Shown here in pieces: positions 1 through 32,780 of a stretch of 32,780 nucleotides of DNA; within the stretch, counting starts at the first letter, position 1, and every line of letters begins with the position of its first letter. The DNA is from a virus. Below the pieces are notes generated by a model. It was not told the DNA's origin. It worked only from the letters and a program-made list of their open reading frames with translations, and did not search any database. Location of the stretch: the UHGV virus genome UHGV-0305798. The stretch is one strand, 5' to 3'. The translations under genes and the position numbers were made by a program.

Positions 1-315
1 GCCGAACACTGTTTTTTGCCCACTCTCCTTTTTCGATCCGACGACCAGAACGGACTGAGATACCAGCCTTCATGGCCGAGATATGCTGAGTTATACCTTT
101 CTTACGCTGAGTCATATAGTAACTGACCTGAGAAGTATTGAGCGTCACGCCATTTCCTGTTGGATCATGTAAATGACACTCAGGTTACAAAACCGGCCAG
201 AATAATCGGCGCCAGGCGGACTGAGTTATTGTCGTCTCATAGCGGATCTTCGTTCTCCGTTTTCTTGAGTCATGAGAAGCGTCATAAATGCTGCTCGAAA
301 CAGTGTTCCAACATA

Positions 316-624
316 ATGCGTTCTTCTCTGATGAAGGGGGAAGGAAATCCAAACTGGTCTGGTGGATTATCGAGATTGCCGTATCCGTGGGATTTCCGAG
401 AAACGAGCAAGAGGGTTATTGAGCGAGATGGTTTTACTTGTCAGAACCCAGGTTGTGATGGAACAGACAAAAGGCTAACAACTCATCACATCAATTACGA
501 CAAGCAAGACTGTCGTCAGGAGAACCTTATTTGCCTTTGTTCGAGCTGTAACTCGAAGGCTAATTTCGGTCGGCATAAGTGGCAAAAGTTTTATGAATCA
601 CTGATGAAAAATAGATCGGCATGA
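316..624 (+). CDS. HNH endonuclease (phage-type)
   Basis: ORF 160..624 carries Cys/His motifs typical of HNH nucleases (GFTCQNPGCDG...THHINYDKQDC...LCSSCNSKANF) and an NPNWSGG block. Position 160 is TTG; first in-frame ATG is at 316 (MRSSLMKGEGNPNW), so start is uncertain (160, 316 or 331). Confidence 0.6.
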   Translation: MRSSLMKGEGNPNWSGGLSRLPYPWDFRETSKRVIERDGFTCQNPGCDGTDKRLTTHHINYDKQDCRQENLICLCSSCNSKANFGRHKWQKFYESLMKNRSA

Positions 625-685
625 ATCGACGATCTTTTTAGTTATCAATGTTATCAATAAGTTATGTGGATAAGCGAGGGTAAAG

Positions 686-1210
686 ATGGAAAGTAATATC
701 AAAGGGTTAGTTGCCGCCGGGCATGAGATGGCTTCGGAACTGAAAGCAGAATGTGGTGCCGTTGATATGCGCAGTGTGGCAAAGCTGATCAGCGATTTGG
801 CAACGCAACTGGAAGTGCAACTGGTGCGTGCTAATGCGCTGGCCGAAGACCAGCAGAAAGCGATTGAGTCAATTAAGCAGGCTGATGCAGCTGTTAAGTT
901 GGCACACGAGAAGTTTTCGGCGCTGGCAGCGGAGAATGCGGGGCTGAAACATGCAATGGCTGTAACTCTTGAGCATGTGTCGGTCACGGATGCAGGGCAG
1001 GCCGGAGTTGCTGCAATGATTATCAACGATGCCCTGCACCACAGCGAAACTCCAGCCACCGATGCTTTTCTGGCTGAAATTGAACGCAAAGCAATCCGCA
1101 AGTTCATTAACAGCATTGAACACATCCTGCGTGACAAGTTGTCACCGTATGACACCGAAGAGATGCTTGAGGCTATGCGTATTTTTCTGGAAGAACAGGA
1201 AGGTGAGTAA
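686..1210 (+). CDS. hypothetical phage protein (174 aa)
   Basis: Clean ORF with ATG at 686 preceded by GAGGG at 5 nt spacing; alanine/glutamate-rich, probably helical. No family recognised. Confidence 0.5.
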   Translation: MESNIKGLVAAGHEMASELKAECGAVDMRSVAKLISDLATQLEVQLVRANALAEDQQKAIESIKQADAAVKLAHEKFSALAAENAGLKHAMAVTLEHVSVTDAGQAGVAAMIINDALHHSETPATDAFLAEIERKAIRKFINSIEHILRDKLSPYDTEEMLEAMRIFLEEQEGE

Positions 1211-1212
1211 AA

Positions 1213-1524
1213 ATGACGATCACAAAACAACGTGTAGAAGAAATCATATCCCGTATTGAAATGTATGGGCATGGTGCCGGGTATACCGCTGATGAGGTTT
1301 ATGACCTTGCTGTACTGGCGCTGAATTTATCAAATATCGCAAAACTCAAGCGATACGAGCTTGATATGGATGGTTGTGACTCGTTCGGTCAGGATTGTGG
1401 CGCTGACATGACTGAAGATTCTGATGGCGATTATGTCCTGTTTGATGACGTGGTTAAGTTGTTTGAGTTTGATACAACCACTCAGAAGTTAGAAAGCCCA
1501 GCAAAGGAGGCAGCCAGTGAATAA
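1213..1524 (+). CDS. hypothetical acidic protein (103 aa)
   Basis: ATG at 1213 directly after AGGTGAG; tightly packed behind the previous gene; acidic C-terminus. Confidence 0.5.
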   Translation: MTITKQRVEEIISRIEMYGHGAGYTADEVYDLAVLALNLSNIAKLKRYELDMDGCDSFGQDCGADMTEDSDGDYVLFDDVVKLFEFDTTTQKLESPAKEAASE

Positions 1525-2161
1525 CCGCTTTTACATGATGTGCTTGCGTGAAACTGTGGGTAATAACGCTTCATTCCATTGCCATAACGGCAATGGTTAC
1601 AGTTCTGATATCGATCGCGCTCATGTTTACACGCTGGAAGAAGCCCAAAAAGCCTGGAATTGTGGGCGAGATATCGATCAGCCTGTTTGTGCCGATAGTG
1701 TGGATGCAATGGCTGTGTGGCACGTTGATTGCCAGTACATCCCTACAGAAAGCCTGATTGAGTCAGATTGCACTGCGTATGTGGCCTACAAAAAAGGCAG
1801 CTGGAACGGCAACGATGTTTACTGGCTTCAACACGGTGGATTGCCAACAGATGACTTCAGTAAAGCGACCATCTTTAGCGTCGCCAACAAAAACGAACCA
1901 GGAATAGTTTGGTTGCCATTTTCCATTGCTGATGCAGCAAAGCGCCGGACGTTCAATATCAATAACTTTAACCGCAGAACAATGGTTCAGGGCGCAGGTT
2001 TGGTCATGCCTGACTGGTTGAAAGAGCAGAACAGAAGAAAGAAGTCGCGAAGCGGGAAGGTGCGTTGGAATTGTCCGCATTGCGGAAAAATAACCTGGCA
2101 GTACAGCCCATATGATTTTGAAGGCTGTAGTGATTACAACTGTGAAGGATGGCGAGAATGA
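1517..2161 (+). CDS. hypothetical protein with C-terminal Cys cluster (zinc-ribbon-like)
   Basis: GTG start at 1517 preceded by AAGGAGG at 6 nt; overlaps upstream stop by 8 nt. C-terminal CPHCG...CSDYNCEG suggests a zinc ribbon. Confidence 0.55.
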   Translation: MNNRFYMMCLRETVGNNASFHCHNGNGYSSDIDRAHVYTLEEAQKAWNCGRDIDQPVCADSVDAMAVWHVDCQYIPTESLIESDCTAYVAYKKGSWNGNDVYWLQHGGLPTDDFSKATIFSVANKNEPGIVWLPFSIADAAKRRTFNINNFNRRTMVQGAGLVMPDWLKEQNRRKKSRSGKVRWNCPHCGKITWQYSPYDFEGCSDYNCEGWRE

Positions 2162-2880
2162 CAATTGACTATCAGGCACTGCGTGAAAAGGCAGAGAAAG
2201 CAACGTGTGGTGTGTGGTCGCTCGAATATGGAGAGGGACGATTTGATGGTGATGATGCACTAATTCATCGCGAGGTTGCTGGATATATTCCTATTTGCAG
2301 AATTGAAGGAGCGCATCCAGAAAGCCGTTTCTATGAAGATTTCCAAATGGAACAGCAGGCCAATGCTGAATTCATCGCCGCAGCCAATCCAGCTACCGTG
2401 CTGGCACAACTGGATGAAAGGGAAAGAAACCAGCAATACATCAAACGCCGTGACCAGGAGAACGAGGATATTGCGCTTACGGTTGGGAAGCTGCGCGTTG
2501 AGCTTGAAGCAGCAAAATCAAAACTCAACGAGCAGCGCGAGTATTACGAAGGTGTTATCTCGGATGGAAGTAAGCGCATAGCAGAACTGGAAGCGCGGGA
2601 AATAAAACCAGCCAAAGGTGAAGTTCTGGTCGTTGTATCTGGTTTTACTGGTTGCGGAAAAAGCGCCATTGCCGGGGAAATAGAAATCGCGATGAAGGCT
2701 ATTGGTGTACCGGTTAAGTGGACTAATGGCGATGCAGAAAAGCGCATGACTGGCGCTGACTGGCTGACTGCGATTGAGATGTACAAACCAACTGTGCGCA
2801 TCGTGGAAGTTAATGTGCCACGCGCCGCTGGAATTCGCACCAAAGGAGATGCAGGAGAGCAAAGCGATGAAAAACCGTAA
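2158..2880 (+). CDS. Ea22-like coiled-coil protein with C-terminal Walker-A-like motif
   Basis: ATG at 2158 overlaps the upstream stop (ATGA). N-terminal half reads as a charged coiled coil resembling lambdoid Ea22/Ead-family proteins (from recall). C-terminal GFTGCGKS matches the GxxxxGK[ST] P-loop pattern. Alternative start at 2149. Confidence 0.5.
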   Translation: MTIDYQALREKAEKATCGVWSLEYGEGRFDGDDALIHREVAGYIPICRIEGAHPESRFYEDFQMEQQANAEFIAAANPATVLAQLDERERNQQYIKRRDQENEDIALTVGKLRVELEAAKSKLNEQREYYEGVISDGSKRIAELEAREIKPAKGEVLVVVSGFTGCGKSAIAGEIEIAMKAIGVPVKWTNGDAEKRMTGADWLTAIEMYKPTVRIVEVNVPRAAGIRTKGDAGEQSDEKP

Positions 2881-3055
2881 AGCAAAGATTCTGTTAGTTC
2901 GTAGAAACGCTCCTGGCGTCTGGCAGTGGGTGAGACTCAGCAACCGACGGATGGGGTTGATGAAATATTACGGGATGATGGATTGTGGTTTTTGCAAAAA
3001 GCCCAGCGCGGCGCAAAACCGCTGGAAAAACCACTTGCGCACTAAAGGAGAGTGA
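2867..3055 (+). CDS. small hypothetical protein (62 aa)
   Basis: ATG at 2867 inside ORF 2774..3055, overlapping the stop of the upstream gene; basic, Cys-containing. Weak support. Confidence 0.35.
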   Translation: MKNRKAKILLVRRNAPGVWQWVRLSNRRMGLMKYYGMMDCGFCKKPSAAQNRWKNHLRTKGE

Positions 3056-3056
3056 T

Positions 3057-3266
3057 ATGGCTATCGCTGCAAGTTACACCATGCATCTCTATTGTGATTG
3101 CCTCCAGTGTACAGATGGCAAATATAAGTCGCCAGACTTCGGTGAGTATATAGGTACGTCATGGGCTGGCTGTGCAAAAGAGGCGCGCAAGGATGGCTGG
3201 CGAATAAGCAAAGACAAAACGCGTGCTTTTGCGCCCGGGCATAAAGTTTTGAGGATTAACAAATGA
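3057..3266 (+). CDS. small Cys-rich hypothetical protein (69 aa)
   Basis: ATG at 3057 preceded by AAAGGAGAG; CDCLQC motif; packed between neighbours. Confidence 0.45.
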   Translation: MAIAASYTMHLYCDCLQCTDGKYKSPDFGEYIGTSWAGCAKEARKDGWRISKDKTRAFAPGHKVLRINK

Positions 3267-4006
3267 CCACTTTAACCGACAAAGAACTGATTAAAGAAAT
3301 CAAAGAGCGCATAGGTAGCCTGGATGTGAGAGACAATATTGAGCGCCGTGCTTATGAAATTGCTCTGGCATCGCTGGAAGCAAAACCAATAGGTGCATTC
3401 CACATTGCAGAACAGCAAGTTGACGGCACAAGTGACTACCTCAAGGATGGAGAATGGCCTATTGATAATGGAATTATTGAGGTCTACGCCGCTCCCCCCG
3501 TTCCAGTAGTACCGGAAGAAAAACCAATGCCTAACGCTCTAAGCATGCTTGAAAGAGAGATCACACAACTGATTGGTGATGCGCAGGAAGCCACTGTTAC
3601 TGGCTATGAGTTAATCGCTGAAGCTTGGCGTTTGATGGATGGACAAGACCCTAAAACCAGCGATTGGCATAGCAAGGCTTCGAAGTATTTAAATTCCAAT
3701 ATTGTAGAAAAAGTTGATGATGACCGTATTGATGCAATTAAGGCTGTTTTGCGTAGACTGGCTGGCAACTATCCGGTAACTCCGGATGGTTGGATAAGCT
3801 GTAGTGAGCGAATGCCGAAAAAGAATCAGAACGTACTTATTTCGGTGAATTTCGATAGTGATCTGGTTGAGCCGCTAATATGCTCCGCACGCTATACCGG
3901 AAGTACCTTTCGGCGAGGACAAGCAACGATTAAGCCGGGTAATGGTATTGAGCAGGCAACCCACTGGATGCCGCTGCCAGAACCGCCGCAGGAGGTGAAT
4001 CAATGA
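3263..4006 (+). CDS. DUF551-like prophage protein
   Basis: ATG at 3263 preceded by GAGGA. C-terminal block (WISCSERMPK...HWMPLPEPP) resembles the DUF551 domain common in enterobacterial prophages (recall-based). Confidence 0.55.
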   Translation: MTTLTDKELIKEIKERIGSLDVRDNIERRAYEIALASLEAKPIGAFHIAEQQVDGTSDYLKDGEWPIDNGIIEVYAAPPVPVVPEEKPMPNALSMLEREITQLIGDAQEATVTGYELIAEAWRLMDGQDPKTSDWHSKASKYLNSNIVEKVDDDRIDAIKAVLRRLAGNYPVTPDGWISCSERMPKKNQNVLISVNFDSDLVEPLICSARYTGSTFRRGQATIKPGNGIEQATHWMPLPEPPQEVNQ

Positions 4007-4086
4007 GCTGGCCTGATGCAATCGTAACTCTGGGGATGGTATTCGCAGTAGCGTTTGTTGTGTACTCGATTTGTCGATGGGGATAA
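4003..4086 (+). CDS. possible small hydrophobic peptide (27 aa)
   Basis: ATG at 4003 overlaps upstream stop (ATGA); encodes MSWPDAIVTLGMVFAVAFVVYSICRWG, a single predicted transmembrane helix. Below the ORF track length cutoff; speculative. Confidence 0.2.
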   Translation: MSWPDAIVTLGMVFAVAFVVYSICRWG

Positions 4087-4090
4087 CCAC

Positions 4091-4333
4091 ATGTTCGCTT
4101 TGATTCAACGCGGGCAGATATACACCGATAGTGCTGGCTATCCAGTAAAAATCATTCGTAGTACTGATCACTCAGTGTTCTTCAAGAGGATGGATGGCTA
4201 TCCTGGAAGGGTGTGCATCAGAAAATTCAATAATTTATTCGAACACATTGATCACAGAGAATATCACCAGATCCTGGCTGAAACAGAACAGGAGAACCAT
4301 CTGAAAAAATTACGTGCCATGCAAAGGAGATAA
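4091..4333 (+). CDS. hypothetical protein (80 aa)
   Basis: First ATG (4091) within ORF 4055..4333; no family recognised. Confidence 0.45.
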   Translation: MFALIQRGQIYTDSAGYPVKIIRSTDHSVFFKRMDGYPGRVCIRKFNNLFEHIDHREYHQILAETEQENHLKKLRAMQRR

Positions 4334-4368
4334 ACCGGTAAAGGTGTTCGCGATAAAGGTAAATATTG

Positions 4369-4707
4369 ATGGCTAAATCAGCAGCAGAGCGCAAAGCCGC
4401 TCAGAGAGCCAGACAAGCTGCATCTGGTGTGCGTAAGCTGGAAATTGTGCTTGATGCTCAGGAAATTGAAATGCTGGAGCGTAACTGTGCCACGCGTCGC
4501 CCCGGGCGTGCGCCTTACGAATTTGGTGAGTATATAGCGTTACTGATCCGCCAGGATGATGCACGTGTGCGCGGGCGTATAAAATCGATCAGCAGAAAAC
4601 GTTGCGGTAAGTGCGGCGAGAGAGTTCCAGTTAATTCATGCCCGTGTAATGGTGACTCGCAATGCTGGGTGACTAAAGGCTGGCATGAAACGAAATTAAT
4701 AGTGTGA
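4369..4707 (+). CDS. hypothetical basic protein with C-terminal zinc-ribbon (candidate regulator)
   Basis: ATG at 4369 (4366 is TTG). Basic N-terminus, C-terminal CGKCG...CPCNGDSQC. It is the last gene before the terminator and the terminase operon. Confidence 0.5.
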   Translation: MAKSAAERKAAQRARQAASGVRKLEIVLDAQEIEMLERNCATRRPGRAPYEFGEYIALLIRQDDARVRGRIKSISRKRCGKCGERVPVNSCPCNGDSQCWVTKGWHETKLIV

Positions 4708-4715
4708 CATGTCAC
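4704..4715. repeat. 12-bp perfect palindrome GTGACATGTCAC (copy 1)
   Basis: Read directly; overlaps the stop codon of the 4369..4707 gene. Identical copy at 6969..6980. Confidence 0.6.
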
Positions 4716-4756
4716 GAGTAGATTATGCATGATGAATTTGATGGATTTTGAATACT

Positions 4757-4782
4757 GCCGCCAACTATGGCGGCTTTATTTT
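4757..4782 (+). terminator. rho-independent terminator upstream of terminase operon
   Basis: GCCGCCA-acta-TGGCGGC hairpin followed by TTTATTTT. Confidence 0.5.
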
Positions 4783-4793
4783 GCATGGTATTA

Positions 4794-4808
4794 TTACCAC
4801 AACGGTAA
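4794..4808. promoter_or_regulatory. palindromic site TTACC-ACAAC-GGTAA (copy A)
   Basis: Read directly; a half-degenerate second copy (TTACC-ACGGT-GGTTA) follows immediately. Lies 18 bp upstream of the terminase small subunit ATG. Confidence 0.4.
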
Positions 4809-4825
4809 CAATTACCACGGTGGTT

Positions 4826-5422
4826 ATGATGCCTGCTGAACCTAAAACCTATAAACGCAAATCAACGCAATTTAAGCCACTAACAGCAATGCAGGAGGCT
4901 TATTGCCAGTCATACATCAAAACGCCTGAAAACCAGACTCAGGCAGCGATTAACGCAGGATTCTCCCCAAATACAGCGGCAGTTAAAGCCAGTGTCATGA
5001 TGCGCGATGAACGCATTCAAAAACGGATTGCCGAGTTGATGGAGGAGCGCAACAAACGAATGCGCGTCAGTGCTGATTACGTTCTCATGCGCCTGGTGGA
5101 GATCGACCAGATGGACGTGATCGACATCCTCAACGACGATGGGAGCCTTAAACCAATCCGCGAGTGGCCGAAAATCTGGCGCACTACGCTTAGCGGCTTT
5201 GATCTGTCATCGACCATCATGAACATGAACGAGGATTCGATAGAGACAATCCTCAAAAAAATTAAATGGCCTGACAAGGTGAAGAACCTTGAGCTGATTG
5301 GTAAGCATGTTGATGTCAACGCGTTCAAAGAACGCCTGGATGTTAATGTGAATGTGACAATTGCTGATCGCATAGCGGCAGCCAGGAAGAGACTGAAAGA
5401 ACGTCAGGATGGCAATCAGTGA
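4826..5422 (+). CDS. terminase small subunit
   Basis: Contains the TerS-type helix-turn-helix block (LTAMQEAYCQSY...QTQAAINAGFSPNTAAVKAS...IQKRIAELMEER). Start placed at ATG 4826 after GGTGG; the ORF-track start 4748 would add an implausible hydrophobic extension. Overlaps the large subunit start. Confidence 0.8.
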   Translation: MMPAEPKTYKRKSTQFKPLTAMQEAYCQSYIKTPENQTQAAINAGFSPNTAAVKASVMMRDERIQKRIAELMEERNKRMRVSADYVLMRLVEIDQMDVIDILNDDGSLKPIREWPKIWRTTLSGFDLSSTIMNMNEDSIETILKKIKWPDKVKNLELIGKHVDVNAFKERLDVNVNVTIADRIAAARKRLKERQDGNQ

Positions 5423-6894
5423 CAGATACAGCGTTATCTCCTGAAGAGCAGTTGATCGAGGATATTGCAGGGTTCACTCACGATCCGCTTGGCTATGCCC
5501 TCTATGCGTTCCCGTGGGGGGAAGAAGGGACTGAACTGGCACATGCTACCGGCCCACGTCAGTGGCAGGCTGATGCGTTCCGAGAGATACGTGATCACCT
5601 GCAGAATCCAGAGACGCGATATCAGCCGCTTATGCTGGCACGTGCTTCTGGTCACGGTATTGGTAAATCCGCATTCATCTCAATGCTGATCAACTGGGGC
5701 ATGTCCACTTGCGAGGATTGTAAGGTCGTGGTGACCGCCAACACCGACAACCAGCTACGAACGAAGACCTGGCCGGAAATTATCAAGTGGTCAAACCTTG
5801 CTATCACGAAAGACTGGTTTACCTGTACCGCTACCGCGATGTACAGCAATGACCCTGGGCACGACAAGCGGTGGCGAGCTGACGCAATCCCCTGGTCTGA
5901 GCACAACACTGAGGCGTTCGCCGGACTACACAACGAGCGCAAACGCATCATCGTGGTATTCGATGAAGCGTCGAACATTGCGGATCTGGTGTGGGAAGTT
6001 GCTGAGGGTGCGCTTACGGACGAAGACACTGAGATTATCTGGGTAGCGTTCGGAAACCCTACACGTAACACCGGGCGTTTCCGCGAATGTTTCCGCAAAT
6101 ATAAACACCGCTGGAAAACTGCGCAGATTGACAGCCGGACGGTGGAAGGCACTAACAAACAGCAGTTGCAGAAATGGGTTGATGACTACGGGGAAGATAG
6201 CGACTTCGTTAAAATCCGTGTGCGCGGCATATTCCCTGATGCATCTGAATTGCAGTTTATCCCTACCGGTCTTACTGATGAGGCAATGAAACGGGTGGTA
6301 ACCGCTGCGCAGGTTGCACATGCTCCGGTGATAATCGGCGTTGACCCGGCATACTCAGGCGTTGATGACGCGGTGATATACCTGCGGCAGGGGCTGCACA
6401 GTAAGGTGCTATGGACTGGTAACAAGACCACCGACGATCTGATTATGGCGAAGCGTATCGCTGACTTTGAAGACCAGTATCAGGCTGACGCGGTGTTCAT
6501 CGACTTCGGTTACGGAACCGGTTTGAAGTCAATCGGTGATGGCTGGGGACGTACATGGCAACTTGTTCCGTTCGGCGGTGCGTCCACTGACCCGCAGATG
6601 CTTAACAAGCGTGGGGAGATGTTCAACTCATGTAAGACATGGCTGAGGCTGGGCGGCATGCTGGATGACCAGGAAACTGCAGACGACCTGTCAGCGGCAG
6701 AGTACAAAGTTCGTGTGGACGGTAAAATCGTTATCGAACCGAAGGAAGATATCAAGGAGCGGCTTGGGCGTTCGCCGGGTAAAGGCGATGCGCTACTGCT
6801 GACGTTTGCTTTCCCTGTGTCGAAGCGTCTGCGAATTCCTGGGCAGCAGAACCAGCAAGGCAAGGCCATCACAGATTATGACCCGTATGCTTAA
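5419..6894 (+). CDS. terminase large subunit
   Basis: 491 aa with Walker-A-like ATPase motif (ARASGHGIGKS) and C-terminal nuclease-type acidic motifs (VVFDEAS, GVDPAYSG). GTG start at 5419 preceded by AGGATGG. Confidence 0.9.
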   Translation: MTDTALSPEEQLIEDIAGFTHDPLGYALYAFPWGEEGTELAHATGPRQWQADAFREIRDHLQNPETRYQPLMLARASGHGIGKSAFISMLINWGMSTCEDCKVVVTANTDNQLRTKTWPEIIKWSNLAITKDWFTCTATAMYSNDPGHDKRWRADAIPWSEHNTEAFAGLHNERKRIIVVFDEASNIADLVWEVAEGALTDEDTEIIWVAFGNPTRNTGRFRECFRKYKHRWKTAQIDSRTVEGTNKQQLQKWVDDYGEDSDFVKIRVRGIFPDASELQFIPTGLTDEAMKRVVTAAQVAHAPVIIGVDPAYSGVDDAVIYLRQGLHSKVLWTGNKTTDDLIMAKRIADFEDQYQADAVFIDFGYGTGLKSIGDGWGRTWQLVPFGGASTDPQMLNKRGEMFNSCKTWLRLGGMLDDQETADDLSAAEYKVRVDGKIVIEPKEDIKERLGRSPGKGDALLLTFAFPVSKRLRIPGQQNQQGKAITDYDPYA

Positions 6895-6944
6895 TCCGCT
6901 GGTGGGGATAATGTCGTTGATATCCTCTGATGAGGATAAAACAA

Positions 6945-6970
6945 AGCCAGCTCATCGGCTGGCTGTTTGT
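6945..6970. terminator. terminator hairpin after terminase large subunit
   Basis: AGCCAGC-tcatc-GGCTGGCT followed by GTTTGT; a second hairpin (TATCCTC-tgat-GAGGATA) lies just upstream. Sits between convergent genes. Confidence 0.45.
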
Positions 6971-6980
6971 GACATGTCAC
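6969..6980. repeat. 12-bp perfect palindrome GTGACATGTCAC (copy 2)
   Basis: Read directly; identical to 4704..4715, with the same flanking T and G. Confidence 0.6.
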
Positions 6981-6984
6981 GGTG

Positions 6985-7407
6985 TTAGAAGGTTATTTTA
7001 TCGAATGCGGCGTTGATTGCCTTGGCGTCCTGCTCAGCACCAACCACATCAAGTAAAGATCTTTTACTAAGCACTTCAGCCAGGCATTGTAACTTCATGT
7101 TGTATAAGTTTTCGCGCATGTAATCATCATCACTTTTTTCTTTGGCGTATACAGCGCGAGAAATATCAAACACATTGCCTTTTTCCATTTCAGTTTTCTG
7201 CGCTGAAATCCAGTCATGGCAAGTAACTCCTATTCCATGGTCATCGCTAAGCGTTAACCCGGCAAGTCGCTCACCTGGAATTGCTTCACAAAGCATTTCA
7301 TTTCCTGCAAAAACACCATAAAAAATTGAGTCATCACCCTGAACAATGCGTACATATTTGCACGGCCATTCATTTAGATATTTAGCTAGCATGTCGGCTG
7401 TTTTCAT
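6985..7407 (-). CDS. hypothetical protein (140 aa), reverse-strand insert between terminase and portal
   Basis: ATG at 7407 preceded by AAGGTGAG; clean ORF; looks AT-richer than flanking genes by eye; no family recognised. Confidence 0.6.
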   Translation of the reverse strand: MKTADMLAKYLNEWPCKYVRIVQGDDSIFYGVFAGNEMLCEAIPGERLAGLTLSDDHGIGVTCHDWISAQKTEMEKGNVFDISRAVYAKEKSDDDYMRENLYNMKLQCLAEVLSKRSLLDVVGAEQDAKAINAAFDKITF

Positions 7408-7424
7408 GATCTCACCTTAAAAAA

Positions 7425-7448
7425 ATGCCCGGCGAACCGGGCTGTACT
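7425..7448 (-). terminator. rho-independent terminator (minus strand) between tRNA and the 140-aa gene
   Basis: Minus-strand reading GCCCGG-ttcg-CCGGGC followed by ATTTTTTT, immediately upstream of the gene's RBS. Confidence 0.4.
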
Positions 7449-7572
7449 GGTTTACAGCATGAAGTCATCGCAATGGCGTCCTGCTGTAAAAAGGGCGGTG
7501 ATAGTTCTTCAAGGGAAACCATCACCGCCAAGCCCCTGGAACTTCTGGCATCACGGTCCTTAGGCGTGATTC

Positions 7573-7649
7573 TGGCGTGGCATGCAGGATTCGAACCTGC
7601 GACCAACCGCTTAGAAGGCGGTTGCTCTGTCCGACTGAGCTAATGCCAC
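7573..7649 (-). tRNA. tRNA-Arg (anticodon UCU)
   Basis: Minus-strand sequence GTGGCATTAGCTCAGTCGGACAGAGCAACCGCCTTCTAAGCGGTTGGTCGCAGGTTCGAATCCTGCATGCCACGCCA folds as a cloverleaf: 7-bp acceptor stem, D arm, anticodon stem ACCGC/GCGGT with loop CTTCTAA, T loop TTCGAAT, encoded CCA end. Confidence 0.85.
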
Positions 7650-7971
7650 AACGCTGAGAGCACTTAGCCTGTTAAGGCGCCACACTTTGTCGCGGCTCCA
7701 TAAATGCTCTCATCGTTGTACCCTCGTCTCTTCCGAGGCGTCACACCGAATCGCCGGGATGGTGAATCCCCGTGCGCGGAATAAAACCGCTCGACTTGCA
7801 CATTCCGGCTACCTGGTTCGTTTGCCCGAGCAAGGGAGGGTGCCCCTTAAACGTATCCAGACCGCTATCGGCGCATGTGCCATACGCCGTACTGCTCAAA
7901 ATAAAAGCTCACTCCACCTGTTTAATTTAACGACAAGCCAGTCAGGTTAGTAACCAGAATGAGCTCTTTAG

Positions 7972-7986
7972 TTACCTGAAAGGTAA
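7972..7986. promoter_or_regulatory. palindromic site TTACC-TGAAA-GGTAA (copy B)
   Basis: Read directly; about 90 bp upstream of the small ORF and portal operon; 17-mer TTACCTGAAAGGTAATA is identical to copy E. Confidence 0.4.
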
Positions 7987-8076
7987 TAATTCACGCGTTA
8001 AATGTCAACCTTCTACGATAAATAAATCATATGTGGTTAAATTGGTAATAATTTAATTGCGTACGGAGTCATTGAT

Positions 8077-8283
8077 ATGTGCATGGGTAGCTCACCATCA
8101 GTGCCTGCAACACCAGAAGTTCAGGCAGCACCACAGGAGCAGGATGCCGCCGTTGTTGATGCCCGCGACGAAGAAACACGTCGCCGTCGCGCTGCTGCTG
8201 GTCGTAGTTCTACGCTGCTTACCGGTTCTCAGGGCGACACATCAACCGCTAATACCAGCGGTAAAACGCTGCTTGGTCAGTAA
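8077..8283 (+). CDS. small hypothetical protein (68 aa)
   Basis: ATG at 8077 preceded by GGAGTCATTGA, the same 11-nt initiation region that precedes the portal ATG. Low-complexity product; the overlapping frame 8057..8296 is less convincing. Confidence 0.4.
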   Translation: MCMGSSPSVPATPEVQAAPQEQDAAVVDARDEETRRRRAAAGRSSTLLTGSQGDTSTANTSGKTLLGQ

Positions 8284-8297
8284 CCGGAGTCATTGAA

Positions 8298-9977
8298 ATG
8301 GCGGAAACAACTAAAGAGCGATTGAACAAACAGTTCGCACAACTTGAAAGCGAGCGTCAGTCGTTCGAGCCGCACTGGCGCGAGTTGAGTGATTACATCA
8401 ACCCGCGTGGTTCCCGCTTTCTGACTTCTGAGGTCAACCGTAACGATCGACGCAATACACGCATTATTGATTCGACCGGGACTATGGCGGCGCGCACTCT
8501 CGCCAGCGGCATGATGTCAGGCATCACAAGCCCTGCGCGTCCGTGGTTTCGCCTGGCTACGCCAGATCCTGAAATGATGGATTATGGTCCTGTTAAGTTG
8601 TGGCTCGAGGCGGTGCAGAACCGCATGAACGATATGTTCAATAAGTCGAATCTCTACCAGTCTCTTCCGCAGTTATACGGAAGCCTCGGCACATACAGCA
8701 CTGGTGCAATGGCGGTGCTGGAGGATGACGAGGACATCATTCGCACAATGCCATTCCCGATAGGCAGTTACTACCTGGCTAACTCACCTCGTGGCAGTGT
8801 GGACACCTGTTTTCGCAAGTTCTCTATGACTGTTCGTCAGCTTGTTCAGGAGTTCGGGCTAAATAACGTCAGCGAATCCGTAAAAAGCATGTGGGAAAGC
8901 GGCACCTACGAGAAGTGGATTGACGTGATGCATTCGGTTTACCCGAACATTGACCGCGATACATCGAAGCTGGATAGCAAGAACAAGCCATTCAAATCGG
9001 TTTATTACGAGGTTGGTGGCGATAACGACAAGTTGTTGCGTGAGTCCGGATTTGATGAGTTTCCAATTATGGCTCCGCGCTGGGAAGTTAATGGCGAAGA
9101 TGTTTATGGATCATCATGCCCGGGTATGCTGGCGCTTGGACCTGTTAAGGCATTGCAGCTTCTCCAGAAGCGCAAGTCGCAGTTGATTGATAAAGCCACC
9201 AATCCGCCGATGGTTGCTCCGACTTCCCTCAAGAATCAGCGCGCCTCCCTTCTTCCTGGCGACATCACGTATATCGATCAGATTACTGGTCAGGATGGTT
9301 TCAGGCCTGCTTATCTGGTTAACCCCAGTACAGCAGATCTGGTAGCAGACATTCAGGACACTCGTCAAATCATTAACAGCGCCTACTTTGTCGATCTGTT
9401 CATGATGTTGCAGAACATCAATACCCGCTCGATGCCTGTTGAAGCGGTGATCGAAATGAAAGAAGAAAAACTTCTGATGTTGGGGCCGGTTCTGGAGCGT
9501 CTGAACGACGAATGTCTTAACCCTCTCATTGACCGCGCTTTCTCGATGATGGTGCGTAAAAACATGCTGCCGCCACCGCCTGACGCGATGGAAGGTATGC
9601 CCCTGAAGGTCGAATACATTTCCGTCATGGCTCAGGCGCAGAAGTCTATCGGCCTGTCCAGTCTGGCGTCCACGGTTAACTTCATTGGTCAACTTGCGCA
9701 AGCGAAACCAGAAGCTCTCGACAAACTCAACGTTGATCAGGCGATCGATGCATTCGCTGATATGTCCGGAGTGTCTCCAACCGTCATTGTTCCGCAGGAA
9801 CAGGTTGAGCAGGCTCGCCAGCAACGGGCACAGCAACAACAGCAGCAACAAATGATGGCGATGGGGATGGCGGCGGCACAGGGTGCCAAGACGCTAAGCG
9901 AAGCTAAAACTTCGGATCCGAGTGTTTTGTCAGCTATGGCGAATGCAGTTAGTGGTCAGGGTGGGCAATCACAATGA
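8298..9977 (+). CDS. portal (head-to-tail connector) protein, T7 gp8-like
   Basis: 559 aa; position after terminase; Gln/Ala/Met-rich C-terminal tail (QQQQQQMMAMGMAAAQGA) resembles the T7 gp8 C-terminus (recall-based). Confidence 0.8.
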   Translation: MAETTKERLNKQFAQLESERQSFEPHWRELSDYINPRGSRFLTSEVNRNDRRNTRIIDSTGTMAARTLASGMMSGITSPARPWFRLATPDPEMMDYGPVKLWLEAVQNRMNDMFNKSNLYQSLPQLYGSLGTYSTGAMAVLEDDEDIIRTMPFPIGSYYLANSPRGSVDTCFRKFSMTVRQLVQEFGLNNVSESVKSMWESGTYEKWIDVMHSVYPNIDRDTSKLDSKNKPFKSVYYEVGGDNDKLLRESGFDEFPIMAPRWEVNGEDVYGSSCPGMLALGPVKALQLLQKRKSQLIDKATNPPMVAPTSLKNQRASLLPGDITYIDQITGQDGFRPAYLVNPSTADLVADIQDTRQIINSAYFVDLFMMLQNINTRSMPVEAVIEMKEEKLLMLGPVLERLNDECLNPLIDRAFSMMVRKNMLPPPPDAMEGMPLKVEYISVMAQAQKSIGLSSLASTVNFIGQLAQAKPEALDKLNVDQAIDAFADMSGVSPTVIVPQEQVEQARQQRAQQQQQQQMMAMGMAAAQGAKTLSEAKTSDPSVLSAMANAVSGQGGQSQ

Positions 9978-10270
9978 CAGATTACGAAGACGATCAACTG
10001 AAAGAAGAAAACGCCCGTAAGCAACGTGACATGGCACAGCGTGAAATTGATGACATTCGCTTTGTCATGAGCAGTGAACAGGGGCGTCGCGTTGTCTGGT
10101 CGGTGCTGGAGAAAGGCCGTGTGTTTTCCGCTATCTCACCGATGGACGCTATGGCAATGGCATTTAATGAGGGGCAACGCAATCTGGCGCTGGAACTGTT
10201 TCAGCGCGTTATGGCGCATTGCCCTGAACAGTATTTGAAGATGGCCAAAGAGGCCAGTGAACAGGAGTGA
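9974..10270 (+). CDS. hypothetical head-assembly-region protein (98 aa)
   Basis: ATG overlaps portal stop (ATGA); charged helical protein between portal and scaffold. Confidence 0.5.
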   Translation: MTDYEDDQLKEENARKQRDMAQREIDDIRFVMSSEQGRRVVWSVLEKGRVFSAISPMDAMAMAFNEGQRNLALELFQRVMAHCPEQYLKMAKEASEQE

Positions 10271-10272
10271 TC

Positions 10273-10968
10273 ATGAATTTATTTGAGCGTTTGCTGTATA
10301 GCCGTCTTTGCAATGAGCAACCAGTCGATGGTGGAGCAGCTCCGGCTGCGTCAGAACCGTCAGCGCCTGCAGGTGATAACCCTGCTCCAGTTGGTGATCC
10401 ATCACAACAGGAAGGTGATAAGCCACAACCTGTTGCTGATGGCGATAAACCTGCTGATGACAAAAAGCCTGAAAACGATAAGCAGGATGAAAAAAAGGAC
10501 GGCGATAAACCAGAGGGTGCGCCTGAGAAGTACGAGTTTCAGGCTGCCGAAGGCGTAGAGCTGGATACAGAAGCGTTGAAGGAATTCGAGCCGGTGGCGC
10601 GAGAACTTAACCTGACCAACGAGCAAGCGCAAAAGCTGGTTGATGCTTATCCGAAGATTCTGGCAGGTGTTCAGCAGCGCCAGGCAGAAGCCTGGCAGAA
10701 AACAACCGAGCAGTGGGCTGCGGATGTAAAAGCTGACAAAGAAATCGGTGGCGACAAGTTGATTTCTAACCTTAGCGCCGCACAGCGTGCGCTTGACCAG
10801 TTCGGGACACCTGAACTCAAAGAATATCTGAACACCACCGGGCTGGGTAATCACCCTGATCTGGTCAAAACGTTCGTGAAAATCGGAAAGGCGATGTCTG
10901 AAGATGGCATGGTCACCGGTGGTAATGAAGGCCAGCGTAGTGCGGCCGAAGTGCTCTATGGCAAATAA
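10273..10968 (+). CDS. scaffolding protein (putative)
   Basis: Acidic low-complexity N-terminal region (DKP/DDKK repeats) and helical C-terminus, sited between portal and capsid as in T7 gene 9. ATG 10273 follows AGGAG; 10267 is GTG. Confidence 0.65.
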   Translation: MNLFERLLYSRLCNEQPVDGGAAPAASEPSAPAGDNPAPVGDPSQQEGDKPQPVADGDKPADDKKPENDKQDEKKDGDKPEGAPEKYEFQAAEGVELDTEALKEFEPVARELNLTNEQAQKLVDAYPKILAGVQQRQAEAWQKTTEQWAADVKADKEIGGDKLISNLSAAQRALDQFGTPELKEYLNTTGLGNHPDLVKTFVKIGKAMSEDGMVTGGNEGQRSAAEVLYGK

Positions 10969-10976
10969 GAGAGGAA

Positions 10977-11969
10977 ATGACAATGGCTGTTAAAGGCTTA
11001 ACTGCGCTAACGCTGGCTGACTGGGGTAAGCGCGTCGATCCAAACGGGAAAGTCGATAAGATTATCGAGCTTCTCGGTCAAACTAACCCGATCCTTCAGG
11101 ATATGCCTTTTGTCGAAGGGAACCTTCCTACCGGACACCGAACCACCATTCGTTCTGGTTTACCTTCAGCTACCTGGCGTTTGCTGAACTATGGTGTACA
11201 GCCAAGCAAATCAACCACAGTGCAGGTCACCGATTCCGTTGGCATGCTGGAAACCTATGCTGAAGTCGATAAGTCACTGGCTGATCTGAACGGTAATACC
11301 GCCGAATTCCGCCTGTCTGAAGACCGCGCATTTATTGAAGCGATGAATCAGCAGATGGCGCAGACACTGTTTTATGGTGATTCCAGCGTTAACCCTCAGC
11401 AGTTTATGGGACTGTCCTCCCGCTATTCCAGCCTGTCTGCGGGTAATGCTCAGAACATCATTGATGCTGGTGGCACGGGTACAGATAACACCTCAATCTG
11501 GTTAGTGGTGTGGGGCGAAAACACCGTGCATGGCATCTTCCCGAAAGGGCAGAAGGCTGGCATCCAGATGGAAGATAAAGGCCAGGTGACACTGGAAGAT
11601 GCTAATGGCGGCAAGTACGAAGGCTATCGCACCCATTACAAATGGGACAACGGACTTGCTCTGCGTGACTGGCGTTATGTTGTTCGCATTGCAAACATCG
11701 ATGTCAGCAATCTTTCAGAACCTTCCTCTGCCGCAAATATTGCGAAGTTGATGGTTAAAGCACTGCATCGCATTCCAAACCGTGGAATGGGTCGCCCGGT
11801 GTTCTACATGAACCGCACTGTAGGCCAGGCTCTTGATCTGCAATCTCTGGAGAAAACATCTCTGGCGATCAGCGTAAAAGAGACAGAAGGCGAGTGGTGG
11901 ACTTCATTCCGTGGTGTACCAATCCGTGAAACTGATGCGCTTCTGGAAACAGAAGCCCGTGTGGTGTAA
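10977..11969 (+). CDS. major capsid protein (putative)
   Basis: 330 aa immediately after scaffold, preceded by GAGAGGAA; alternative ATG at 10983 has better spacing. Call rests on gene order and size. Confidence 0.7.
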   Translation: MTMAVKGLTALTLADWGKRVDPNGKVDKIIELLGQTNPILQDMPFVEGNLPTGHRTTIRSGLPSATWRLLNYGVQPSKSTTVQVTDSVGMLETYAEVDKSLADLNGNTAEFRLSEDRAFIEAMNQQMAQTLFYGDSSVNPQQFMGLSSRYSSLSAGNAQNIIDAGGTGTDNTSIWLVVWGENTVHGIFPKGQKAGIQMEDKGQVTLEDANGGKYEGYRTHYKWDNGLALRDWRYVVRIANIDVSNLSEPSSAANIAKLMVKALHRIPNRGMGRPVFYMNRTVGQALDLQSLEKTSLAISVKETEGEWWTSFRGVPIRETDALLETEARVV

Positions 11970-12020
11970 CGCCTGTTATTAACCAGTGGGTCGTAACAGA
12001 CCCACTAATGGAGAAAGAAG

Positions 12021-12458
12021 ATGATCACCGACAAACTGTTGATGTTCTCCGAAGCACAGGCGGTAACTGATACCGCGGCTTCTACTGAAGTAATCGATCT
12101 CGGTCCAATTGACGGAAACCGTCGCGATATCGGTGTGGGTTACCCGCTTGAGTTTTGGGCGCTGGTTAACGAAGCCGCCACGGCAAGTGGTGAGGCAACT
12201 GTAAACATCCAGTTGCAGACGAGTGAGAATAACAGCTCATGGTCCACTATTTATGATAGTGGCGCACTGGCAAAGGCCACCCTGACAGCAGGTAAGCGAG
12301 TTGTTTCTGCAAAGGTGCCAGCCGGTGTTCAGCGATATCTGCGTGTTAACTACTCCGTCGCAACTGGCCCACTAACGGCTGGCAAATTCACTGCGGGTAT
12401 CAATCTTGATGTTGATGCCAATACGCCGTATCCGATCCGCTCAAAAGTAACTGGTTAA
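12021..12458 (+). CDS. hypothetical virion protein (145 aa), possibly capsid-associated
   Basis: ATG at 12021 after GGAGAAAG; Ser/Thr/Ala-rich; position after capsid gene. Function not supported beyond location. Confidence 0.45.
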   Translation: MITDKLLMFSEAQAVTDTAASTEVIDLGPIDGNRRDIGVGYPLEFWALVNEAATASGEATVNIQLQTSENNSSWSTIYDSGALAKATLTAGKRVVSAKVPAGVQRYLRVNYSVATGPLTAGKFTAGINLDVDANTPYPIRSKVTG

Positions 12459-12468
12459 GGTGATATTG

Positions 12469-12804
12469 ATGTCAGGTGAGAAACCAAGATACCGCGTTCT
12501 GCGCCTCTCTCATATCCATAACACTCTGTGGCCGGAGGGGGCAGAAATCGAATACGAAGGTGAGCCTGGTAGCGCACTGGAACCTGTTAACGATGCAGCC
12601 AGACAGGCAAAAGCAAAGGTAGCGGGAAAGGTGTCAATGGCAGCAACCAGCACCAAAATCATCAACGATGTGTCAGATGATGGTGAACTGGATAAGCTCC
12701 GTGAAGAGTACGAATTGCTCTTTAACGAGAAGCCACACCATAACGCCAAAGCAGAAACGCTCCGCGAGAAGATCGCAGATAAGCGTAAAGAACTGGGCGT
12801 GTAA
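12469..12804 (+). CDS. hypothetical protein (111 aa)
   Basis: ATG at 12469 preceded by AAGGTGA (12460 is GTG); charged helical C-terminus. Confidence 0.45.
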   Translation: MSGEKPRYRVLRLSHIHNTLWPEGAEIEYEGEPGSALEPVNDAARQAKAKVAGKVSMAATSTKIINDVSDDGELDKLREEYELLFNEKPHHNAKAETLREKIADKRKELGV

Positions 12805-12822
12805 GCCTCGCGAATCAGACAA

Positions 12823-12842
12823 GGGGCTTCGGCCCCTTTATT
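12823..12842 (+). terminator. rho-independent terminator after capsid region
   Basis: GGGGC-ttcg-GCCCC followed by TTTATT; analogous in position to the terminator after gene 10 in T7-like genomes. Confidence 0.5.
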
Positions 12843-12860
12843 GCAGGAGTATAGAAACTT

Positions 12861-13466
12861 ATGGCCTCTGTAGTAGAGATCTGCAATCGTGCGCTGTCCA
12901 ATATTGGCAACAGCCGCAGTATTAACAGCCTGACGGAAGCCAGCAAGGAAGCGGGGGAATGTTCGCTGCACTTTGAGGCCTGCCGTGATGCTGTGCTTTC
13001 TGATTTTGACTGGAACTTTGCTACCAAACGCGTGGCGCTTGCAGATACGAGCAATCCGCCGCCAGACTGGGAATACGCATACCAGTACCCGTCCGATTGT
13101 CTGCGCATTACTGAAATTATGCTTCCTGGTGTACGCAATCCAACAGCAGCAATGCGCGTTCAGTACGAAGTTGGTGCAGACACCGACGGAACAGGAAAGT
13201 TGATCTACACAGACCAGCCTCAGGCATGGCTCAAGTATGTCTCTCGCGTTACAGATGTGAACATGTTTGATGCCATTTTTATGGAGGCGTTGGCCTGGCG
13301 TCTTGCGGCAGCTATTAACATGGCGCTGACTGGGAATGCAGACCTCGGTACGTTTGCCCTCAATATGTACAATCGCGTGATTCTTAGTGCTGGCTCGCAT
13401 AGCCAGAATGAATCACAGGAACCACAGCCACCGGTTGACGAGTTTACCATTGCGAGGTTGTCCTGA
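12861..13466 (+). CDS. tail tubular protein A-like (adaptor), putative
   Basis: 201 aa, directly upstream of and overlapping the gp12-like gene; N-terminus (VVEICNRALSNIG) loosely resembles T7 gp11. Call is mainly by position and size. Confidence 0.5.
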   Translation: MASVVEICNRALSNIGNSRSINSLTEASKEAGECSLHFEACRDAVLSDFDWNFATKRVALADTSNPPPDWEYAYQYPSDCLRITEIMLPGVRNPTAAMRVQYEVGADTDGTGKLIYTDQPQAWLKYVSRVTDVNMFDAIFMEALAWRLAAAINMALTGNADLGTFALNMYNRVILSAGSHSQNESQEPQPPVDEFTIARLS

Positions 13467-15937
13467 TGGCTATCAGTTGGATCCAGCCCAGCTTTGCCGG
13501 TGGTGAGATTGGACCGTCGTTGTACGGTCGTATCGACATGGCGAAGTACCAGGTGGCATTGCGCAAGTGCGATAACTTTATCGTGCGGCAGTATGGCGGC
13601 GTTGAGAATCGACCTGGTACGCGTTTTGTCGGTGCCGCCAAATACCCAAATCGGAAATGCCGCCTGATCCCGTTCCAGTTCTCGACGGTTCAGACCTATG
13701 CTCTGGAGTTCGGACACCAGTACATGCGCGTTATCAAAGATGGTGCGTTGGTGCTGAACAGCAGCAATGTTATTTATGAAATTGCCACGCCATATACTGA
13801 AGCCGATCTGTACCGAATTAAATTCACGCAAAGCGCAGACGTGCTTACGCTGGTTCATCCGGCATACCCGCCGAAAGAGTTGCGCCGCTATGCGCATGAC
13901 AACTGGCAACTGGTTGATGTGGTAACGAAGAACGGGCCATTTGAAGATATCAATATTGACGATTCAGTGACGGTTTATGCCAGCGCCAGCACCGGGACAA
14001 TTACGTTAACGGCAAGCGCCTCAATTTTTGGCGCGGAGCAGGTAGGCAAATTGTTCTATCTGGAACAGCCTGCAGTGGATTCTGTGCCGGTATGGGAAAC
14101 CAGTAAGAGTACGTCGATTGGCGATATTCGCCGTGCAGACAGTAACTACTATCGCGCCGTTACAGCAGGCAAAACAGGCACTTTGCGCCCTTCGCATACA
14201 GAAGGCACATCATGGGATGGCTGGGGCGGATCCGGTGATGATGATACCGGCATTGAGTGGGAGTATCTGCACAGTGGTTTTGGCATTGCCCGTATCTCTG
14301 CTGCAAATGGAACTACTGCAACTGCCGAGGTGATTTCCTATATCCCTTCGCAGGTAGTTGGCGAGGATAATGCCAGCTATAAATGGGCTAAATATGCCTG
14401 GAACAGTATTAACGGTTATCCTGGCACTGTTGTTTATTATCAACAACGCCTTTACTTCGCCGCATCGACTGCGTTCCCTCAGACTATCTGGGCCAGCCGT
14501 ACCGGGGATTATAAGGATTTTGGCAAAAGCAATCCTACGCAGGATGACGACAGAATTATCTACACCTATGCCGGGCGTCAGGTTAATGAGATCCGTCACC
14601 TGATTGATGTTGGTTCGCTGGTGGCGCTGACTTCCGGAGGTGAGTACGTCATCACTGGCGACCAGAACAAAGTGCTTACCCCATCATCATTTGCATTCAG
14701 CTCTCAGGGATCAAATGGCTCGAGCAATGTCCCACCAATTGCCGTGGCGAATATTGCTCTGTTCGTCCAGGAGAAAGGCAGTGTTGTCCGTGATCTGGCC
14801 TACTCATTCGATGTTGACGGCTATCAGGGGAACGACCTGACCATCCTTGCCAATCATCTTTTTCAGAAGCACAGCATTGTTGACTGGTGCTTCTCGATTG
14901 TCCCTTACTCCAGCGCCTTCTGCATTCGTGATGACGGTAAATTACTGGTGATGACCTATTTGCGTGATCAGCAGGTTTTTGCATGGGCACCACAATCCAG
15001 TACCGGAAAATATGAAAGCACATGCAGTATCAGCGAAGGCAATGAAGATGCGGTGTATTTCGTCGTTAACCGAACCGTTAACGGGCAAACAGTGAGATAC
15101 ATAGAGCGACTGTCCAGCCGTTTATTTACCAGCGATGAAGATGCTTTCTTTGTTGATTCTGGCCTTAGCTATGATGGAAGAAATACGTCTGACAGAACGA
15201 TGATCGTCACTGGTGGTTCTGGCGAATGGGATTACCGCGCGGAATATACAATCAGTGTTTCTGGTGGTGCGTACTTCACCAGTAGTGATGTCGGTGCTCA
15301 ACTACAGTTCCCTTATACCGGAACTGATCCTGATACTGGCGATGAAGTGTCAAAAGAATTACGTTGCGACATCATTTCTGTAACCAGCAATACCGCTGTA
15401 GTGGTTCGTGCTAACAGGAACGTCCCGCCATCCCTCAGGAATGTGGCTACCACGAACTGGCAGATGGCGCGCCGGACATTTGGAGGCCTGTCTCATCTTG
15501 AAGGCCAGACCGTAAACATTCTCTCTGATGCGAACGTGGAACCACAGAAAGTGGTTTCCGGAGGTGCCGTCACGCTGGAATCACCTGGGGCTGTTGTGCA
15601 CATCGGCCTGCCAATAACTGCTGAATTCGAAACACTGGATATCAACATTAACGGACAGGAAACGCTGCTGGACAAAAAACAGGTGATCCCCTCCGTTACT
15701 CTGGTTGTGAATGCCAGTCGCGGCATCTGGGCGACTACGCCCGGCGGTAAATGGTACGAATATCCACAGCGTGAATTCGAGTTCTACGATGATCCTGTTG
15801 ATGATGCTACCGGAAAAGTAGAAGTGAAACTGGACAGTAACTGGGGCAAAAACGGACGTGTAAGAATCCGTCAGCTTGACCCGTTGCCGCTGTCTGTTCT
15901 TGCCGTTATTCCTCGCCTTACTGTTGGGGGATTCTGA
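13466..15937 (+). CDS. tail tubular protein B-like (nozzle), T7 gp12-like
   Basis: 823 aa; an internal block (FAASTAFPQTIWASRTGDYKDFGKSNPTQDDDRIIYTY...LVALTSGGEYVITG) resembles the conserved region of T7 gp12 (recall-based). Confidence 0.65.
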   Translation: MAISWIQPSFAGGEIGPSLYGRIDMAKYQVALRKCDNFIVRQYGGVENRPGTRFVGAAKYPNRKCRLIPFQFSTVQTYALEFGHQYMRVIKDGALVLNSSNVIYEIATPYTEADLYRIKFTQSADVLTLVHPAYPPKELRRYAHDNWQLVDVVTKNGPFEDINIDDSVTVYASASTGTITLTASASIFGAEQVGKLFYLEQPAVDSVPVWETSKSTSIGDIRRADSNYYRAVTAGKTGTLRPSHTEGTSWDGWGGSGDDDTGIEWEYLHSGFGIARISAANGTTATAEVISYIPSQVVGEDNASYKWAKYAWNSINGYPGTVVYYQQRLYFAASTAFPQTIWASRTGDYKDFGKSNPTQDDDRIIYTYAGRQVNEIRHLIDVGSLVALTSGGEYVITGDQNKVLTPSSFAFSSQGSNGSSNVPPIAVANIALFVQEKGSVVRDLAYSFDVDGYQGNDLTILANHLFQKHSIVDWCFSIVPYSSAFCIRDDGKLLVMTYLRDQQVFAWAPQSSTGKYESTCSISEGNEDAVYFVVNRTVNGQTVRYIERLSSRLFTSDEDAFFVDSGLSYDGRNTSDRTMIVTGGSGEWDYRAEYTISVSGGAYFTSSDVGAQLQFPYTGTDPDTGDEVSKELRCDIISVTSNTAVVVRANRNVPPSLRNVATTNWQMARRTFGGLSHLEGQTVNILSDANVEPQKVVSGGAVTLESPGAVVHIGLPITAEFETLDININGQETLLDKKQVIPSVTLVVNASRGIWATTPGGKWYEYPQREFEFYDDPVDDATGKVEVKLDSNWGKNGRVRIRQLDPLPLSVLAVIPRLTVGGF

Positions 15938-16401
15938 TGATCGACGTTCAAATTATTCCCGCTACCGAAGAGCATCTTCAGATGATTTTGCCGGATATTC
16001 GTCAGGCTGATATTGAAGAACTGTATGCGGTATCGCTGATGACTACCGAAGATGCACTGCGTGTTGGCCTGCGTACTGCGACTATGGCCTGGTCAGGGTT
16101 CGCGAACGGAGAACTGGTAACCATGTTTGGTGTATCTCCGGCGTCAATGATCGGTGGCAATGGTACGCCCTGGCTGGTAGGAACCAGCCGTATTGAAAAA
16201 TATCAGAAGACATTTCTTCGCCACTGCCACCCTGTATTGCGGCAGATGCTGGCAGTTTATCCGCGCCTGGAAAACTACGTCGACGAGCGAAACCATGTTG
16301 CCAAAGCATGGCTCCACTGGCTTGGATTCAGGCTTGAAGAAGCCGCGCCTTATGGTGCTCTTGGTCTTAATTTCCACAGATTTCACATGGAGAGAAAATA
16401 A
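15937..16401 (+). CDS. hypothetical virion-module protein (154 aa; gp13 position)
   Basis: ATG overlaps upstream stop; lies between the gp12-like and gp14-like genes. Confidence 0.45.
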   Translation: MIDVQIIPATEEHLQMILPDIRQADIEELYAVSLMTTEDALRVGLRTATMAWSGFANGELVTMFGVSPASMIGGNGTPWLVGTSRIEKYQKTFLRHCHPVLRQMLAVYPRLENYVDERNHVAKAWLHWLGFRLEEAAPYGALGLNFHRFHMERK

Positions 16402-16976
16402 TGTGCGATCCGGTTATTGCTGGTGGCGCAATGCTCGCCATGAGTGGCATTCAGGCATACACCCAGTACCAACAGGGAAAGTATGCCTCGAAGGTTGCAG
16501 AAGCGAACGCAGATATAGCCACAGCTCAGGCAAATGATGCAATAAACAGGGGTAACGCTGAAGCTGAGCAACGACGCAGAGAGACCCGACAGCGGCTTGG
16601 TACACAGGCGGCGACAATGGGGGCTACCGGCGCTGATTTATCTACAGGTAACGCGCTGGATATATTTGGCGACACTGCCCAGTTTGGCGCTCTTGATTCG
16701 CTGACGACGGTGAATAACGCGCAACGCGAGGCTTACGGTTATCAGGTTCAGGCTGCCAACTATAAAGCAGAAGCCAGTTCAGCCCGTAAACAGGGGAATG
16801 TGGGAGCAGCAACAACATTGCTCACTGCGCCTCTGAAGGCATACGGTGCGTACCAGATGTTTGGTGGGACGTGGAGTCCGTTCTCTAAAGGAAGTACATC
16901 TAGTGGTGGGACGCCAATGTTATCTAACTCAGGTTTTATGAATTCTGACTCCCGATTCAAAATAGGAGGTTACTGA
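16401..16976 (+). CDS. internal virion protein B-like (T7 gp14-like)
   Basis: 191 aa starting MC..., Ala/Gln-rich N-terminal region like T7 gp14; positioned before two giant core-protein genes. Confidence 0.55.
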   Translation: MCDPVIAGGAMLAMSGIQAYTQYQQGKYASKVAEANADIATAQANDAINRGNAEAEQRRRETRQRLGTQAATMGATGADLSTGNALDIFGDTAQFGALDSLTTVNNAQREAYGYQVQAANYKAEASSARKQGNVGAATTLLTAPLKAYGAYQMFGGTWSPFSKGSTSSGGTPMLSNSGFMNSDSRFKIGGY

Positions 16977-19723
16977 TGCCTGTTGTTCCTACTACATCCG
17001 GACGCCAGGTGCAAAGTCGTGGTGTGCAAACCGGTGGTTTTCAGACCTTCGATGTTCCTCAAGCAGGTCAGGTGCTGGCGAATGTCGCAGATCAGTATGC
17101 GGTGGCATATGGTGAAGCTAGGCAGAAAGCGAATGTTGCTATGGCCCAGGAGGCGTTACTGCAATTTAACCAATTTGCAGATGACCAGATTAACAACCCT
17201 GAAAATGGGCTGATTTCTAAACAGGGTAAAAACGCTCTTGGTCAGAGTGACGCTGTTATGAAAAATATGCAGGAAAGGGCTCAGGCATTATTAGGCTCAA
17301 TTCCTGAAAGTGAGGAAAGGAATAAATTATCCTTTCAACTCCAGCAGTCTATGCAGTCTTATTACAATCAGGCACGTCGATATGAAGTTGGGCAGTTTCA
17401 GCAATTCCAAGATCAAACGTATTTGTCAGGAAATGCATTGGCTGTCACTCAGTCTGCGGGGCTATATAGCGATAACCAAGCATTTGTCGATTTAGCCAAG
17501 CAGCGATTTGAATCTATTGATCAATACGCTGATGCGCATGGGCTTCCTGATGAGTGGCGTGTTCAGCAGAAAACTCAGCTCAAGGAACAAATGGGGCAGC
17601 AAGCATGGATAGGAAATATCGCTCAAAAATACAACGAGTTTCTTCAGGTTAATGGAGAGCCAGGGGATCTTGATGGTGTGAGTCGTGCAATATCACATGG
17701 TAATTCATTGGATGCTCGTGGTTTACGTAATAATAACCCTGGTAATATTGAAGCGAGCAAATCTAACCCGTGGGAAGGTCAGATCGGTAGTGATGGACGT
17801 TTTGCAACGTTTGCTACCCCTGAGCATGGAATCCGCGCGTTGGGTAAAAATATGTTGTCTTACCAGCGTCAAGGCTATGACACCGTTAGCGAGATTGTTA
17901 ATCGCTATGCTCCGGCTAGTGATGGTAATAATACTGATGCTTATATTAGGGCATTGTGTAGTGAGCTTGGTGTTGGGGAGAATGATCAGCTTGATATCTC
18001 TAACCCAAAGACACTAGCTGCTTTATGTGCTGGGATTATTAAACACGAAAATGGCAGTATGCCTTATAGCACCGAACAGCTTGAAACTGGTATCTCGGCA
18101 GCCCTTGGTCTAACTAACCTTGATTCACCTAAGCGTTATACGGGCAATGCGGCATTTGACGCTATGAGCCCTCAAATGCAAATACAGGCATTGAGGCAGG
18201 CTAATGAGCTGAGAAATCAGTACCGCCAGCAGTATGCGGACCAGCTTAGCACCGTAGTTAAAGATGCATATTCAGCCCTTGATGAAGGATTGAAACCTGA
18301 GAAGTTACCTTCTGAGGACGATTTTATCCGGGCCAATGGTCCGCGCATTGGCGCTATGAAGTGGAAGGATATGCAGGCGCAGATACAATATGGAGGTGTC
18401 ATTGGTGCCGCTAAAGACCTCACTCCAGAAGGACGACAAGACATTCTTGAACGTTTACGTCCACAGGATCCAAATGCTCCTGGATTTGCAGCTAACCAGC
18501 AACGCTGGGAGAAAATGCAGGCCAAATTTAAAGAGATGGATAGGGAGTGGGAGATTCAGCAGGGAAGAAACAGGTTCGTGTCTTCAATGCAAAATAACTT
18601 CCCGCTGGACCCTAACGACAAAAACAATCAGGCAGCGGTAGACCGTTATTTCGCGCAGGATATCGCGCCTTCGTTTTCCATATCTGATCCGCAGAGCATC
18701 AATACACTGGTCACCGTCACAACTAAAAGCGGCATGATACCAACTCAGGTTAAAACAATGCTTAACAGTGGAGCAACATCAAGAGATCCTGCGCTGGTTG
18801 TCCCGATGGCAAAATTCTACGGTCAGTTATTCGATAATAATCCGGCGGCAGCGGCAACACTTGATAAAAGTACGATGGCATTTTACGGCAAGGTTTACGA
18901 TTATTCCCGCGCTGGCGTGCCGGAGGATAAGGCTGTTGATATGGCTTACAGCCAGGTGTTCCAACAGGATGACCGAATGAAACAGATGCTTTCCACTGCC
19001 ATGCGAGACAAAAAATATGTCGCGGCGAGGGCAACTGCTGCACAAAATAACGCCAGCAGTCTGACTTCCTTTGGTTCGTGGTCTCCGGATATTACCGATC
19101 CAGGAAAATCAAATGCGGCCTATCAGCGAGATTACCAGACAATTTACGATGCTAACTTTGTACAGACAGGTGGCGATGCAGAACAGGCTGAGAAAATGAC
19201 CAATGCCATGATCAGAACCACCTGGGGAGTTTCTACAGTTAATGGCAAAGCAGAGGTTATGAAGTATGCACCTGAGGCATTGTACGGAGTAAATAATGGT
19301 GCTGGTAACTGGATACAGGGGCAGTGGGAGCAGGAAAAACGCGAGCTTAAATCAAAATCCTTTGGCGGTCCTCGCAGTGATACGGACTTAATACTTGTTT
19401 CTGATGGCCTTACGGCAAGGGATAGGAGTTATGCTGTTATGGTTTTACAGCCTGACGCAAACGGAGCGATAGAACCGAGAAATTATATTGGAGAAAATGG
19501 TCTCCCTGTTCGTTTCAAGCCGGATCAGCTGACATCTCCAATGTACAGGCAAACCATTCAGTTCCAGCAACAGCGTGTTGATGAGGCTAGAGTGCGGAGA
19601 GAAGGCAATCCGCTGCCGCAGTTCAGCAATAAAGATGGATATACTCCTCCAGATCTGACCAAACCATTCGGTTATGGTTCAGCCAATTACCTTCCGAGCA
19701 ATATATACGCAGGGGGCAAATAA
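16976..19723 (+). CDS. internal core protein C-like (gp15 position), 915 aa
   Basis: Large ORF in the gp15 slot with tight overlaps to neighbours; contains a distinctive block (RGLRNNNPGNIEASKSNPWEGQ...VNRYAP) that may be a catalytic or cell-wall-interacting domain. Confidence 0.6.
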   Translation: MPVVPTTSGRQVQSRGVQTGGFQTFDVPQAGQVLANVADQYAVAYGEARQKANVAMAQEALLQFNQFADDQINNPENGLISKQGKNALGQSDAVMKNMQERAQALLGSIPESEERNKLSFQLQQSMQSYYNQARRYEVGQFQQFQDQTYLSGNALAVTQSAGLYSDNQAFVDLAKQRFESIDQYADAHGLPDEWRVQQKTQLKEQMGQQAWIGNIAQKYNEFLQVNGEPGDLDGVSRAISHGNSLDARGLRNNNPGNIEASKSNPWEGQIGSDGRFATFATPEHGIRALGKNMLSYQRQGYDTVSEIVNRYAPASDGNNTDAYIRALCSELGVGENDQLDISNPKTLAALCAGIIKHENGSMPYSTEQLETGISAALGLTNLDSPKRYTGNAAFDAMSPQMQIQALRQANELRNQYRQQYADQLSTVVKDAYSALDEGLKPEKLPSEDDFIRANGPRIGAMKWKDMQAQIQYGGVIGAAKDLTPEGRQDILERLRPQDPNAPGFAANQQRWEKMQAKFKEMDREWEIQQGRNRFVSSMQNNFPLDPNDKNNQAAVDRYFAQDIAPSFSISDPQSINTLVTVTTKSGMIPTQVKTMLNSGATSRDPALVVPMAKFYGQLFDNNPAAAATLDKSTMAFYGKVYDYSRAGVPEDKAVDMAYSQVFQQDDRMKQMLSTAMRDKKYVAARATAAQNNASSLTSFGSWSPDITDPGKSNAAYQRDYQTIYDANFVQTGGDAEQAEKMTNAMIRTTWGVSTVNGKAEVMKYAPEALYGVNNGAGNWIQGQWEQEKRELKSKSFGGPRSDTDLILVSDGLTARDRSYAVMVLQPDANGAIEPRNYIGENGLPVRFKPDQLTSPMYRQTIQFQQQRVDEARVRREGNPLPQFSNKDGYTPPDLTKPFGYGSANYLPSNIYAGGK

Positions 19724-22700
19724 TGCCGATATATGAACAGGATCCTAAAGAGTTGCTTGGCGAGGATATTCAGCAAATAGCAGCACCTGATGACAGTAAT
19801 TTCTATATGGAAACACCTTCTTTGCTTTCTGCTGTGAACCCATTTACCAGTGAGCAACGCGTTCAAAGGTCTAGACAAGCAGCATTTCGTATAGATAACA
19901 CGCTGGGTAGCTTTATTGCCAGTGCTCCTTTCAGTCAGTTTGACAGGGTTGAAGGATATAACCCATTTGATAACGATGCAGCAGATATTAAAGGCTATGA
20001 AGATTTTGCAGATTCGTTTATCAACTCCGGTTCGCATGAAGAAACAATGGCAATTAAACATCGAATCGATAAGCAAAGAACAGATAGAGAATATCTATCT
20101 GAAATGGGTGGTGCTGGTACTATTTCAAGCTTAGCAATGGGAATGATAGACCCGGTTAATGTGGCTGCAATGTTCATCCCTGTAGGGGCGGTAGCGCGTG
20201 GAGGAAGTATTGCTGAGACGGCAGGGCGTTTTGCCCTGGCGAATGCTGCTGGTGGGGGAGTATCAGAAGCCGCATTACAGGCCACTCAGGAAGCTCGCTC
20301 ACCGATGGAGAGCGTATCGAACGTTGTTGTTGATGCTCTCGTTGGTGGGATCCTTGGTGCTGGTGCACAGCTACTTGCTGGACCTAGCGCGCGCGAGGCA
20401 GTGGTTAACTCAGTAGGTAATCATTTGCGAGGTATGGATTCTCCTCAAAGCATTGGTGCAGCTCAGGTTTTCAATACCACACTCGATCAGGAACAGCTCG
20501 CTGGACTTGGACTTGCTAACAAAACGTTGAGTGTCACTCCTGCTGGCCGCTTGGCGCAATCACCATCTCTTGTCTCCCGTCAGATTAACCAGCAGCTTGC
20601 CGAAAATAACTATTTCTTCGCCAAAAATGATGAGGGGTTGGCTACGTTTACGGCAGTCGAGACTAAGATTAAGCAATACGACGCCATGCTTTATAAGCAG
20701 ATGGAAGCTACTCGTGATGCTTACCAGCAGTACAGCAAATCTGTCAGCGCCCGCGGCGTGAAGAGGATGAACTTTATTGATTTCAATGAAGCTGTTGGCA
20801 TGGCTATGCGCCGTGGTGATCAGAGTGATATTCCTGAGGTTTCACAAGCAGCCGCCAGAATCCGCCCCATTTTTGAGACCACAAAAGCCCGTATGCAGGA
20901 ATTGGGGATCCTTCCTGAGGATATCGATGTCGTGACGGCGAAGAGTTATCTTCCCCGCATTTATAAGTTCGATAAGATACTTTCCGACCGCACTGAATTC
21001 AGAGGGCGAATTGCCAACTGGATACAAGGGATTAGTGCCAAAGGTGCTGACAAAGCAGGTCAGCGAATTGAAAAGATAAATTCATTGCTAAAAACTGCAG
21101 AGGAATCAGCACCGCGCGCTGATGCTCTCGCTAGTGAAATCGCTGAAGCGGAGAAATGGTCTGGTAAAAAAATTCTACTCATGGAAGAACTGGATAAACG
21201 AAATAAGCTTATATCTCAGGAGACTGACACACAGGCGCGTCTTACAAGAATAGAAAAAGAGTTGGCCGAGACTTCATCAGAAAAACTTCAGGCAAGAATG
21301 ATGAAAGAAAGCTCTGACCTTAAAACACGCCTTGATGATATAGCGCAGGCAAAGAGTGAGCTTCCTGTCTATCAGCGCCATATGGAGTTGCTGGATAATC
21401 CACGGAAATATCGTTCTGAGCTTCGCCGACTGCAAAAACGGGCAAATTCAACCACAAGGCTGAATGCAAGCCGCGAGCGAGCACTGAAGCAGATGGAGCC
21501 TCTATCCCGAGAGGAAGCAGAGGACGCTGCTGACGAGATCGTGAATAAAATAATAGGCGCACCTTCCGGGCTTGTACCAGCCGATATTATCCCAGAGAGA
21601 CTCGTTGGTCGGGCTGGTTTCACTAAAAGCAGAACGCTGCTTATTCCTGATGAGCGTATAGAAGATTTTCTTGAATCAGATGTTAACTACATCATGGAAA
21701 GTTATCTCCGGCAGGTGGCACCAGAAATTGAGCTGACTGCGCAGTTTGGCCGTAAAGATATGGGGGAGCAAATCCGTCAGGTTAGTGAGGAATATACCCG
21801 GCTAATAAAAGAGGCTAAAACACCTAAACGACGTGCAGTTCTTGAGAAGCAACGGGAGGCTGATATTAGGGATATTACGGCTATGCGTGATCGACTGCTT
21901 GGTACTTACGGTGCACCTCAAGATCCACGCAGTTTCTTTGTTCGTGCCGGGCGAGTTGCTAGGAATATTAACTTCCTCCGTTTGCTTGGTGGAATGACTG
22001 TCTCCGCTGCAACTGATCTGATGCGACCGATGATGCAGCATGGCCTGAGAAAATCTCTCGGACCAATGGTAAGCATGCTTAAAAATATGGACTCAGTAAA
22101 AATTGCAACCAGGGATTTGCGAGAAATGGCAGTTGGGCTTGATTATGTCCTGTCTACGCGTACAAAGGCTATAGCGGATCTTACTGACCCCTATAGCCGG
22201 AGAAGCGCCGCTGAGCGAGGTCTGAACTGGATGACGCAGAAATTCGGTAACTGGACGCTGATGAATCAGTGGAACAGCGCACTTAAATCATGGTCTGGGA
22301 TGATAGTGCAGTCGAGGATACTTGACGCGGCTCGCCAAGTTTCTGCTGGTGGCACGCTCTCCAAAAGTGAAATGCGGAAGATGGCACAGGTCGGCATCAA
22401 TGAAGATGTTCTGCGCCGAATCGGGGAGCAATTCGGGAAGCACGGAGAGGATATGGACGGGCTGTTAACCGGGCATAGTCATCTGTGGGATGACCGTTTC
22501 GCTAGAGAGATTTTCCAGTCTGCAGTGCTGAAAGATGTAGACTCAGTGATTGTAACGCCTGGCGTAGGTGATACACCGCTGTTTTTTAGTAAAGAAGGCT
22601 GGAAGATGATCACGCAGTTCAAAACGTTTATCTTCGCACAGCATAACAGGGTGCTGGTATCTGGTATCCAGCAGGGCGATGCTGCATTCTATCTTGGTGC

Positions 22701-23112
22701 GCTTGGCACGATTGCGCTTGGCTCAATGGTCTATATGATGAAACAGAAGTTAAGCGGTCGCGATATCGACTACAGCTGGAATAACCTTGTGAAAGAGGGG
22801 ATCGACCGGGGCGGAATGCTTGGCTGGCTCTCTGAGCCGCTGAATACCGTTGAGAACATAAGCGGCGGTAGGTTTGGTCTTGGCGCGATGTTTGGTGCGC
22901 CTCCGGTATCAAGGTTTCAGAGTCGTAATGCTATTGGTGCTTTACTTGGTCCTACCTTTGATCTTGGCGGTGATGCCGCGACGGTTGCAAATGGTGTACT
23001 TAACGGAGAATTTGACAGCCAGCAAACCCACGCTGTCCGTAAAATGCTACCTTTTCAGAATCTGTGGGCGATATCACCATTACTAAATAAAGTTGAAGAG
23101 CAGATGAAATAG
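19723..23112 (+). CDS. internal core/ejection protein D-like (gp16 position), 1129 aa
   Basis: Largest ORF in the module, in the gp16 slot; long charged coiled-coil centre and Gly/Ala-rich hydrophobic segments. No transglycosylase motif recognised. Confidence 0.6.
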   Translation: MPIYEQDPKELLGEDIQQIAAPDDSNFYMETPSLLSAVNPFTSEQRVQRSRQAAFRIDNTLGSFIASAPFSQFDRVEGYNPFDNDAADIKGYEDFADSFINSGSHEETMAIKHRIDKQRTDREYLSEMGGAGTISSLAMGMIDPVNVAAMFIPVGAVARGGSIAETAGRFALANAAGGGVSEAALQATQEARSPMESVSNVVVDALVGGILGAGAQLLAGPSAREAVVNSVGNHLRGMDSPQSIGAAQVFNTTLDQEQLAGLGLANKTLSVTPAGRLAQSPSLVSRQINQQLAENNYFFAKNDEGLATFTAVETKIKQYDAMLYKQMEATRDAYQQYSKSVSARGVKRMNFIDFNEAVGMAMRRGDQSDIPEVSQAAARIRPIFETTKARMQELGILPEDIDVVTAKSYLPRIYKFDKILSDRTEFRGRIANWIQGISAKGADKAGQRIEKINSLLKTAEESAPRADALASEIAEAEKWSGKKILLMEELDKRNKLISQETDTQARLTRIEKELAETSSEKLQARMMKESSDLKTRLDDIAQAKSELPVYQRHMELLDNPRKYRSELRRLQKRANSTTRLNASRERALKQMEPLSREEAEDAADEIVNKIIGAPSGLVPADIIPERLVGRAGFTKSRTLLIPDERIEDFLESDVNYIMESYLRQVAPEIELTAQFGRKDMGEQIRQVSEEYTRLIKEAKTPKRRAVLEKQREADIRDITAMRDRLLGTYGAPQDPRSFFVRAGRVARNINFLRLLGGMTVSAATDLMRPMMQHGLRKSLGPMVSMLKNMDSVKIATRDLREMAVGLDYVLSTRTKAIADLTDPYSRRSAAERGLNWMTQKFGNWTLMNQWNSALKSWSGMIVQSRILDAARQVSAGGTLSKSEMRKMAQVGINEDVLRRIGEQFGKHGEDMDGLLTGHSHLWDDRFAREIFQSAVLKDVDSVIVTPGVGDTPLFFSKEGWKMITQFKTFIFAQHNRVLVSGIQQGDAAFYLGALGTIALGSMVYMMKQKLSGRDIDYSWNNLVKEGIDRGGMLGWLSEPLNTVENISGGRFGLGAMFGAPPVSRFQSRNAIGALLGPTFDLGGDAATVANGVLNGEFDSQQTHAVRKMLPFQNLWAISPLLNKVEEQMK

Positions 23113-23113
23113 G

Positions 23114-23965
23114 ATGAAAAAAATAAATTTGTTTTTTGGCATAGTGCTTTCAATAGTCTCTGTAAATCCTACAGCTGCCAGTTCATTGCAATGCAATAAG
23201 GATAACTTTGATGCATGCAAAACGTGCGAACAATTATCAAAGGCTATCGACTTAAAAGAACCTAATCGTGGCGATTACTATAGAGGGGCTTTATGGAATG
23301 GGCTTTACGCCTCTTATGTAATTAATTGCCCTGTGGTTGCAGAGAAGTTACTGAGCCATGGTGCTATACCATCATATGGCGGATATATGGGGTCTATGGG
23401 GGCGGTTCTGACAGGAAAATGGCCTCATAACAATGAATCAATAAATCTTTCATGGGCAGATTTGCTTATAAAACATGGATTTGATGTTAATAGGCATACG
23501 GGGAATTATAAATCAGCTACTGAAGTATGGGCTATAGATAAAAAACAGATTGAATATAAGTCAGTTTTTGACAAGTTAATTCAATCCAGCGAAGTAAAAC
23601 CACTCGATCCTTCAAGAAATTTAGAATGGTGTGCGTCTGAAGGGTATCGCTCAGTTGTCGTTTATTCCCTTAACTCATGTATAGAAAATGCTATAAAACG
23701 TTTGGATGACGGTGTTTCTTCAGCGTCTGATATTTCATCAGCAGCCGTAAATTCCTGTACTAGCGATGTAGAAAATTTCAATAAGCATTTGGCATGCAAA
23801 GCAGCTGTTAAAGAAAACTCTGATAAAGAGAGAAGCAACGTTTACCAGTTATTAACCAGTGATAGTCAAATGAATAAAAATGTTATTGATATGCTGAAGG
23901 AAAGAAATATTGAAACGGTTCTTGAATTTAGAGCTGAAAATCGATCAGCGAAAACTGCACAGTGA
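23114..23965 (+). CDS. AT-rich secreted protein (283 aa), accessory gene
   Basis: Sec-type signal peptide (MKKINLFFGIVLSIVSVNPTAAS), several Cys, and visibly lower GC than flanking genes (by eye); followed by a strong terminator. Confidence 0.6.
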   Translation: MKKINLFFGIVLSIVSVNPTAASSLQCNKDNFDACKTCEQLSKAIDLKEPNRGDYYRGALWNGLYASYVINCPVVAEKLLSHGAIPSYGGYMGSMGAVLTGKWPHNNESINLSWADLLIKHGFDVNRHTGNYKSATEVWAIDKKQIEYKSVFDKLIQSSEVKPLDPSRNLEWCASEGYRSVVVYSLNSCIENAIKRLDDGVSSASDISSAAVNSCTSDVENFNKHLACKAAVKENSDKERSNVYQLLTSDSQMNKNVIDMLKERNIETVLEFRAENRSAKTAQ

Positions 23966-23971
23966 TCAAAC

Positions 23972-23997
23972 AGGCCGCTTTCGCGGCCTTGTTTTTA
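23972..23997 (+). terminator. rho-independent terminator after the secreted-protein gene
   Basis: GGCCGC-tttc-GCGGCC hairpin followed by TGTTTTT. Confidence 0.55.
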
Positions 23998-24156
23998 ACG
24001 AATGCCACCGCCGCCCGGACGGGAATCCGCAGAACGCCCACCGCAGCGGGAGCCGTCAGCGGCAGTATCGCTGTCGTGCTGACAACGACCGGCAAAGGCC
24101 TGAGTTGAAGCTACCAGAGACAACAAAACGAACAGTGCAGCAAATGCTTTTTTCAT
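23995..24156 (-). CDS. small secreted peptide (53 aa), putative
   Basis: Minus-strand ATG at 24156 gives MKKAFAALFVLLSLVASTQAFA (signal peptide) then a Gly/Arg/Asp-rich mature region with two Cys. Weak RBS; the longer ORF-track start looks spurious. Confidence 0.35.
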   Translation of the reverse strand: MKKAFAALFVLLSLVASTQAFAGRCQHDSDTAADGSRCGGRSADSRPGGGGIR

Positions 24157-24228
24157 TGTGAAATTTCCATCTATAAGCCACCTCAATGTGGCGTCAATGA
24201 GTGTAGCACTGACTTTTGTTTCGTCCAC

Positions 24229-24249
24229 AAAAAAGCCCGCGCTGCGGGC
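24229..24249 (-). terminator. rho-independent terminator (minus strand) after the 210-aa gene
   Basis: Minus-strand GCCCGC-agc-GCGGGC followed by TTTTTT, 5 bp past the stop codon. Confidence 0.5.
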
Positions 24250-24254
24250 TTCTA

Positions 24255-24887
24255 TTAATGCAGTTTATCTTTGCTTATAACCAGTAGTCTGTGGGTATGC
24301 ACATCTTTATCACTGCCCCAACAGAAATCAGCCCACTGGCTATAGAAATCATCCCATGATGTCATGAAGCTAAGAGGTCTATCTTCTTCAGAGCCATCTG
24401 AAACGTATACATTATATCCTGGGGTGTTTATAGCCCAAGAAATCATTCTTTCCCAGAATCTTCTCCCATCGATTGTTTGTTGCTCATCAGATACAACGAT
24501 CGCATATTGCTCTAGGAAGAACTGAAAAAAAATCTGAGGCAAACCATGAACAGCACGGTCATGAATAACATTAGGCGTACGCCATACCATGATCTGCGTA
24601 CATGTTCTTTTGGCTTCGACGATATCTTCCCGAAAGATTAACTTAACCGCATACACCGTTTCTGGAGTATCGCTGGTAGTAATCATTCTGTAATGATCGC
24701 CATTACAAGATTTTACAAGGCGATAACCATAAGGTGTTGTGAATCCCGGAAGAACGAAATCAACCACACCTTTCGCTAAGTAGCTTTCGGTGTGACTAGT
24801 GTTCTTCTCAGACATGTTCAGTTTTCTATCGAAATCTGCTTCTGGGATAATGTATGGCATCGCTTTTCTTGTTGTATTTGTTCTCAT
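24255..24887 (-). CDS. hypothetical protein (210 aa), reverse-strand accessory gene
   Basis: ATG at 24887 preceded by GGGAGG at 5 nt; own terminator downstream and palindromic site upstream; AT-rich by eye; no family recognised. Confidence 0.6.
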   Translation of the reverse strand: MRTNTTRKAMPYIIPEADFDRKLNMSEKNTSHTESYLAKGVVDFVLPGFTTPYGYRLVKSCNGDHYRMITTSDTPETVYAVKLIFREDIVEAKRTCTQIMVWRTPNVIHDRAVHGLPQIFFQFFLEQYAIVVSDEQQTIDGRRFWERMISWAINTPGYNVYVSDGSEEDRPLSFMTSWDDFYSQWADFCWGSDKDVHTHRLLVISKDKLH

Positions 24888-24946
24888 TTCGTCCTCCCAT
24901 GTTTGGCTACAGGACGCGTTTTGAAGGGAAGATTAAAAATGCTTTC

Positions 24947-24961
24947 TTACCCTTGAGGTAA
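24947..24961. promoter_or_regulatory. palindromic site TTACC-CTTGA-GGTAA (copy C)
   Basis: Read directly; about 60 bp upstream of the 210-aa gene start. Confidence 0.4.
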
Positions 24962-24997
24962 TAGTACGCTATTCACCCCCAGTCTGCAATCTGTACA

Positions 24998-25025
24998 GAA
25001 TTATTTAAAGGCACATCCCTGTGCC
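24998..25025 (-). terminator. possible terminator (minus strand) after antirepressor gene
   Basis: Minus-strand GGCAC-agggat-GTGCC followed by TTTAAATAATT; moderate. Confidence 0.35.
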
Positions 25026-25033
25026 GCCGCCCG

Positions 25034-25726
25034 TCAGAAGAACCCTGCCTTGTCGTTGATGTACTCCGCGTGGGTCTGGATATCACGCAGGCATTTGCTC
25101 ACACCAACGATGTAGCAGAACATGGTGGTCAGCTCCGCCGCCGCGCCCGATACGTCGTGCCCGTCTTCCTGTAACTGGTTCAGCAGATTCATCAGCAGTG
25201 AGTTCTCCGTCAGGCCGAGAACACCAGACGGAGAATGAATCAGGCTGCGGTAGCCGGGCTTCAGCGGGGCGCTGTAGGTTTTGTTCTCTATCTTCATTGC
25301 CTGCATCACTGCTGATGCTGTGGCGTTTGCAACCTGGTCGGCAACCATCTTTATGCGTTCTTCCTGCGGGAGCGAGTTTTTAATGTAACTTCCGGTGCGG
25401 CGGATCTGAGGAAGAACCTCACCTGTAACCCATTCAAGAAATCTGAATGCTCTCGTTCCCTCAGTCATTGCCTCTTTGCAACGCAGAATAAGGATGTAGA
25501 GACCTGATTCTGAAACGATGGATAGTTCTTGTATTCCACCAGGGGTCTGTATTGAATACAGCCCCTTTTTGTTCCAGCCTTTTTTATCAAGTTTTCTCGC
25601 TTGTGTAACATCAATATTCAAAGCATTGCACACATCTTTGGTGACAAACCAAGGTTCTCCGTCAATCATGAACATACGGATCTGGCAGGATGACTCAAAG
25701 GAAAAGATGGAAGGTTTGGTATTCAT
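25034..25726 (-). CDS. Bro-N domain antirepressor-like protein
   Basis: N-terminus (MNTKPSIFSFESSCQIRMFMIDGEPWFVTKDVCNALNI) matches the BRO-N signature of phage antirepressors; start at 25726 after AAAGGTGA (the ORF-track start 25771 adds 15 aa). C-terminal 70 aa are paralogous to the small gene at 26040..26297. Confidence 0.75.
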   Translation of the reverse strand: MNTKPSIFSFESSCQIRMFMIDGEPWFVTKDVCNALNIDVTQARKLDKKGWNKKGLYSIQTPGGIQELSIVSESGLYILILRCKEAMTEGTRAFRFLEWVTGEVLPQIRRTGSYIKNSLPQEERIKMVADQVANATASAVMQAMKIENKTYSAPLKPGYRSLIHSPSGVLGLTENSLLMNLLNQLQEDGHDVSGAAAELTTMFCYIVGVSKCLRDIQTHAEYINDKAGFF

Positions 25727-25880
25727 GGCGATCACCTTTGTAGTTAGGTTAATCACCACCGCTGAGACCAATCAGATGGTGGTGAACTGTGCAGAGTTGG
25801 TCTTACCGGCTACAAAGGAACCCGGCGCACCTTTCGGTGCCCCCACACAGCCCACCATAGAATAGGTGCGCTTTACACAT

Positions 25881-25906
25881 AAAAAAACCGCTTATGCGGC
25901 ATATGT
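25881..25906 (-). terminator. possible terminator (minus strand) downstream of the small LexA-box gene
   Basis: Minus-strand GCCGC-ataa-GCGGU followed by seven U; short stem, so moderate. Confidence 0.35.
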
Positions 25907-25993
25907 GCCTCTGTAGTAATCCGGGAGACCAATCCCGGCACTGGATTTTGCCAGTGCCCGATTACTATGGCACAAGAGGAGTGCGATGTAAAT

Positions 25994-26008
25994 TTACCGC
26001 AAAGGTAA
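25994..26008. promoter_or_regulatory. palindromic site TTACC-GCAAA-GGTAA (copy D)
   Basis: Read directly; extended palindrome ATTTACC-GCAAA-GGTAAAT; lies between the antirepressor and the small paralogous gene. Confidence 0.4.
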
Positions 26009-26039
26009 ATATAAGCACTCCATTTGGTAATTGCAAACC

Positions 26040-26297
26040 TTATCTGGTTTGTTTTCGTAATTGTTCGGCACAATAGTCGAGATGTGTTTGCAGATCCTGC
26101 ATAGACATCTGTGAGCTGGTGACGTAGTTAATCAGTGCAGTCAGTTCGGCAAGTGGGCCATCGACATTAAATCCATCCTTATCGAGATCCCGGAGTAATT
26201 TCATCAAGTGCGATCCCTCCACCAGTGACCTGACGCCTCCCGGCGTGTGAATCCTTTCGGTAAATCCGTCTTCCAGTGGATAGTGATACTGCTGCAT
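26040..26297 (-). CDS. small antirepressor-like protein (Tum-like, about 85 aa)
   Basis: About 40% identical by eye to the C-terminal domain of the adjacent antirepressor (shared IH-P-GV, AELT, DxQTHxxY motifs). ATG at 26297 has GGAG at 9 nt; alternative ATG at 26312. A LexA box lies immediately upstream. Confidence 0.6.
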   Translation of the reverse strand: MQQYHYPLEDGFTERIHTPGGVRSLVEGSHLMKLLRDLDKDGFNVDGPLAELTALINYVTSSQMSMQDLQTHLDYCAEQLRKQTR

Positions 26298-26317
26298 CTT
26301 AATCTTCTCCATGCAAT

Positions 26318-26337
26318 AACTGTATATTTATACAGTA
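26318..26337. promoter_or_regulatory. LexA (SOS) box
   Basis: AACTGTATATTTATACAGTA matches the CTGT-N8-ACAG consensus (TACTGTATATATATACAGTA) at 18 of 20 positions; sits just upstream of the small antirepressor-like gene. Confidence 0.7.
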
Positions 26338-26374
26338 TCAAATAATTTGTTTGCTATCCAGCACGTTTTGAAAA

Positions 26375-26389
26375 TTACCTGAAAGGTAA
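26375..26389. promoter_or_regulatory. palindromic site TTACC-TGAAA-GGTAA (copy E)
   Basis: Read directly; about 105 bp upstream of the tailspike ATG and about 40 bp beyond the LexA box; 17-mer identical to copy B. Confidence 0.4.
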
Positions 26390-26493
26390 TATCTATTCAT
26401 ATTCACAGTCTTTCTATCCATATATGGTTTTTTGGGTAATAGAATAACCAGATATGCGGCGCAACGGGTGCTGCGACTATCTGGAGATTTAAC

Positions 26494-28956
26494 ATGACGG
26501 TCTCAACCGAAGTTGACCACAACGAATACACAGGTAACGGCGTTACGACATCATTTCCGTATACCTTCCGTATTTTCAAAAAATCCGACCTGGTTGTTCA
26601 GGTGTCTGACCTTAACGGTAACGTTACAAAACTAGTGCTGGATGCTGGTTATACGGTAACAGGGGCGGGAACTTATAGTGGCGGTGCAGTGGTTCTTCCG
26701 TCGCCGCTTGCTGCTGGCTGGCGAATCACGATAGAGCGTGTGCTTGATGTGGTGCAGGAGACTGATCTTCGCAATCAGGGAAAATTTTTCCCCGAAGTTC
26801 ATGAGGATGCATTTGACTACCTGACGATGCTGATCCAGCGATGTTTTGGGTGGTTCAGACGTGCATTGATGAAACCATCTTTGCTTGCAAAATATTACGA
26901 TGCAAAGCAAAACAGAATATCTAACCTTGCAGATCCATCATTTGAGCAGGACGCTGTAAATAATCGCTCAATGCGCAATTATGTCGATGCTGCAATCGCC
27001 GGGGTTGTTGGTGGTTTTGGTTGGTTTATTCAGTATGGTTCTGGAGCGGTATACAGAACACTCCAAGATAAGATGCGTGATGGTGTCAGCATTAAGGATT
27101 TTGGAGCTCAAAATGGAATCTTAAATGATAACAAGGAGTCTTTTACAAAATCATCACATTCGTTTAGCAGTGTTTTTGTTCCGGAAGGGGTATTCAATAC
27201 ATCTTTAGTTTCTCTTTCACGTTGTGGCTTGTACGGAACAGGTGGGGGAACGATAAAACAGTATGACAGAGATGGTAATCATCTGGTTTTTAACATGCCC
27301 GATGGTGGCATGCTTAGTACGCTAACAATTATGGGAAATAAATCAGATGATAGTGTGCAGGGACACCAGGTGTCATTTTCAGGTGGCCATGATGTATCGG
27401 TTAAAAATATCAGATTTACAAATACGCGAGGACCAGGATTTAGCTTGATCGCTTATCCGAATAATGGTATTCCGTCAGGTTACATTGTTAGAGATATAAG
27501 AGGAGAGTATTTAGGGTTCGCAAATAATAAAAAAGCAGGTTGTGTGCTTTTTGATTCATCGCAAAACACGCTAATTGATGGTGTGATAGCCAGAAATTAT
27601 CCTCAGTTTGGTGCAGTGGAACTTAAAACAGCAGCAAAATATAACATTGTCAGCAATGTTATTGGTGAAGAGTGTCAGCACGTTGTTTACAATGGAACTG
27701 AGACGGAAACTGCCCCAACGAATAATATCATTAGCAGTGTAATGGCTAACAACCCAAAATACGCCGCAGTAGTTGTTGGCAAGGGGACTGGTAACCTGAT
27801 TTCGGATGTGCTGGTTGATTACTCTGAATCGGACGCAACGCAGGCGCACGGCGTCACCGTTCAGGGAAATAATAATATTGCCAGTAATATTCTAATGACT
27901 GGGTGTGACGGGAAAAATGAATCAGGAGATCTGCAGAAATCTACAACCATTCGTTTCTTAAATGCTGCAGGCAGTAATTATGCGTCAATATTCCCCATGT
28001 ATAGTTCTTCTGGCGTGGTTACCTTCGAGGAAGGGTGTATCAGGAACTTTGTTGAAATTAAACATCCGGGTGATAGAAATAATATTCTGAGTTCTGCATC
28101 AGCGGTGACTGGTATTTCCAGTATAGACGGCACTACAAATAGCAATGTTGTTCACGTCCCTGCGCTTGGTCAGTACATTGGGACTATGTCAGGGCGTTTT
28201 GAATGGTGGGTTAAATATTTTAACCTTGCTAACCAGACGCTTGTTTCTGCAGATAAATTCAGAATGCTTGCTGAAGGAGATGTATCTCTGGCTGTGGGAG
28301 GCGGTATAAGGTCGCAATTGAAATTATTCAATAGTGATAATACTAAAGGCACTATGTCGCTAATAAATGGAAATATTCGAATATCTACTGGAAATTCAGA
28401 ATATATACAGTTTTCTGATTCAGCCATGACACCATCGACAACGAATACTTATTCTCTTGGGTTGGCTGGTCGTGCATGGTCGGGGGGATTTACCCAGTCA
28501 GCGTTTACGGTGCTGTCCGATGCGCGTTTCAAGACTGCTCCAGAGGTTATTGATGAGAAAATACTGGACGCATGGGAAAGAGTGGAATGGGTTTCATACC
28601 AGTACCTTGACAGGATCGAAGTGAAAGGTAAAGACGGAGCAAGATGGCACTTTGGTGCAGTTGCGCAGCATGTTATCAGTGTATTTCAGAATGAAGGCAT
28701 AGATGTGTCACGACTGGCATTTATCTGTTATGACAAGTGGAATGAGACCCCGGCAGAATACAGGGATGTGACGGAAGAAGAGCATTCTGCAGGAGTTTAC
28801 CCACTTATACAGACAAAGGTTCTGGTACGCGAAGCCGTCGAGGCTGGTGAATGTTACGGTATCCGTTATGAAGAGGCTCTGATTCTGGAATCTGCGATGA
28901 TGAGACGCAGGGTTAAAAAGCTGGAAGAGCAAGTTTTGCAATTAACAGGGAATTGA
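26494..28956 (+). CDS. tailspike/tail fiber with T7 gp17-like N-terminal domain and C-terminal intramolecular chaperone domain
   Basis: N-terminal 110 aa follow the T7 gp17 particle-binding pattern. Central region is Gly/Asn/Thr-rich with repetitive beta-strand-like segments, consistent with a beta-helix. C-terminal block (SDARFKTAPEVIDEKILDAWERVEWVSYQY...WHFGAVAQHV...EALILESAMMRR) matches the self-cleaving chaperone domain (peptidase S74-like) of endosialidase-type tailspikes. Confidence 0.85.
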   Translation: MTVSTEVDHNEYTGNGVTTSFPYTFRIFKKSDLVVQVSDLNGNVTKLVLDAGYTVTGAGTYSGGAVVLPSPLAAGWRITIERVLDVVQETDLRNQGKFFPEVHEDAFDYLTMLIQRCFGWFRRALMKPSLLAKYYDAKQNRISNLADPSFEQDAVNNRSMRNYVDAAIAGVVGGFGWFIQYGSGAVYRTLQDKMRDGVSIKDFGAQNGILNDNKESFTKSSHSFSSVFVPEGVFNTSLVSLSRCGLYGTGGGTIKQYDRDGNHLVFNMPDGGMLSTLTIMGNKSDDSVQGHQVSFSGGHDVSVKNIRFTNTRGPGFSLIAYPNNGIPSGYIVRDIRGEYLGFANNKKAGCVLFDSSQNTLIDGVIARNYPQFGAVELKTAAKYNIVSNVIGEECQHVVYNGTETETAPTNNIISSVMANNPKYAAVVVGKGTGNLISDVLVDYSESDATQAHGVTVQGNNNIASNILMTGCDGKNESGDLQKSTTIRFLNAAGSNYASIFPMYSSSGVVTFEEGCIRNFVEIKHPGDRNNILSSASAVTGISSIDGTTNSNVVHVPALGQYIGTMSGRFEWWVKYFNLANQTLVSADKFRMLAEGDVSLAVGGGIRSQLKLFNSDNTKGTMSLINGNIRISTGNSEYIQFSDSAMTPSTTNTYSLGLAGRAWSGGFTQSAFTVLSDARFKTAPEVIDEKILDAWERVEWVSYQYLDRIEVKGKDGARWHFGAVAQHVISVFQNEGIDVSRLAFICYDKWNETPAEYRDVTEEEHSAGVYPLIQTKVLVREAVEAGECYGIRYEEALILESAMMRRRVKKLEEQVLQLTGN

Positions 28957-29028
28957 ACCGTAAATGGTGTGTTGTTGCGCGGTATACTTTTCCTGAAGCA
29001 GGGTGTTTGCAAATAAACGGGTTTCGTT

Positions 29029-29433
29029 ATGTCATTCCAACTAACCAATGAAACTTCAAATCAGTGGCTTAGTGTTAGTTCTCTTGCTGCGGTTATTGCA
29101 GGTGTCCCTCCGGAGGTTGCTTTAGGGGCTTTGGCTGGGGCGGTAATTTTTGTTACCTCTGCAGTAGAGTACCCCATCCGTCGCCGGGTGCTCCTGTCGA
29201 TGCTCAGCTTTCTTTGCGGCCTTCTCTTTTACAAACCAGCAGCATCAATTCTTATCGGCATAGCCAGCCTGATCCCTACCATCACGCAGGACTCTTTTGA
29301 AAAAGGGATTGTTTTCTCTGCAGGCGCATTCGTGTCAGCAATTGTCGCTGTGCGTATTGGTATATGGCTCTATCACCGTTCCGATAATCCACGCGAGTTA
29401 ATTCCGGGGAGAAAAGACGATGGTAACGCATGA
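29029..29433 (+). CDS. membrane protein (134 aa), holin-like
   Basis: Several hydrophobic helices; first gene of the lysis cassette; stop overlaps the next gene. Confidence 0.5.
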   Translation: MSFQLTNETSNQWLSVSSLAAVIAGVPPEVALGALAGAVIFVTSAVEYPIRRRVLLSMLSFLCGLLFYKPAASILIGIASLIPTITQDSFEKGIVFSAGAFVSAIVAVRIGIWLYHRSDNPRELIPGRKDDGNA

Positions 29434-29728
29434 GTTTTTTTTGCTTATCACCAATGCAGTTATTTGCACTGGCATAGCAATTCGCGTTGTCACATTCCGG
29501 CGTAACGGCTCTCAACATCGAAGGTGGGGAGGATGGCTTGCTTATTTCCTGATTGTTGCTGCGGCCAGTATTCCTGTTCGAGTCGCCTATGCAATCTGGT
29601 TACGCACGCCAATGGCTGTGGATTTATCTGAGGTCATTATCAACGCTGTCATGCTTGCTGCGGTTCTTAAAACTCGCGGTAACGTCGTTCAGATTTTCAA
29701 GATAACGAGGTCTAAACATGGAGATTAA
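29420..29728 (+). CDS. membrane protein (102 aa), putative holin
   Basis: Three predicted transmembrane segments and a charged C-terminus; directly upstream of the endolysin. Confidence 0.5.
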
Positions 29729-30347
29729 ACAATTCCAGCGAGCTGCTGGTATTAGCGAGGCGCTGGCCGCACGCTGGTTCTCGCATATAACTTCTGCGAT
29801 GAAAGAGTTTGGTATCAGCAAAGCAGAAGATCAGGCAATGTTTATTGCTCAAGTCGGGCATGAGTCTGGGGGCTTCACCAGGTTGCAGGAGAATTTCAAC
29901 TACAGTGTCAGCGGACTGGCTAACTTCGTTCGGGCTGGGCGTCTCACTCAGGGGCAGGCTAATGCACTGGGGCGCCGTGCTGGTGAACCACCATTGCCAC
30001 TTGAGCGCCAGCGCGCGATCGCAAATCTGGTATACAGCAAACGCATGGGGAACAATGCCCCTGGTGATGGCTGGAATTACCGAGGGCGCGGACTTATCCA
30101 GATTACCGGTTTGAATAACTATCGTGATTGCGGAAACGGTCTGAAGGTTGACCTGCTGGAGAGCCCTGAACTGCTGGCGCAGGACGAATATGCGGCTCGT
30201 AGCGCGGCGTGGTTCTTCGCCAGCAAAGGATGCATGAAGTATACCGGCGATATTGCACGTGTAACTCTGATTATCAATGGTGGCCGGAACGGCATCGACG
30301 ACCGGCGCGCGCGGTACATCGCTGCCAGTAAGGTGCTGGCGGTATGA
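29718..30347 (+). CDS. endolysin, glycoside hydrolase family 19 (chitinase-like) type
   Basis: Motifs [12 protein letters not shown] and [16 protein letters not shown] are characteristic of GH19-type phage endolysins (recall-based); sits between holin-like genes and Rz. Confidence 0.8.
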
Positions 30348-30826
30348 TCTGGGCATTCGTAAAAGCATACCGGAAACAGTTGATTATCATGGCGGTGCTT
30401 GCTGTTCTGGTCATATCAGGAGTTGCTGCCTGGAGTGTACACGGCAGTCGTCAGTACGACGCCGGGTATGCGCAGGCGAAAGAAGACCGCAAAACCGAAG
30501 ATGAGAGAATTCGTCAGCACTACGAACAGGAGAAAGCGATCAATGAACGTGAAGCGCAGCAGAGGATCGACCAGGCGCGCAATGATGCTCTTGATGCTGC
30601 CGCTCGCGCTGGCCGGTTGCAGCAACAGCTCGTTGCCATCCGTGAGCAGCTCAGGCAGTATAACGCCATTGTCGGCGCTGGGACGTCAGCCGCAGACACC
30701 GGAGTTTTGCTTGCCGACGTGCTCAGTAAATCTCTCGAGAGAAACAGACAACTGGCAGAGTATGCTGACCGGGCAGCCGAAGCCGGAAGAGTCTGTGAAA
30801 AACAGTACGACACCCTGACCAGATAG
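30344..30826 (+). CDS. Rz-like inner-membrane spanin (i-spanin)
   Basis: N-terminal transmembrane helix then a long charged coiled coil; overlaps the endolysin stop (ATGA); contains an embedded lipoprotein ORF in the +1 frame. Confidence 0.75.
30582..30818 (+). CDS. Rz1-like outer-membrane lipoprotein spanin (o-spanin), embedded in Rz
   Basis: The +1 frame inside Rz encodes [17 protein letters not shown]..., a lipoprotein signal with lipobox LAGC followed by a Pro/Ser-rich segment. Start placed at the first ATG before the signal peptide; the longer ORF 30399..30818 is probably not translated from its first codon. Confidence 0.6.
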   Translation: MMLLMLPLALAGCSNSSLPSVSSSGSITPLSALGRQPQTPEFCLPTCSVNLSRETDNWQSMLTGQPKPEESVKNSTTP

Positions 30827-30883
30827 CATGGCATTTTTCATGGTACTGATTTCCGGTGACGGTATATAAAACGGTACGAGGAA

Positions 30884-30944
30884 AATTGAGTTTTGGAAAA
30901 ATGTTATCACTCAATTGGTTATGGTATCCGTAAATAATTGAGTG
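30884..30944. repeat. short repeated 8-9 bp elements (AATTGAGT) in the prophage-host junction region; candidate att arm sites
   Basis: AATTGAGT at 30884-30891, its reverse complement CACTCAATT at 30908-30916 and AATTGAGTG at 30936-30944, between the last phage gene and the host terminator. Confidence 0.3.
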
Positions 30945-30975
30945 GGAATGATTTGACCCTGCACTATGAATGAAC

Positions 30976-31007
30976 AAAACCCTCTGTTACTACAGAGGGT
31001 TTTTTAT
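30976..31007. terminator. bidirectional rho-independent terminator
   Basis: AAAA-CCCTCTG-ttacta-CAGAGGG-TTTTTTAT; A-tract on one side and T-tract on the other; downstream of the reverse-strand yfgI-like gene. Confidence 0.65.
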
Positions 31008-31043
31008 CCTAAAGAATTATAGGTTTGAAGTTACTAACATCGT

Positions 31044-31583
31044 TTAGTTAAACCAGCTATCTGATTTATTCTCTTCTGCTTTACCCACGCTTTTCATCAG
31101 ATCGCGACCGCCTTCAGTCATATTTCTGTTTGCGTCAGCTTCAGATTGCACCACATCGGTTTGCGCAGCTTTGTGCTTCAGTTCCTGATCGATAAATTCG
31201 TTTTCGCGCTTAACGCGGGCTTCTTCTTTCGCCAGCGCCAGTTTTTGTTTCTGAATCTCTAAGCTACGTAGCTCATCTTCATAACTTTGATCGCGTTTTT
31301 TGTCCGCAGTGGCTTCGGCGTCCAGTTTATCCTGACGAGCTTTCTTATTCGCTGCTGCCGTTGCCGCTCTTTTATTAGCCGCGGCCTGGGCGTTTGCGCG
31401 ACGTTGCTTCTCTTGCTGGATTTCCCTGTTGCGCTCCGCGACCCATTCGTCATGCTGCCTTTGCTCTTCATTTTTACCTTGCTGTTCCGCTTCTGCGACA
31501 GCCGAGAGTTGATCCTGCAATGATGAGGCGATAGCCGGATAGCTTAAGGAGGCTAAGATGGCGCAAAGAAAAACTTTCTTCAT
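31044..31583 (-). CDS. yfgI: periplasmic charged coiled-coil protein, YfgI-like (179 aa)
   Basis: Signal peptide (MKKVFLCAILASLSYPAIA) then Lys/Glu/Ala/Gln-rich helical protein. Length and the neighbouring 172-aa lipoprotein and 63-aa genes match my recollection of the E. coli yfgG-yfgH-yfgI locus; symbol is recall-based. Confidence 0.55.
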   Translation of the reverse strand: MKKVFLCAILASLSYPAIASSLQDQLSAVAEAEQQGKNEEQRQHDEWVAERNREIQQEKQRRANAQAAANKRAATAAANKKARQDKLDAEATADKKRDQSYEDELRSLEIQKQKLALAKEEARVKRENEFIDQELKHKAAQTDVVQSEADANRNMTEGGRDLMKSVGKAEENKSDSWFN

Positions 31584-31598
31584 GACTCCTCCTGATTA

Positions 31599-32117
31599 TT
31601 AGCTCTTTTCAGGACATTTGGTATTTGGCTGAATACGCGTTTCGTTATACGTCGTGGTAATAACAACGGCTAAACCTGTCGTAAACTGGCACTCTTTACC
31701 CACTTGGGTGGAGGTATACACTTTGGTGCCTTCCTTATATGTTAAAGAAACACCTTCCACTAAGGTTTTATCATTCACCATAGAACCCGCTGCCGCGCCT
31801 ACAGCTCCGCCGCCAACTGCACCTGCCGTCGTTCCGGAATTGCTACCAGACCCGACGTTGTGGCCGATAACACCGCCAGCGACAGCGCCAATAAGCGCGC
31901 CGAAGGCTTGTGCGTTCCGTTTATTTTGGGCGTTGTCTACGGCAACTTTTGCGGGAAGAATGGAAATAATATTAACGGTTTTAGTTTCTTGTTTGGTATT
32001 CAGTTGATCGGTTTGATAAACATCGGCGGCATGATCATCAGCATTTGACTGGCATCCTGCCAGAGTGAATGACGCTAACATTGCCACAGGCAGAAGACAT
32101 TTTTTAAATTTCATCAC
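31599..32117 (-). CDS. yfgH: glycine-zipper outer-membrane lipoprotein, YfgH-like (SlyB/Pcp family; 172 aa)
   Basis: Lipoprotein signal with lipobox (FTLAGC), DVY motif, Gly-zipper (GALIGAVAGGVIGHNVGSG...GAVGGGAVGAAAGS) and C-terminal beta-rich region, as in SlyB-family lipoproteins; length matches recalled E. coli YfgH. Confidence 0.6.
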   Translation of the reverse strand: MMKFKKCLLPVAMLASFTLAGCQSNADDHAADVYQTDQLNTKQETKTVNIISILPAKVAVDNAQNKRNAQAFGALIGAVAGGVIGHNVGSGSNSGTTAGAVGGGAVGAAAGSMVNDKTLVEGVSLTYKEGTKVYTSTQVGKECQFTTGLAVVITTTYNETRIQPNTKCPEKS

Positions 32118-32418
32118 TATTCCTTGTTATACACATTACGAAAAATAAGACATTTAAGATCATCAAAAGAGGAAAGTAAATGTATTGCGTATAAAGGAAT
32201 AGATTAAATTTATTAAAATTCATGTGGGGAATAATTTATAAAAATACATCATCACAACATATGTATTAATGATGTATTTATTTCGCAGCCGAACTGCAGT
32301 CAGAACAAAGACGTAAAATTTAAGATGAAAGAATATCTGCCGCTTTGATAATCTCAAAGAGCAAAAGCATCCGACAGCGAGGTGCCGTTATGTTCTGTGA
32401 GAGTGGAGAAGGTAACCG

Positions 32419-32610
32419 CTAACGTTGTACCGGTGATTCGACGGAGAGTGTGGATTGCTGAGCTTCTTTTTTGCTCTGATGGTGCTGCCAGGCACCGACG
32501 GACGAGTAGATAAAACGGCCAAAGAAGAAGATAAAGCTGATGAGCAGTACGATACGGGTCATGCGACTGTTAAATCGGTGTCGTTTTCGCATACTGGTTG
32601 CCTGACTCAC
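32419..32610 (-). CDS. yfgG: small membrane protein, YfgG-like (63 aa)
   Basis: 63-aa ORF with basic N-terminus and one hydrophobic helix (IVLLISFIFFFGRFIY); position and size agree with recalled E. coli yfgG. Confidence 0.45.
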   Translation of the reverse strand: MSQATSMRKRHRFNSRMTRIVLLISFIFFFGRFIYSSVGAWQHHQSKKEAQQSTLSVESPVQR

Positions 32611-32780
32611 AAAAGGTTCCTTGAAGTATGTCCCACGCCGTGGACGGTACTTACATTAAGGCACAACAGGACAAAATGGTCAATTCTTCGTTATGTAAAG
32701 AAGCGTCAGTGAATACATATTTTAATGTTATGGAAGTTAATTTAATTATTTACAATGATGATGTAATAATGATGAGTTAA

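Follow-up and report, generated by a model that had tools for sequence, protein, structure and literature searches.

A probable secondary immunity region in a Uetakevirus prophage of E. coli, with a putatively LexA-controlled small antirepressor and a candidate RNA-gated second antirepressor

The small antirepressor Ant of the Salmonella phage SPC32H was reportedly described by Kim and Ryu in J Virol in 2013 as a protein repressed by LexA, and structures of Ant (PDB 5D50 and 5D4Z) are said to have been published by Kim et al. in PNAS in 2016. The entry 5D50 is SPC32H Ant (86 aa) crystallised with its repressor. In phage P22, a podovirus, the immI region (mnt-arc-ant, with the sar RNA) interrupts the late genes between gene 16 and the tailspike gene and works with an antisense RNA. 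A C4-family RNA controls the immI regions of phages P1 and P7 (c4-icd-ant1/ant2), and the annotation of p95/tum in phage 186 places a LexA box at the promoter. The account of a LexA-repressed antirepressor in SPC32H is cited in a passage of PMC7380047; passages of two other articles present Ant as tetrameric and able to take the Rep tetramer apart (PMC9638917) and as a ligand of the C-terminal tetramerisation domain of Rep (PMC9986798). LexA-controlled antirepressors were described in the Gifsy prophages (Lemire et al. 2011, PMC3121763), and the isrK-orf45-anrP-isrJ locus of Gifsy-1 was analysed by Hershko-Shalev et al. 2016 (PMC4825925).

The window analysed here, the whole stretch of 32,780 nucleotides, is a Uetakevirus (epsilon15/phiV10-like) prophage integrated beside E. 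coli yfgI. None of the complete E. coli genomes searched contained the intact window (best coverage 85% at 97% identity), and the host flank of the prophage is ubiquitous among such genomes. The antirepressor block is flanked by the genes for a 1129-aa internal virion protein (19723-23112) and for the tailspike (26494-28956). A preliminary description of this DNA had located a small reverse-strand gene with a near-consensus LexA box, next to a Bro-N gene, between the internal core genes and the tailspike, and all of these elements are indeed found there. The position before the tailspike is, however, not unusual, since it is conserved across the phage genus. The locus is most probably a secondary immunity (antirepressor) region composed of two separable modules, namely an SPC32H-type SOS switch and an RNA-gated second antirepressor. 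Both modules are of already known kinds, and nothing in them is conceptually new. The features of the locus are listed in Table 1; an NCBIfam search with the four proteins of the block gave zero matches.

Table 1. Features of the antirepressor block, given in positions of the window.
Feature	Coordinates	Strand	Remarks
Possible weak terminator after the Bro-N gene	25000..25025	-	Hairpin GGCACA-GGGA-TGTGCC followed by TTTAAATAAT, read from the sequence
Second antirepressor gene, 230 aa from ATG	25034..25726	-	Bro-N residues 16-106; Ant-like C-terminal domain, residues ~149-225 (nt 25282-25052)
Leader of the Bro-N gene with putative C4 targets	25735..25771	-	b2 TTGGTCT 25771-25765; a2 CTACAAAGG 25743-25735, overlapping the Shine-Dalgarno sequence
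C4-like antisense RNA	25775..25862	-	a' loop CCTTTGTAG 25818-25810; b' AGACCAA 25803-25797
IsrK-like sRNA (a1b1 element)	25881..25957	-	b1 25932-25926; a1 25916-25908; intrinsic terminator
Promoter-like site TTTACA-17-(TG)CATAGT	25964..25992	-	Promoter scan, consensus match only; predicted start near 25957
Palindrome TTACC-N5-GGTAA	25994..26008		Abuts the -35 of the putative IsrK promoter
Small antirepressor gene ant, 85 aa	26040..26297	-	SPC32H Ant orthologue; Shine-Dalgarno GGAGAAG at 26310-26304
LexA (SOS) box	26318..26337		AACTGTATATTTATACAGTA; core CTGT-N8-ACAG at 26320-26335
Putative ant promoter	26332..26360	-	-35 TGGATA (26360-26355), 17-nt spacer, -10 TACTGT (26337-26332, within the LexA box)
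Palindrome TTACC-N5-GGTAA	26375..26389		ant/tailspike intergenic region; probable Rep operator by inference

The small protein was found by tblastn to be 88% identical over its full length to the ant product of KC911856 (SPC32H). Its residues 2-84 aligned with residues 3-85 of PDB 5d50_E, "Anti-repressor protein", in a phmmer search (E=4.1e-47), and it matched phrog_450. The start codon coincides with the start of the annotated, crystallised SPC32H Ant. The two phages, which belong to the same genus, also share the orientation of ant and its place in the genome, with the gene for the internal virion protein on one side and that for the tailspike on the other. A sub-threshold Pfam match of the small protein to DUF724 was dismissed as chance.

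The LexA box upstream of ant has two mismatches to the 20-nt consensus. It was the sole site in the window within three mismatches, and none of 100 shuffles yielded a match. Two occurrences of its core CTGT-N8-ACAG were counted in the window, where 0.42 would be expected; the one outside the box, at 7442, was rejected as chance, as its spacer is GC-rich and the other consensus bases are absent. Both the box and the Shine-Dalgarno sequence of ant align with their SPC32H counterparts. The half-sites are invariant in five natural phages in which the spacer varies, and the complete genome of the relative EC.W1-9 contains a single LexA box, located at ant. The invariant blocks GCTGGATAG and TACTGT in an alignment of six phages point to a putative ant promoter, which the LexA box would overlap; in a simple promoter scan this promoter scored below threshold, its hexamers being weak. 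SPC32N differs from SPC32H by a change of ACAG to AAAG inside the box, and Kim and Ryu are said to have described SPC32N in 2013 as a phage with constitutive Ant synthesis, which the change in the box fits.

The proposal of the preliminary description that SOS derepression of an antirepressor, and not repressor cleavage, induces this prophage is thus supported by the identity of Ant, its position, the aligned box, and SPC32N, and it amounts to an already known mechanism. In the lysogen, host LexA would occupy the box over the ant promoter. DNA damage would remove LexA and allow the 85-aa Ant to be made. By orthology with SPC32H, Ant would then bind the presumably non-cleavable HTH repressor Rep and strip its tetramer from the operators, leading to induction. 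The preliminary description had also called the small protein Tum-like, and this holds for the regulatory logic: as in 186 and the Gifsy prophages, LexA would repress a small antirepressor of a non-cleavable repressor, and the box lies at the promoter of the small gene as it does at p95/tum. Descent from the Tum/DinI-type or Gifsy-type antirepressors, in place of SPC32H Ant, nevertheless has hardly any probability. BLASTP against 186 Tum gave E=0.06 over a short stretch, the Pfam domain DinI (PF06183) was found in Tum and not in the window protein, and the full-length match goes to the structure of SPC32H Ant, so homology with Tum was rejected. Since the LexA box falls in a 196-bp divergent intergenic region, it might instead chiefly control the tailspike and lysis transcription unit, which is transcribed away from ant. 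We consider this very unlikely, because only 20 nt separate the box from the start codon of ant, against about 157 nt from the tailspike ATG, and because the other conserved palindrome of this region is the one nearer to the tailspike side. The SPC32N change in the aligned box, reportedly published as constitutive for Ant, argues in the same direction, that is, for control of ant by LexA.

The repressor gene itself lies outside the window, as indicated by the inventory of ORFs and domains and by the gene order of the relatives, which places rep beyond the left end. In every E. coli relative, the Rep homologue has a length of about 194 aa and only HTH domains according to Pfam, which found the peptidase S24 domain absent. 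These homologues include the Rep of a prophage at the same attachment site, which is also a 194-aa, HTH-only protein, and the collinear HTH-only Rep of the relatives is a further point of likeness to SPC32H. Since the identity between the Rep of these relatives and that of SPC32H is no higher than 42%, the contact between Ant and Rep is an extrapolation.

Judging from its distribution, the palindrome TTACC-N5-GGTAA is probably the operator of Rep. The window contains five perfect copies and two with one mismatch, against 0.58 expected when up to one mismatch is allowed. In EC.W1-9 there are 11 copies, all of them intergenic by the annotated CDS coordinates and three of them flanking rep, and the early region of SPC32H has seven. 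The copy next to the putative IsrK promoter has half-sites conserved in four phages, in which the 5-nt spacer differs. P1 immI has a repressor operator at its promoter, the C1 operator Op51, which would be the parallel to this palindrome.

Two RNA genes, overlooked in the preliminary description, lie between ant and the Bro-N gene on the same strand. The IsrK-like sRNA reached 74.7 bits with the Rfam family RF01394, whose gathering score is 50. With RF03163 (c4-a1b1) it obtained 39.9 bits, which is under the gathering score of 46.7. The C4-like RNA reached 78.6 bits against RF01695 (gathering score 45) and covered model positions 1-87 of 87. The terminator of IsrK was called by the terminator scan as a stem at 25900-25887 plus a T-run. 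The same pair of RNAs is also present in phiV10, Tyrion, ZX5, and a Klebsiella phage.

Read from the sequence, the loops of C4 are complementary both to IsrK and to the leader of the Bro-N gene, whose Shine-Dalgarno sequence is part of the complementary region, and the sets a'/a2 and b'/b1/b2 show compensatory differences in comparison with phiV10. Each of the 75 distinct variants had a complement of b' in IsrK and another in the leader, in eight specificity types, and most of them had the complement of a' in a1 and a2 (with a2 overlapping the Shine-Dalgarno sequence). The sites thus show three-way covariation. Non-cognate pairings gave matches of 5 nt only, against 7-9 nt for the cognate ones. 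The long transcript folded with z=-5.9 and with IsrK paired to C4, and this predicted pairing agrees with the inactive "structure A" of Gifsy-1 (PMC4825925). The a1 element had initially been placed in the loop of IsrK hairpin 1, GCAAAATC, a candidate that was rejected as invariant and devoid of covariation. It was reassigned to CTACAGAGG, between hairpin 2 and the terminator, because the long-transcript fold placed it there, and this element does covary.

In the scheme suggested by these elements, a separate promoter would start the IsrK-like sRNA, which carries b1 and a1 and would end at the intrinsic terminator. Transcripts that read through would run into the C4-like RNA, presumably processed from them, and then into the Bro-N antirepressor gene. 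The a' and b' loops of C4 would pair with a2 and b2 of the leader, mask the Shine-Dalgarno sequence by way of a2, and should thereby keep the Bro-N protein from being translated. With its decoy copies of the C4 targets, IsrK could relieve the block. The short ORF that follows IsrK has 25 codons, begins at 25879, ends inside C4, and is uncoupled from the Bro-N start, in contrast to icd of P1 and orf45 of Gifsy-1.

This second module has its counterparts in P1/P7 immI and in Gifsy-1. With immI it shares a C4-family RNA with a' and b' loops, a1/b1 upstream and a2/b2 downstream, a C4 target that overlaps the ribosome-binding site ahead of an antirepressor gene, and covarying specificity types. It differs in that icd of P1 is coupled to ant, whereas the module has no coupled ORF of this kind and the Shine-Dalgarno sequence covered by its a2 belongs directly to the antirepressor gene; in addition, a1b1 is here a discrete terminated sRNA (IsrK), the Bro-N protein carries a domain like SPC32H Ant, and the phage is a podovirus. 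The Gifsy-1 locus has in common with it the IsrK-family sRNA with its terminator, the read-through, the C4-like region, there named STnc1160, and an antirepressor-like gene. Unlike Gifsy-1, the window has at the position of orf45 only the 25-codon uncoupled ORF, an Rfam search found no isrJ match in it, and a putatively LexA-controlled small Ant stands immediately upstream; the output of Gifsy-1 is the AntQ antiterminator operon. In SPC32H, a Salmonella phage, whereas the host of the window prophage is E. coli, IsrK, C4, and the Bro-N gene are absent downstream of ant and a gene for a small membrane protein is found there. P22 immI resembles the locus as an antirepressor region of a podovirus just before the tailspike with an antisense RNA involved, but P22 ant is not known to be LexA-controlled. 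No homologue of Mnt or Arc was detected among the ORFs examined, and in Pfam the Bro-N protein scored 17.7 bits against P22_AR_N (cut-off 30.7) and had zero matches to P22_AR_C.

The Bro-N assignment of the preliminary description was borne out by Pfam (PF02498, E=1.8e-13; score 51.4 bits, cut-off 25.6). The protein matches several PHROG families of "anti-repressor Ant", including phrog_130, and its residues 147-228 match phrog_450, the family of the small Ant. Its C-terminal domain shares 42% identity with the small Ant and matches 5d50_E with E=9e-14; this homology had escaped the preliminary description. As the protein ends in an Ant fold, it probably acts on the same repressor family. It is 81% identical to ORF4 of ZX5, and overexpression of the ZX5 Bro-N protein lowered the number of lysogens about 1000-fold and repressor mRNA by 75% (PMC9782041). 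In phiV10 the Bro-N gene is truncated, and the second module is therefore dispensable in at least one viable phage. Beyond the Bro-N gene, the terminator scan made no call on the hairpin that we read there as a possible weak terminator.

The preliminary description had treated the small gene and the Bro-N gene as one paired module. Their adjacency stands, but it is improbable that the LexA unit simply extends over the Bro-N gene, which appears to have its own IsrK/C4 RNA control and promoter-like site. An arrangement in which ant, IsrK, C4, and the Bro-N gene form a single operon transcribed from the ant promoter, so that the Bro-N protein is SOS-induced directly and the RNAs only fine-tune it, is compatible with their common strand, with the 82 nt that separate the ant stop codon from IsrK, and with a spacer in which the terminator scan predicted no intrinsic terminator and the hairpin is modest (z=-2.2) and followed by no clear U-run. 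We hold it to be unlikely. The -10 hexamer of the promoter-like site, which is of the extended -10 type, ends exactly 7 nt ahead of the first position of the IsrK model, IsrK of Gifsy-1 has its own promoter (PMC4825925), and the IsrK terminator would halt most of the read-through. Moreover, about 18 related loci have an insertion of roughly 1 kb that separates ant from IsrK, among them EC.W1-9, where the inserted genes are on the opposite strand, and 50 IsrK-C4 loci have neither a small ant nor a LexA box. It should be noted that, as no terminator is predicted between ant and IsrK, LexA-controlled transcripts may enter the second module and blur the division into two.

With regard to the target of the Bro-N protein, action against the prophage's own repressor family is opposed by a possible but less favoured reading, in which it serves as an anti-immunity weapon against related resident prophages or has an unrelated DNA-binding role. 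The truncated copy in phiV10 is annotated as "anti-immunity protein", the a/b specificity types diversify as in the heteroimmunity of P1/P7, and IsrK-C4 cassettes precede many proteins of the KilA-N superfamily (Bro-N, ORF6N, Rha). Against it speak the homology of the C-terminal domain to the Rep-binding Ant and the finding that overexpression of the ZX5 orthologue reduced the lysogeny and the repressor mRNA of ZX5 itself. The two modules might form a coupled two-stage switch, which we put forward only tentatively: LexA cleavage would release Ant; Ant would displace Rep from its operators, among them the palindrome next to the IsrK promoter; the IsrK decoy would then rise against C4, and the second antirepressor with an Ant fold would be translated. 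Such a switch would provide a feed-forward commitment step or an anti-immunity weapon against related prophages, and the covarying a/b types would represent immI-like immunity groups among the epsilon15-like phages. In the literature we found no description of a system in which duplicated Ant domains are governed by the coupling of SOS control with a repressor operator and anti-antisense control.

On the present evidence, the E. coli prophage would join the phages whose induction depends on antirepression instead of cleavage of the repressor, as already established in its Salmonella relative. In E. coli Uetakevirus records the 85-aa gene carries the label "hypothetical", and the ZX5 paper (PMC9782041) makes no mention of LexA, so the assignment to Ant is a gain for annotation. 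The same applies to the IsrK and C4 RNA genes, which are unannotated or overlaid by spurious ORFs. Meanwhile, the covarying C4 specificity types constitute a ready data set on the diversification of secondary immunity in Uetakevirus-type phages.

The window holds a single near-consensus LexA box, which differs from the 20-nt consensus at two non-core positions. No other site in the window had three or fewer mismatches, and 100 shuffles gave 0 matches. The small ant open reading frame follows the box directly on the reverse strand, and its start has a good Shine-Dalgarno sequence (GGAGAAG, 26310-26304) and matches the start of the annotated, crystallised SPC32H protein. As the adjacent reverse-strand gene matched Pfam Bro-N (E=1.8e-13), the pairing of a LexA box and small gene with a Bro-N antirepressor was confirmed as given in the preliminary description. 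The tblastn search of phage genomes with the small protein returned 35 records, including the Salmonella phages SPC32H and SPC32N, whose homologue is 88% identical and annotated 'ant: anti-repressor protein'. The PDB sequence search gave one strong match, 5d50_E ('Anti-repressor protein', E=4e-47), over the whole length. The SPC32H ant gene lies in the slot noted for the window module, flanked by the genes for the large internal virion protein and the tailspike and transcribed away from the latter, and this location is conserved across the genus. The late-region position is parallel to that of P22 immI.

Features of the window, with coordinates and sequence elements
Feature	Position	Strand	Details
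HNH gene	160-624		end of early region
Palindrome TTACC-N5-GGTAA, perfect	4794-4808, 7972-7986, 24947-24961, 25994-26008, 26375-26389
Palindrome, one mismatch	4812, 26607
tRNA-Arg (anticodon TCT)	7573-7649	reverse	between terminase and portal genes
Bro-N gene	25726..25034	reverse	230 aa
a2	25743-25735		CUACAAAGG; complemented by a'
b2	25771-25765		UUGGUCU; complemented by b'
b'	25803-25797		AGACCAA, single-stranded; also complements b1
a'	25818-25810		CCUUUGUAG, C4 loop; also pairs with a1
C4 antisense RNA (RF01695)	25862..25775	reverse	78.6 bits (gathering score 45)
a1	25916-25908		CUACAGAGG; between IsrK hairpin 2 and IsrK terminator
b1	25932-25926		loop of IsrK hairpin 2
IsrK (RF01394)	25957..25881	reverse	74.7 bits (gathering score 50)
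Small ant	26297..26040	reverse	85 aa
LexA box	26318-26337		AACTGTATATTTATACAGTA
Attachment core	30937-30953		ATTGAGTGGGAATGATT, single copy
Host genes	31044-32780		yfgI (DUF5384), yfgH (glycine zipper), yfgG; beyond attachment core

In SPC32H, ant is reportedly repressed by LexA, Ant is said to inactivate the repressor Rep, and the SOS response reportedly leaves Rep uncleaved; in SPC32N, a point mutation in the LexA box is said to make Ant synthesis constitutive. We aligned the window's box with those of SPC32H, SPC32N and three other phages. Relative to SPC32H, SPC32N carried ACAG>AAAG in a box aligning column for column with window positions 26320-26335. The CTGT and ACAG half-sites were unchanged across all five natural phages while the 8-bp spacer varied, as expected for a LexA operator under selection. 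In its complete genome, EC.W1-9 has exactly one LexA box, the counterpart of that at the window's ant. Since GCTGGATAG and TACTGT are the unchanged blocks of the upstream alignment, they suggest an ant promoter with the -35 element TGGATA, a 17-nt spacer and the -10 element TACTGT inside the LexA box; this putative promoter was not called by a simple promoter scan. A second CTGT-N8-ACAG match (CTGTACTGGTTTACAG, 7442-7457), which has a GC-rich spacer and an adjacent tRNA gene, was attributed to chance.

The proposed resemblance to Tum of coliphage 186 held for the regulatory logic only: BLASTP against 186 Tum gave nothing significant, and the DinI domain of Tum is absent from the window protein. 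The SPC32H Ant/Rep system is cited alongside Tum and the Gifsy antirepressors in PMC7380047. According to two further papers, Ant is tetrameric and breaks the tetramer of Rep (PMC9638917), and the Ant interaction is mediated by the C-terminal tetramerisation domain of Rep (PMC9986798). An antirepressor under LexA control, sited between internal virion genes and tailspike, is already known: it is the system published for SPC32H, here in a relative from E. coli.

The window belongs to a Uetakevirus prophage (epsilon15/phiV10 group) integrated in an E. coli chromosome. The region studied is 91-98% identical in DNA to phiV10, TL-2011b, ZX5, EC.W1-9 and related phages. The published attachment core (PMC9782041) marks the prophage end, and the host yfgI-yfgH-yfgG region to its right was found in all 5426 of the 5426 complete E. 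coli genomes searched. The window opens with the last part of the early region, and the genes for packaging, head, internal virion proteins, tailspike and lysis follow in that order up to the prophage end; the integrase and repressor end lies past the window's left edge. An accessory block (23114-24887) separates the internal virion gene from the Bro-N gene. It encodes a 283-aa protein (phrog_6118) whose N-terminus resembles a signal peptide, a 210-aa protein (phrog_1349) whose gene has a Rep-like palindrome upstream, and, on the reverse strand, a 77-aa ORF; initiation at an in-frame ATG further downstream in this ORF would likewise yield a protein that begins like a signal peptide. Pfam and NCBIfam gave 0 matches for these three proteins.

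No Rep homologue was found among the window's ORFs, and the gene order of relatives puts rep beyond the left end. Every E. coli relative encodes a collinear Rep homologue of ~194 aa that is 42% identical to SPC32H Rep, and Pfam detected HTH domains only in these proteins, with no peptidase S24 domain. In E. coli strain 4/0, a prophage that occupies the window's attachment site has a Rep 99% identical to that of EC.W1-9. For the window's own prophage, a repressor of this kind is supported through these relatives. The palindrome TTACC-N5-GGTAA is probably the Rep operator, judging from its distribution. The window contains five perfect and two one-mismatch copies (7 versus 0.58 expected at ≤1 mismatch), located upstream of transcription units. 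EC.W1-9 has 11 copies, all 11 intergenic by annotated CDS coordinates and three flanking rep; the SPC32H early region has seven, five of them around rep. If the palindrome is the Rep operator, the regulon would be dispersed like that of P1 C1, spanning late and accessory promoters. The copy at 25994-26008 abuts the -35 element of a putative IsrK promoter; were Rep to bind there, it would also keep the IsrK-C4-Bro-N promoter closed. Such control would resemble that of P1, in which C1 controls immI at Op51.

The Rfam scan placed two reverse-strand RNA genes, IsrK and C4, neither of which features in the preliminary description, between small ant and the Bro-N gene, with a c4-a1b1 match below threshold overlapping IsrK. 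Position 1 of the IsrK model match lies 7 nt beyond the end of an extended -10 promoter-like site (TTTACA-17-TGcCATAGT, 25992-25964), and the IsrK end is formed by an intrinsic terminator (stem 25900-25887, followed by a T-run), the only good one in the region. The C4 sites a' and b' each have complements in IsrK and in the Bro-N leader, and a2 takes in the Bro-N gene's Shine-Dalgarno sequence. The 256-nt read-through RNA was predicted to fold very stably (z=-5.9), with b1 and a1 of IsrK paired to b' and a' of C4. This pairing is the counterpart of the translationally inactive 'structure A' of the Gifsy-1 isrK-orf45-anrP transcript (PMC4825925). The 'ash family protein' ORF of ZX5 (2655-2768) and the 'similar to SF0880' feature of phiV10 overlie RNA assigned by Rfam to C4/IsrK and are likely mis-annotations.

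From the window to phiV10, b1, b' and b2 changed together (TTGGTCT/AGACCAA to TTGGCGT/ACGCCAA), as did a', a1 and a2, with a one-base deletion on each side. Scanning IMG/VR with a 19-nt C4 stem sequence gave >120 loci, among them 75 distinct IsrK-C4-leader variants. The b' complement was exact in both IsrK and the leader in 75 of 75, with eight specificity types. The same set had about fifteen types of a' site whose complement recurred at a1 and a2, and a2 coincided with the Shine-Dalgarno sequence of the gene that follows. Cognate sites matched over 7-9 nt versus only 5 nt in non-cognate combinations. Such covariation is the hallmark of P1/P7 immI. In that system, as described by Citron and Schuster in 1990 and later by the Schuster laboratory, C4 RNA blocks a ribosome-binding site ahead of the antirepressor gene, and heteroimmunity is set by changes in specificity. 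The RNA-gated Bro-N module is a member of the known P1 immI/Gifsy-1 IsrK class, from which it differs in having no coupled leader ORF and in carrying a2 on the antirepressor's own Shine-Dalgarno sequence. The cassette is widespread and precedes varied KilA-N-superfamily regulators (Bro-N, ORF6N, Rha and Bro-N+P22_AR_C).

Residues 147-228 of the Bro-N protein matched phrog_450, the family of small Ant (E=3e-37), and the 5D50 Ant chain (E=9e-14), with 42% identity to small Ant. The phage thus has the Ant fold twice, free-standing under LexA control and behind Bro-N under RNA control. ORF4 of ZX5 is an orthologue with 81% identity, and its C-terminal 110 residues are identical; its overexpression lowered lysogens ~1000-fold and repressor mRNA by 75% (PMC9782041). 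The same paper reports induction of ZX5 by mitomycin C and mentions neither LexA nor small ant, a gene annotated as hypothetical in ZX5. The phiV10 Bro-N gene (L002, 3571-4250) is truncated before the Ant-like C-terminal domain. At one IMG/VR locus (L096), a Rha-domain protein lies downstream of an IsrK-C4 cassette, and by eye its end resembles the Ant-like C-terminal domain (LLTYLKKDGHNVDEAE...THHQY), a likeness suggesting that the Ant fold may be a shuffled effector module. As far as we found, the tandem of the two modules, the Ant-fold duplication and a likely operator for Rep at the IsrK promoter are undescribed and represent modest additions.

The evidence on the coupling of the two modules points in both directions. 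SPC32H and epsilon15 have only small ant, 50 IsrK-C4 loci lack both small ant and the LexA box, and about 18 relatives (EC.W1-9 and IMG/VR loci) carry an insert of ~1 kb between ant and IsrK, with genes running on the opposite strand in EC.W1-9, all of which speaks for separability. Meanwhile, the terminator scan predicted none between ant and IsrK, and the palindrome at the putative IsrK promoter also counts towards possible coupling in the window's phage.

In the lysogen, LexA would repress ant, while Rep and C4 RNA would keep the Bro-N antirepressor silent. Upon DNA damage, the removal of LexA would allow Ant to be made and Rep to be disassembled, inducing the prophage. IsrK decoy RNA would rise relative to C4, whether by release of the IsrK promoter or by transcription continuing from the ant promoter, and would allow translation of the Bro-N antirepressor, which could act as a reinforcement step or have an anti-immunity function. 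The LexA-Ant-Rep half of this model is supported by close orthology to an experimentally established system and the C4/IsrK gate by family membership and strong covariation; the coupling of the two halves is speculative. The ant/IsrK junction seems to be a favoured site for the insertion of accessory genes; the insert of EC.W1-9 (28067-28982) contains two genes, both on the strand opposite to that of ant and IsrK.

Follow-up and report, generated by a model that had tools for sequence, protein, structure and literature searches.

The DNA analysed here (the window; 32,780 nt) comes from an epsilon15/phiV10-like (Uetakevirus-type) E. coli prophage. Two neighbouring genes of antirepressor type lie on its minus strand, one for a Bro-N protein (25034–25726) and one for a small protein (ant; 26040–26297), both at the coordinates given in the first-pass annotation. 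The two antirepressor modules are built on one homologous helical domain of about 80 residues, which we call the Ant-type domain. The cognate repressor of this prophage is located outside the window, and the repressor (Rep) was taken from close relatives instead. A Rep homologue is encoded in five close E. coli relatives, as well as in Tyrion and Kp4865-1, and is about 99% identical among the five E. coli phages. The early region of the prophage is a mosaic. The genes downstream of the pair (24255–24887, 23995–24228 and 23114–23965) gave no Pfam match; they belong to PHROGs families of unknown function, and a 77-aa ORF among them falls in a “membrane associated protein” moron family.

The small gene ant encodes 85 amino acids followed by a stop codon and corresponds to a free-standing Ant-type domain according to phmmer, tblastn and phrog_450. 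Its product is the orthologue of Ant of Salmonella phage SPC32H, with 88% identity (tblastn). An alternative upstream ATG, at 26312, falls within the conserved GGAG Shine-Dalgarno sequence; SPC32H Ant has the same start as the 85-aa reading. A perfect LexA box of the form CTGT-N8-ACAG (CTGTATAAATATACAG; 26320–26335) is found 23 nt upstream of the start codon and is kept at the same position in eight of nine relatives, SPC32H included. The LexA control proposed for this gene in the first-pass annotation is thus well founded. The Ant/Rep antirepression system of SPC32H is reportedly the work of Kim and Ryu in 2013 and of Kim et al. in 2016. A passage of PMC7380047 attributes LexA-dependent antirepression to Kim and Ryu 2013, and Ant has been solved together with its repressor (PDB 5D50; see also 5D4Z). 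SPC32H resembles the window in the location of ant, which is flanked by the structural genes and the tailspike gene, as well as in its repressor: Rep of the close relatives of the prophage is homologous to SPC32H Rep over the full length (E = 4e-42). However, SPC32H Rep shares only about 43% identity with Rep of the E. coli relatives. The sequence of Ant therefore says little about which Rep is bound, since small Ants are still 86–88% identical where Reps are only 43% identical.

The small protein had also been described as Tum-like. Phage 186 Tum, a small LexA-repressed protein that inactivates the phage repressor through binding, carries a DinI-like half, and we found no DinI match in Pfam for the small protein. 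Tum gave an hhalign probability of 0.2% against the alignment of the Ant-type domain and a BLASTP E-value of 0.06, so that homology to Tum was rejected. As a statement of kinship the term “Tum-like” therefore fails, the true relative being SPC32H Ant, and it is valid as a functional analogy only.

The neighbouring gene (25034–25726) encodes a fusion protein, Bro-N::Ant, of 230 amino acids plus stop that starts with MNTKP. The same 693-nt gene is annotated by PGAP in relatives, and an identical protein (P0141) is annotated as “BRO-like protein”. The protein matched phrog_130, “anti-repressor Ant”, with an E-value of 3.5e-51. Its Bro-N domain (residues 16–106; 25409–25681) was recognised by Pfam PF02498 at 51.4 bits (threshold, 25.6) over profile positions 2–96 of 96. 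The Ant-type C-terminal domain occupies residues 145–230 (25037–25294), as delimited by BLASTP, phmmer, hhalign, phrog_450 and the structural model. In Pfam the protein showed Bro-N and a sub-threshold P22_AR_N match only, and no KilA-C/ANT domain (PF03374) was detected; the Ant-type domain has no family in Pfam or NCBIfam. No LexA box was found ahead of this gene, between 25726 and 26040.

Residues 145–222 of the large protein aligned with residues 3–80 of the small protein (numbered on its 90-aa reading) without gaps, with 33 of 78 residues identical (42%) and a BLASTP E-value of 5e-21. This formal value is close to the identity of about 40% that had been estimated by eye. When the two families were compared with each other, hhalign gave a probability of 99.7% and an E-value of 3e-25 over 79 columns, so that both the pairwise and the profile alignment were significant. 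Both proteins also matched chain E of the SPC32H structure (5D50_E) in phmmer searches: the small protein with an E-value of 4e-47 (residues 7–89 of the 90-aa reading on chain residues 3–85) and the Bro-N protein, through residues 149–225, with an E-value of 9e-14. Likewise, phrog_450 was matched by the small protein (E = 3e-48) and by residues 147–228 of the Bro-N protein (E = 3e-37). Fifteen columns were invariant over 16 sequences from both lineages, and the motifs picked out in the first-pass annotation (IH-P-GV, AELT and DxQTHxxY) are all present on conserved columns, being IH(T/S)P(G/S)GV, AELT and D(L/I)QTH..Y on invariant or nearly invariant positions in both subfamilies. Because both segments are short and helical, and because searches by structure missed the solved SPC32H Ant, the similarity might be suspected to be a chance or compositional match of two helical segments. 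Such a match is next to impossible and is refuted by the alignment statistics, namely the ungapped BLASTP and hhalign E-values, the independent matches of both proteins to 5D50_E and phrog_450, and the 15 invariant columns. The small protein thus represents, in free-standing form, a homologue of the large protein's C-terminal domain, as had been claimed, but the shared stretch is about 80 residues long instead of 70.

AlphaFold2 models of the two proteins share one pattern of helices and do not show unrelated folds. The helices are at residues 12–15, 19–27, 30–40 and 46–84 in the small protein (pLDDT 90) and at residues 159–163, 166–172, 177–187 and 193–229 at the C-terminus of the Bro-N protein (pLDDT 82–93), the two sets of positions differing by a constant +147 residues. 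In both models the last element of the domain is a helix of about 40 residues, and this C-terminal helix is the part most diverged between the two lineages. The residues that are invariant across lineages are spread along the whole domain.

The domain is not confined to Bro-N proteins. Modular phage regulators of the Bro-N/KilA-N kind with shuffled C-terminal domains were reportedly recognised by Iyer, Koonin and Aravind in 2002. The fusions found here have the same architecture, a Bro-N, AntA, Rha, ORF6N or P22_AR_N head followed by an exchangeable C-terminal domain, but this C-terminal domain probably has the SPC32H Ant fold and is not KilA-C/ANT (PF03374) or Bro-C. In the AntA fusion P0262, the last 81 residues of the Bro-N::Ant protein of the window recur unchanged. 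TL-2011b and HEMP4 each have a third copy, also a fusion; in TL-2011b it stands behind a P22_AR_N head downstream of an Arc-like repressor. Word-indexed protein searches with either domain returned close relatives only, and an exhaustive profile search was needed to find the other fusions. In that search of 1.84 billion representatives, the Ant-type domain formed a narrow, mainly enterobacterial family of 65 clusters.

These data also bear on what the domain does in the fusions. It could serve mainly as an oligomerisation module, the activity residing in the head through DNA binding or through another host or phage factor. A passage of PMC9638917 describes SPC32H Ant as a tetramer; this, the long terminal helix and the attachment of five different heads of the Bro-N/KilA-N kind are what a generic assembly module would show. 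However, in SPC32H the domain is a complete antirepressor without any head, and other modular antirepressors keep their C-terminus while swapping the head, as in Phi24B Ant and P22 Ant, whose last 104 residues are 82% identical against 37% overall (PMC3064807). In addition, a specific partner is suggested because the family is so narrow and is found in whole phage genomes encoding Rep-type repressors. We therefore regard a role of the domain mainly in oligomerisation as improbable.

A survey of relatives revealed both free-standing and fused forms of the domain. The small and the fused lineages are 39% identical to each other, and identities within each are 61–71%; the two lineages were distinct in every genome examined. 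The first-pass annotation had spoken of a duplicated effector domain. This holds in the sense of homology, but the identities between and within lineages speak against a recent local duplication, and the two copies are old, separate lineages. They have been inherited together in eight or more genera, and their divergence is parallel (r = 0.79). In six of nine enterobacterial species loci, ant is directly followed by isrK, C4 and the Bro-N::Ant gene. In EC.W1-9 and TL-2011b, other genes are inserted between the two, and many phages carry one of the two copies only. For example, SPC32H and epsilon15 do not have the fused gene and possess the small copy alone; SPC32H, in contrast to the window, also has neither isrK nor C4. 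In phiV10, the fused gene is frameshifted within the C-terminal domain, and it is therefore dispensable for a viable phage.

The homology of the domain in both proteins, its long C-terminal helix, the oligomeric state of Ant and the adjacency of the genes raise the possibility that small and large proteins may form mixed oligomers in which one modulates the other, for example by the small Ant titrating or activating Bro-N::Ant. We consider this very improbable as the explanation of the paired arrangement, given the divergence of the C-terminal helix between lineages, the splitting of the pair by inserted genes and the many phages with a single copy.

The Bro-N copy is not simply an unregulated partner of ant, as it sits behind two RNAs encoded on the same strand. 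First, an IsrK-type sRNA (25881–25957) matched Rfam RF01394 over its full length at 74.7 bits (gathering threshold, 50) and includes a terminator hairpin at 25887–25900. A putative sigma-70-like promoter, recognised by consensus match only (25964–25992; TTTACA-17-CATAGT with an extended TG), has a −10 element that ends 7 nt before the isrK match at 25957, and is placed to start the isrK 5′ end. No terminator was found between the ant stop codon and isrK. Second, a C4-type antisense RNA (25775–25862) matched RF01695, also over its full length, at 78.6 bits (gathering threshold, 45) and ends 49 nt before the ATG of the Bro-N gene. Finally, the leader of this gene (25735–25771) carries C4 target sites of exact complementarity. 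The a′ segment of C4 (AGACCAA; 25797–25803) is complementary to the 7-nt sequence UUGGUCU both in the leader (a2; 25765–25771) and in the IsrK loop (a1; 25926–25932). The b′ segment in the second hairpin loop of C4 (CCUUUGUAG; 25810–25818) is complementary to b1 in IsrK (CUACAGAGG; 25908–25916) and to 9 nt of the leader (b2, CUACAAAGG; 25735–25743) that span the Shine-Dalgarno sequence AAAGGUG of the Bro-N gene, 8 nt before the ATG. A comparison of eight phages revealed three a-variants and three b-variants, each with matching changes in IsrK, C4 and the leader, and phages whose Rep is essentially the same show four a/b combinations. This layer of control, lying between the two genes, was overlooked in the first-pass annotation.

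The arrangement recalls the immI region of phages P1 and P7, in which a c4 antisense RNA, icd and ant were reportedly described in this order by Citron and Schuster in 1990. As in immI, a C4 RNA immediately precedes an antirepressor gene, its a′ and b′ segments are complementary to an upstream and a downstream site, the downstream site covers the ribosome-binding site, and specificity variants exist among phages with a common repressor. There are three differences. The protein is composed of Bro-N and an Ant-type domain, in contrast to Ant1/2 of P1; the upstream sites a1 and b1 are located within a separately terminated IsrK sRNA; and no conserved icd-like leader ORF was found, the only candidate being a 28-codon ORF inside C4 whose frame is shifted in relatives by single-base indels in the C4 loop region.

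The locus is also similar to that of Gifsy-1, where IsrK unlocks translation of the antirepressor-like protein AnrP (Hershko-Shalev et al. 2016; PMC4825925). Like the window, Gifsy-1 combines a LexA-controlled small antirepressor (GfoA; Lemire et al. 2011) and an IsrK-riboregulated larger antirepressor-like protein in one prophage, transcription continues past its isrK terminator into the gene that follows, and a stable C4-like RNA follows IsrK. However, the two Gifsy-1 genes are about 2.6 kb apart, whereas those of the window are adjacent. Neither GfoA nor AnrP is detectably related to the Ant-type domain: AnrP (STM2616) gave an hhalign probability of 12% against the alignment of the fusion family, with the C-terminal domain unmatched. 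We also rejected GfoA, which was recognised solely by its position after the dinI homologue, as a free copy of the AnrP C-terminal domain, the two not being detectably related. By eye, AnrP is similar to the ORF6N head of P0307. In APSE phages, the same isrK-C4 pair is present ahead of a Bro-N gene (PMC7313666). The homology of the shared domain is real, and both antirepressors and their controls are of already-known kinds.

Taken together, the locus probably comprises two antirepressor modules that act on one non-cleavable repressor and respond to SOS and RNA-immunity inputs, respectively. In the first module, the small Ant would be transcribed from the LexA-repressed promoter, made after DNA damage, and would inactivate the non-cleavable repressor of the phage by direct binding. 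The second module is a separate isrK-C4-Bro-N::Ant cassette in which the Ant-type domain stands behind a Bro-N head. C4 would pair with the two leader sites, one of them the ribosome-binding site, and block translation of Bro-N::Ant, while IsrK, carrying decoy copies of both sites, would relieve the block, a logic equal to that of P1/P7 immI and of Gifsy-1 isrK-anrP. We infer that the Ant-type domain of Bro-N::Ant may bind the same Rep-type repressor, and it is most likely that both copies act on this non-cleavable repressor. If so, one effector would be wired to two inputs, with SOS serving induction and the RNA-specified immunity circuit serving infection, superinfection and competition with relatives.

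The target of the fused domain is the point on which another reading differs. Bro-N::Ant might be aimed at the repressors of other resident or incoming phages, as an anti-immunity or cross-talk weapon instead of a regulator of its own Rep, with a diverged C-terminal domain whose partner differs from that of the small Ant. The distance between the lineages (only about 39% identity, distinct in all genomes examined) would fit this reading. The target specificity of the fused domain is not readable from its sequence, which shares only about 40% identity with that of the small Ant. Antirepressors of Gifsy and Fels-1 act on non-cognate repressors (PMC3121763), the phiV10 authors labelled the gene “putative anti-immunity protein”, and a dispensable gene, frameshifted in phiV10 and absent from SPC32H, would be consistent with such a role. 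Nevertheless, the fused gene accompanies the small ant and Rep-type repressors over at least eight genera, diverging in parallel with the small copy, and invariant residues of both lineages extend along the entire domain. The specificity of C4 has diversified among phages with one Rep, which fits competition over a common target. A foreign target is thus possible but rather unlikely, and we prefer a single repressor shared by both copies.

On the assumption of a shared repressor, a Rep-binding domain may be deployed two or three times per phage, under LexA/SOS, under IsrK/C4 and, in TL-2011b, behind an Arc-type repressor as the P22_AR_N fusion, and the modules may even be coupled, though we hold this extended scheme to be doubtful. 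Because there is no terminator between the ant stop codon and isrK, SOS transcripts from the ant promoter would carry the a1/b1 decoys. Such SOS-driven transcripts could titrate C4 and unlock translation of Bro-N::Ant, a feed-forward step that would commit the prophage to induction.

These results provide the structurally solved Ant of SPC32H with a domain family of free and fused members that currently has no Pfam or NCBIfam model. With such a family, hundreds of prophage proteins now called “BRO-N domain-containing” or “hypothetical” could be annotated as probable Rep-directed antirepressors in prophages of E. coli, Salmonella, Klebsiella, Citrobacter and Enterobacter. The locus would also offer a natural system amenable to experiment, in which one non-cleavable repressor is paired with two or three antirepressors that have a common effector domain and SOS, antisense RNA or Arc as distinct inputs; it could be used to study how signals for induction and immunity are integrated in temperate phages. 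From the C4 specificity classes, which covary among phages that share a repressor, heteroimmunity groups are predicted that lend themselves to direct testing.

The 85-aa product of ant (26040-26297, minus strand) and the 230-aa Bro-N protein encoded beside it (25034-25726 with the stop codon, minus strand) share a homologous domain. Residues 145-222 of the large protein aligned without gaps to residues 3-80 of the small one by BLASTP (42% identity, E=5e-21), and a profile of ten small proteins matched one of twenty full-length fusions with an hhalign probability of 99.7% (E=3e-25, 79 columns). Both proteins matched phrog_450, phrog_1760 and the PDB chain 5D50_E "Anti-repressor protein" (E=4e-47 and 9e-14 for the small and large protein, respectively), a chain that was not recovered by structure searches. 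In the AlphaFold2 models, four helices follow the same pattern in both proteins, shifted by a constant 147 residues (pLDDT 90 and 82-93). The homology proposed by the first-pass annotation is therefore real, with a shared stretch of about 80 rather than 70 residues. Residues 145-230 of the Bro-N protein form this Ant-type domain, for which no model was found in Pfam or NCBIfam; the identical large protein is widespread, and its database entries say only "BRO-like" or "BRO-N domain-containing".

Ant of Salmonella phage SPC32H shares 88% identity with the small protein, and the two genes are found at the same genomic position, each divergent from the tailspike gene. The 85-aa form agrees with the solved SPC32H protein, and an alternative ATG at 26312 lies within a conserved GGAG Shine-Dalgarno sequence. 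According to PMC9638917, the Ant tetramer of SPC32H binds two dimers of the repressor Rep and disrupts the Rep tetramer that binds DNA. A perfect LexA box, CTGTATAAATATACAG (26320-26335), is located 23 nt upstream of the ant start codon and keeps this position in eight of nine relatives, SPC32H included, suggesting that the small copy is under LexA control as had been supposed. Phage 186 Tum was ruled out as a relative (hhalign probability 0.2%), so "Tum-like", the label first given to the small protein, is an analogy of regulation and role and not a family name. Across E. coli-type phages, Tyrion and SPC32H, small Ant shares 86-88% identity, whereas the Reps of these phages share no more than 43-46%, falling to 38% for the C-terminal domain when SPC32H is compared with the E. 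coli type. The antirepressor is thus much better conserved than its presumed target, and its sequence does not follow Rep type.

This E. coli prophage is epsilon15/phiV10-like (Uetakevirus-type); the right end of the window adjoins yfgI, and the repressor gene lies outside the window. The tailspike gene (26494-28956, plus strand) has a conserved epsilon15-type N-terminus, and its receptor-binding parts vary among close relatives (endosialidase, GH28-related, "eliminase"), which is the usual host-range mosaicism. A tRNA-Arg gene (anticodon TCT; 7573-7649, minus strand) lies between those for the terminase and the portal protein, an arrangement shared with SPC32H and other relatives. Beside it is a second exact CTGT-N8-ACAG box, CTGTACTGGTTTACAG (7442-7457), 35-50 nt upstream of a minus-strand gene (6985-7407; Gp49-family protein in relatives), about one match of this kind being expected by chance in the window.

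The Bro-N gene appears to be controlled differently. Two RNAs, matched at full length by Rfam models, are encoded on the minus strand between the antirepressor genes (25775-25957): an IsrK-type sRNA (25881-25957, 74.7 bits) that has a terminator hairpin of its own and a promoter-like site (25964-25992) positioned for its 5' end, and a C4 antisense RNA (25775-25862, 78.6 bits) that stops 49 nt short of the Bro-N start codon. The loop of the second C4 hairpin, CCUUUGUAG, is the exact complement of CUACAAAGG at 25735-25743, which spans the Shine-Dalgarno sequence of the Bro-N gene, and can also pair with CUACAGAGG in IsrK if one G-U pair is allowed. Likewise, C4 AGACCAA is complementary to UUGGUCU in both the Bro-N leader (25765-25771) and an IsrK loop (25926-25932). 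Among eight related phages, the first (a) element is AGACCAA, ACGCCAA or GTCTCAA and the second (b) element CCTTTGTAG, CCTTTTAG or CCACTTAG, with matching changes in IsrK, C4 and the leader in every phage (8/8). The Bro-N gene is thus preceded by a covarying C4/IsrK antisense device directed at its ribosome-binding site. The isrK-C4 cassette was found in 237 phage records.

When 1.84 billion representative proteins were searched exhaustively with a profile, only 65 clusters were obtained at E<=0.001; the Ant-type family is thus narrow. It comprises free-standing proteins of 82-95 aa and C-terminal fusions to Bro-N, AntA, Phage_pRha and ORF6N heads; in one AntA fusion (P0262), the last 81 residues are identical to those in the window. 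The free-standing 95-aa proteins of the Bro-C-type lineage (P0263, P0265, P0127 and P0129) start with MPAILEAMK, an internal segment of the fusions, and may be split-fusion remnants or internal-start products rather than independent small genes. The domain occurs in 34 records of sequenced phages, 19 with at least two copies (E. coli phiV10-like phages, TL-2011b, Tyrion and Klebsiella phages) and 15 with small Ant only (SPC32H, SPN1S, epsilon15 and others). In TL-2011b, a third copy follows an Arc-like repressor and has a P22_AR_N head (31060-32244 of its genome; gp42, 84% identical to the window's domain over the last 101 residues), so that a single phage carries three copies under different control. 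A third copy is also present in HEMP4 (1603-1968). In a one-genome-per-species scan, isrK-C4-Bro-N::Ant lay directly 3' of small ant in six of nine enterobacterial loci (Citrobacter, Erwinia, Superficieibacter, Scandinavium, Kluyvera and Klebsiella), and a Nitrosomonas locus had the fused form only. About 0.8-1.1 kb of extra DNA separates small ant from isrK in EC.W1-9 (28067-28982; two plus-strand genes), TL-2011b (34153-35241) and E. coli FDAARGOS_1301. A cargo slot of variable content follows the Bro-N gene (minus strand 23995-24887 in the window, 32319-33272 in TL-2011b, 25753-26809 in EC.W1-9). In the window it encodes a 210-aa protein of unknown function (phrog_1349) and a 77-aa membrane protein of a moron family; TL-2011b has a YafO-family toxin there, and EC.W1-9 other small genes.

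The small and fused lineages are distinct everywhere, with mean identities of 71% within small copies, 61% within fused domains and 39% between lineages, and their pairwise divergences are correlated (r=0.79). The split is an old one, with both copies maintained, and the picture fits a cassette added beside ant rather than a recent local duplication. The fused gene is not essential, since it is absent from SPC32H and epsilon15 and is frameshifted within the Ant-type domain in phiV10 (19551-20230; the annotation gives a protein of 194 aa and an ORF of 29 aa), either as a pseudogene or through a sequencing error.

Bro-N proteins are well known for domain shuffling, and the C4 design upstream of the Bro-N gene is that of the P1/P7 immI region. 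P1 and P7 have a common repressor and differing immI specificity; similarly, E. coli phages with Reps about 99% identical show four a/b combinations. The same isrK-C4 pair stands in front of a Bro-N gene in APSE phages (PMC7313666) and of the antirepressor-like anrP in Gifsy-1, where IsrK unlocks translation (PMC4825925). The homologous-pair pattern does not extend to Gifsy-1, in which AnrP and the presumed LexA-controlled GfoA were unrelated to each other and to the Ant-type domain.

The initial interpretation was largely right, except for the Tum label and the RNA control of the Bro-N copy, which it had missed. Small Ant would be the SOS-triggered antirepressor for induction, and Bro-N::Ant an RNA-gated one that serves during infection and superinfection and in competition with related phages. 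The fused domain, which shares only some 40% identity with Ant, probably has the same Rep-type repressor as its target, and the phage would then possess two antirepressors with separate inputs. No terminator was predicted in the interval from the ant stop codon to isrK; SOS-driven transcripts may therefore extend into the decoy sites of IsrK and contribute to unlocking the RNA-gated module, a coupling that is not general because other genes are inserted there in EC.W1-9 and TL-2011b. Each module is already of a known kind, namely the SPC32H Ant system and the riboregulated antirepressors of the P1 immI/Gifsy-1 IsrK type. What is new is the recognition of the solved Ant fold as a recurring C-terminal module that lacks a family model, together with its presence in many enterobacterial prophages as two or three copies under different control.

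Follow-up and report, generated by a model that had tools for sequence, protein, structure and literature searches.

The gene at positions 26494..28956 of the analysed window (the whole 32,780-nucleotide stretch of virus genome UHGV-0305798; all features described here lie on its plus strand) is the tailspike gene of a prophage resembling phiV10 and epsilon15, and the spike in all likelihood acts as a lyase of the K5 capsule, i.e. of heparosan. Domain homologies, residue conservation, the fold, the genomic context and an association with kfi genes were observed directly, and catalysis, cleavage and docking are proposed by homology. The ORF list gives an ATG-initiated frame of 820 aa, and a Shine-Dalgarno motif GGAG can be read directly in the sequence 8 nt 5' of the ATG (26483..26486); a scan of its surroundings for promoters and terminators returned nothing exceeding the shuffled expectation. 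A layout of three modules was confirmed, with an anchor (aa 1 to ~185), a beta-helix with a stalk (~186-674) and a Peptidase_S74 chaperone (675-820), and the matches of these modules to the anchor family, the KflA body and Peptidase_S74 have E-values far past chance level. The calculated mass of the precursor is 89.7 kDa, with 72.8 kDa for the predicted mature chain (aa 1-675) and 16.9 kDa for the predicted released fragment. An identical protein is deposited as WP_195254672.1, and its cluster comprises 384 E. coli sequences; in RefSeq/NCBIfam its name is no more specific than 'tail fiber domain-containing protein', and a search of NCBIfam led to no family. In kind the tailspike is ordinary and already known, as its class is well characterised (KflA, ElmA, self-cleaving chaperone domains).

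The right-handed parallel beta-helix lyase body (aa ~186-563; 27049..28182) was assigned from KflA homology and from its fold model. A sequence search matched it to the K5 lyase KflA of coliphages K5A and K1-5 (PDB 2x3h) with an E-value of 1e-182, and alignment of body and stalk to KflA (UniProt O09496, 'Depolymerase, capsule K5-specific') showed 282 of 474 residues to be identical (59%) with zero gaps. In the AlphaFold model, aa 196-525 reached a pLDDT of 80-96 and formed ~25 short strands. When this body model was used for a Foldseek search, 2x3h_A was the top hit (E 3.4e-43, TM 0.74), followed by the HK620, Sf6 and Det7 tailspikes, and a Pfam Beta_helix match on aa 278-437 stayed below threshold. 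The initial annotation had proposed a modular receptor-binding protein that degrades polysaccharide and whose body is probably a beta-helix, and had named structure prediction as a check; the KflA match bears out the proposal, and the prediction indeed found a depolymerase beta-helix fold. Body homologs in the phages UE-S5b, UE-M6 and ULINTec7 carry the name 'K5 lyase'. With a numbering offset of 170 between tailspike and KflA, a proposed catalytic patch of F372, E376, K378, H396 and Y399 (27607..27690) corresponds to F202, E206, K208, H226 and Y229 of KflA, which we take to be its active site and which Thompson et al. reportedly proposed as catalytic residues in JBC in 2010. F372, E376, K378 and Y399 are kept across 17 homologs in the alignment. 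The tailspike thus combines a homologous single-stranded right-handed beta-helix body with the proposed catalytic residues in the manner of a KflA-type enzyme, and its body is very probably a beta-eliminative K5 (heparosan) capsule lyase. Because the homology to KflA with an intact proposed active site goes together with the co-occurrence of K5 capsule genes described below, the predicted target is the capsule rather than an O-antigen. Of the earlier alternative 'capsule or O-antigen specific' only the capsule is therefore retained, and the view that specificity could not be read from the sequence has to be given up, as heparosan is inferable from KflA homology, the proposed active-site residues and the kfi co-occurrence. 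KflA itself has 632 aa with an N-terminal peptide of ~30 residues that binds a separate adaptor protein, and belongs to an SP6-like lytic phage (PMC5380687), whereas the tailspike described here has its own 185-aa anchor and belongs to a temperate epsilon15/phiV10-like prophage.

The body is followed by a C-terminal trimerisation stalk (aa 564-675; 28183..28518), which in alignments corresponds to the C-terminal part of the crystallised KflA chain. As the KflA strands are intertwined (PMC8822698), the pLDDT below 50 obtained for the stalk as a monomer is expected. A putative autocleavage motif with a Ser-Lys dyad, S675-D-A-R-F-K680 (28516..28533), was located by homolog alignment, and across the 17 homologs compared S675 and K680 never vary. 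In the PDB entry 2x3h, the KflA chain stops at the Ser equivalent to S675, and the chaperone chain of GA-1 gp12 (3gud) starts with SDERHK. Next comes the intramolecular chaperone domain (aa 676-820; 28519..28953), identified from Pfam and PDB matches: PF13884 Peptidase_S74 scored 51.3 bits on aa 675-735 (cutoff 22, E 1.4e-13), and endoNF (3gw6, 2.9e-20), GA-1 gp12 (3gud, 1.3e-20) and the T5 fibre pb1 (4uw8, 1e-6) were found in the PDB. With the gathering score exceeded, the S-D-x-R-x-K dyad present at the domain boundary and S675/K680 aligned to endoNF and GA-1 gp12, a self-cleaving C-terminal chaperone domain, as initially suspected, is well predicted. The corresponding S74 domain of KflA is 51% identical and has the same Ser-Lys cleavage motif. 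The homology to endoNF covers both this C-terminal domain and the stalk motif in front of it, and the shared function is trimer folding with subsequent self-release (PMC8326128); in endoNF the chaperone sits on a beta-propeller sialidase for the K1 capsule, unlike the lyase body here. By analogy, the C-terminal domain of the tailspike would release itself after trimerisation. A K5 depolymerase was reported to run at 52 kDa, its size after proteolysis (PMC5696595).

At the other end of the protein, the N-terminal virion anchor (aa 1-185; 26494..27048) is of the epsilon15/phiV10/Carin-1 type, with a beta-sandwich at aa ~10-85 and a helical neck thereafter. It matched Dpo31/Dpo36 (PDB 8ck1/28lx) with E-values of 4e-30 by sequence and 3.7e-41 by profile, and a low-confidence model shows strands at aa 11-82 and helices at 101-139; domain D1 of the Carin-1 spike is a beta-sandwich located at the virion base (PMC13317679). 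Over aa 1 to ~170 the anchor is 97% identical to HEMP4, 70% to E15 and 67% to SPN1S, with further identities of 68% to O157 typing phage 10, 46% to Carin-1 and 33% to BPP-1, and the values for epsilon15, SPN1S and phiV10-type phages range from 63 to 70%. Sequence thus assigns the anchor to the epsilon15/phiV10/SPN1S/BPP-1/Carin-1 family. The window also encodes a tail adaptor (Carin-1 'connector'; 12861..13466; PDB 8ck1_E, E 2e-26; phrog_394 tail protein) and a tail nozzle (13466..15937; PDB 8ck1_A 'Tail Nozzle', E 4.5e-216; phrog_376), so that anchor, adaptor and nozzle each match one of the chains in 8ck1, the solved tail assembly of Carin-1. This co-occurrence of anchor, adaptor and nozzle genes is that of an epsilon15/phiV10/Carin-1-type tail, and adaptor and nozzle would by analogy be the docking partners of the spike anchor. 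Epsilon15, SPN1S, phiV10, TL-2011b and HEMP4 (Uetakevirus group) as well as Carin-1 with Dpo31/Dpo36 have homologous anchors, adaptors and nozzles, but the bodies of their spikes are unrelated to that of the tailspike here, as are the specificities; they are O-antigen hydrolases or deacetylases, with a left-handed beta-helix in Dpo31.

The anchor had initially been described as a gp17-type adaptor, of which the existence of an N-terminal anchor module stands, together with a weak fold resemblance in a low-confidence model; membership in the gp17 family was rejected on three sequence-based approaches. Pfam PF03906 (Phage_T7_tail) reached 18 bits where 25.2 are required, and this only over aa 135-161 (profile positions 123-149); a search of PDB sequences with the anchor profile found no T7 gp17 chain at E-values up to and including 10; and hhalign of the anchor against genuine PF03906 N-termini gave a probability of 0.05%, with a PF03906-side profile of 4 sequences only. 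Foldseek with the anchor model (mean pLDDT 55) returned 7boz_a (E 6.5e-3) and 7ey9, with TM values of 0.29/0.42, above unrelated folds. For the anchor, a distant likeness to gp17 is retained as regards its role and perhaps also its fold. A genuine T7 gp17-type N-terminus (PF03906 with 57 bits, and PF18668) is found in the tail spike of the T7-like phage E1004 (PDB 9vvr) and in 843-aa Kayfunavirus K5-lyase spikes; their body and chaperone are 56% identical to aa 186-818 of the tailspike, but no similarity between their N-terminus and the anchor is detectable by sequence.

The tailspike belongs to an E. coli podovirus prophage of the Uetakevirus type, similar to phiV10 and epsilon15. Positions 622-24250 of the window are 97-98% identical to phiV10-type phages, the late region looks complete (portal, capsid, adaptor, nozzle, core proteins, lysis cassette), and the prophage adjoins yfgI/yfgH. 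Within the tailspike gene, a junction or crossover zone (aa 186-205, VYRTLQDKMRDGVSIKDFGA; 27049..27108) is common to homologs that share the anchor and to those that share the body, as alignments to body homologs begin at aa 185-201 and those to anchor homologs end at aa 165-250. The anchor is 56-95% identical to that of many tailspikes with unrelated bodies. In prophages of K1 strains, the same anchor is fused to an endosialidase. At the DNA level, matches to further E. coli prophages stop at nt 536-615 of the gene, and 425 of the 493 E. coli genomes matching the gene do so with its first ~205 codons only, in agreement with the initial suggestion that the body is a site of horizontal exchange. 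Body exchange behind the conserved anchor is massive, and the body is a hot spot for it. Among INPHARED phage records, 0 (at a coverage of at least 80%) unite this anchor with a K5 lyase over the full length.

The lysogen strain 1436 has kfiA-D, and kfiC was found in ~37 of 68 genomes with the lyase body (~54%) and in ~233 of 5358 without it (~4%), corresponding to an odds ratio of 26 that is inflated by clonal relatedness. K5 capsule genes are hence enriched among carriers of the tailspike as an association and not in every genome, with ~46% of the lyase-body genomes being devoid of kfiC. The kfiC-negative lysogens examined are ST1193, and in one of them the same kps backbone contains a K1 locus; for ST1193 an ancestral K5 capsule and a K5-to-K1 switch have been published (PMC11488385). 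In view of this switch and of the K1 locus in the same backbone, kfiC-negative carriers were dropped as a case against K5 specificity.

A spike with the same fold and lyase chemistry might nevertheless act on another substrate, i.e. a different uronic-acid-containing capsule or O-antigen in place of K5 heparosan, which we regard as improbable. An identity of only 59% to KflA leaves room for a different specificity and is no guarantee of the same one, tailspike bodies are known to shift specificity, and nearly half of the carriers are without kfiC, with a K1 locus in the one mentioned. These points are met by the gapless alignment to KflA over 474 residues with invariant proposed active-site residues and by the ~26-fold enrichment of the gene in kfiC-positive genomes; moreover, the K1-locus lysogens represent a lineage with a K5 ancestor, K1-specific prophages of the same type bear an endosialidase instead, and ElmA is documented as a K5 lyase encoded in the chromosome.

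The most likely identity of the tailspike is that of ElmA, a heparosan lyase encoded in the E. coli K5 chromosome, or of one of its alleles. ElmA, reportedly cloned from E. coli K5 as a chromosomal N-acetyl-heparosan lyase by Legoux et al. in 1996, presumably has a length of 820 aa, equal to that of the tailspike ORF. With ElmA the tailspike would share the character of a chromosomally encoded, prophage-borne K5 lyase of E. coli: ElmA is used as E. coli K5 heparosan endo-lyase and listed as prophage-borne (PMC3594737, PMC12834895, PMC9427770), and among K5 lyases that possess an intramolecular chaperone domain it serves as the type example (PMC8326128). A variant of the tailspike at 89% identity is P0016, and the name ElmA was absent among the source names of the protein-cluster members examined.

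That the spike is an adhesin which only binds heparosan or host heparan sulfate and so localises virions to the mucosa is very unlikely. Such a role is conceivable from ES17-TFP, whose K5-lyase-like domain bound heparan sulfate with undetectable lyase activity, but the similarity of ES17 to 2x3h is remote (E 4e-12; bioRxiv 10.1101/2020.07.20.212829), whereas the tailspike is 59% identical with E376, K378 and Y399 intact, and enzymatic activity is established for ElmA and for phage K5 lyases (PMC5696595, PMC12834895, PMC9427770). Equally hard to credit is a domesticated or remnant gene outside an infectious virion, whose host keeps or has yet to lose a capsule-trimming enzyme: the discovery of ElmA as a chromosomal E. 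coli K5 enzyme and the intact gene in K1 ST1193 strains, where adsorption to kin is impossible, would fit, but the complete-looking late region, its 97-98% identity to isolated phages and the four intact prophages counted in ST1193 (PMC11488385) speak against it, and as this concerns use and not biochemistry, it is compatible with a K5 lyase.

For a K5-capsule lyase spike, the following course of events may be proposed. Each 89.7-kDa chain would be made with its C-terminal chaperone (aa 676-820), which would drive the chains to trimerise and the intertwined stalk (aa ~564-675) to fold, and would then cut itself off at Ser675 with Lys680 as the base, leaving a spike of 3 x 72.8 kDa. The trimer would be attached to the adaptor/nozzle of the short tail by its beta-sandwich and helical neck at the N-terminus (aa 1 to ~185). 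Heparosan would be cleaved with E376, K378 and Y399 as the proposed catalytic residues, and this cleavage of the capsule would allow the virion to tunnel through it to the outer membrane.

The practical value of these results lies in annotation, as the RefSeq name is generic and yet the substrate can be deduced as heparosan. This should be useful for predicting the host range of prophages and for choosing depolymerases against K5 ExPEC, and heparosan/heparin bioprocessing, in which ElmA is already employed for chain trimming, is served as well. The survey further shows one anchor recombined with dozens of bodies, among them an endosialidase where the strain is K1 and a K5 lyase where it is K5. 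As a separate observation, the K1-capsulated ST1193 clade retains an intact K5-type spike, in line with its documented K5 ancestral capsule. One might speculate, with considerable reservation, that this spike, handed down from the K5 ancestor of the now pandemic clade, is a fossil of the capsule history and possibly a one-way weapon, with virions from K1 ST1193 attacking K5 competitors, including the ancestral K5 clade, and not their own clone. If true, mismatches between spike and capsule could be used to date capsule switches, and the K5 spike could have contributed to the capsule switch or to the success of the clade. A K5 spike in K1 ST1193 is also an E. coli example of the question posed for Klebsiella, whether prophage depolymerases match the current capsule of their host.

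The tailspike gene was recovered as an 820-codon open reading frame whose coordinates are exactly 26494..28956 (plus strand), with an ATG start and a GGAG Shine-Dalgarno sequence 8 nt upstream, confirming the coordinates and three-part layout (anchor, body, chaperone domain) of the initial annotation. The identical protein in public data is WP_195254672.1. Clustering at 90% identity groups it into a set of 384 E. coli sequences, whose names go no further than 'tail fiber domain-containing protein' or 'phage tail protein'. E. coli strain 1436 is the nearest complete genome (99.6% identity). There, a prophage carries the gene at its right end, after genes encoding the portal, protease, major capsid, Bbp16-type cement, gp10 capsid staple, a T7 gp14-family core protein and large internal proteins, and before those for two holins, a GH19 endolysin and a spanin, beyond which lie the host genes yfgI, yfgH and yfgG. 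A PF12236 portal and a GP7-type capsid (PF20911) were confirmed in the window, and 622-24250 shares 97-98% identity with phiV10-type phages (EC.W1-9, O157 typing phages 9 and 10, TL-2011b and phiV10). From gene order, portal and capsid families and this identity, the prophage is an epsilon15/phiV10-like podovirus. It also contains a tRNA-Arg gene (anticodon TCT; 7573-7649, minus strand), which the annotations of related O157 typing phages show too.

ORF and phrog matches revealed a minus-strand accessory block (24255..26312) that sets the spike gene apart from the injection genes and in which GC drops to 0.38-0.44. It encodes a phrog_1349 protein of unknown function, a Bro-N/Ant-like antirepressor (25034..25771) and, at 26040..26312, a small protein resembling the C-terminal part of this antirepressor, both matching phrog_450 and phrog_15539. 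A perfect LexA-box-like palindrome, CTGTATATTTATACAG, is located at 26320-26335 in the divergent intergenic region just upstream of the small-protein gene. CTGT-N8-ACAG occurs twice in the window (0.42 expected), the second copy (7442-7457) being upstream of the minus-strand ORF 6985..7407. The palindrome at 26320-26335 and its neighbouring genes may form an SOS-controlled antirepressor module.

For the central body, a sequence search of the PDB gave the tail spike of phage E1004 as best match (9vvr; E 2.5e-223, aa 186-814) and also the K5 lyase KflA (2x3h; E 1.1e-182, aa 199-675). Alignment with KflA (UniProt O09496, 'Depolymerase, capsule K5-specific') showed 282 of 474 residues to be identical (59%) with zero gaps, KflA numbering being that of the tailspike minus 170. 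Thompson et al. are said to have proposed in 2010 that E206, K208 and Y229 act in KflA catalysis, with F202 close by. The KflA sequence indeed has F, E, K and Y at 202, 206, 208 and 229; their tailspike equivalents F372, E376, K378 and Y399 are invariant across 17 diverse homologs except for one Y-to-F change. An AlphaFold model of aa 186-820 reached pLDDT 80-96 across aa ~196-525, with ~25 short strands, and Foldseek placed 2x3h_A first (E 3.4e-43, target-normalised TM 0.74, 60% identity), followed by the HK620, Sf6, Det7, CBA120 and phi29 gp12 spikes and polygalacturonases. The beta-helix depolymerase body suspected from sequence is thus borne out by a predicted lyase fold. The poor prediction of aa 564-683 is expected, since KflA has C-terminal strands that wind around each other in the trimer (PMC8822698).

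The C-terminal domain scored 51.3 bits (cutoff 22) for Pfam Peptidase_S74 at aa 675-735, is 51% identical to its KflA counterpart and aligns with solved chaperones (endoNF 3gw6, 2.9e-20; GA-1 gp12 3gud, 1.3e-20; AS12 gp42; T5 pb1). S675-D-A-R-F-K680 aligned to the SDERHK opening the 3gud chain, Ser675 and Lys680 are invariant in the homolog alignment, and the deposited mature KflA chain terminates at the Ser equivalent to S675. Such domains are trimer-folding chaperones with self-release, for which ElmA has been named as the K5-lyase example (PMC8326128), and recombinant K5 depolymerase migrates at post-cleavage size (PMC5696595). By analogy, the tailspike would cleave itself, with predicted products of 72.8 kDa and 16.9 kDa.

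We were interested whether the genomes also point to K5 as target. In lysogen 1436, the K5 biosynthesis genes kfiA, kfiB, kfiC and kfiD were found after estimation of the kps locus position. At this strain's locus L002 (NZ_CP184030.1 799759-806675), the annotation marks kfiB and kfiC as frameshifted and places an IS481-family pseudogene between them, which could stem from sequencing errors in homopolymers or from a capsule truly inactivated in the lysogen of a K5-specific phage. The tailspike gene had matches in 493 of 5426 complete E. coli genomes, in 68 of them over >=80% of its length; in the remainder the shared part is limited to the first 110-615 nt. For co-occurrence, a chimeric query of lyase body plus kfiC was used, and genomes carrying both were estimated as matched places minus genomes: with 338 places in 301 genomes and at most 2 per genome, ~37 carry both. 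Hence kfiC was present in ~54% of the 68 lyase carriers vs ~4% of non-carriers (odds ratio 26, Fisher p 3e-31, both overstated as clonal relatedness was not corrected for). The K5 probiotic Nissle 1917 (NZ_CP171242.1, NZ_CM189242.1) has kfiC and no copy of the lyase gene; with ~233 kfiC-positive genomes devoid of it, the prophage is far from being shared by all K5 strains. Beside the kfiC association and the kinship with KflA, a substrate other than K5 heparosan is improbable; with the proposed catalytic residues in place, an adhesin that only binds, the behaviour reported for ES17, is still less probable. A domesticated remnant gene is just as improbable as the latter.

We take ElmA, the E. 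coli K5 heparosan lyase, to be 820 aa long, the length of our ORF, and we infer with good confidence that both are the same protein. The literature lists ElmA among the lyases of E. coli K5 as a K5 lyase encoded on a prophage (PMC3594737), and the enzyme is in use as this strain's heparosan endo-lyase (PMC12834895, PMC9427770). It is highly probable that the parts of the tailspike act jointly: the chaperone domain would help the trimer fold, the chain would then cut itself at Ser675, the N-terminal anchor would fix the spike to the adaptor/nozzle, and the beta-helix would cleave K5 heparosan by beta-elimination, allowing the virion to penetrate the capsule.

The anchor had been described as a gp17-type adaptor. 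Pfam PF03906 gave 18 bits, below its cutoff of 25.2, and only for aa 135-161, which form the widespread 'NLADP..DAVN' fibre motif; 843-aa K5-lyase spikes of T7-like phages reach 57 bits. A 23-sequence anchor profile matched solely the Carin-1 spike Dpo31/Dpo36 in the PDB (E 3.7e-41) and no T7 gp17 chain at E<=10, and hhalign against genuine PF03906 N-termini gave 0.05% probability with a shallow PF03906-side profile. Membership of the gp17 family, which failed all these sequence tests, was rejected. The anchor model was weak (mean pLDDT 55, only aa ~20-85 reaching 62-84), and with it Foldseek listed Carin-1 8ck1_B first (5.9e-9), then PhiM1, LME-1, P-SCSP1u, the T7 gp17 N-terminus (7boz_a; 6.5e-3, TM 0.29/0.42), Kp9, Kp7 and E1004, all podovirus fibre anchors ranking above unrelated folds. 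Among sequenced phages, the anchor occurs in HEMP4 (97%), in epsilon15, SPN1S and phiV10-type phages (63-70%), and further in Pseudomonas AF and Ab31, BPP-1 and Pelagibacter podophages. The equivalent Carin-1 domain sits at the virion base and comprises a beta-sandwich (residues 8-87) and, after it, a coiled coil (PMC13317679). Prophage proteins of 201 and 823 aa find their counterparts in the Carin-1 'connector' (2e-26) and 'tail nozzle' (4.5e-216). The anchor is therefore of the epsilon15/phiV10/Carin-1 type, an analogue of the gp17 N-terminus and possibly its distant relative.

The lyase body and chaperone domain occur behind at least five other N-termini, in spikes of 632-640 aa (K5A/K1-5 type), 755 aa, 778 aa (Kagunavirus siphophages), 784 aa ('K5 lyase' of phages UE-S5b and UE-M6), 843 aa (T7-like) and 1012 aa. 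Conversely, the anchor is joined elsewhere, at 56-95% identity, to pectate-lyase-3, Peptidase_G2, endosialidase or GDSL bodies. Body homologs begin at aa 185-201 and anchor homologs stop at aa 165-250, both sets overlapping in a conserved junction (aa 186-205). The body region is richer in A and T, with a GC of 0.41-0.44 against ~0.50 in the structural genes. This reshuffling, the small share of near-full-length matches and the AT-rich body strongly support the body as a site of horizontal exchange. The full-length combination of anchor and K5-lyase body was covered to >=80% in none of the INPHARED phage records and occurs, in the collections searched, on bacterial chromosomes only. In prophages of K1 strains, including CE10 (O7:K1, NC_017646.1) and APEC O18 (NZ_CP006830.1), the 205-aa anchor (~92% DNA identity) carries an 'endosialidase catalytic beta-propeller' body, a K1 equivalent of the K5 spike that shares its phage chassis.

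Protein kind, domains and maturation are all already known, and only an observation on ST1193 might be new. This lineage was ancestrally K5 and gained K1 by recombination before its expansion (PMC11488385). Six strains with reported K types, MS10711 (K5) and MS10858, MS8320, MS8324, MCJCHV-1 and 09-02E (all K1; PMC11488385), carry the tailspike gene at 99.2% identity, so that an intact K5-type spike resides in K1 strains. Likewise, the kfiC-negative strain WP3-W18-CRE-03 keeps the spike intact at 99.2% identity and, within the same kps backbone, carries region 2 of the K1 type (neuB, neuC, polysialyltransferase); the observation draws on NZ_AP021963.1 (locus L003, 22962-38959), NZ_CP058897.1 and NZ_CP030111.1. 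Whether prophage depolymerases match the host capsule, given capsule switching, was posed as an open question in a 2026 Klebsiella study (PMC13123978). As the K5 to K1 switch is reported for ST1193 and the K1 region lies in the same kps backbone, the spike of the K1 ST1193 strains matches the ancestral and not the present capsule, and the mismatch reflects capsule switching after lysogeny, leaving the K5 assignment unweakened.

Follow-up and report, generated by a model that had tools for sequence, protein, structure and literature searches.

A prophage-host junction of the epsilon15/phiV10 type at the 3' end of Escherichia coli guaA

Introduction

Phages of the genus Uetakevirus offer the closest described systems for the junction analysed here. 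The attachment core of vB_EcoP_ZX5 (ZX5 below) was given as 'attgagtgggaatgatt', a sequence that serves as both attP and attB; the attB lies where guaA ends in 3', and PCR with Sanger sequencing verified attB, attL and attR for the integrated phage (PMC9782041). The same sequence was stated to be the attP of phiV10 and epsilon15 (PMC9782041), and TL-2011b has likewise been reported as inserted in guaA (PMC3293862).

The window, as we call the whole stretch of DNA that was analysed, comprises 32,780 nucleotides of UHGV virus genome UHGV-0305798. An earlier note, made from the sequence alone, had placed a probable prophage-host junction in the interval 30827-31043. Here we compare this interval with complete E. 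coli genomes, free phages and a lysogen that carries a closely related prophage. We conclude with near certainty that the interval is an attR (P-O-B', the end distant from int) that belongs to a Uetakevirus prophage of the epsilon15/phiV10/ZX5 type. Junctions of this type have been described before, with experimental evidence from near-identical phages, and occur frequently in E. coli.

Results

Position of the junction

The interval is bounded by phage genes on one side and by host genes on the other:

30344-30826, plus strand: Rz-like i-spanin gene, with which the phage genes end (160 aa; Pfam DUF2514, E 4.9e-41)
about 30543-30818, plus strand: Rz1-like lipoprotein gene embedded in the Rz gene in the +1 frame, at the same offset as in phiV10 and epsilon15
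31044-31583, minus strand: yfgI, the first host gene past the junction (179 aa; Pfam DUF5384)
31599-32117, minus strand: yfgH, encoding a glycine-zipper lipoprotein (172 aa; Pfam glycine-zipper)
32419-32610, minus strand: yfgG (63 aa; Pfam DUF2633)

The DUF2514 match confirmed that the phage lysis genes end at 30826, as the earlier note had it. A GH19 endolysin gene and two holin genes lie upstream of the Rz-like gene, and the records of phiV10 and epsilon15 carry the annotation 'Rz-like spanin' with an embedded Rz1. The reverse-strand trio that begins at 31044 had been likened to yfgI, yfgH and yfgG, and both the Pfam domains and the RefSeq annotation of E. coli strain 4/0, which gives the same genes these names, agree with this. 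In prophage-free genomes yfgI is convergent with guaA, the neighbour that is displaced by phage DNA, as the note had it.

Megablast searches were run against 5426 complete E. coli genomes, with 30600-31300 and then the interval 30827-31043 as queries. The alignment spanned the full 217-nt interval in 540 of the 5426 genomes (~10%). In most of the 5404 genomes that matched, it ran only from 30937 on, and the matching segment was annotated 'guaA | yfgI'; the comparison with the prophage-free yfgI-guaA region that the note had proposed thus puts the start of the host match at 30937. Free-phage genomes (ZX5, HEMP4, phiV10 and epsilon15) behaved in the opposite way, matching through the lysis genes, stopping at 30953-30954 and then diverging. 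Over the lysis module and arm, identity to the window was 96.6% for ZX5, 90.5% for phiV10 and 82% for epsilon15. The two breakpoints, 30937 on the host side and 30953 on the phage side, both fall inside the interval in which the junction had been expected.

The att core and the end of guaA

We compared four sequences: the window, the empty site of E. coli LS4 (L002), the attP of phiV10 (L003) and the other end of the prophage in strain 4/0 (L001). Their layouts were P arm - core - B' for the window, B - core - B' for the LS4 attB, P - core - P' for the phiV10 attP, and B (guaA) - core - P' for the strain 4/0 attL. The only stretch common to all four was ATTGAGTGGGAATGATT, and the window divides around it as follows:

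30827-30936, plus strand: P arm, the 110 bp between the Rz stop and the core, collinear with phiV10, ZX5 and epsilon15
30937-30953, plus strand: att core (O), ATTGAGTGGGAATGATT, 17 bp common to attP, attB, attL and attR
30937-30951, plus strand: relic of the guaA 3' end, I-E-W-E and a TGA stop (30949-30951), matching the end of empty-site guaA
30954-31043, no strand assigned: B' arm, the host guaA-yfgI spacer, 100% identical to prophage-free LS4 and others

The core, which the note had left undetermined, is identical to the published one (PMC9782041). Strand exchange would take place somewhere within these 17 bp.

In the empty site of LS4, guaA ends ...ATT GAG TGG GAA TGA, so the core consists of the last four guaA codons (I-E-W-E), the stop and two further bases. 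Host homology starts at 30937, which leaves 12 nt ahead of the guaA stop; guaA coding sequence and stop therefore account for 15 of the 17 core bases. Since the target is the coding end of guaA, the interval holds a 15-nt guaA relic, and the functional guaA would keep an end identical to this relic at the other prophage junction, as in strain 4/0, where guaA is intact beside the integrase gene. The aligned sequences thus locate the insertion point within the final codons of guaA rather than in the spacer itself. The right-hand prophage boundary is 30953, and yfgI, yfgH and yfgG are host genes.

A proxy for the left end of the prophage

Position 1 of the window already lies within the prophage, and no integrase is encoded in the window, as shown by tblastn and as already remarked in the earlier note. 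No complete E. coli genome matched positions 1-8000 of the window over more than 66% of their length, and strain 4/0 was therefore used as a proxy from which attL, the integrase and the second core copy were read. Its sequence is 99.0% identical to the window over 25734-32780 and 100% identical over the interval 30827-31043. From the junction to the second core copy, the strain 4/0 prophage measures ~39.6-39.7 kb. The second copy adjoins an intact guaA (2864226-2865803) and a gene for a tyrosine integrase (2862777-2864033), so that the duplicated core and the integrase, which the note had suggested seeking at the other prophage end, were both found there. This integrase has 418 aa, lies 190 bp from the core and contains the Pfam domains Arm-DNA-bind_3, Phage_int_M and Phage_integrase; it is 99% identical to the Int of phiV10 and 87% identical to that of epsilon15. 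An AlpA-family protein (Pfam Phage_AlpA) is encoded near int.

Could the junction be a fossil, left by a defective prophage remnant and no longer a substrate for excision? The left end of the prophage lies outside the window, and comparison with strain 4/0 shows the window to be mosaic, both of which would fit such a remnant. Against this, the core, the P arm and the nearby lysis and tail-spike genes are all intact, the blocks of structural genes match those of the strain 4/0 prophage at 97-99%, and neither the core nor the near-invariant block of the P arm described below carries mutations. Close relatives such as ZX5 are inducible (PMC9782041). We consider a fossil junction very unlikely.

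Candidate arm-type sites in the P arm

The P arm is missing from empty-site E. coli genomes. A scan of IMG/VR for exact matches to the core gave 120 loci, from which we extracted 103 P arms, 72 of them unique; the accompanying B' flanks were of the E. coli type and of other enterobacterial types. Two features stand out towards the Rz side of the arm:

30843-30878, plus strand: near-invariant block GTACTGATTTCCGGTGACGGTATATAAAACGGTAC, which holds tandem ACGGTAY repeats
30856-30865 (GTGACGGTAT) and 30868-30877 (AAAACGGTAC), plus strand: direct ACGGTAY repeats, candidate arm-type integrase sites

Across the 72 unique P arms, nearly all columns of the block were at least 95% conserved, and two were at 80-95%. 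In the window the ACGGTAY motifs start at 30859 and 30871, a spacing of 12 bp, and two copies 12 bp apart were present in 69 of the 72 unique arms. The remaining three arms had three copies, the first two of which were 19 bp apart. Even the most divergent arm (L051) had two perfect copies of GTGACGGTAT at the same 12-bp spacing. In the epsilon15 record, GTGACGGTAT is labelled 'protein_bind: integrase' in both arms, an in-silico annotation, and the P' arm of strain 4/0 has both GTGACGGTAT and an inverted ATACCGTCA. The tandem ACGGTAY repeats are thus the best candidates for arm-type Int sites.

One attP, that of IMGVR_UViG_3300007747_000006 (L010), shows a gap of ~50 bp in its P arm, running from ...GAAAAAT to the core. 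The gap takes out the IHF-like site and the inverted repeat considered below, and may be a natural deletion or an assembly artefact.

The repeats and an IHF-like site

The 8-mer AATTGAGT occurs at 30884-30891 and 30936-30943 on the plus strand and at 30909-30916 on the minus strand, as the earlier note had described. These are three of the four copies in the whole 32.8-kb window, and they lie within 60 bp, whereas 1.39 copies are expected window-wide; the clustering is therefore not due to chance. Rfam searches over the whole window returned nothing within 30827-31043, so no known sRNA or riboswitch accounts for the repeats. The copies proved to be of three different kinds rather than equivalent sites. 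The two that lie in the P arm correspond to the following features:

30884-30891, plus strand: first direct AATTGAGT copy, lineage-specific
30905-30917, plus strand: IHF-like site TATCACTCAATTG with an A-tract upstream, one mismatch to the consensus WATCARNNNNTTR

The first copy is not conserved. Its position holds the exact 8-mer in two of the 72 unique P arms and the 7-mer in 12, and the surrounding segment, 30879-30900, is the most variable part of the arm. Judged by this variability, the first copy probably has no function and is an accident of lineage. The third copy (30936-30943) is the base before the core together with the first seven core bases, which belong to guaA codons.

The inverted copy, ACTCAATT (30909-30916), lies inside TATCACTCAATTG. 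Here TCAATT was kept in 71 of the 72 unique arms, and the full 8-mer was split between ACTCAATT (37 arms) and AGTCAATT (32 arms). The variants with G fit the IHF consensus WATCARNNNNTTR perfectly. Among the unique arms, 18 of 72 matched this consensus under strict and 51 under relaxed conditions; the window site has one mismatch. The motif lies downstream of a conserved A-tract, and the record of epsilon15 marks an IHF site in the corresponding place. We therefore describe 30905-30917 as an IHF-like site, to which IHF is predicted from the sequence to bind.

Two other groupings of the repeats were considered and rejected. The three copies do not form a family of integrase sites across the 72 arms, given that the first is not conserved and the inverted one is kept as TCAATT only. 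Nor does the inverted repeat form a C/C' core-type pair: the 8-mers are 19 bp apart and just one is in the core.

In the version that follows from the earlier note, these repeats mark an integration site in or next to the yfgI-guaA spacer, the core itself left undefined. The junction does lie in the interval, two of the 17 core bases are past the guaA stop, and one AATTGAGT copy overlaps the core. On the other hand, host homology begins at 30937, which makes the other 15 core bases guaA coding sequence and stop, and the first repeat copy is missing from most related attP arms. The alignment of attB, attP, attL and attR refutes integration within or beside the spacer, and we regard it as extremely improbable; the site is the guaA 3' end.

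It has also to be considered that the near-palindrome formed by 30908-30924 and 30928-30944 is functional itself, as an accessory core-type Int half-site or, in the late/lysis transcript, as a 3'-UTR hairpin. Its two arms, of 17 nt each, are 82% complementary and would pair P-arm sequence with the core's left half, RNA from 30900-30955 folds at -18 kcal/mol (z -4.6), and attP has a mirror of it on the other side, where the core has GGAATGATT and the P' arm, 18 bp in, has AATCATTCC. However, AGTCAATT in 32 of the 72 arms weakens the complementarity to the invariant core, and 30924-30928 are among the most variable columns. The part that is conserved (ATCA.TCAATTG and the upstream A-tract) fits an IHF site better, and the two arms are too widely spaced for a C/C' pair around a 6-8-bp overlap. 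Natural variants already suggest that integration and excision would be unaffected if ACTCAATT were replaced by AGTCAATT. Because the phage-side arm varies freely where pairing is needed, we rank a dedicated function of the palindrome as a minor possibility, quite unlikely beside the IHF-like site.

The host side of the junction

Within the B' arm lies a single further feature:

30976-31003, no strand assigned: host bidirectional intrinsic terminator of guaA and yfgI, with a perfect 12-bp stem (30976-30987/30992-31003)

A consensus scan for terminators and promoters over 30300-31700 found no promoter and did not list this hairpin, probably because the A/T extension of the stem consumes the T-tail. 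The terminator was therefore assessed by folding, which gave -17.8 kcal/mol on the plus strand and -19.3 kcal/mol on the minus strand (z -4.4 and -4.3; none of 200 shuffles was as stable). The tails read TTTTTT on the plus strand and TTTTGTT on the minus strand. The strong bidirectional terminator of the earlier note is thus real by both stem and folding, but it is host DNA, unchanged in empty sites, and does not characterize the junction. With the prophage in place, it also follows the phage late/lysis operon.

Two database records bear on the same flank. The RefSeq 'complete genome' of TL-2011b (NC_019445.1; L005, 5914-9430) extends beyond the core and takes in host sequence: the genes that it lists as phage gp54-gp56 are yfgI, yfgH (under the label 'DNA methyltransferase') and yfgG, and the boundary is wrong. 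In E. coli GN02350 (NZ_CP095518.1; L126, 4100-7445), the prophage core is separated from yfgI by a second element, of ~3.3 kb. Its genes are for a response regulator, an AAA ATPase and a truncated 'integrase core' protein of the transposase type. Its junctions are within the core, ...ATTGAGTGGGA|GTAGG... and ...TAGCT|GAGTGGGAATGATT, and it is therefore another integrative element, or a remnant of one, at the same guaA end, sharing only GAGTGGGA (30940-30947), a segment that may hint at where in the core the overlap lies.

Other features of the window

Away from the junction, Rfam identified a C4 antisense RNA (RF01695, 78.6 bits) directly followed by isrK (RF01394, 74.7 bits) at 25775-25957 on the minus strand. 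The pair lies just upstream of a minus-strand ORF, 25034-25771, whose counterpart in strain 4/0 is a BRO-N domain protein; the ZX5 counterpart was called an anti-repressor (PMC9782041). Together, 25775-25957 and this ORF look like a P1/P7-type c4-ant antisense immunity module in a prophage.

A phage-borne tRNA-Arg gene (anticodon TCT) is located at 7573-7649 on the minus strand, between the terminase and portal genes, and is also present in the strain 4/0 prophage. The tail-spike gene (26494-28956, plus strand) encodes 820 aa that include a beta-helix region and, at the C terminus, a Peptidase_S74 'chaperone of endosialidase' domain. Its DNA is 99% identical to that of strain 4/0 and differs from that of phiV10 and TL-2011b, a mosaicism of the usual host-range kind. 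In contrast to phiV10 and epsilon15, the window has no O-antigen-modifying gene between the tail-spike and holin genes.

Two regions of the window, 1-4326 (the early region) and 16882-23970, matched the strain 4/0 prophage hardly or not at all by megablast, although it is otherwise 97-99% identical. The second contains large ORFs for internal virion/ejection proteins, including one of 1129 aa (19723-23112). The structural module is mosaic.

Discussion

Mechanism and meaning

The best-supported account is one of Campbell-type integration of the ordinary kind, in which the tyrosine integrase is P4-like and has an N-terminal arm-binding domain in the style of lambda. In the circular phage genome, attP lies between the Rz gene and the integrase gene. 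Int at the arm-type sites of P and P', together with bending by IHF beside the core, would synapse attP with the guaA 3' end, and strands would be exchanged within the 17-bp identity, ATTGAGTGGGAATGATT, that attP and the guaA end have in common. The predicted contacts of Int and IHF are those with the arm motifs described above. GMP synthase would remain intact at attL because the phage core restores the last four guaA codons and the stop; there, guaA would be followed by a terminator supplied by the phage P' arm, in place of the host one, and then by the integrase gene. At attR, the late/lysis operon now leads into the guaA relic and then the host terminator that guaA and yfgI share. In excision, attR would recombine with attL, probably with the AlpA-family protein, a likely excisionase, as directionality factor.

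The value of the analysis lies mostly in correct annotation: the prophage boundary is 30953 and the yfg trio is host DNA, which the TL-2011b record wrongly includes. It also illustrates how a gene of an essential pathway, guaA, is left undisrupted by a common prophage (~10% of complete E. coli genomes). For work on the integrases of Uetakevirus, the conservation map of the P arm provides a concrete list of motifs.

Origin of the attP

The terminator in the P' arm, AACCCTCTGTTTTTGCAGAGGGTTTTT (strain 4/0, L001 reverse, 44-71 nt past the attL core), matches the E. coli guaA terminator of the window (30978-31004) at 24 of 27 positions. None of 2000 shuffles was as similar, a result that is suggestive only, as the shuffles do not keep the hairpin structure. 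Salmonella phage epsilon15 has a very similar terminator, CCCTCTGTTTTTACAGGGGG, though the Salmonella-type B' flank is unrelated. This likeness, found even in epsilon15, suggests that attP descended from a captured guaA 3' flank of the E. coli type. The fuller proposal, that the attP of the genus is a diverged captured flank of this kind and that the near-palindrome of the P arm (30908-30944) is also functional, as an accessory Int half-site or a 3'-UTR hairpin, seems to us unlikely.

Comparison with known systems

ZX5 and phiV10 are the systems most like the window. They have the identical core, a P arm collinear with it downstream of Rz, and a host flank made up of the guaA terminator and yfgI. 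Their P arms show only point differences from that of the window, in the variable middle; for example, phiV10 reads AATGAAGT at 30884-30891, where the window reads AATTGAGT. Elsewhere the prophage is mosaic relative to both, with different tail-spike and early genes.

Epsilon15 resembles the window in its core, in the order Rz - attP - int and in GTGACGGTAT, annotated in both arms, and its record has annotated IHF sites beside the core. Its identity to the window is 82%, and the region of the inverted repeat and IHF-like site reads ACAATTCAATAAG in epsilon15 and ATCACTCAATTGG in the window. The host of epsilon15 is Salmonella, whose flank downstream of guaA (B') is unrelated to that of E. coli.

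The attP and attR of lambda provide the more distant parallel. As in lambda, a tyrosine integrase with an arm-binding domain is combined with arm motifs in both P and P' and a short core, and an IHF-like site, here read from sequence alone, lies between the arm sites and the core. Unlike in lambda, the integrase gene points away from attP and the target is the 3' end of a protein gene, which the phage reconstitutes in the manner of those P4-family integrases whose targets are tRNA 3' ends; the sequences of the two systems are unrelated.
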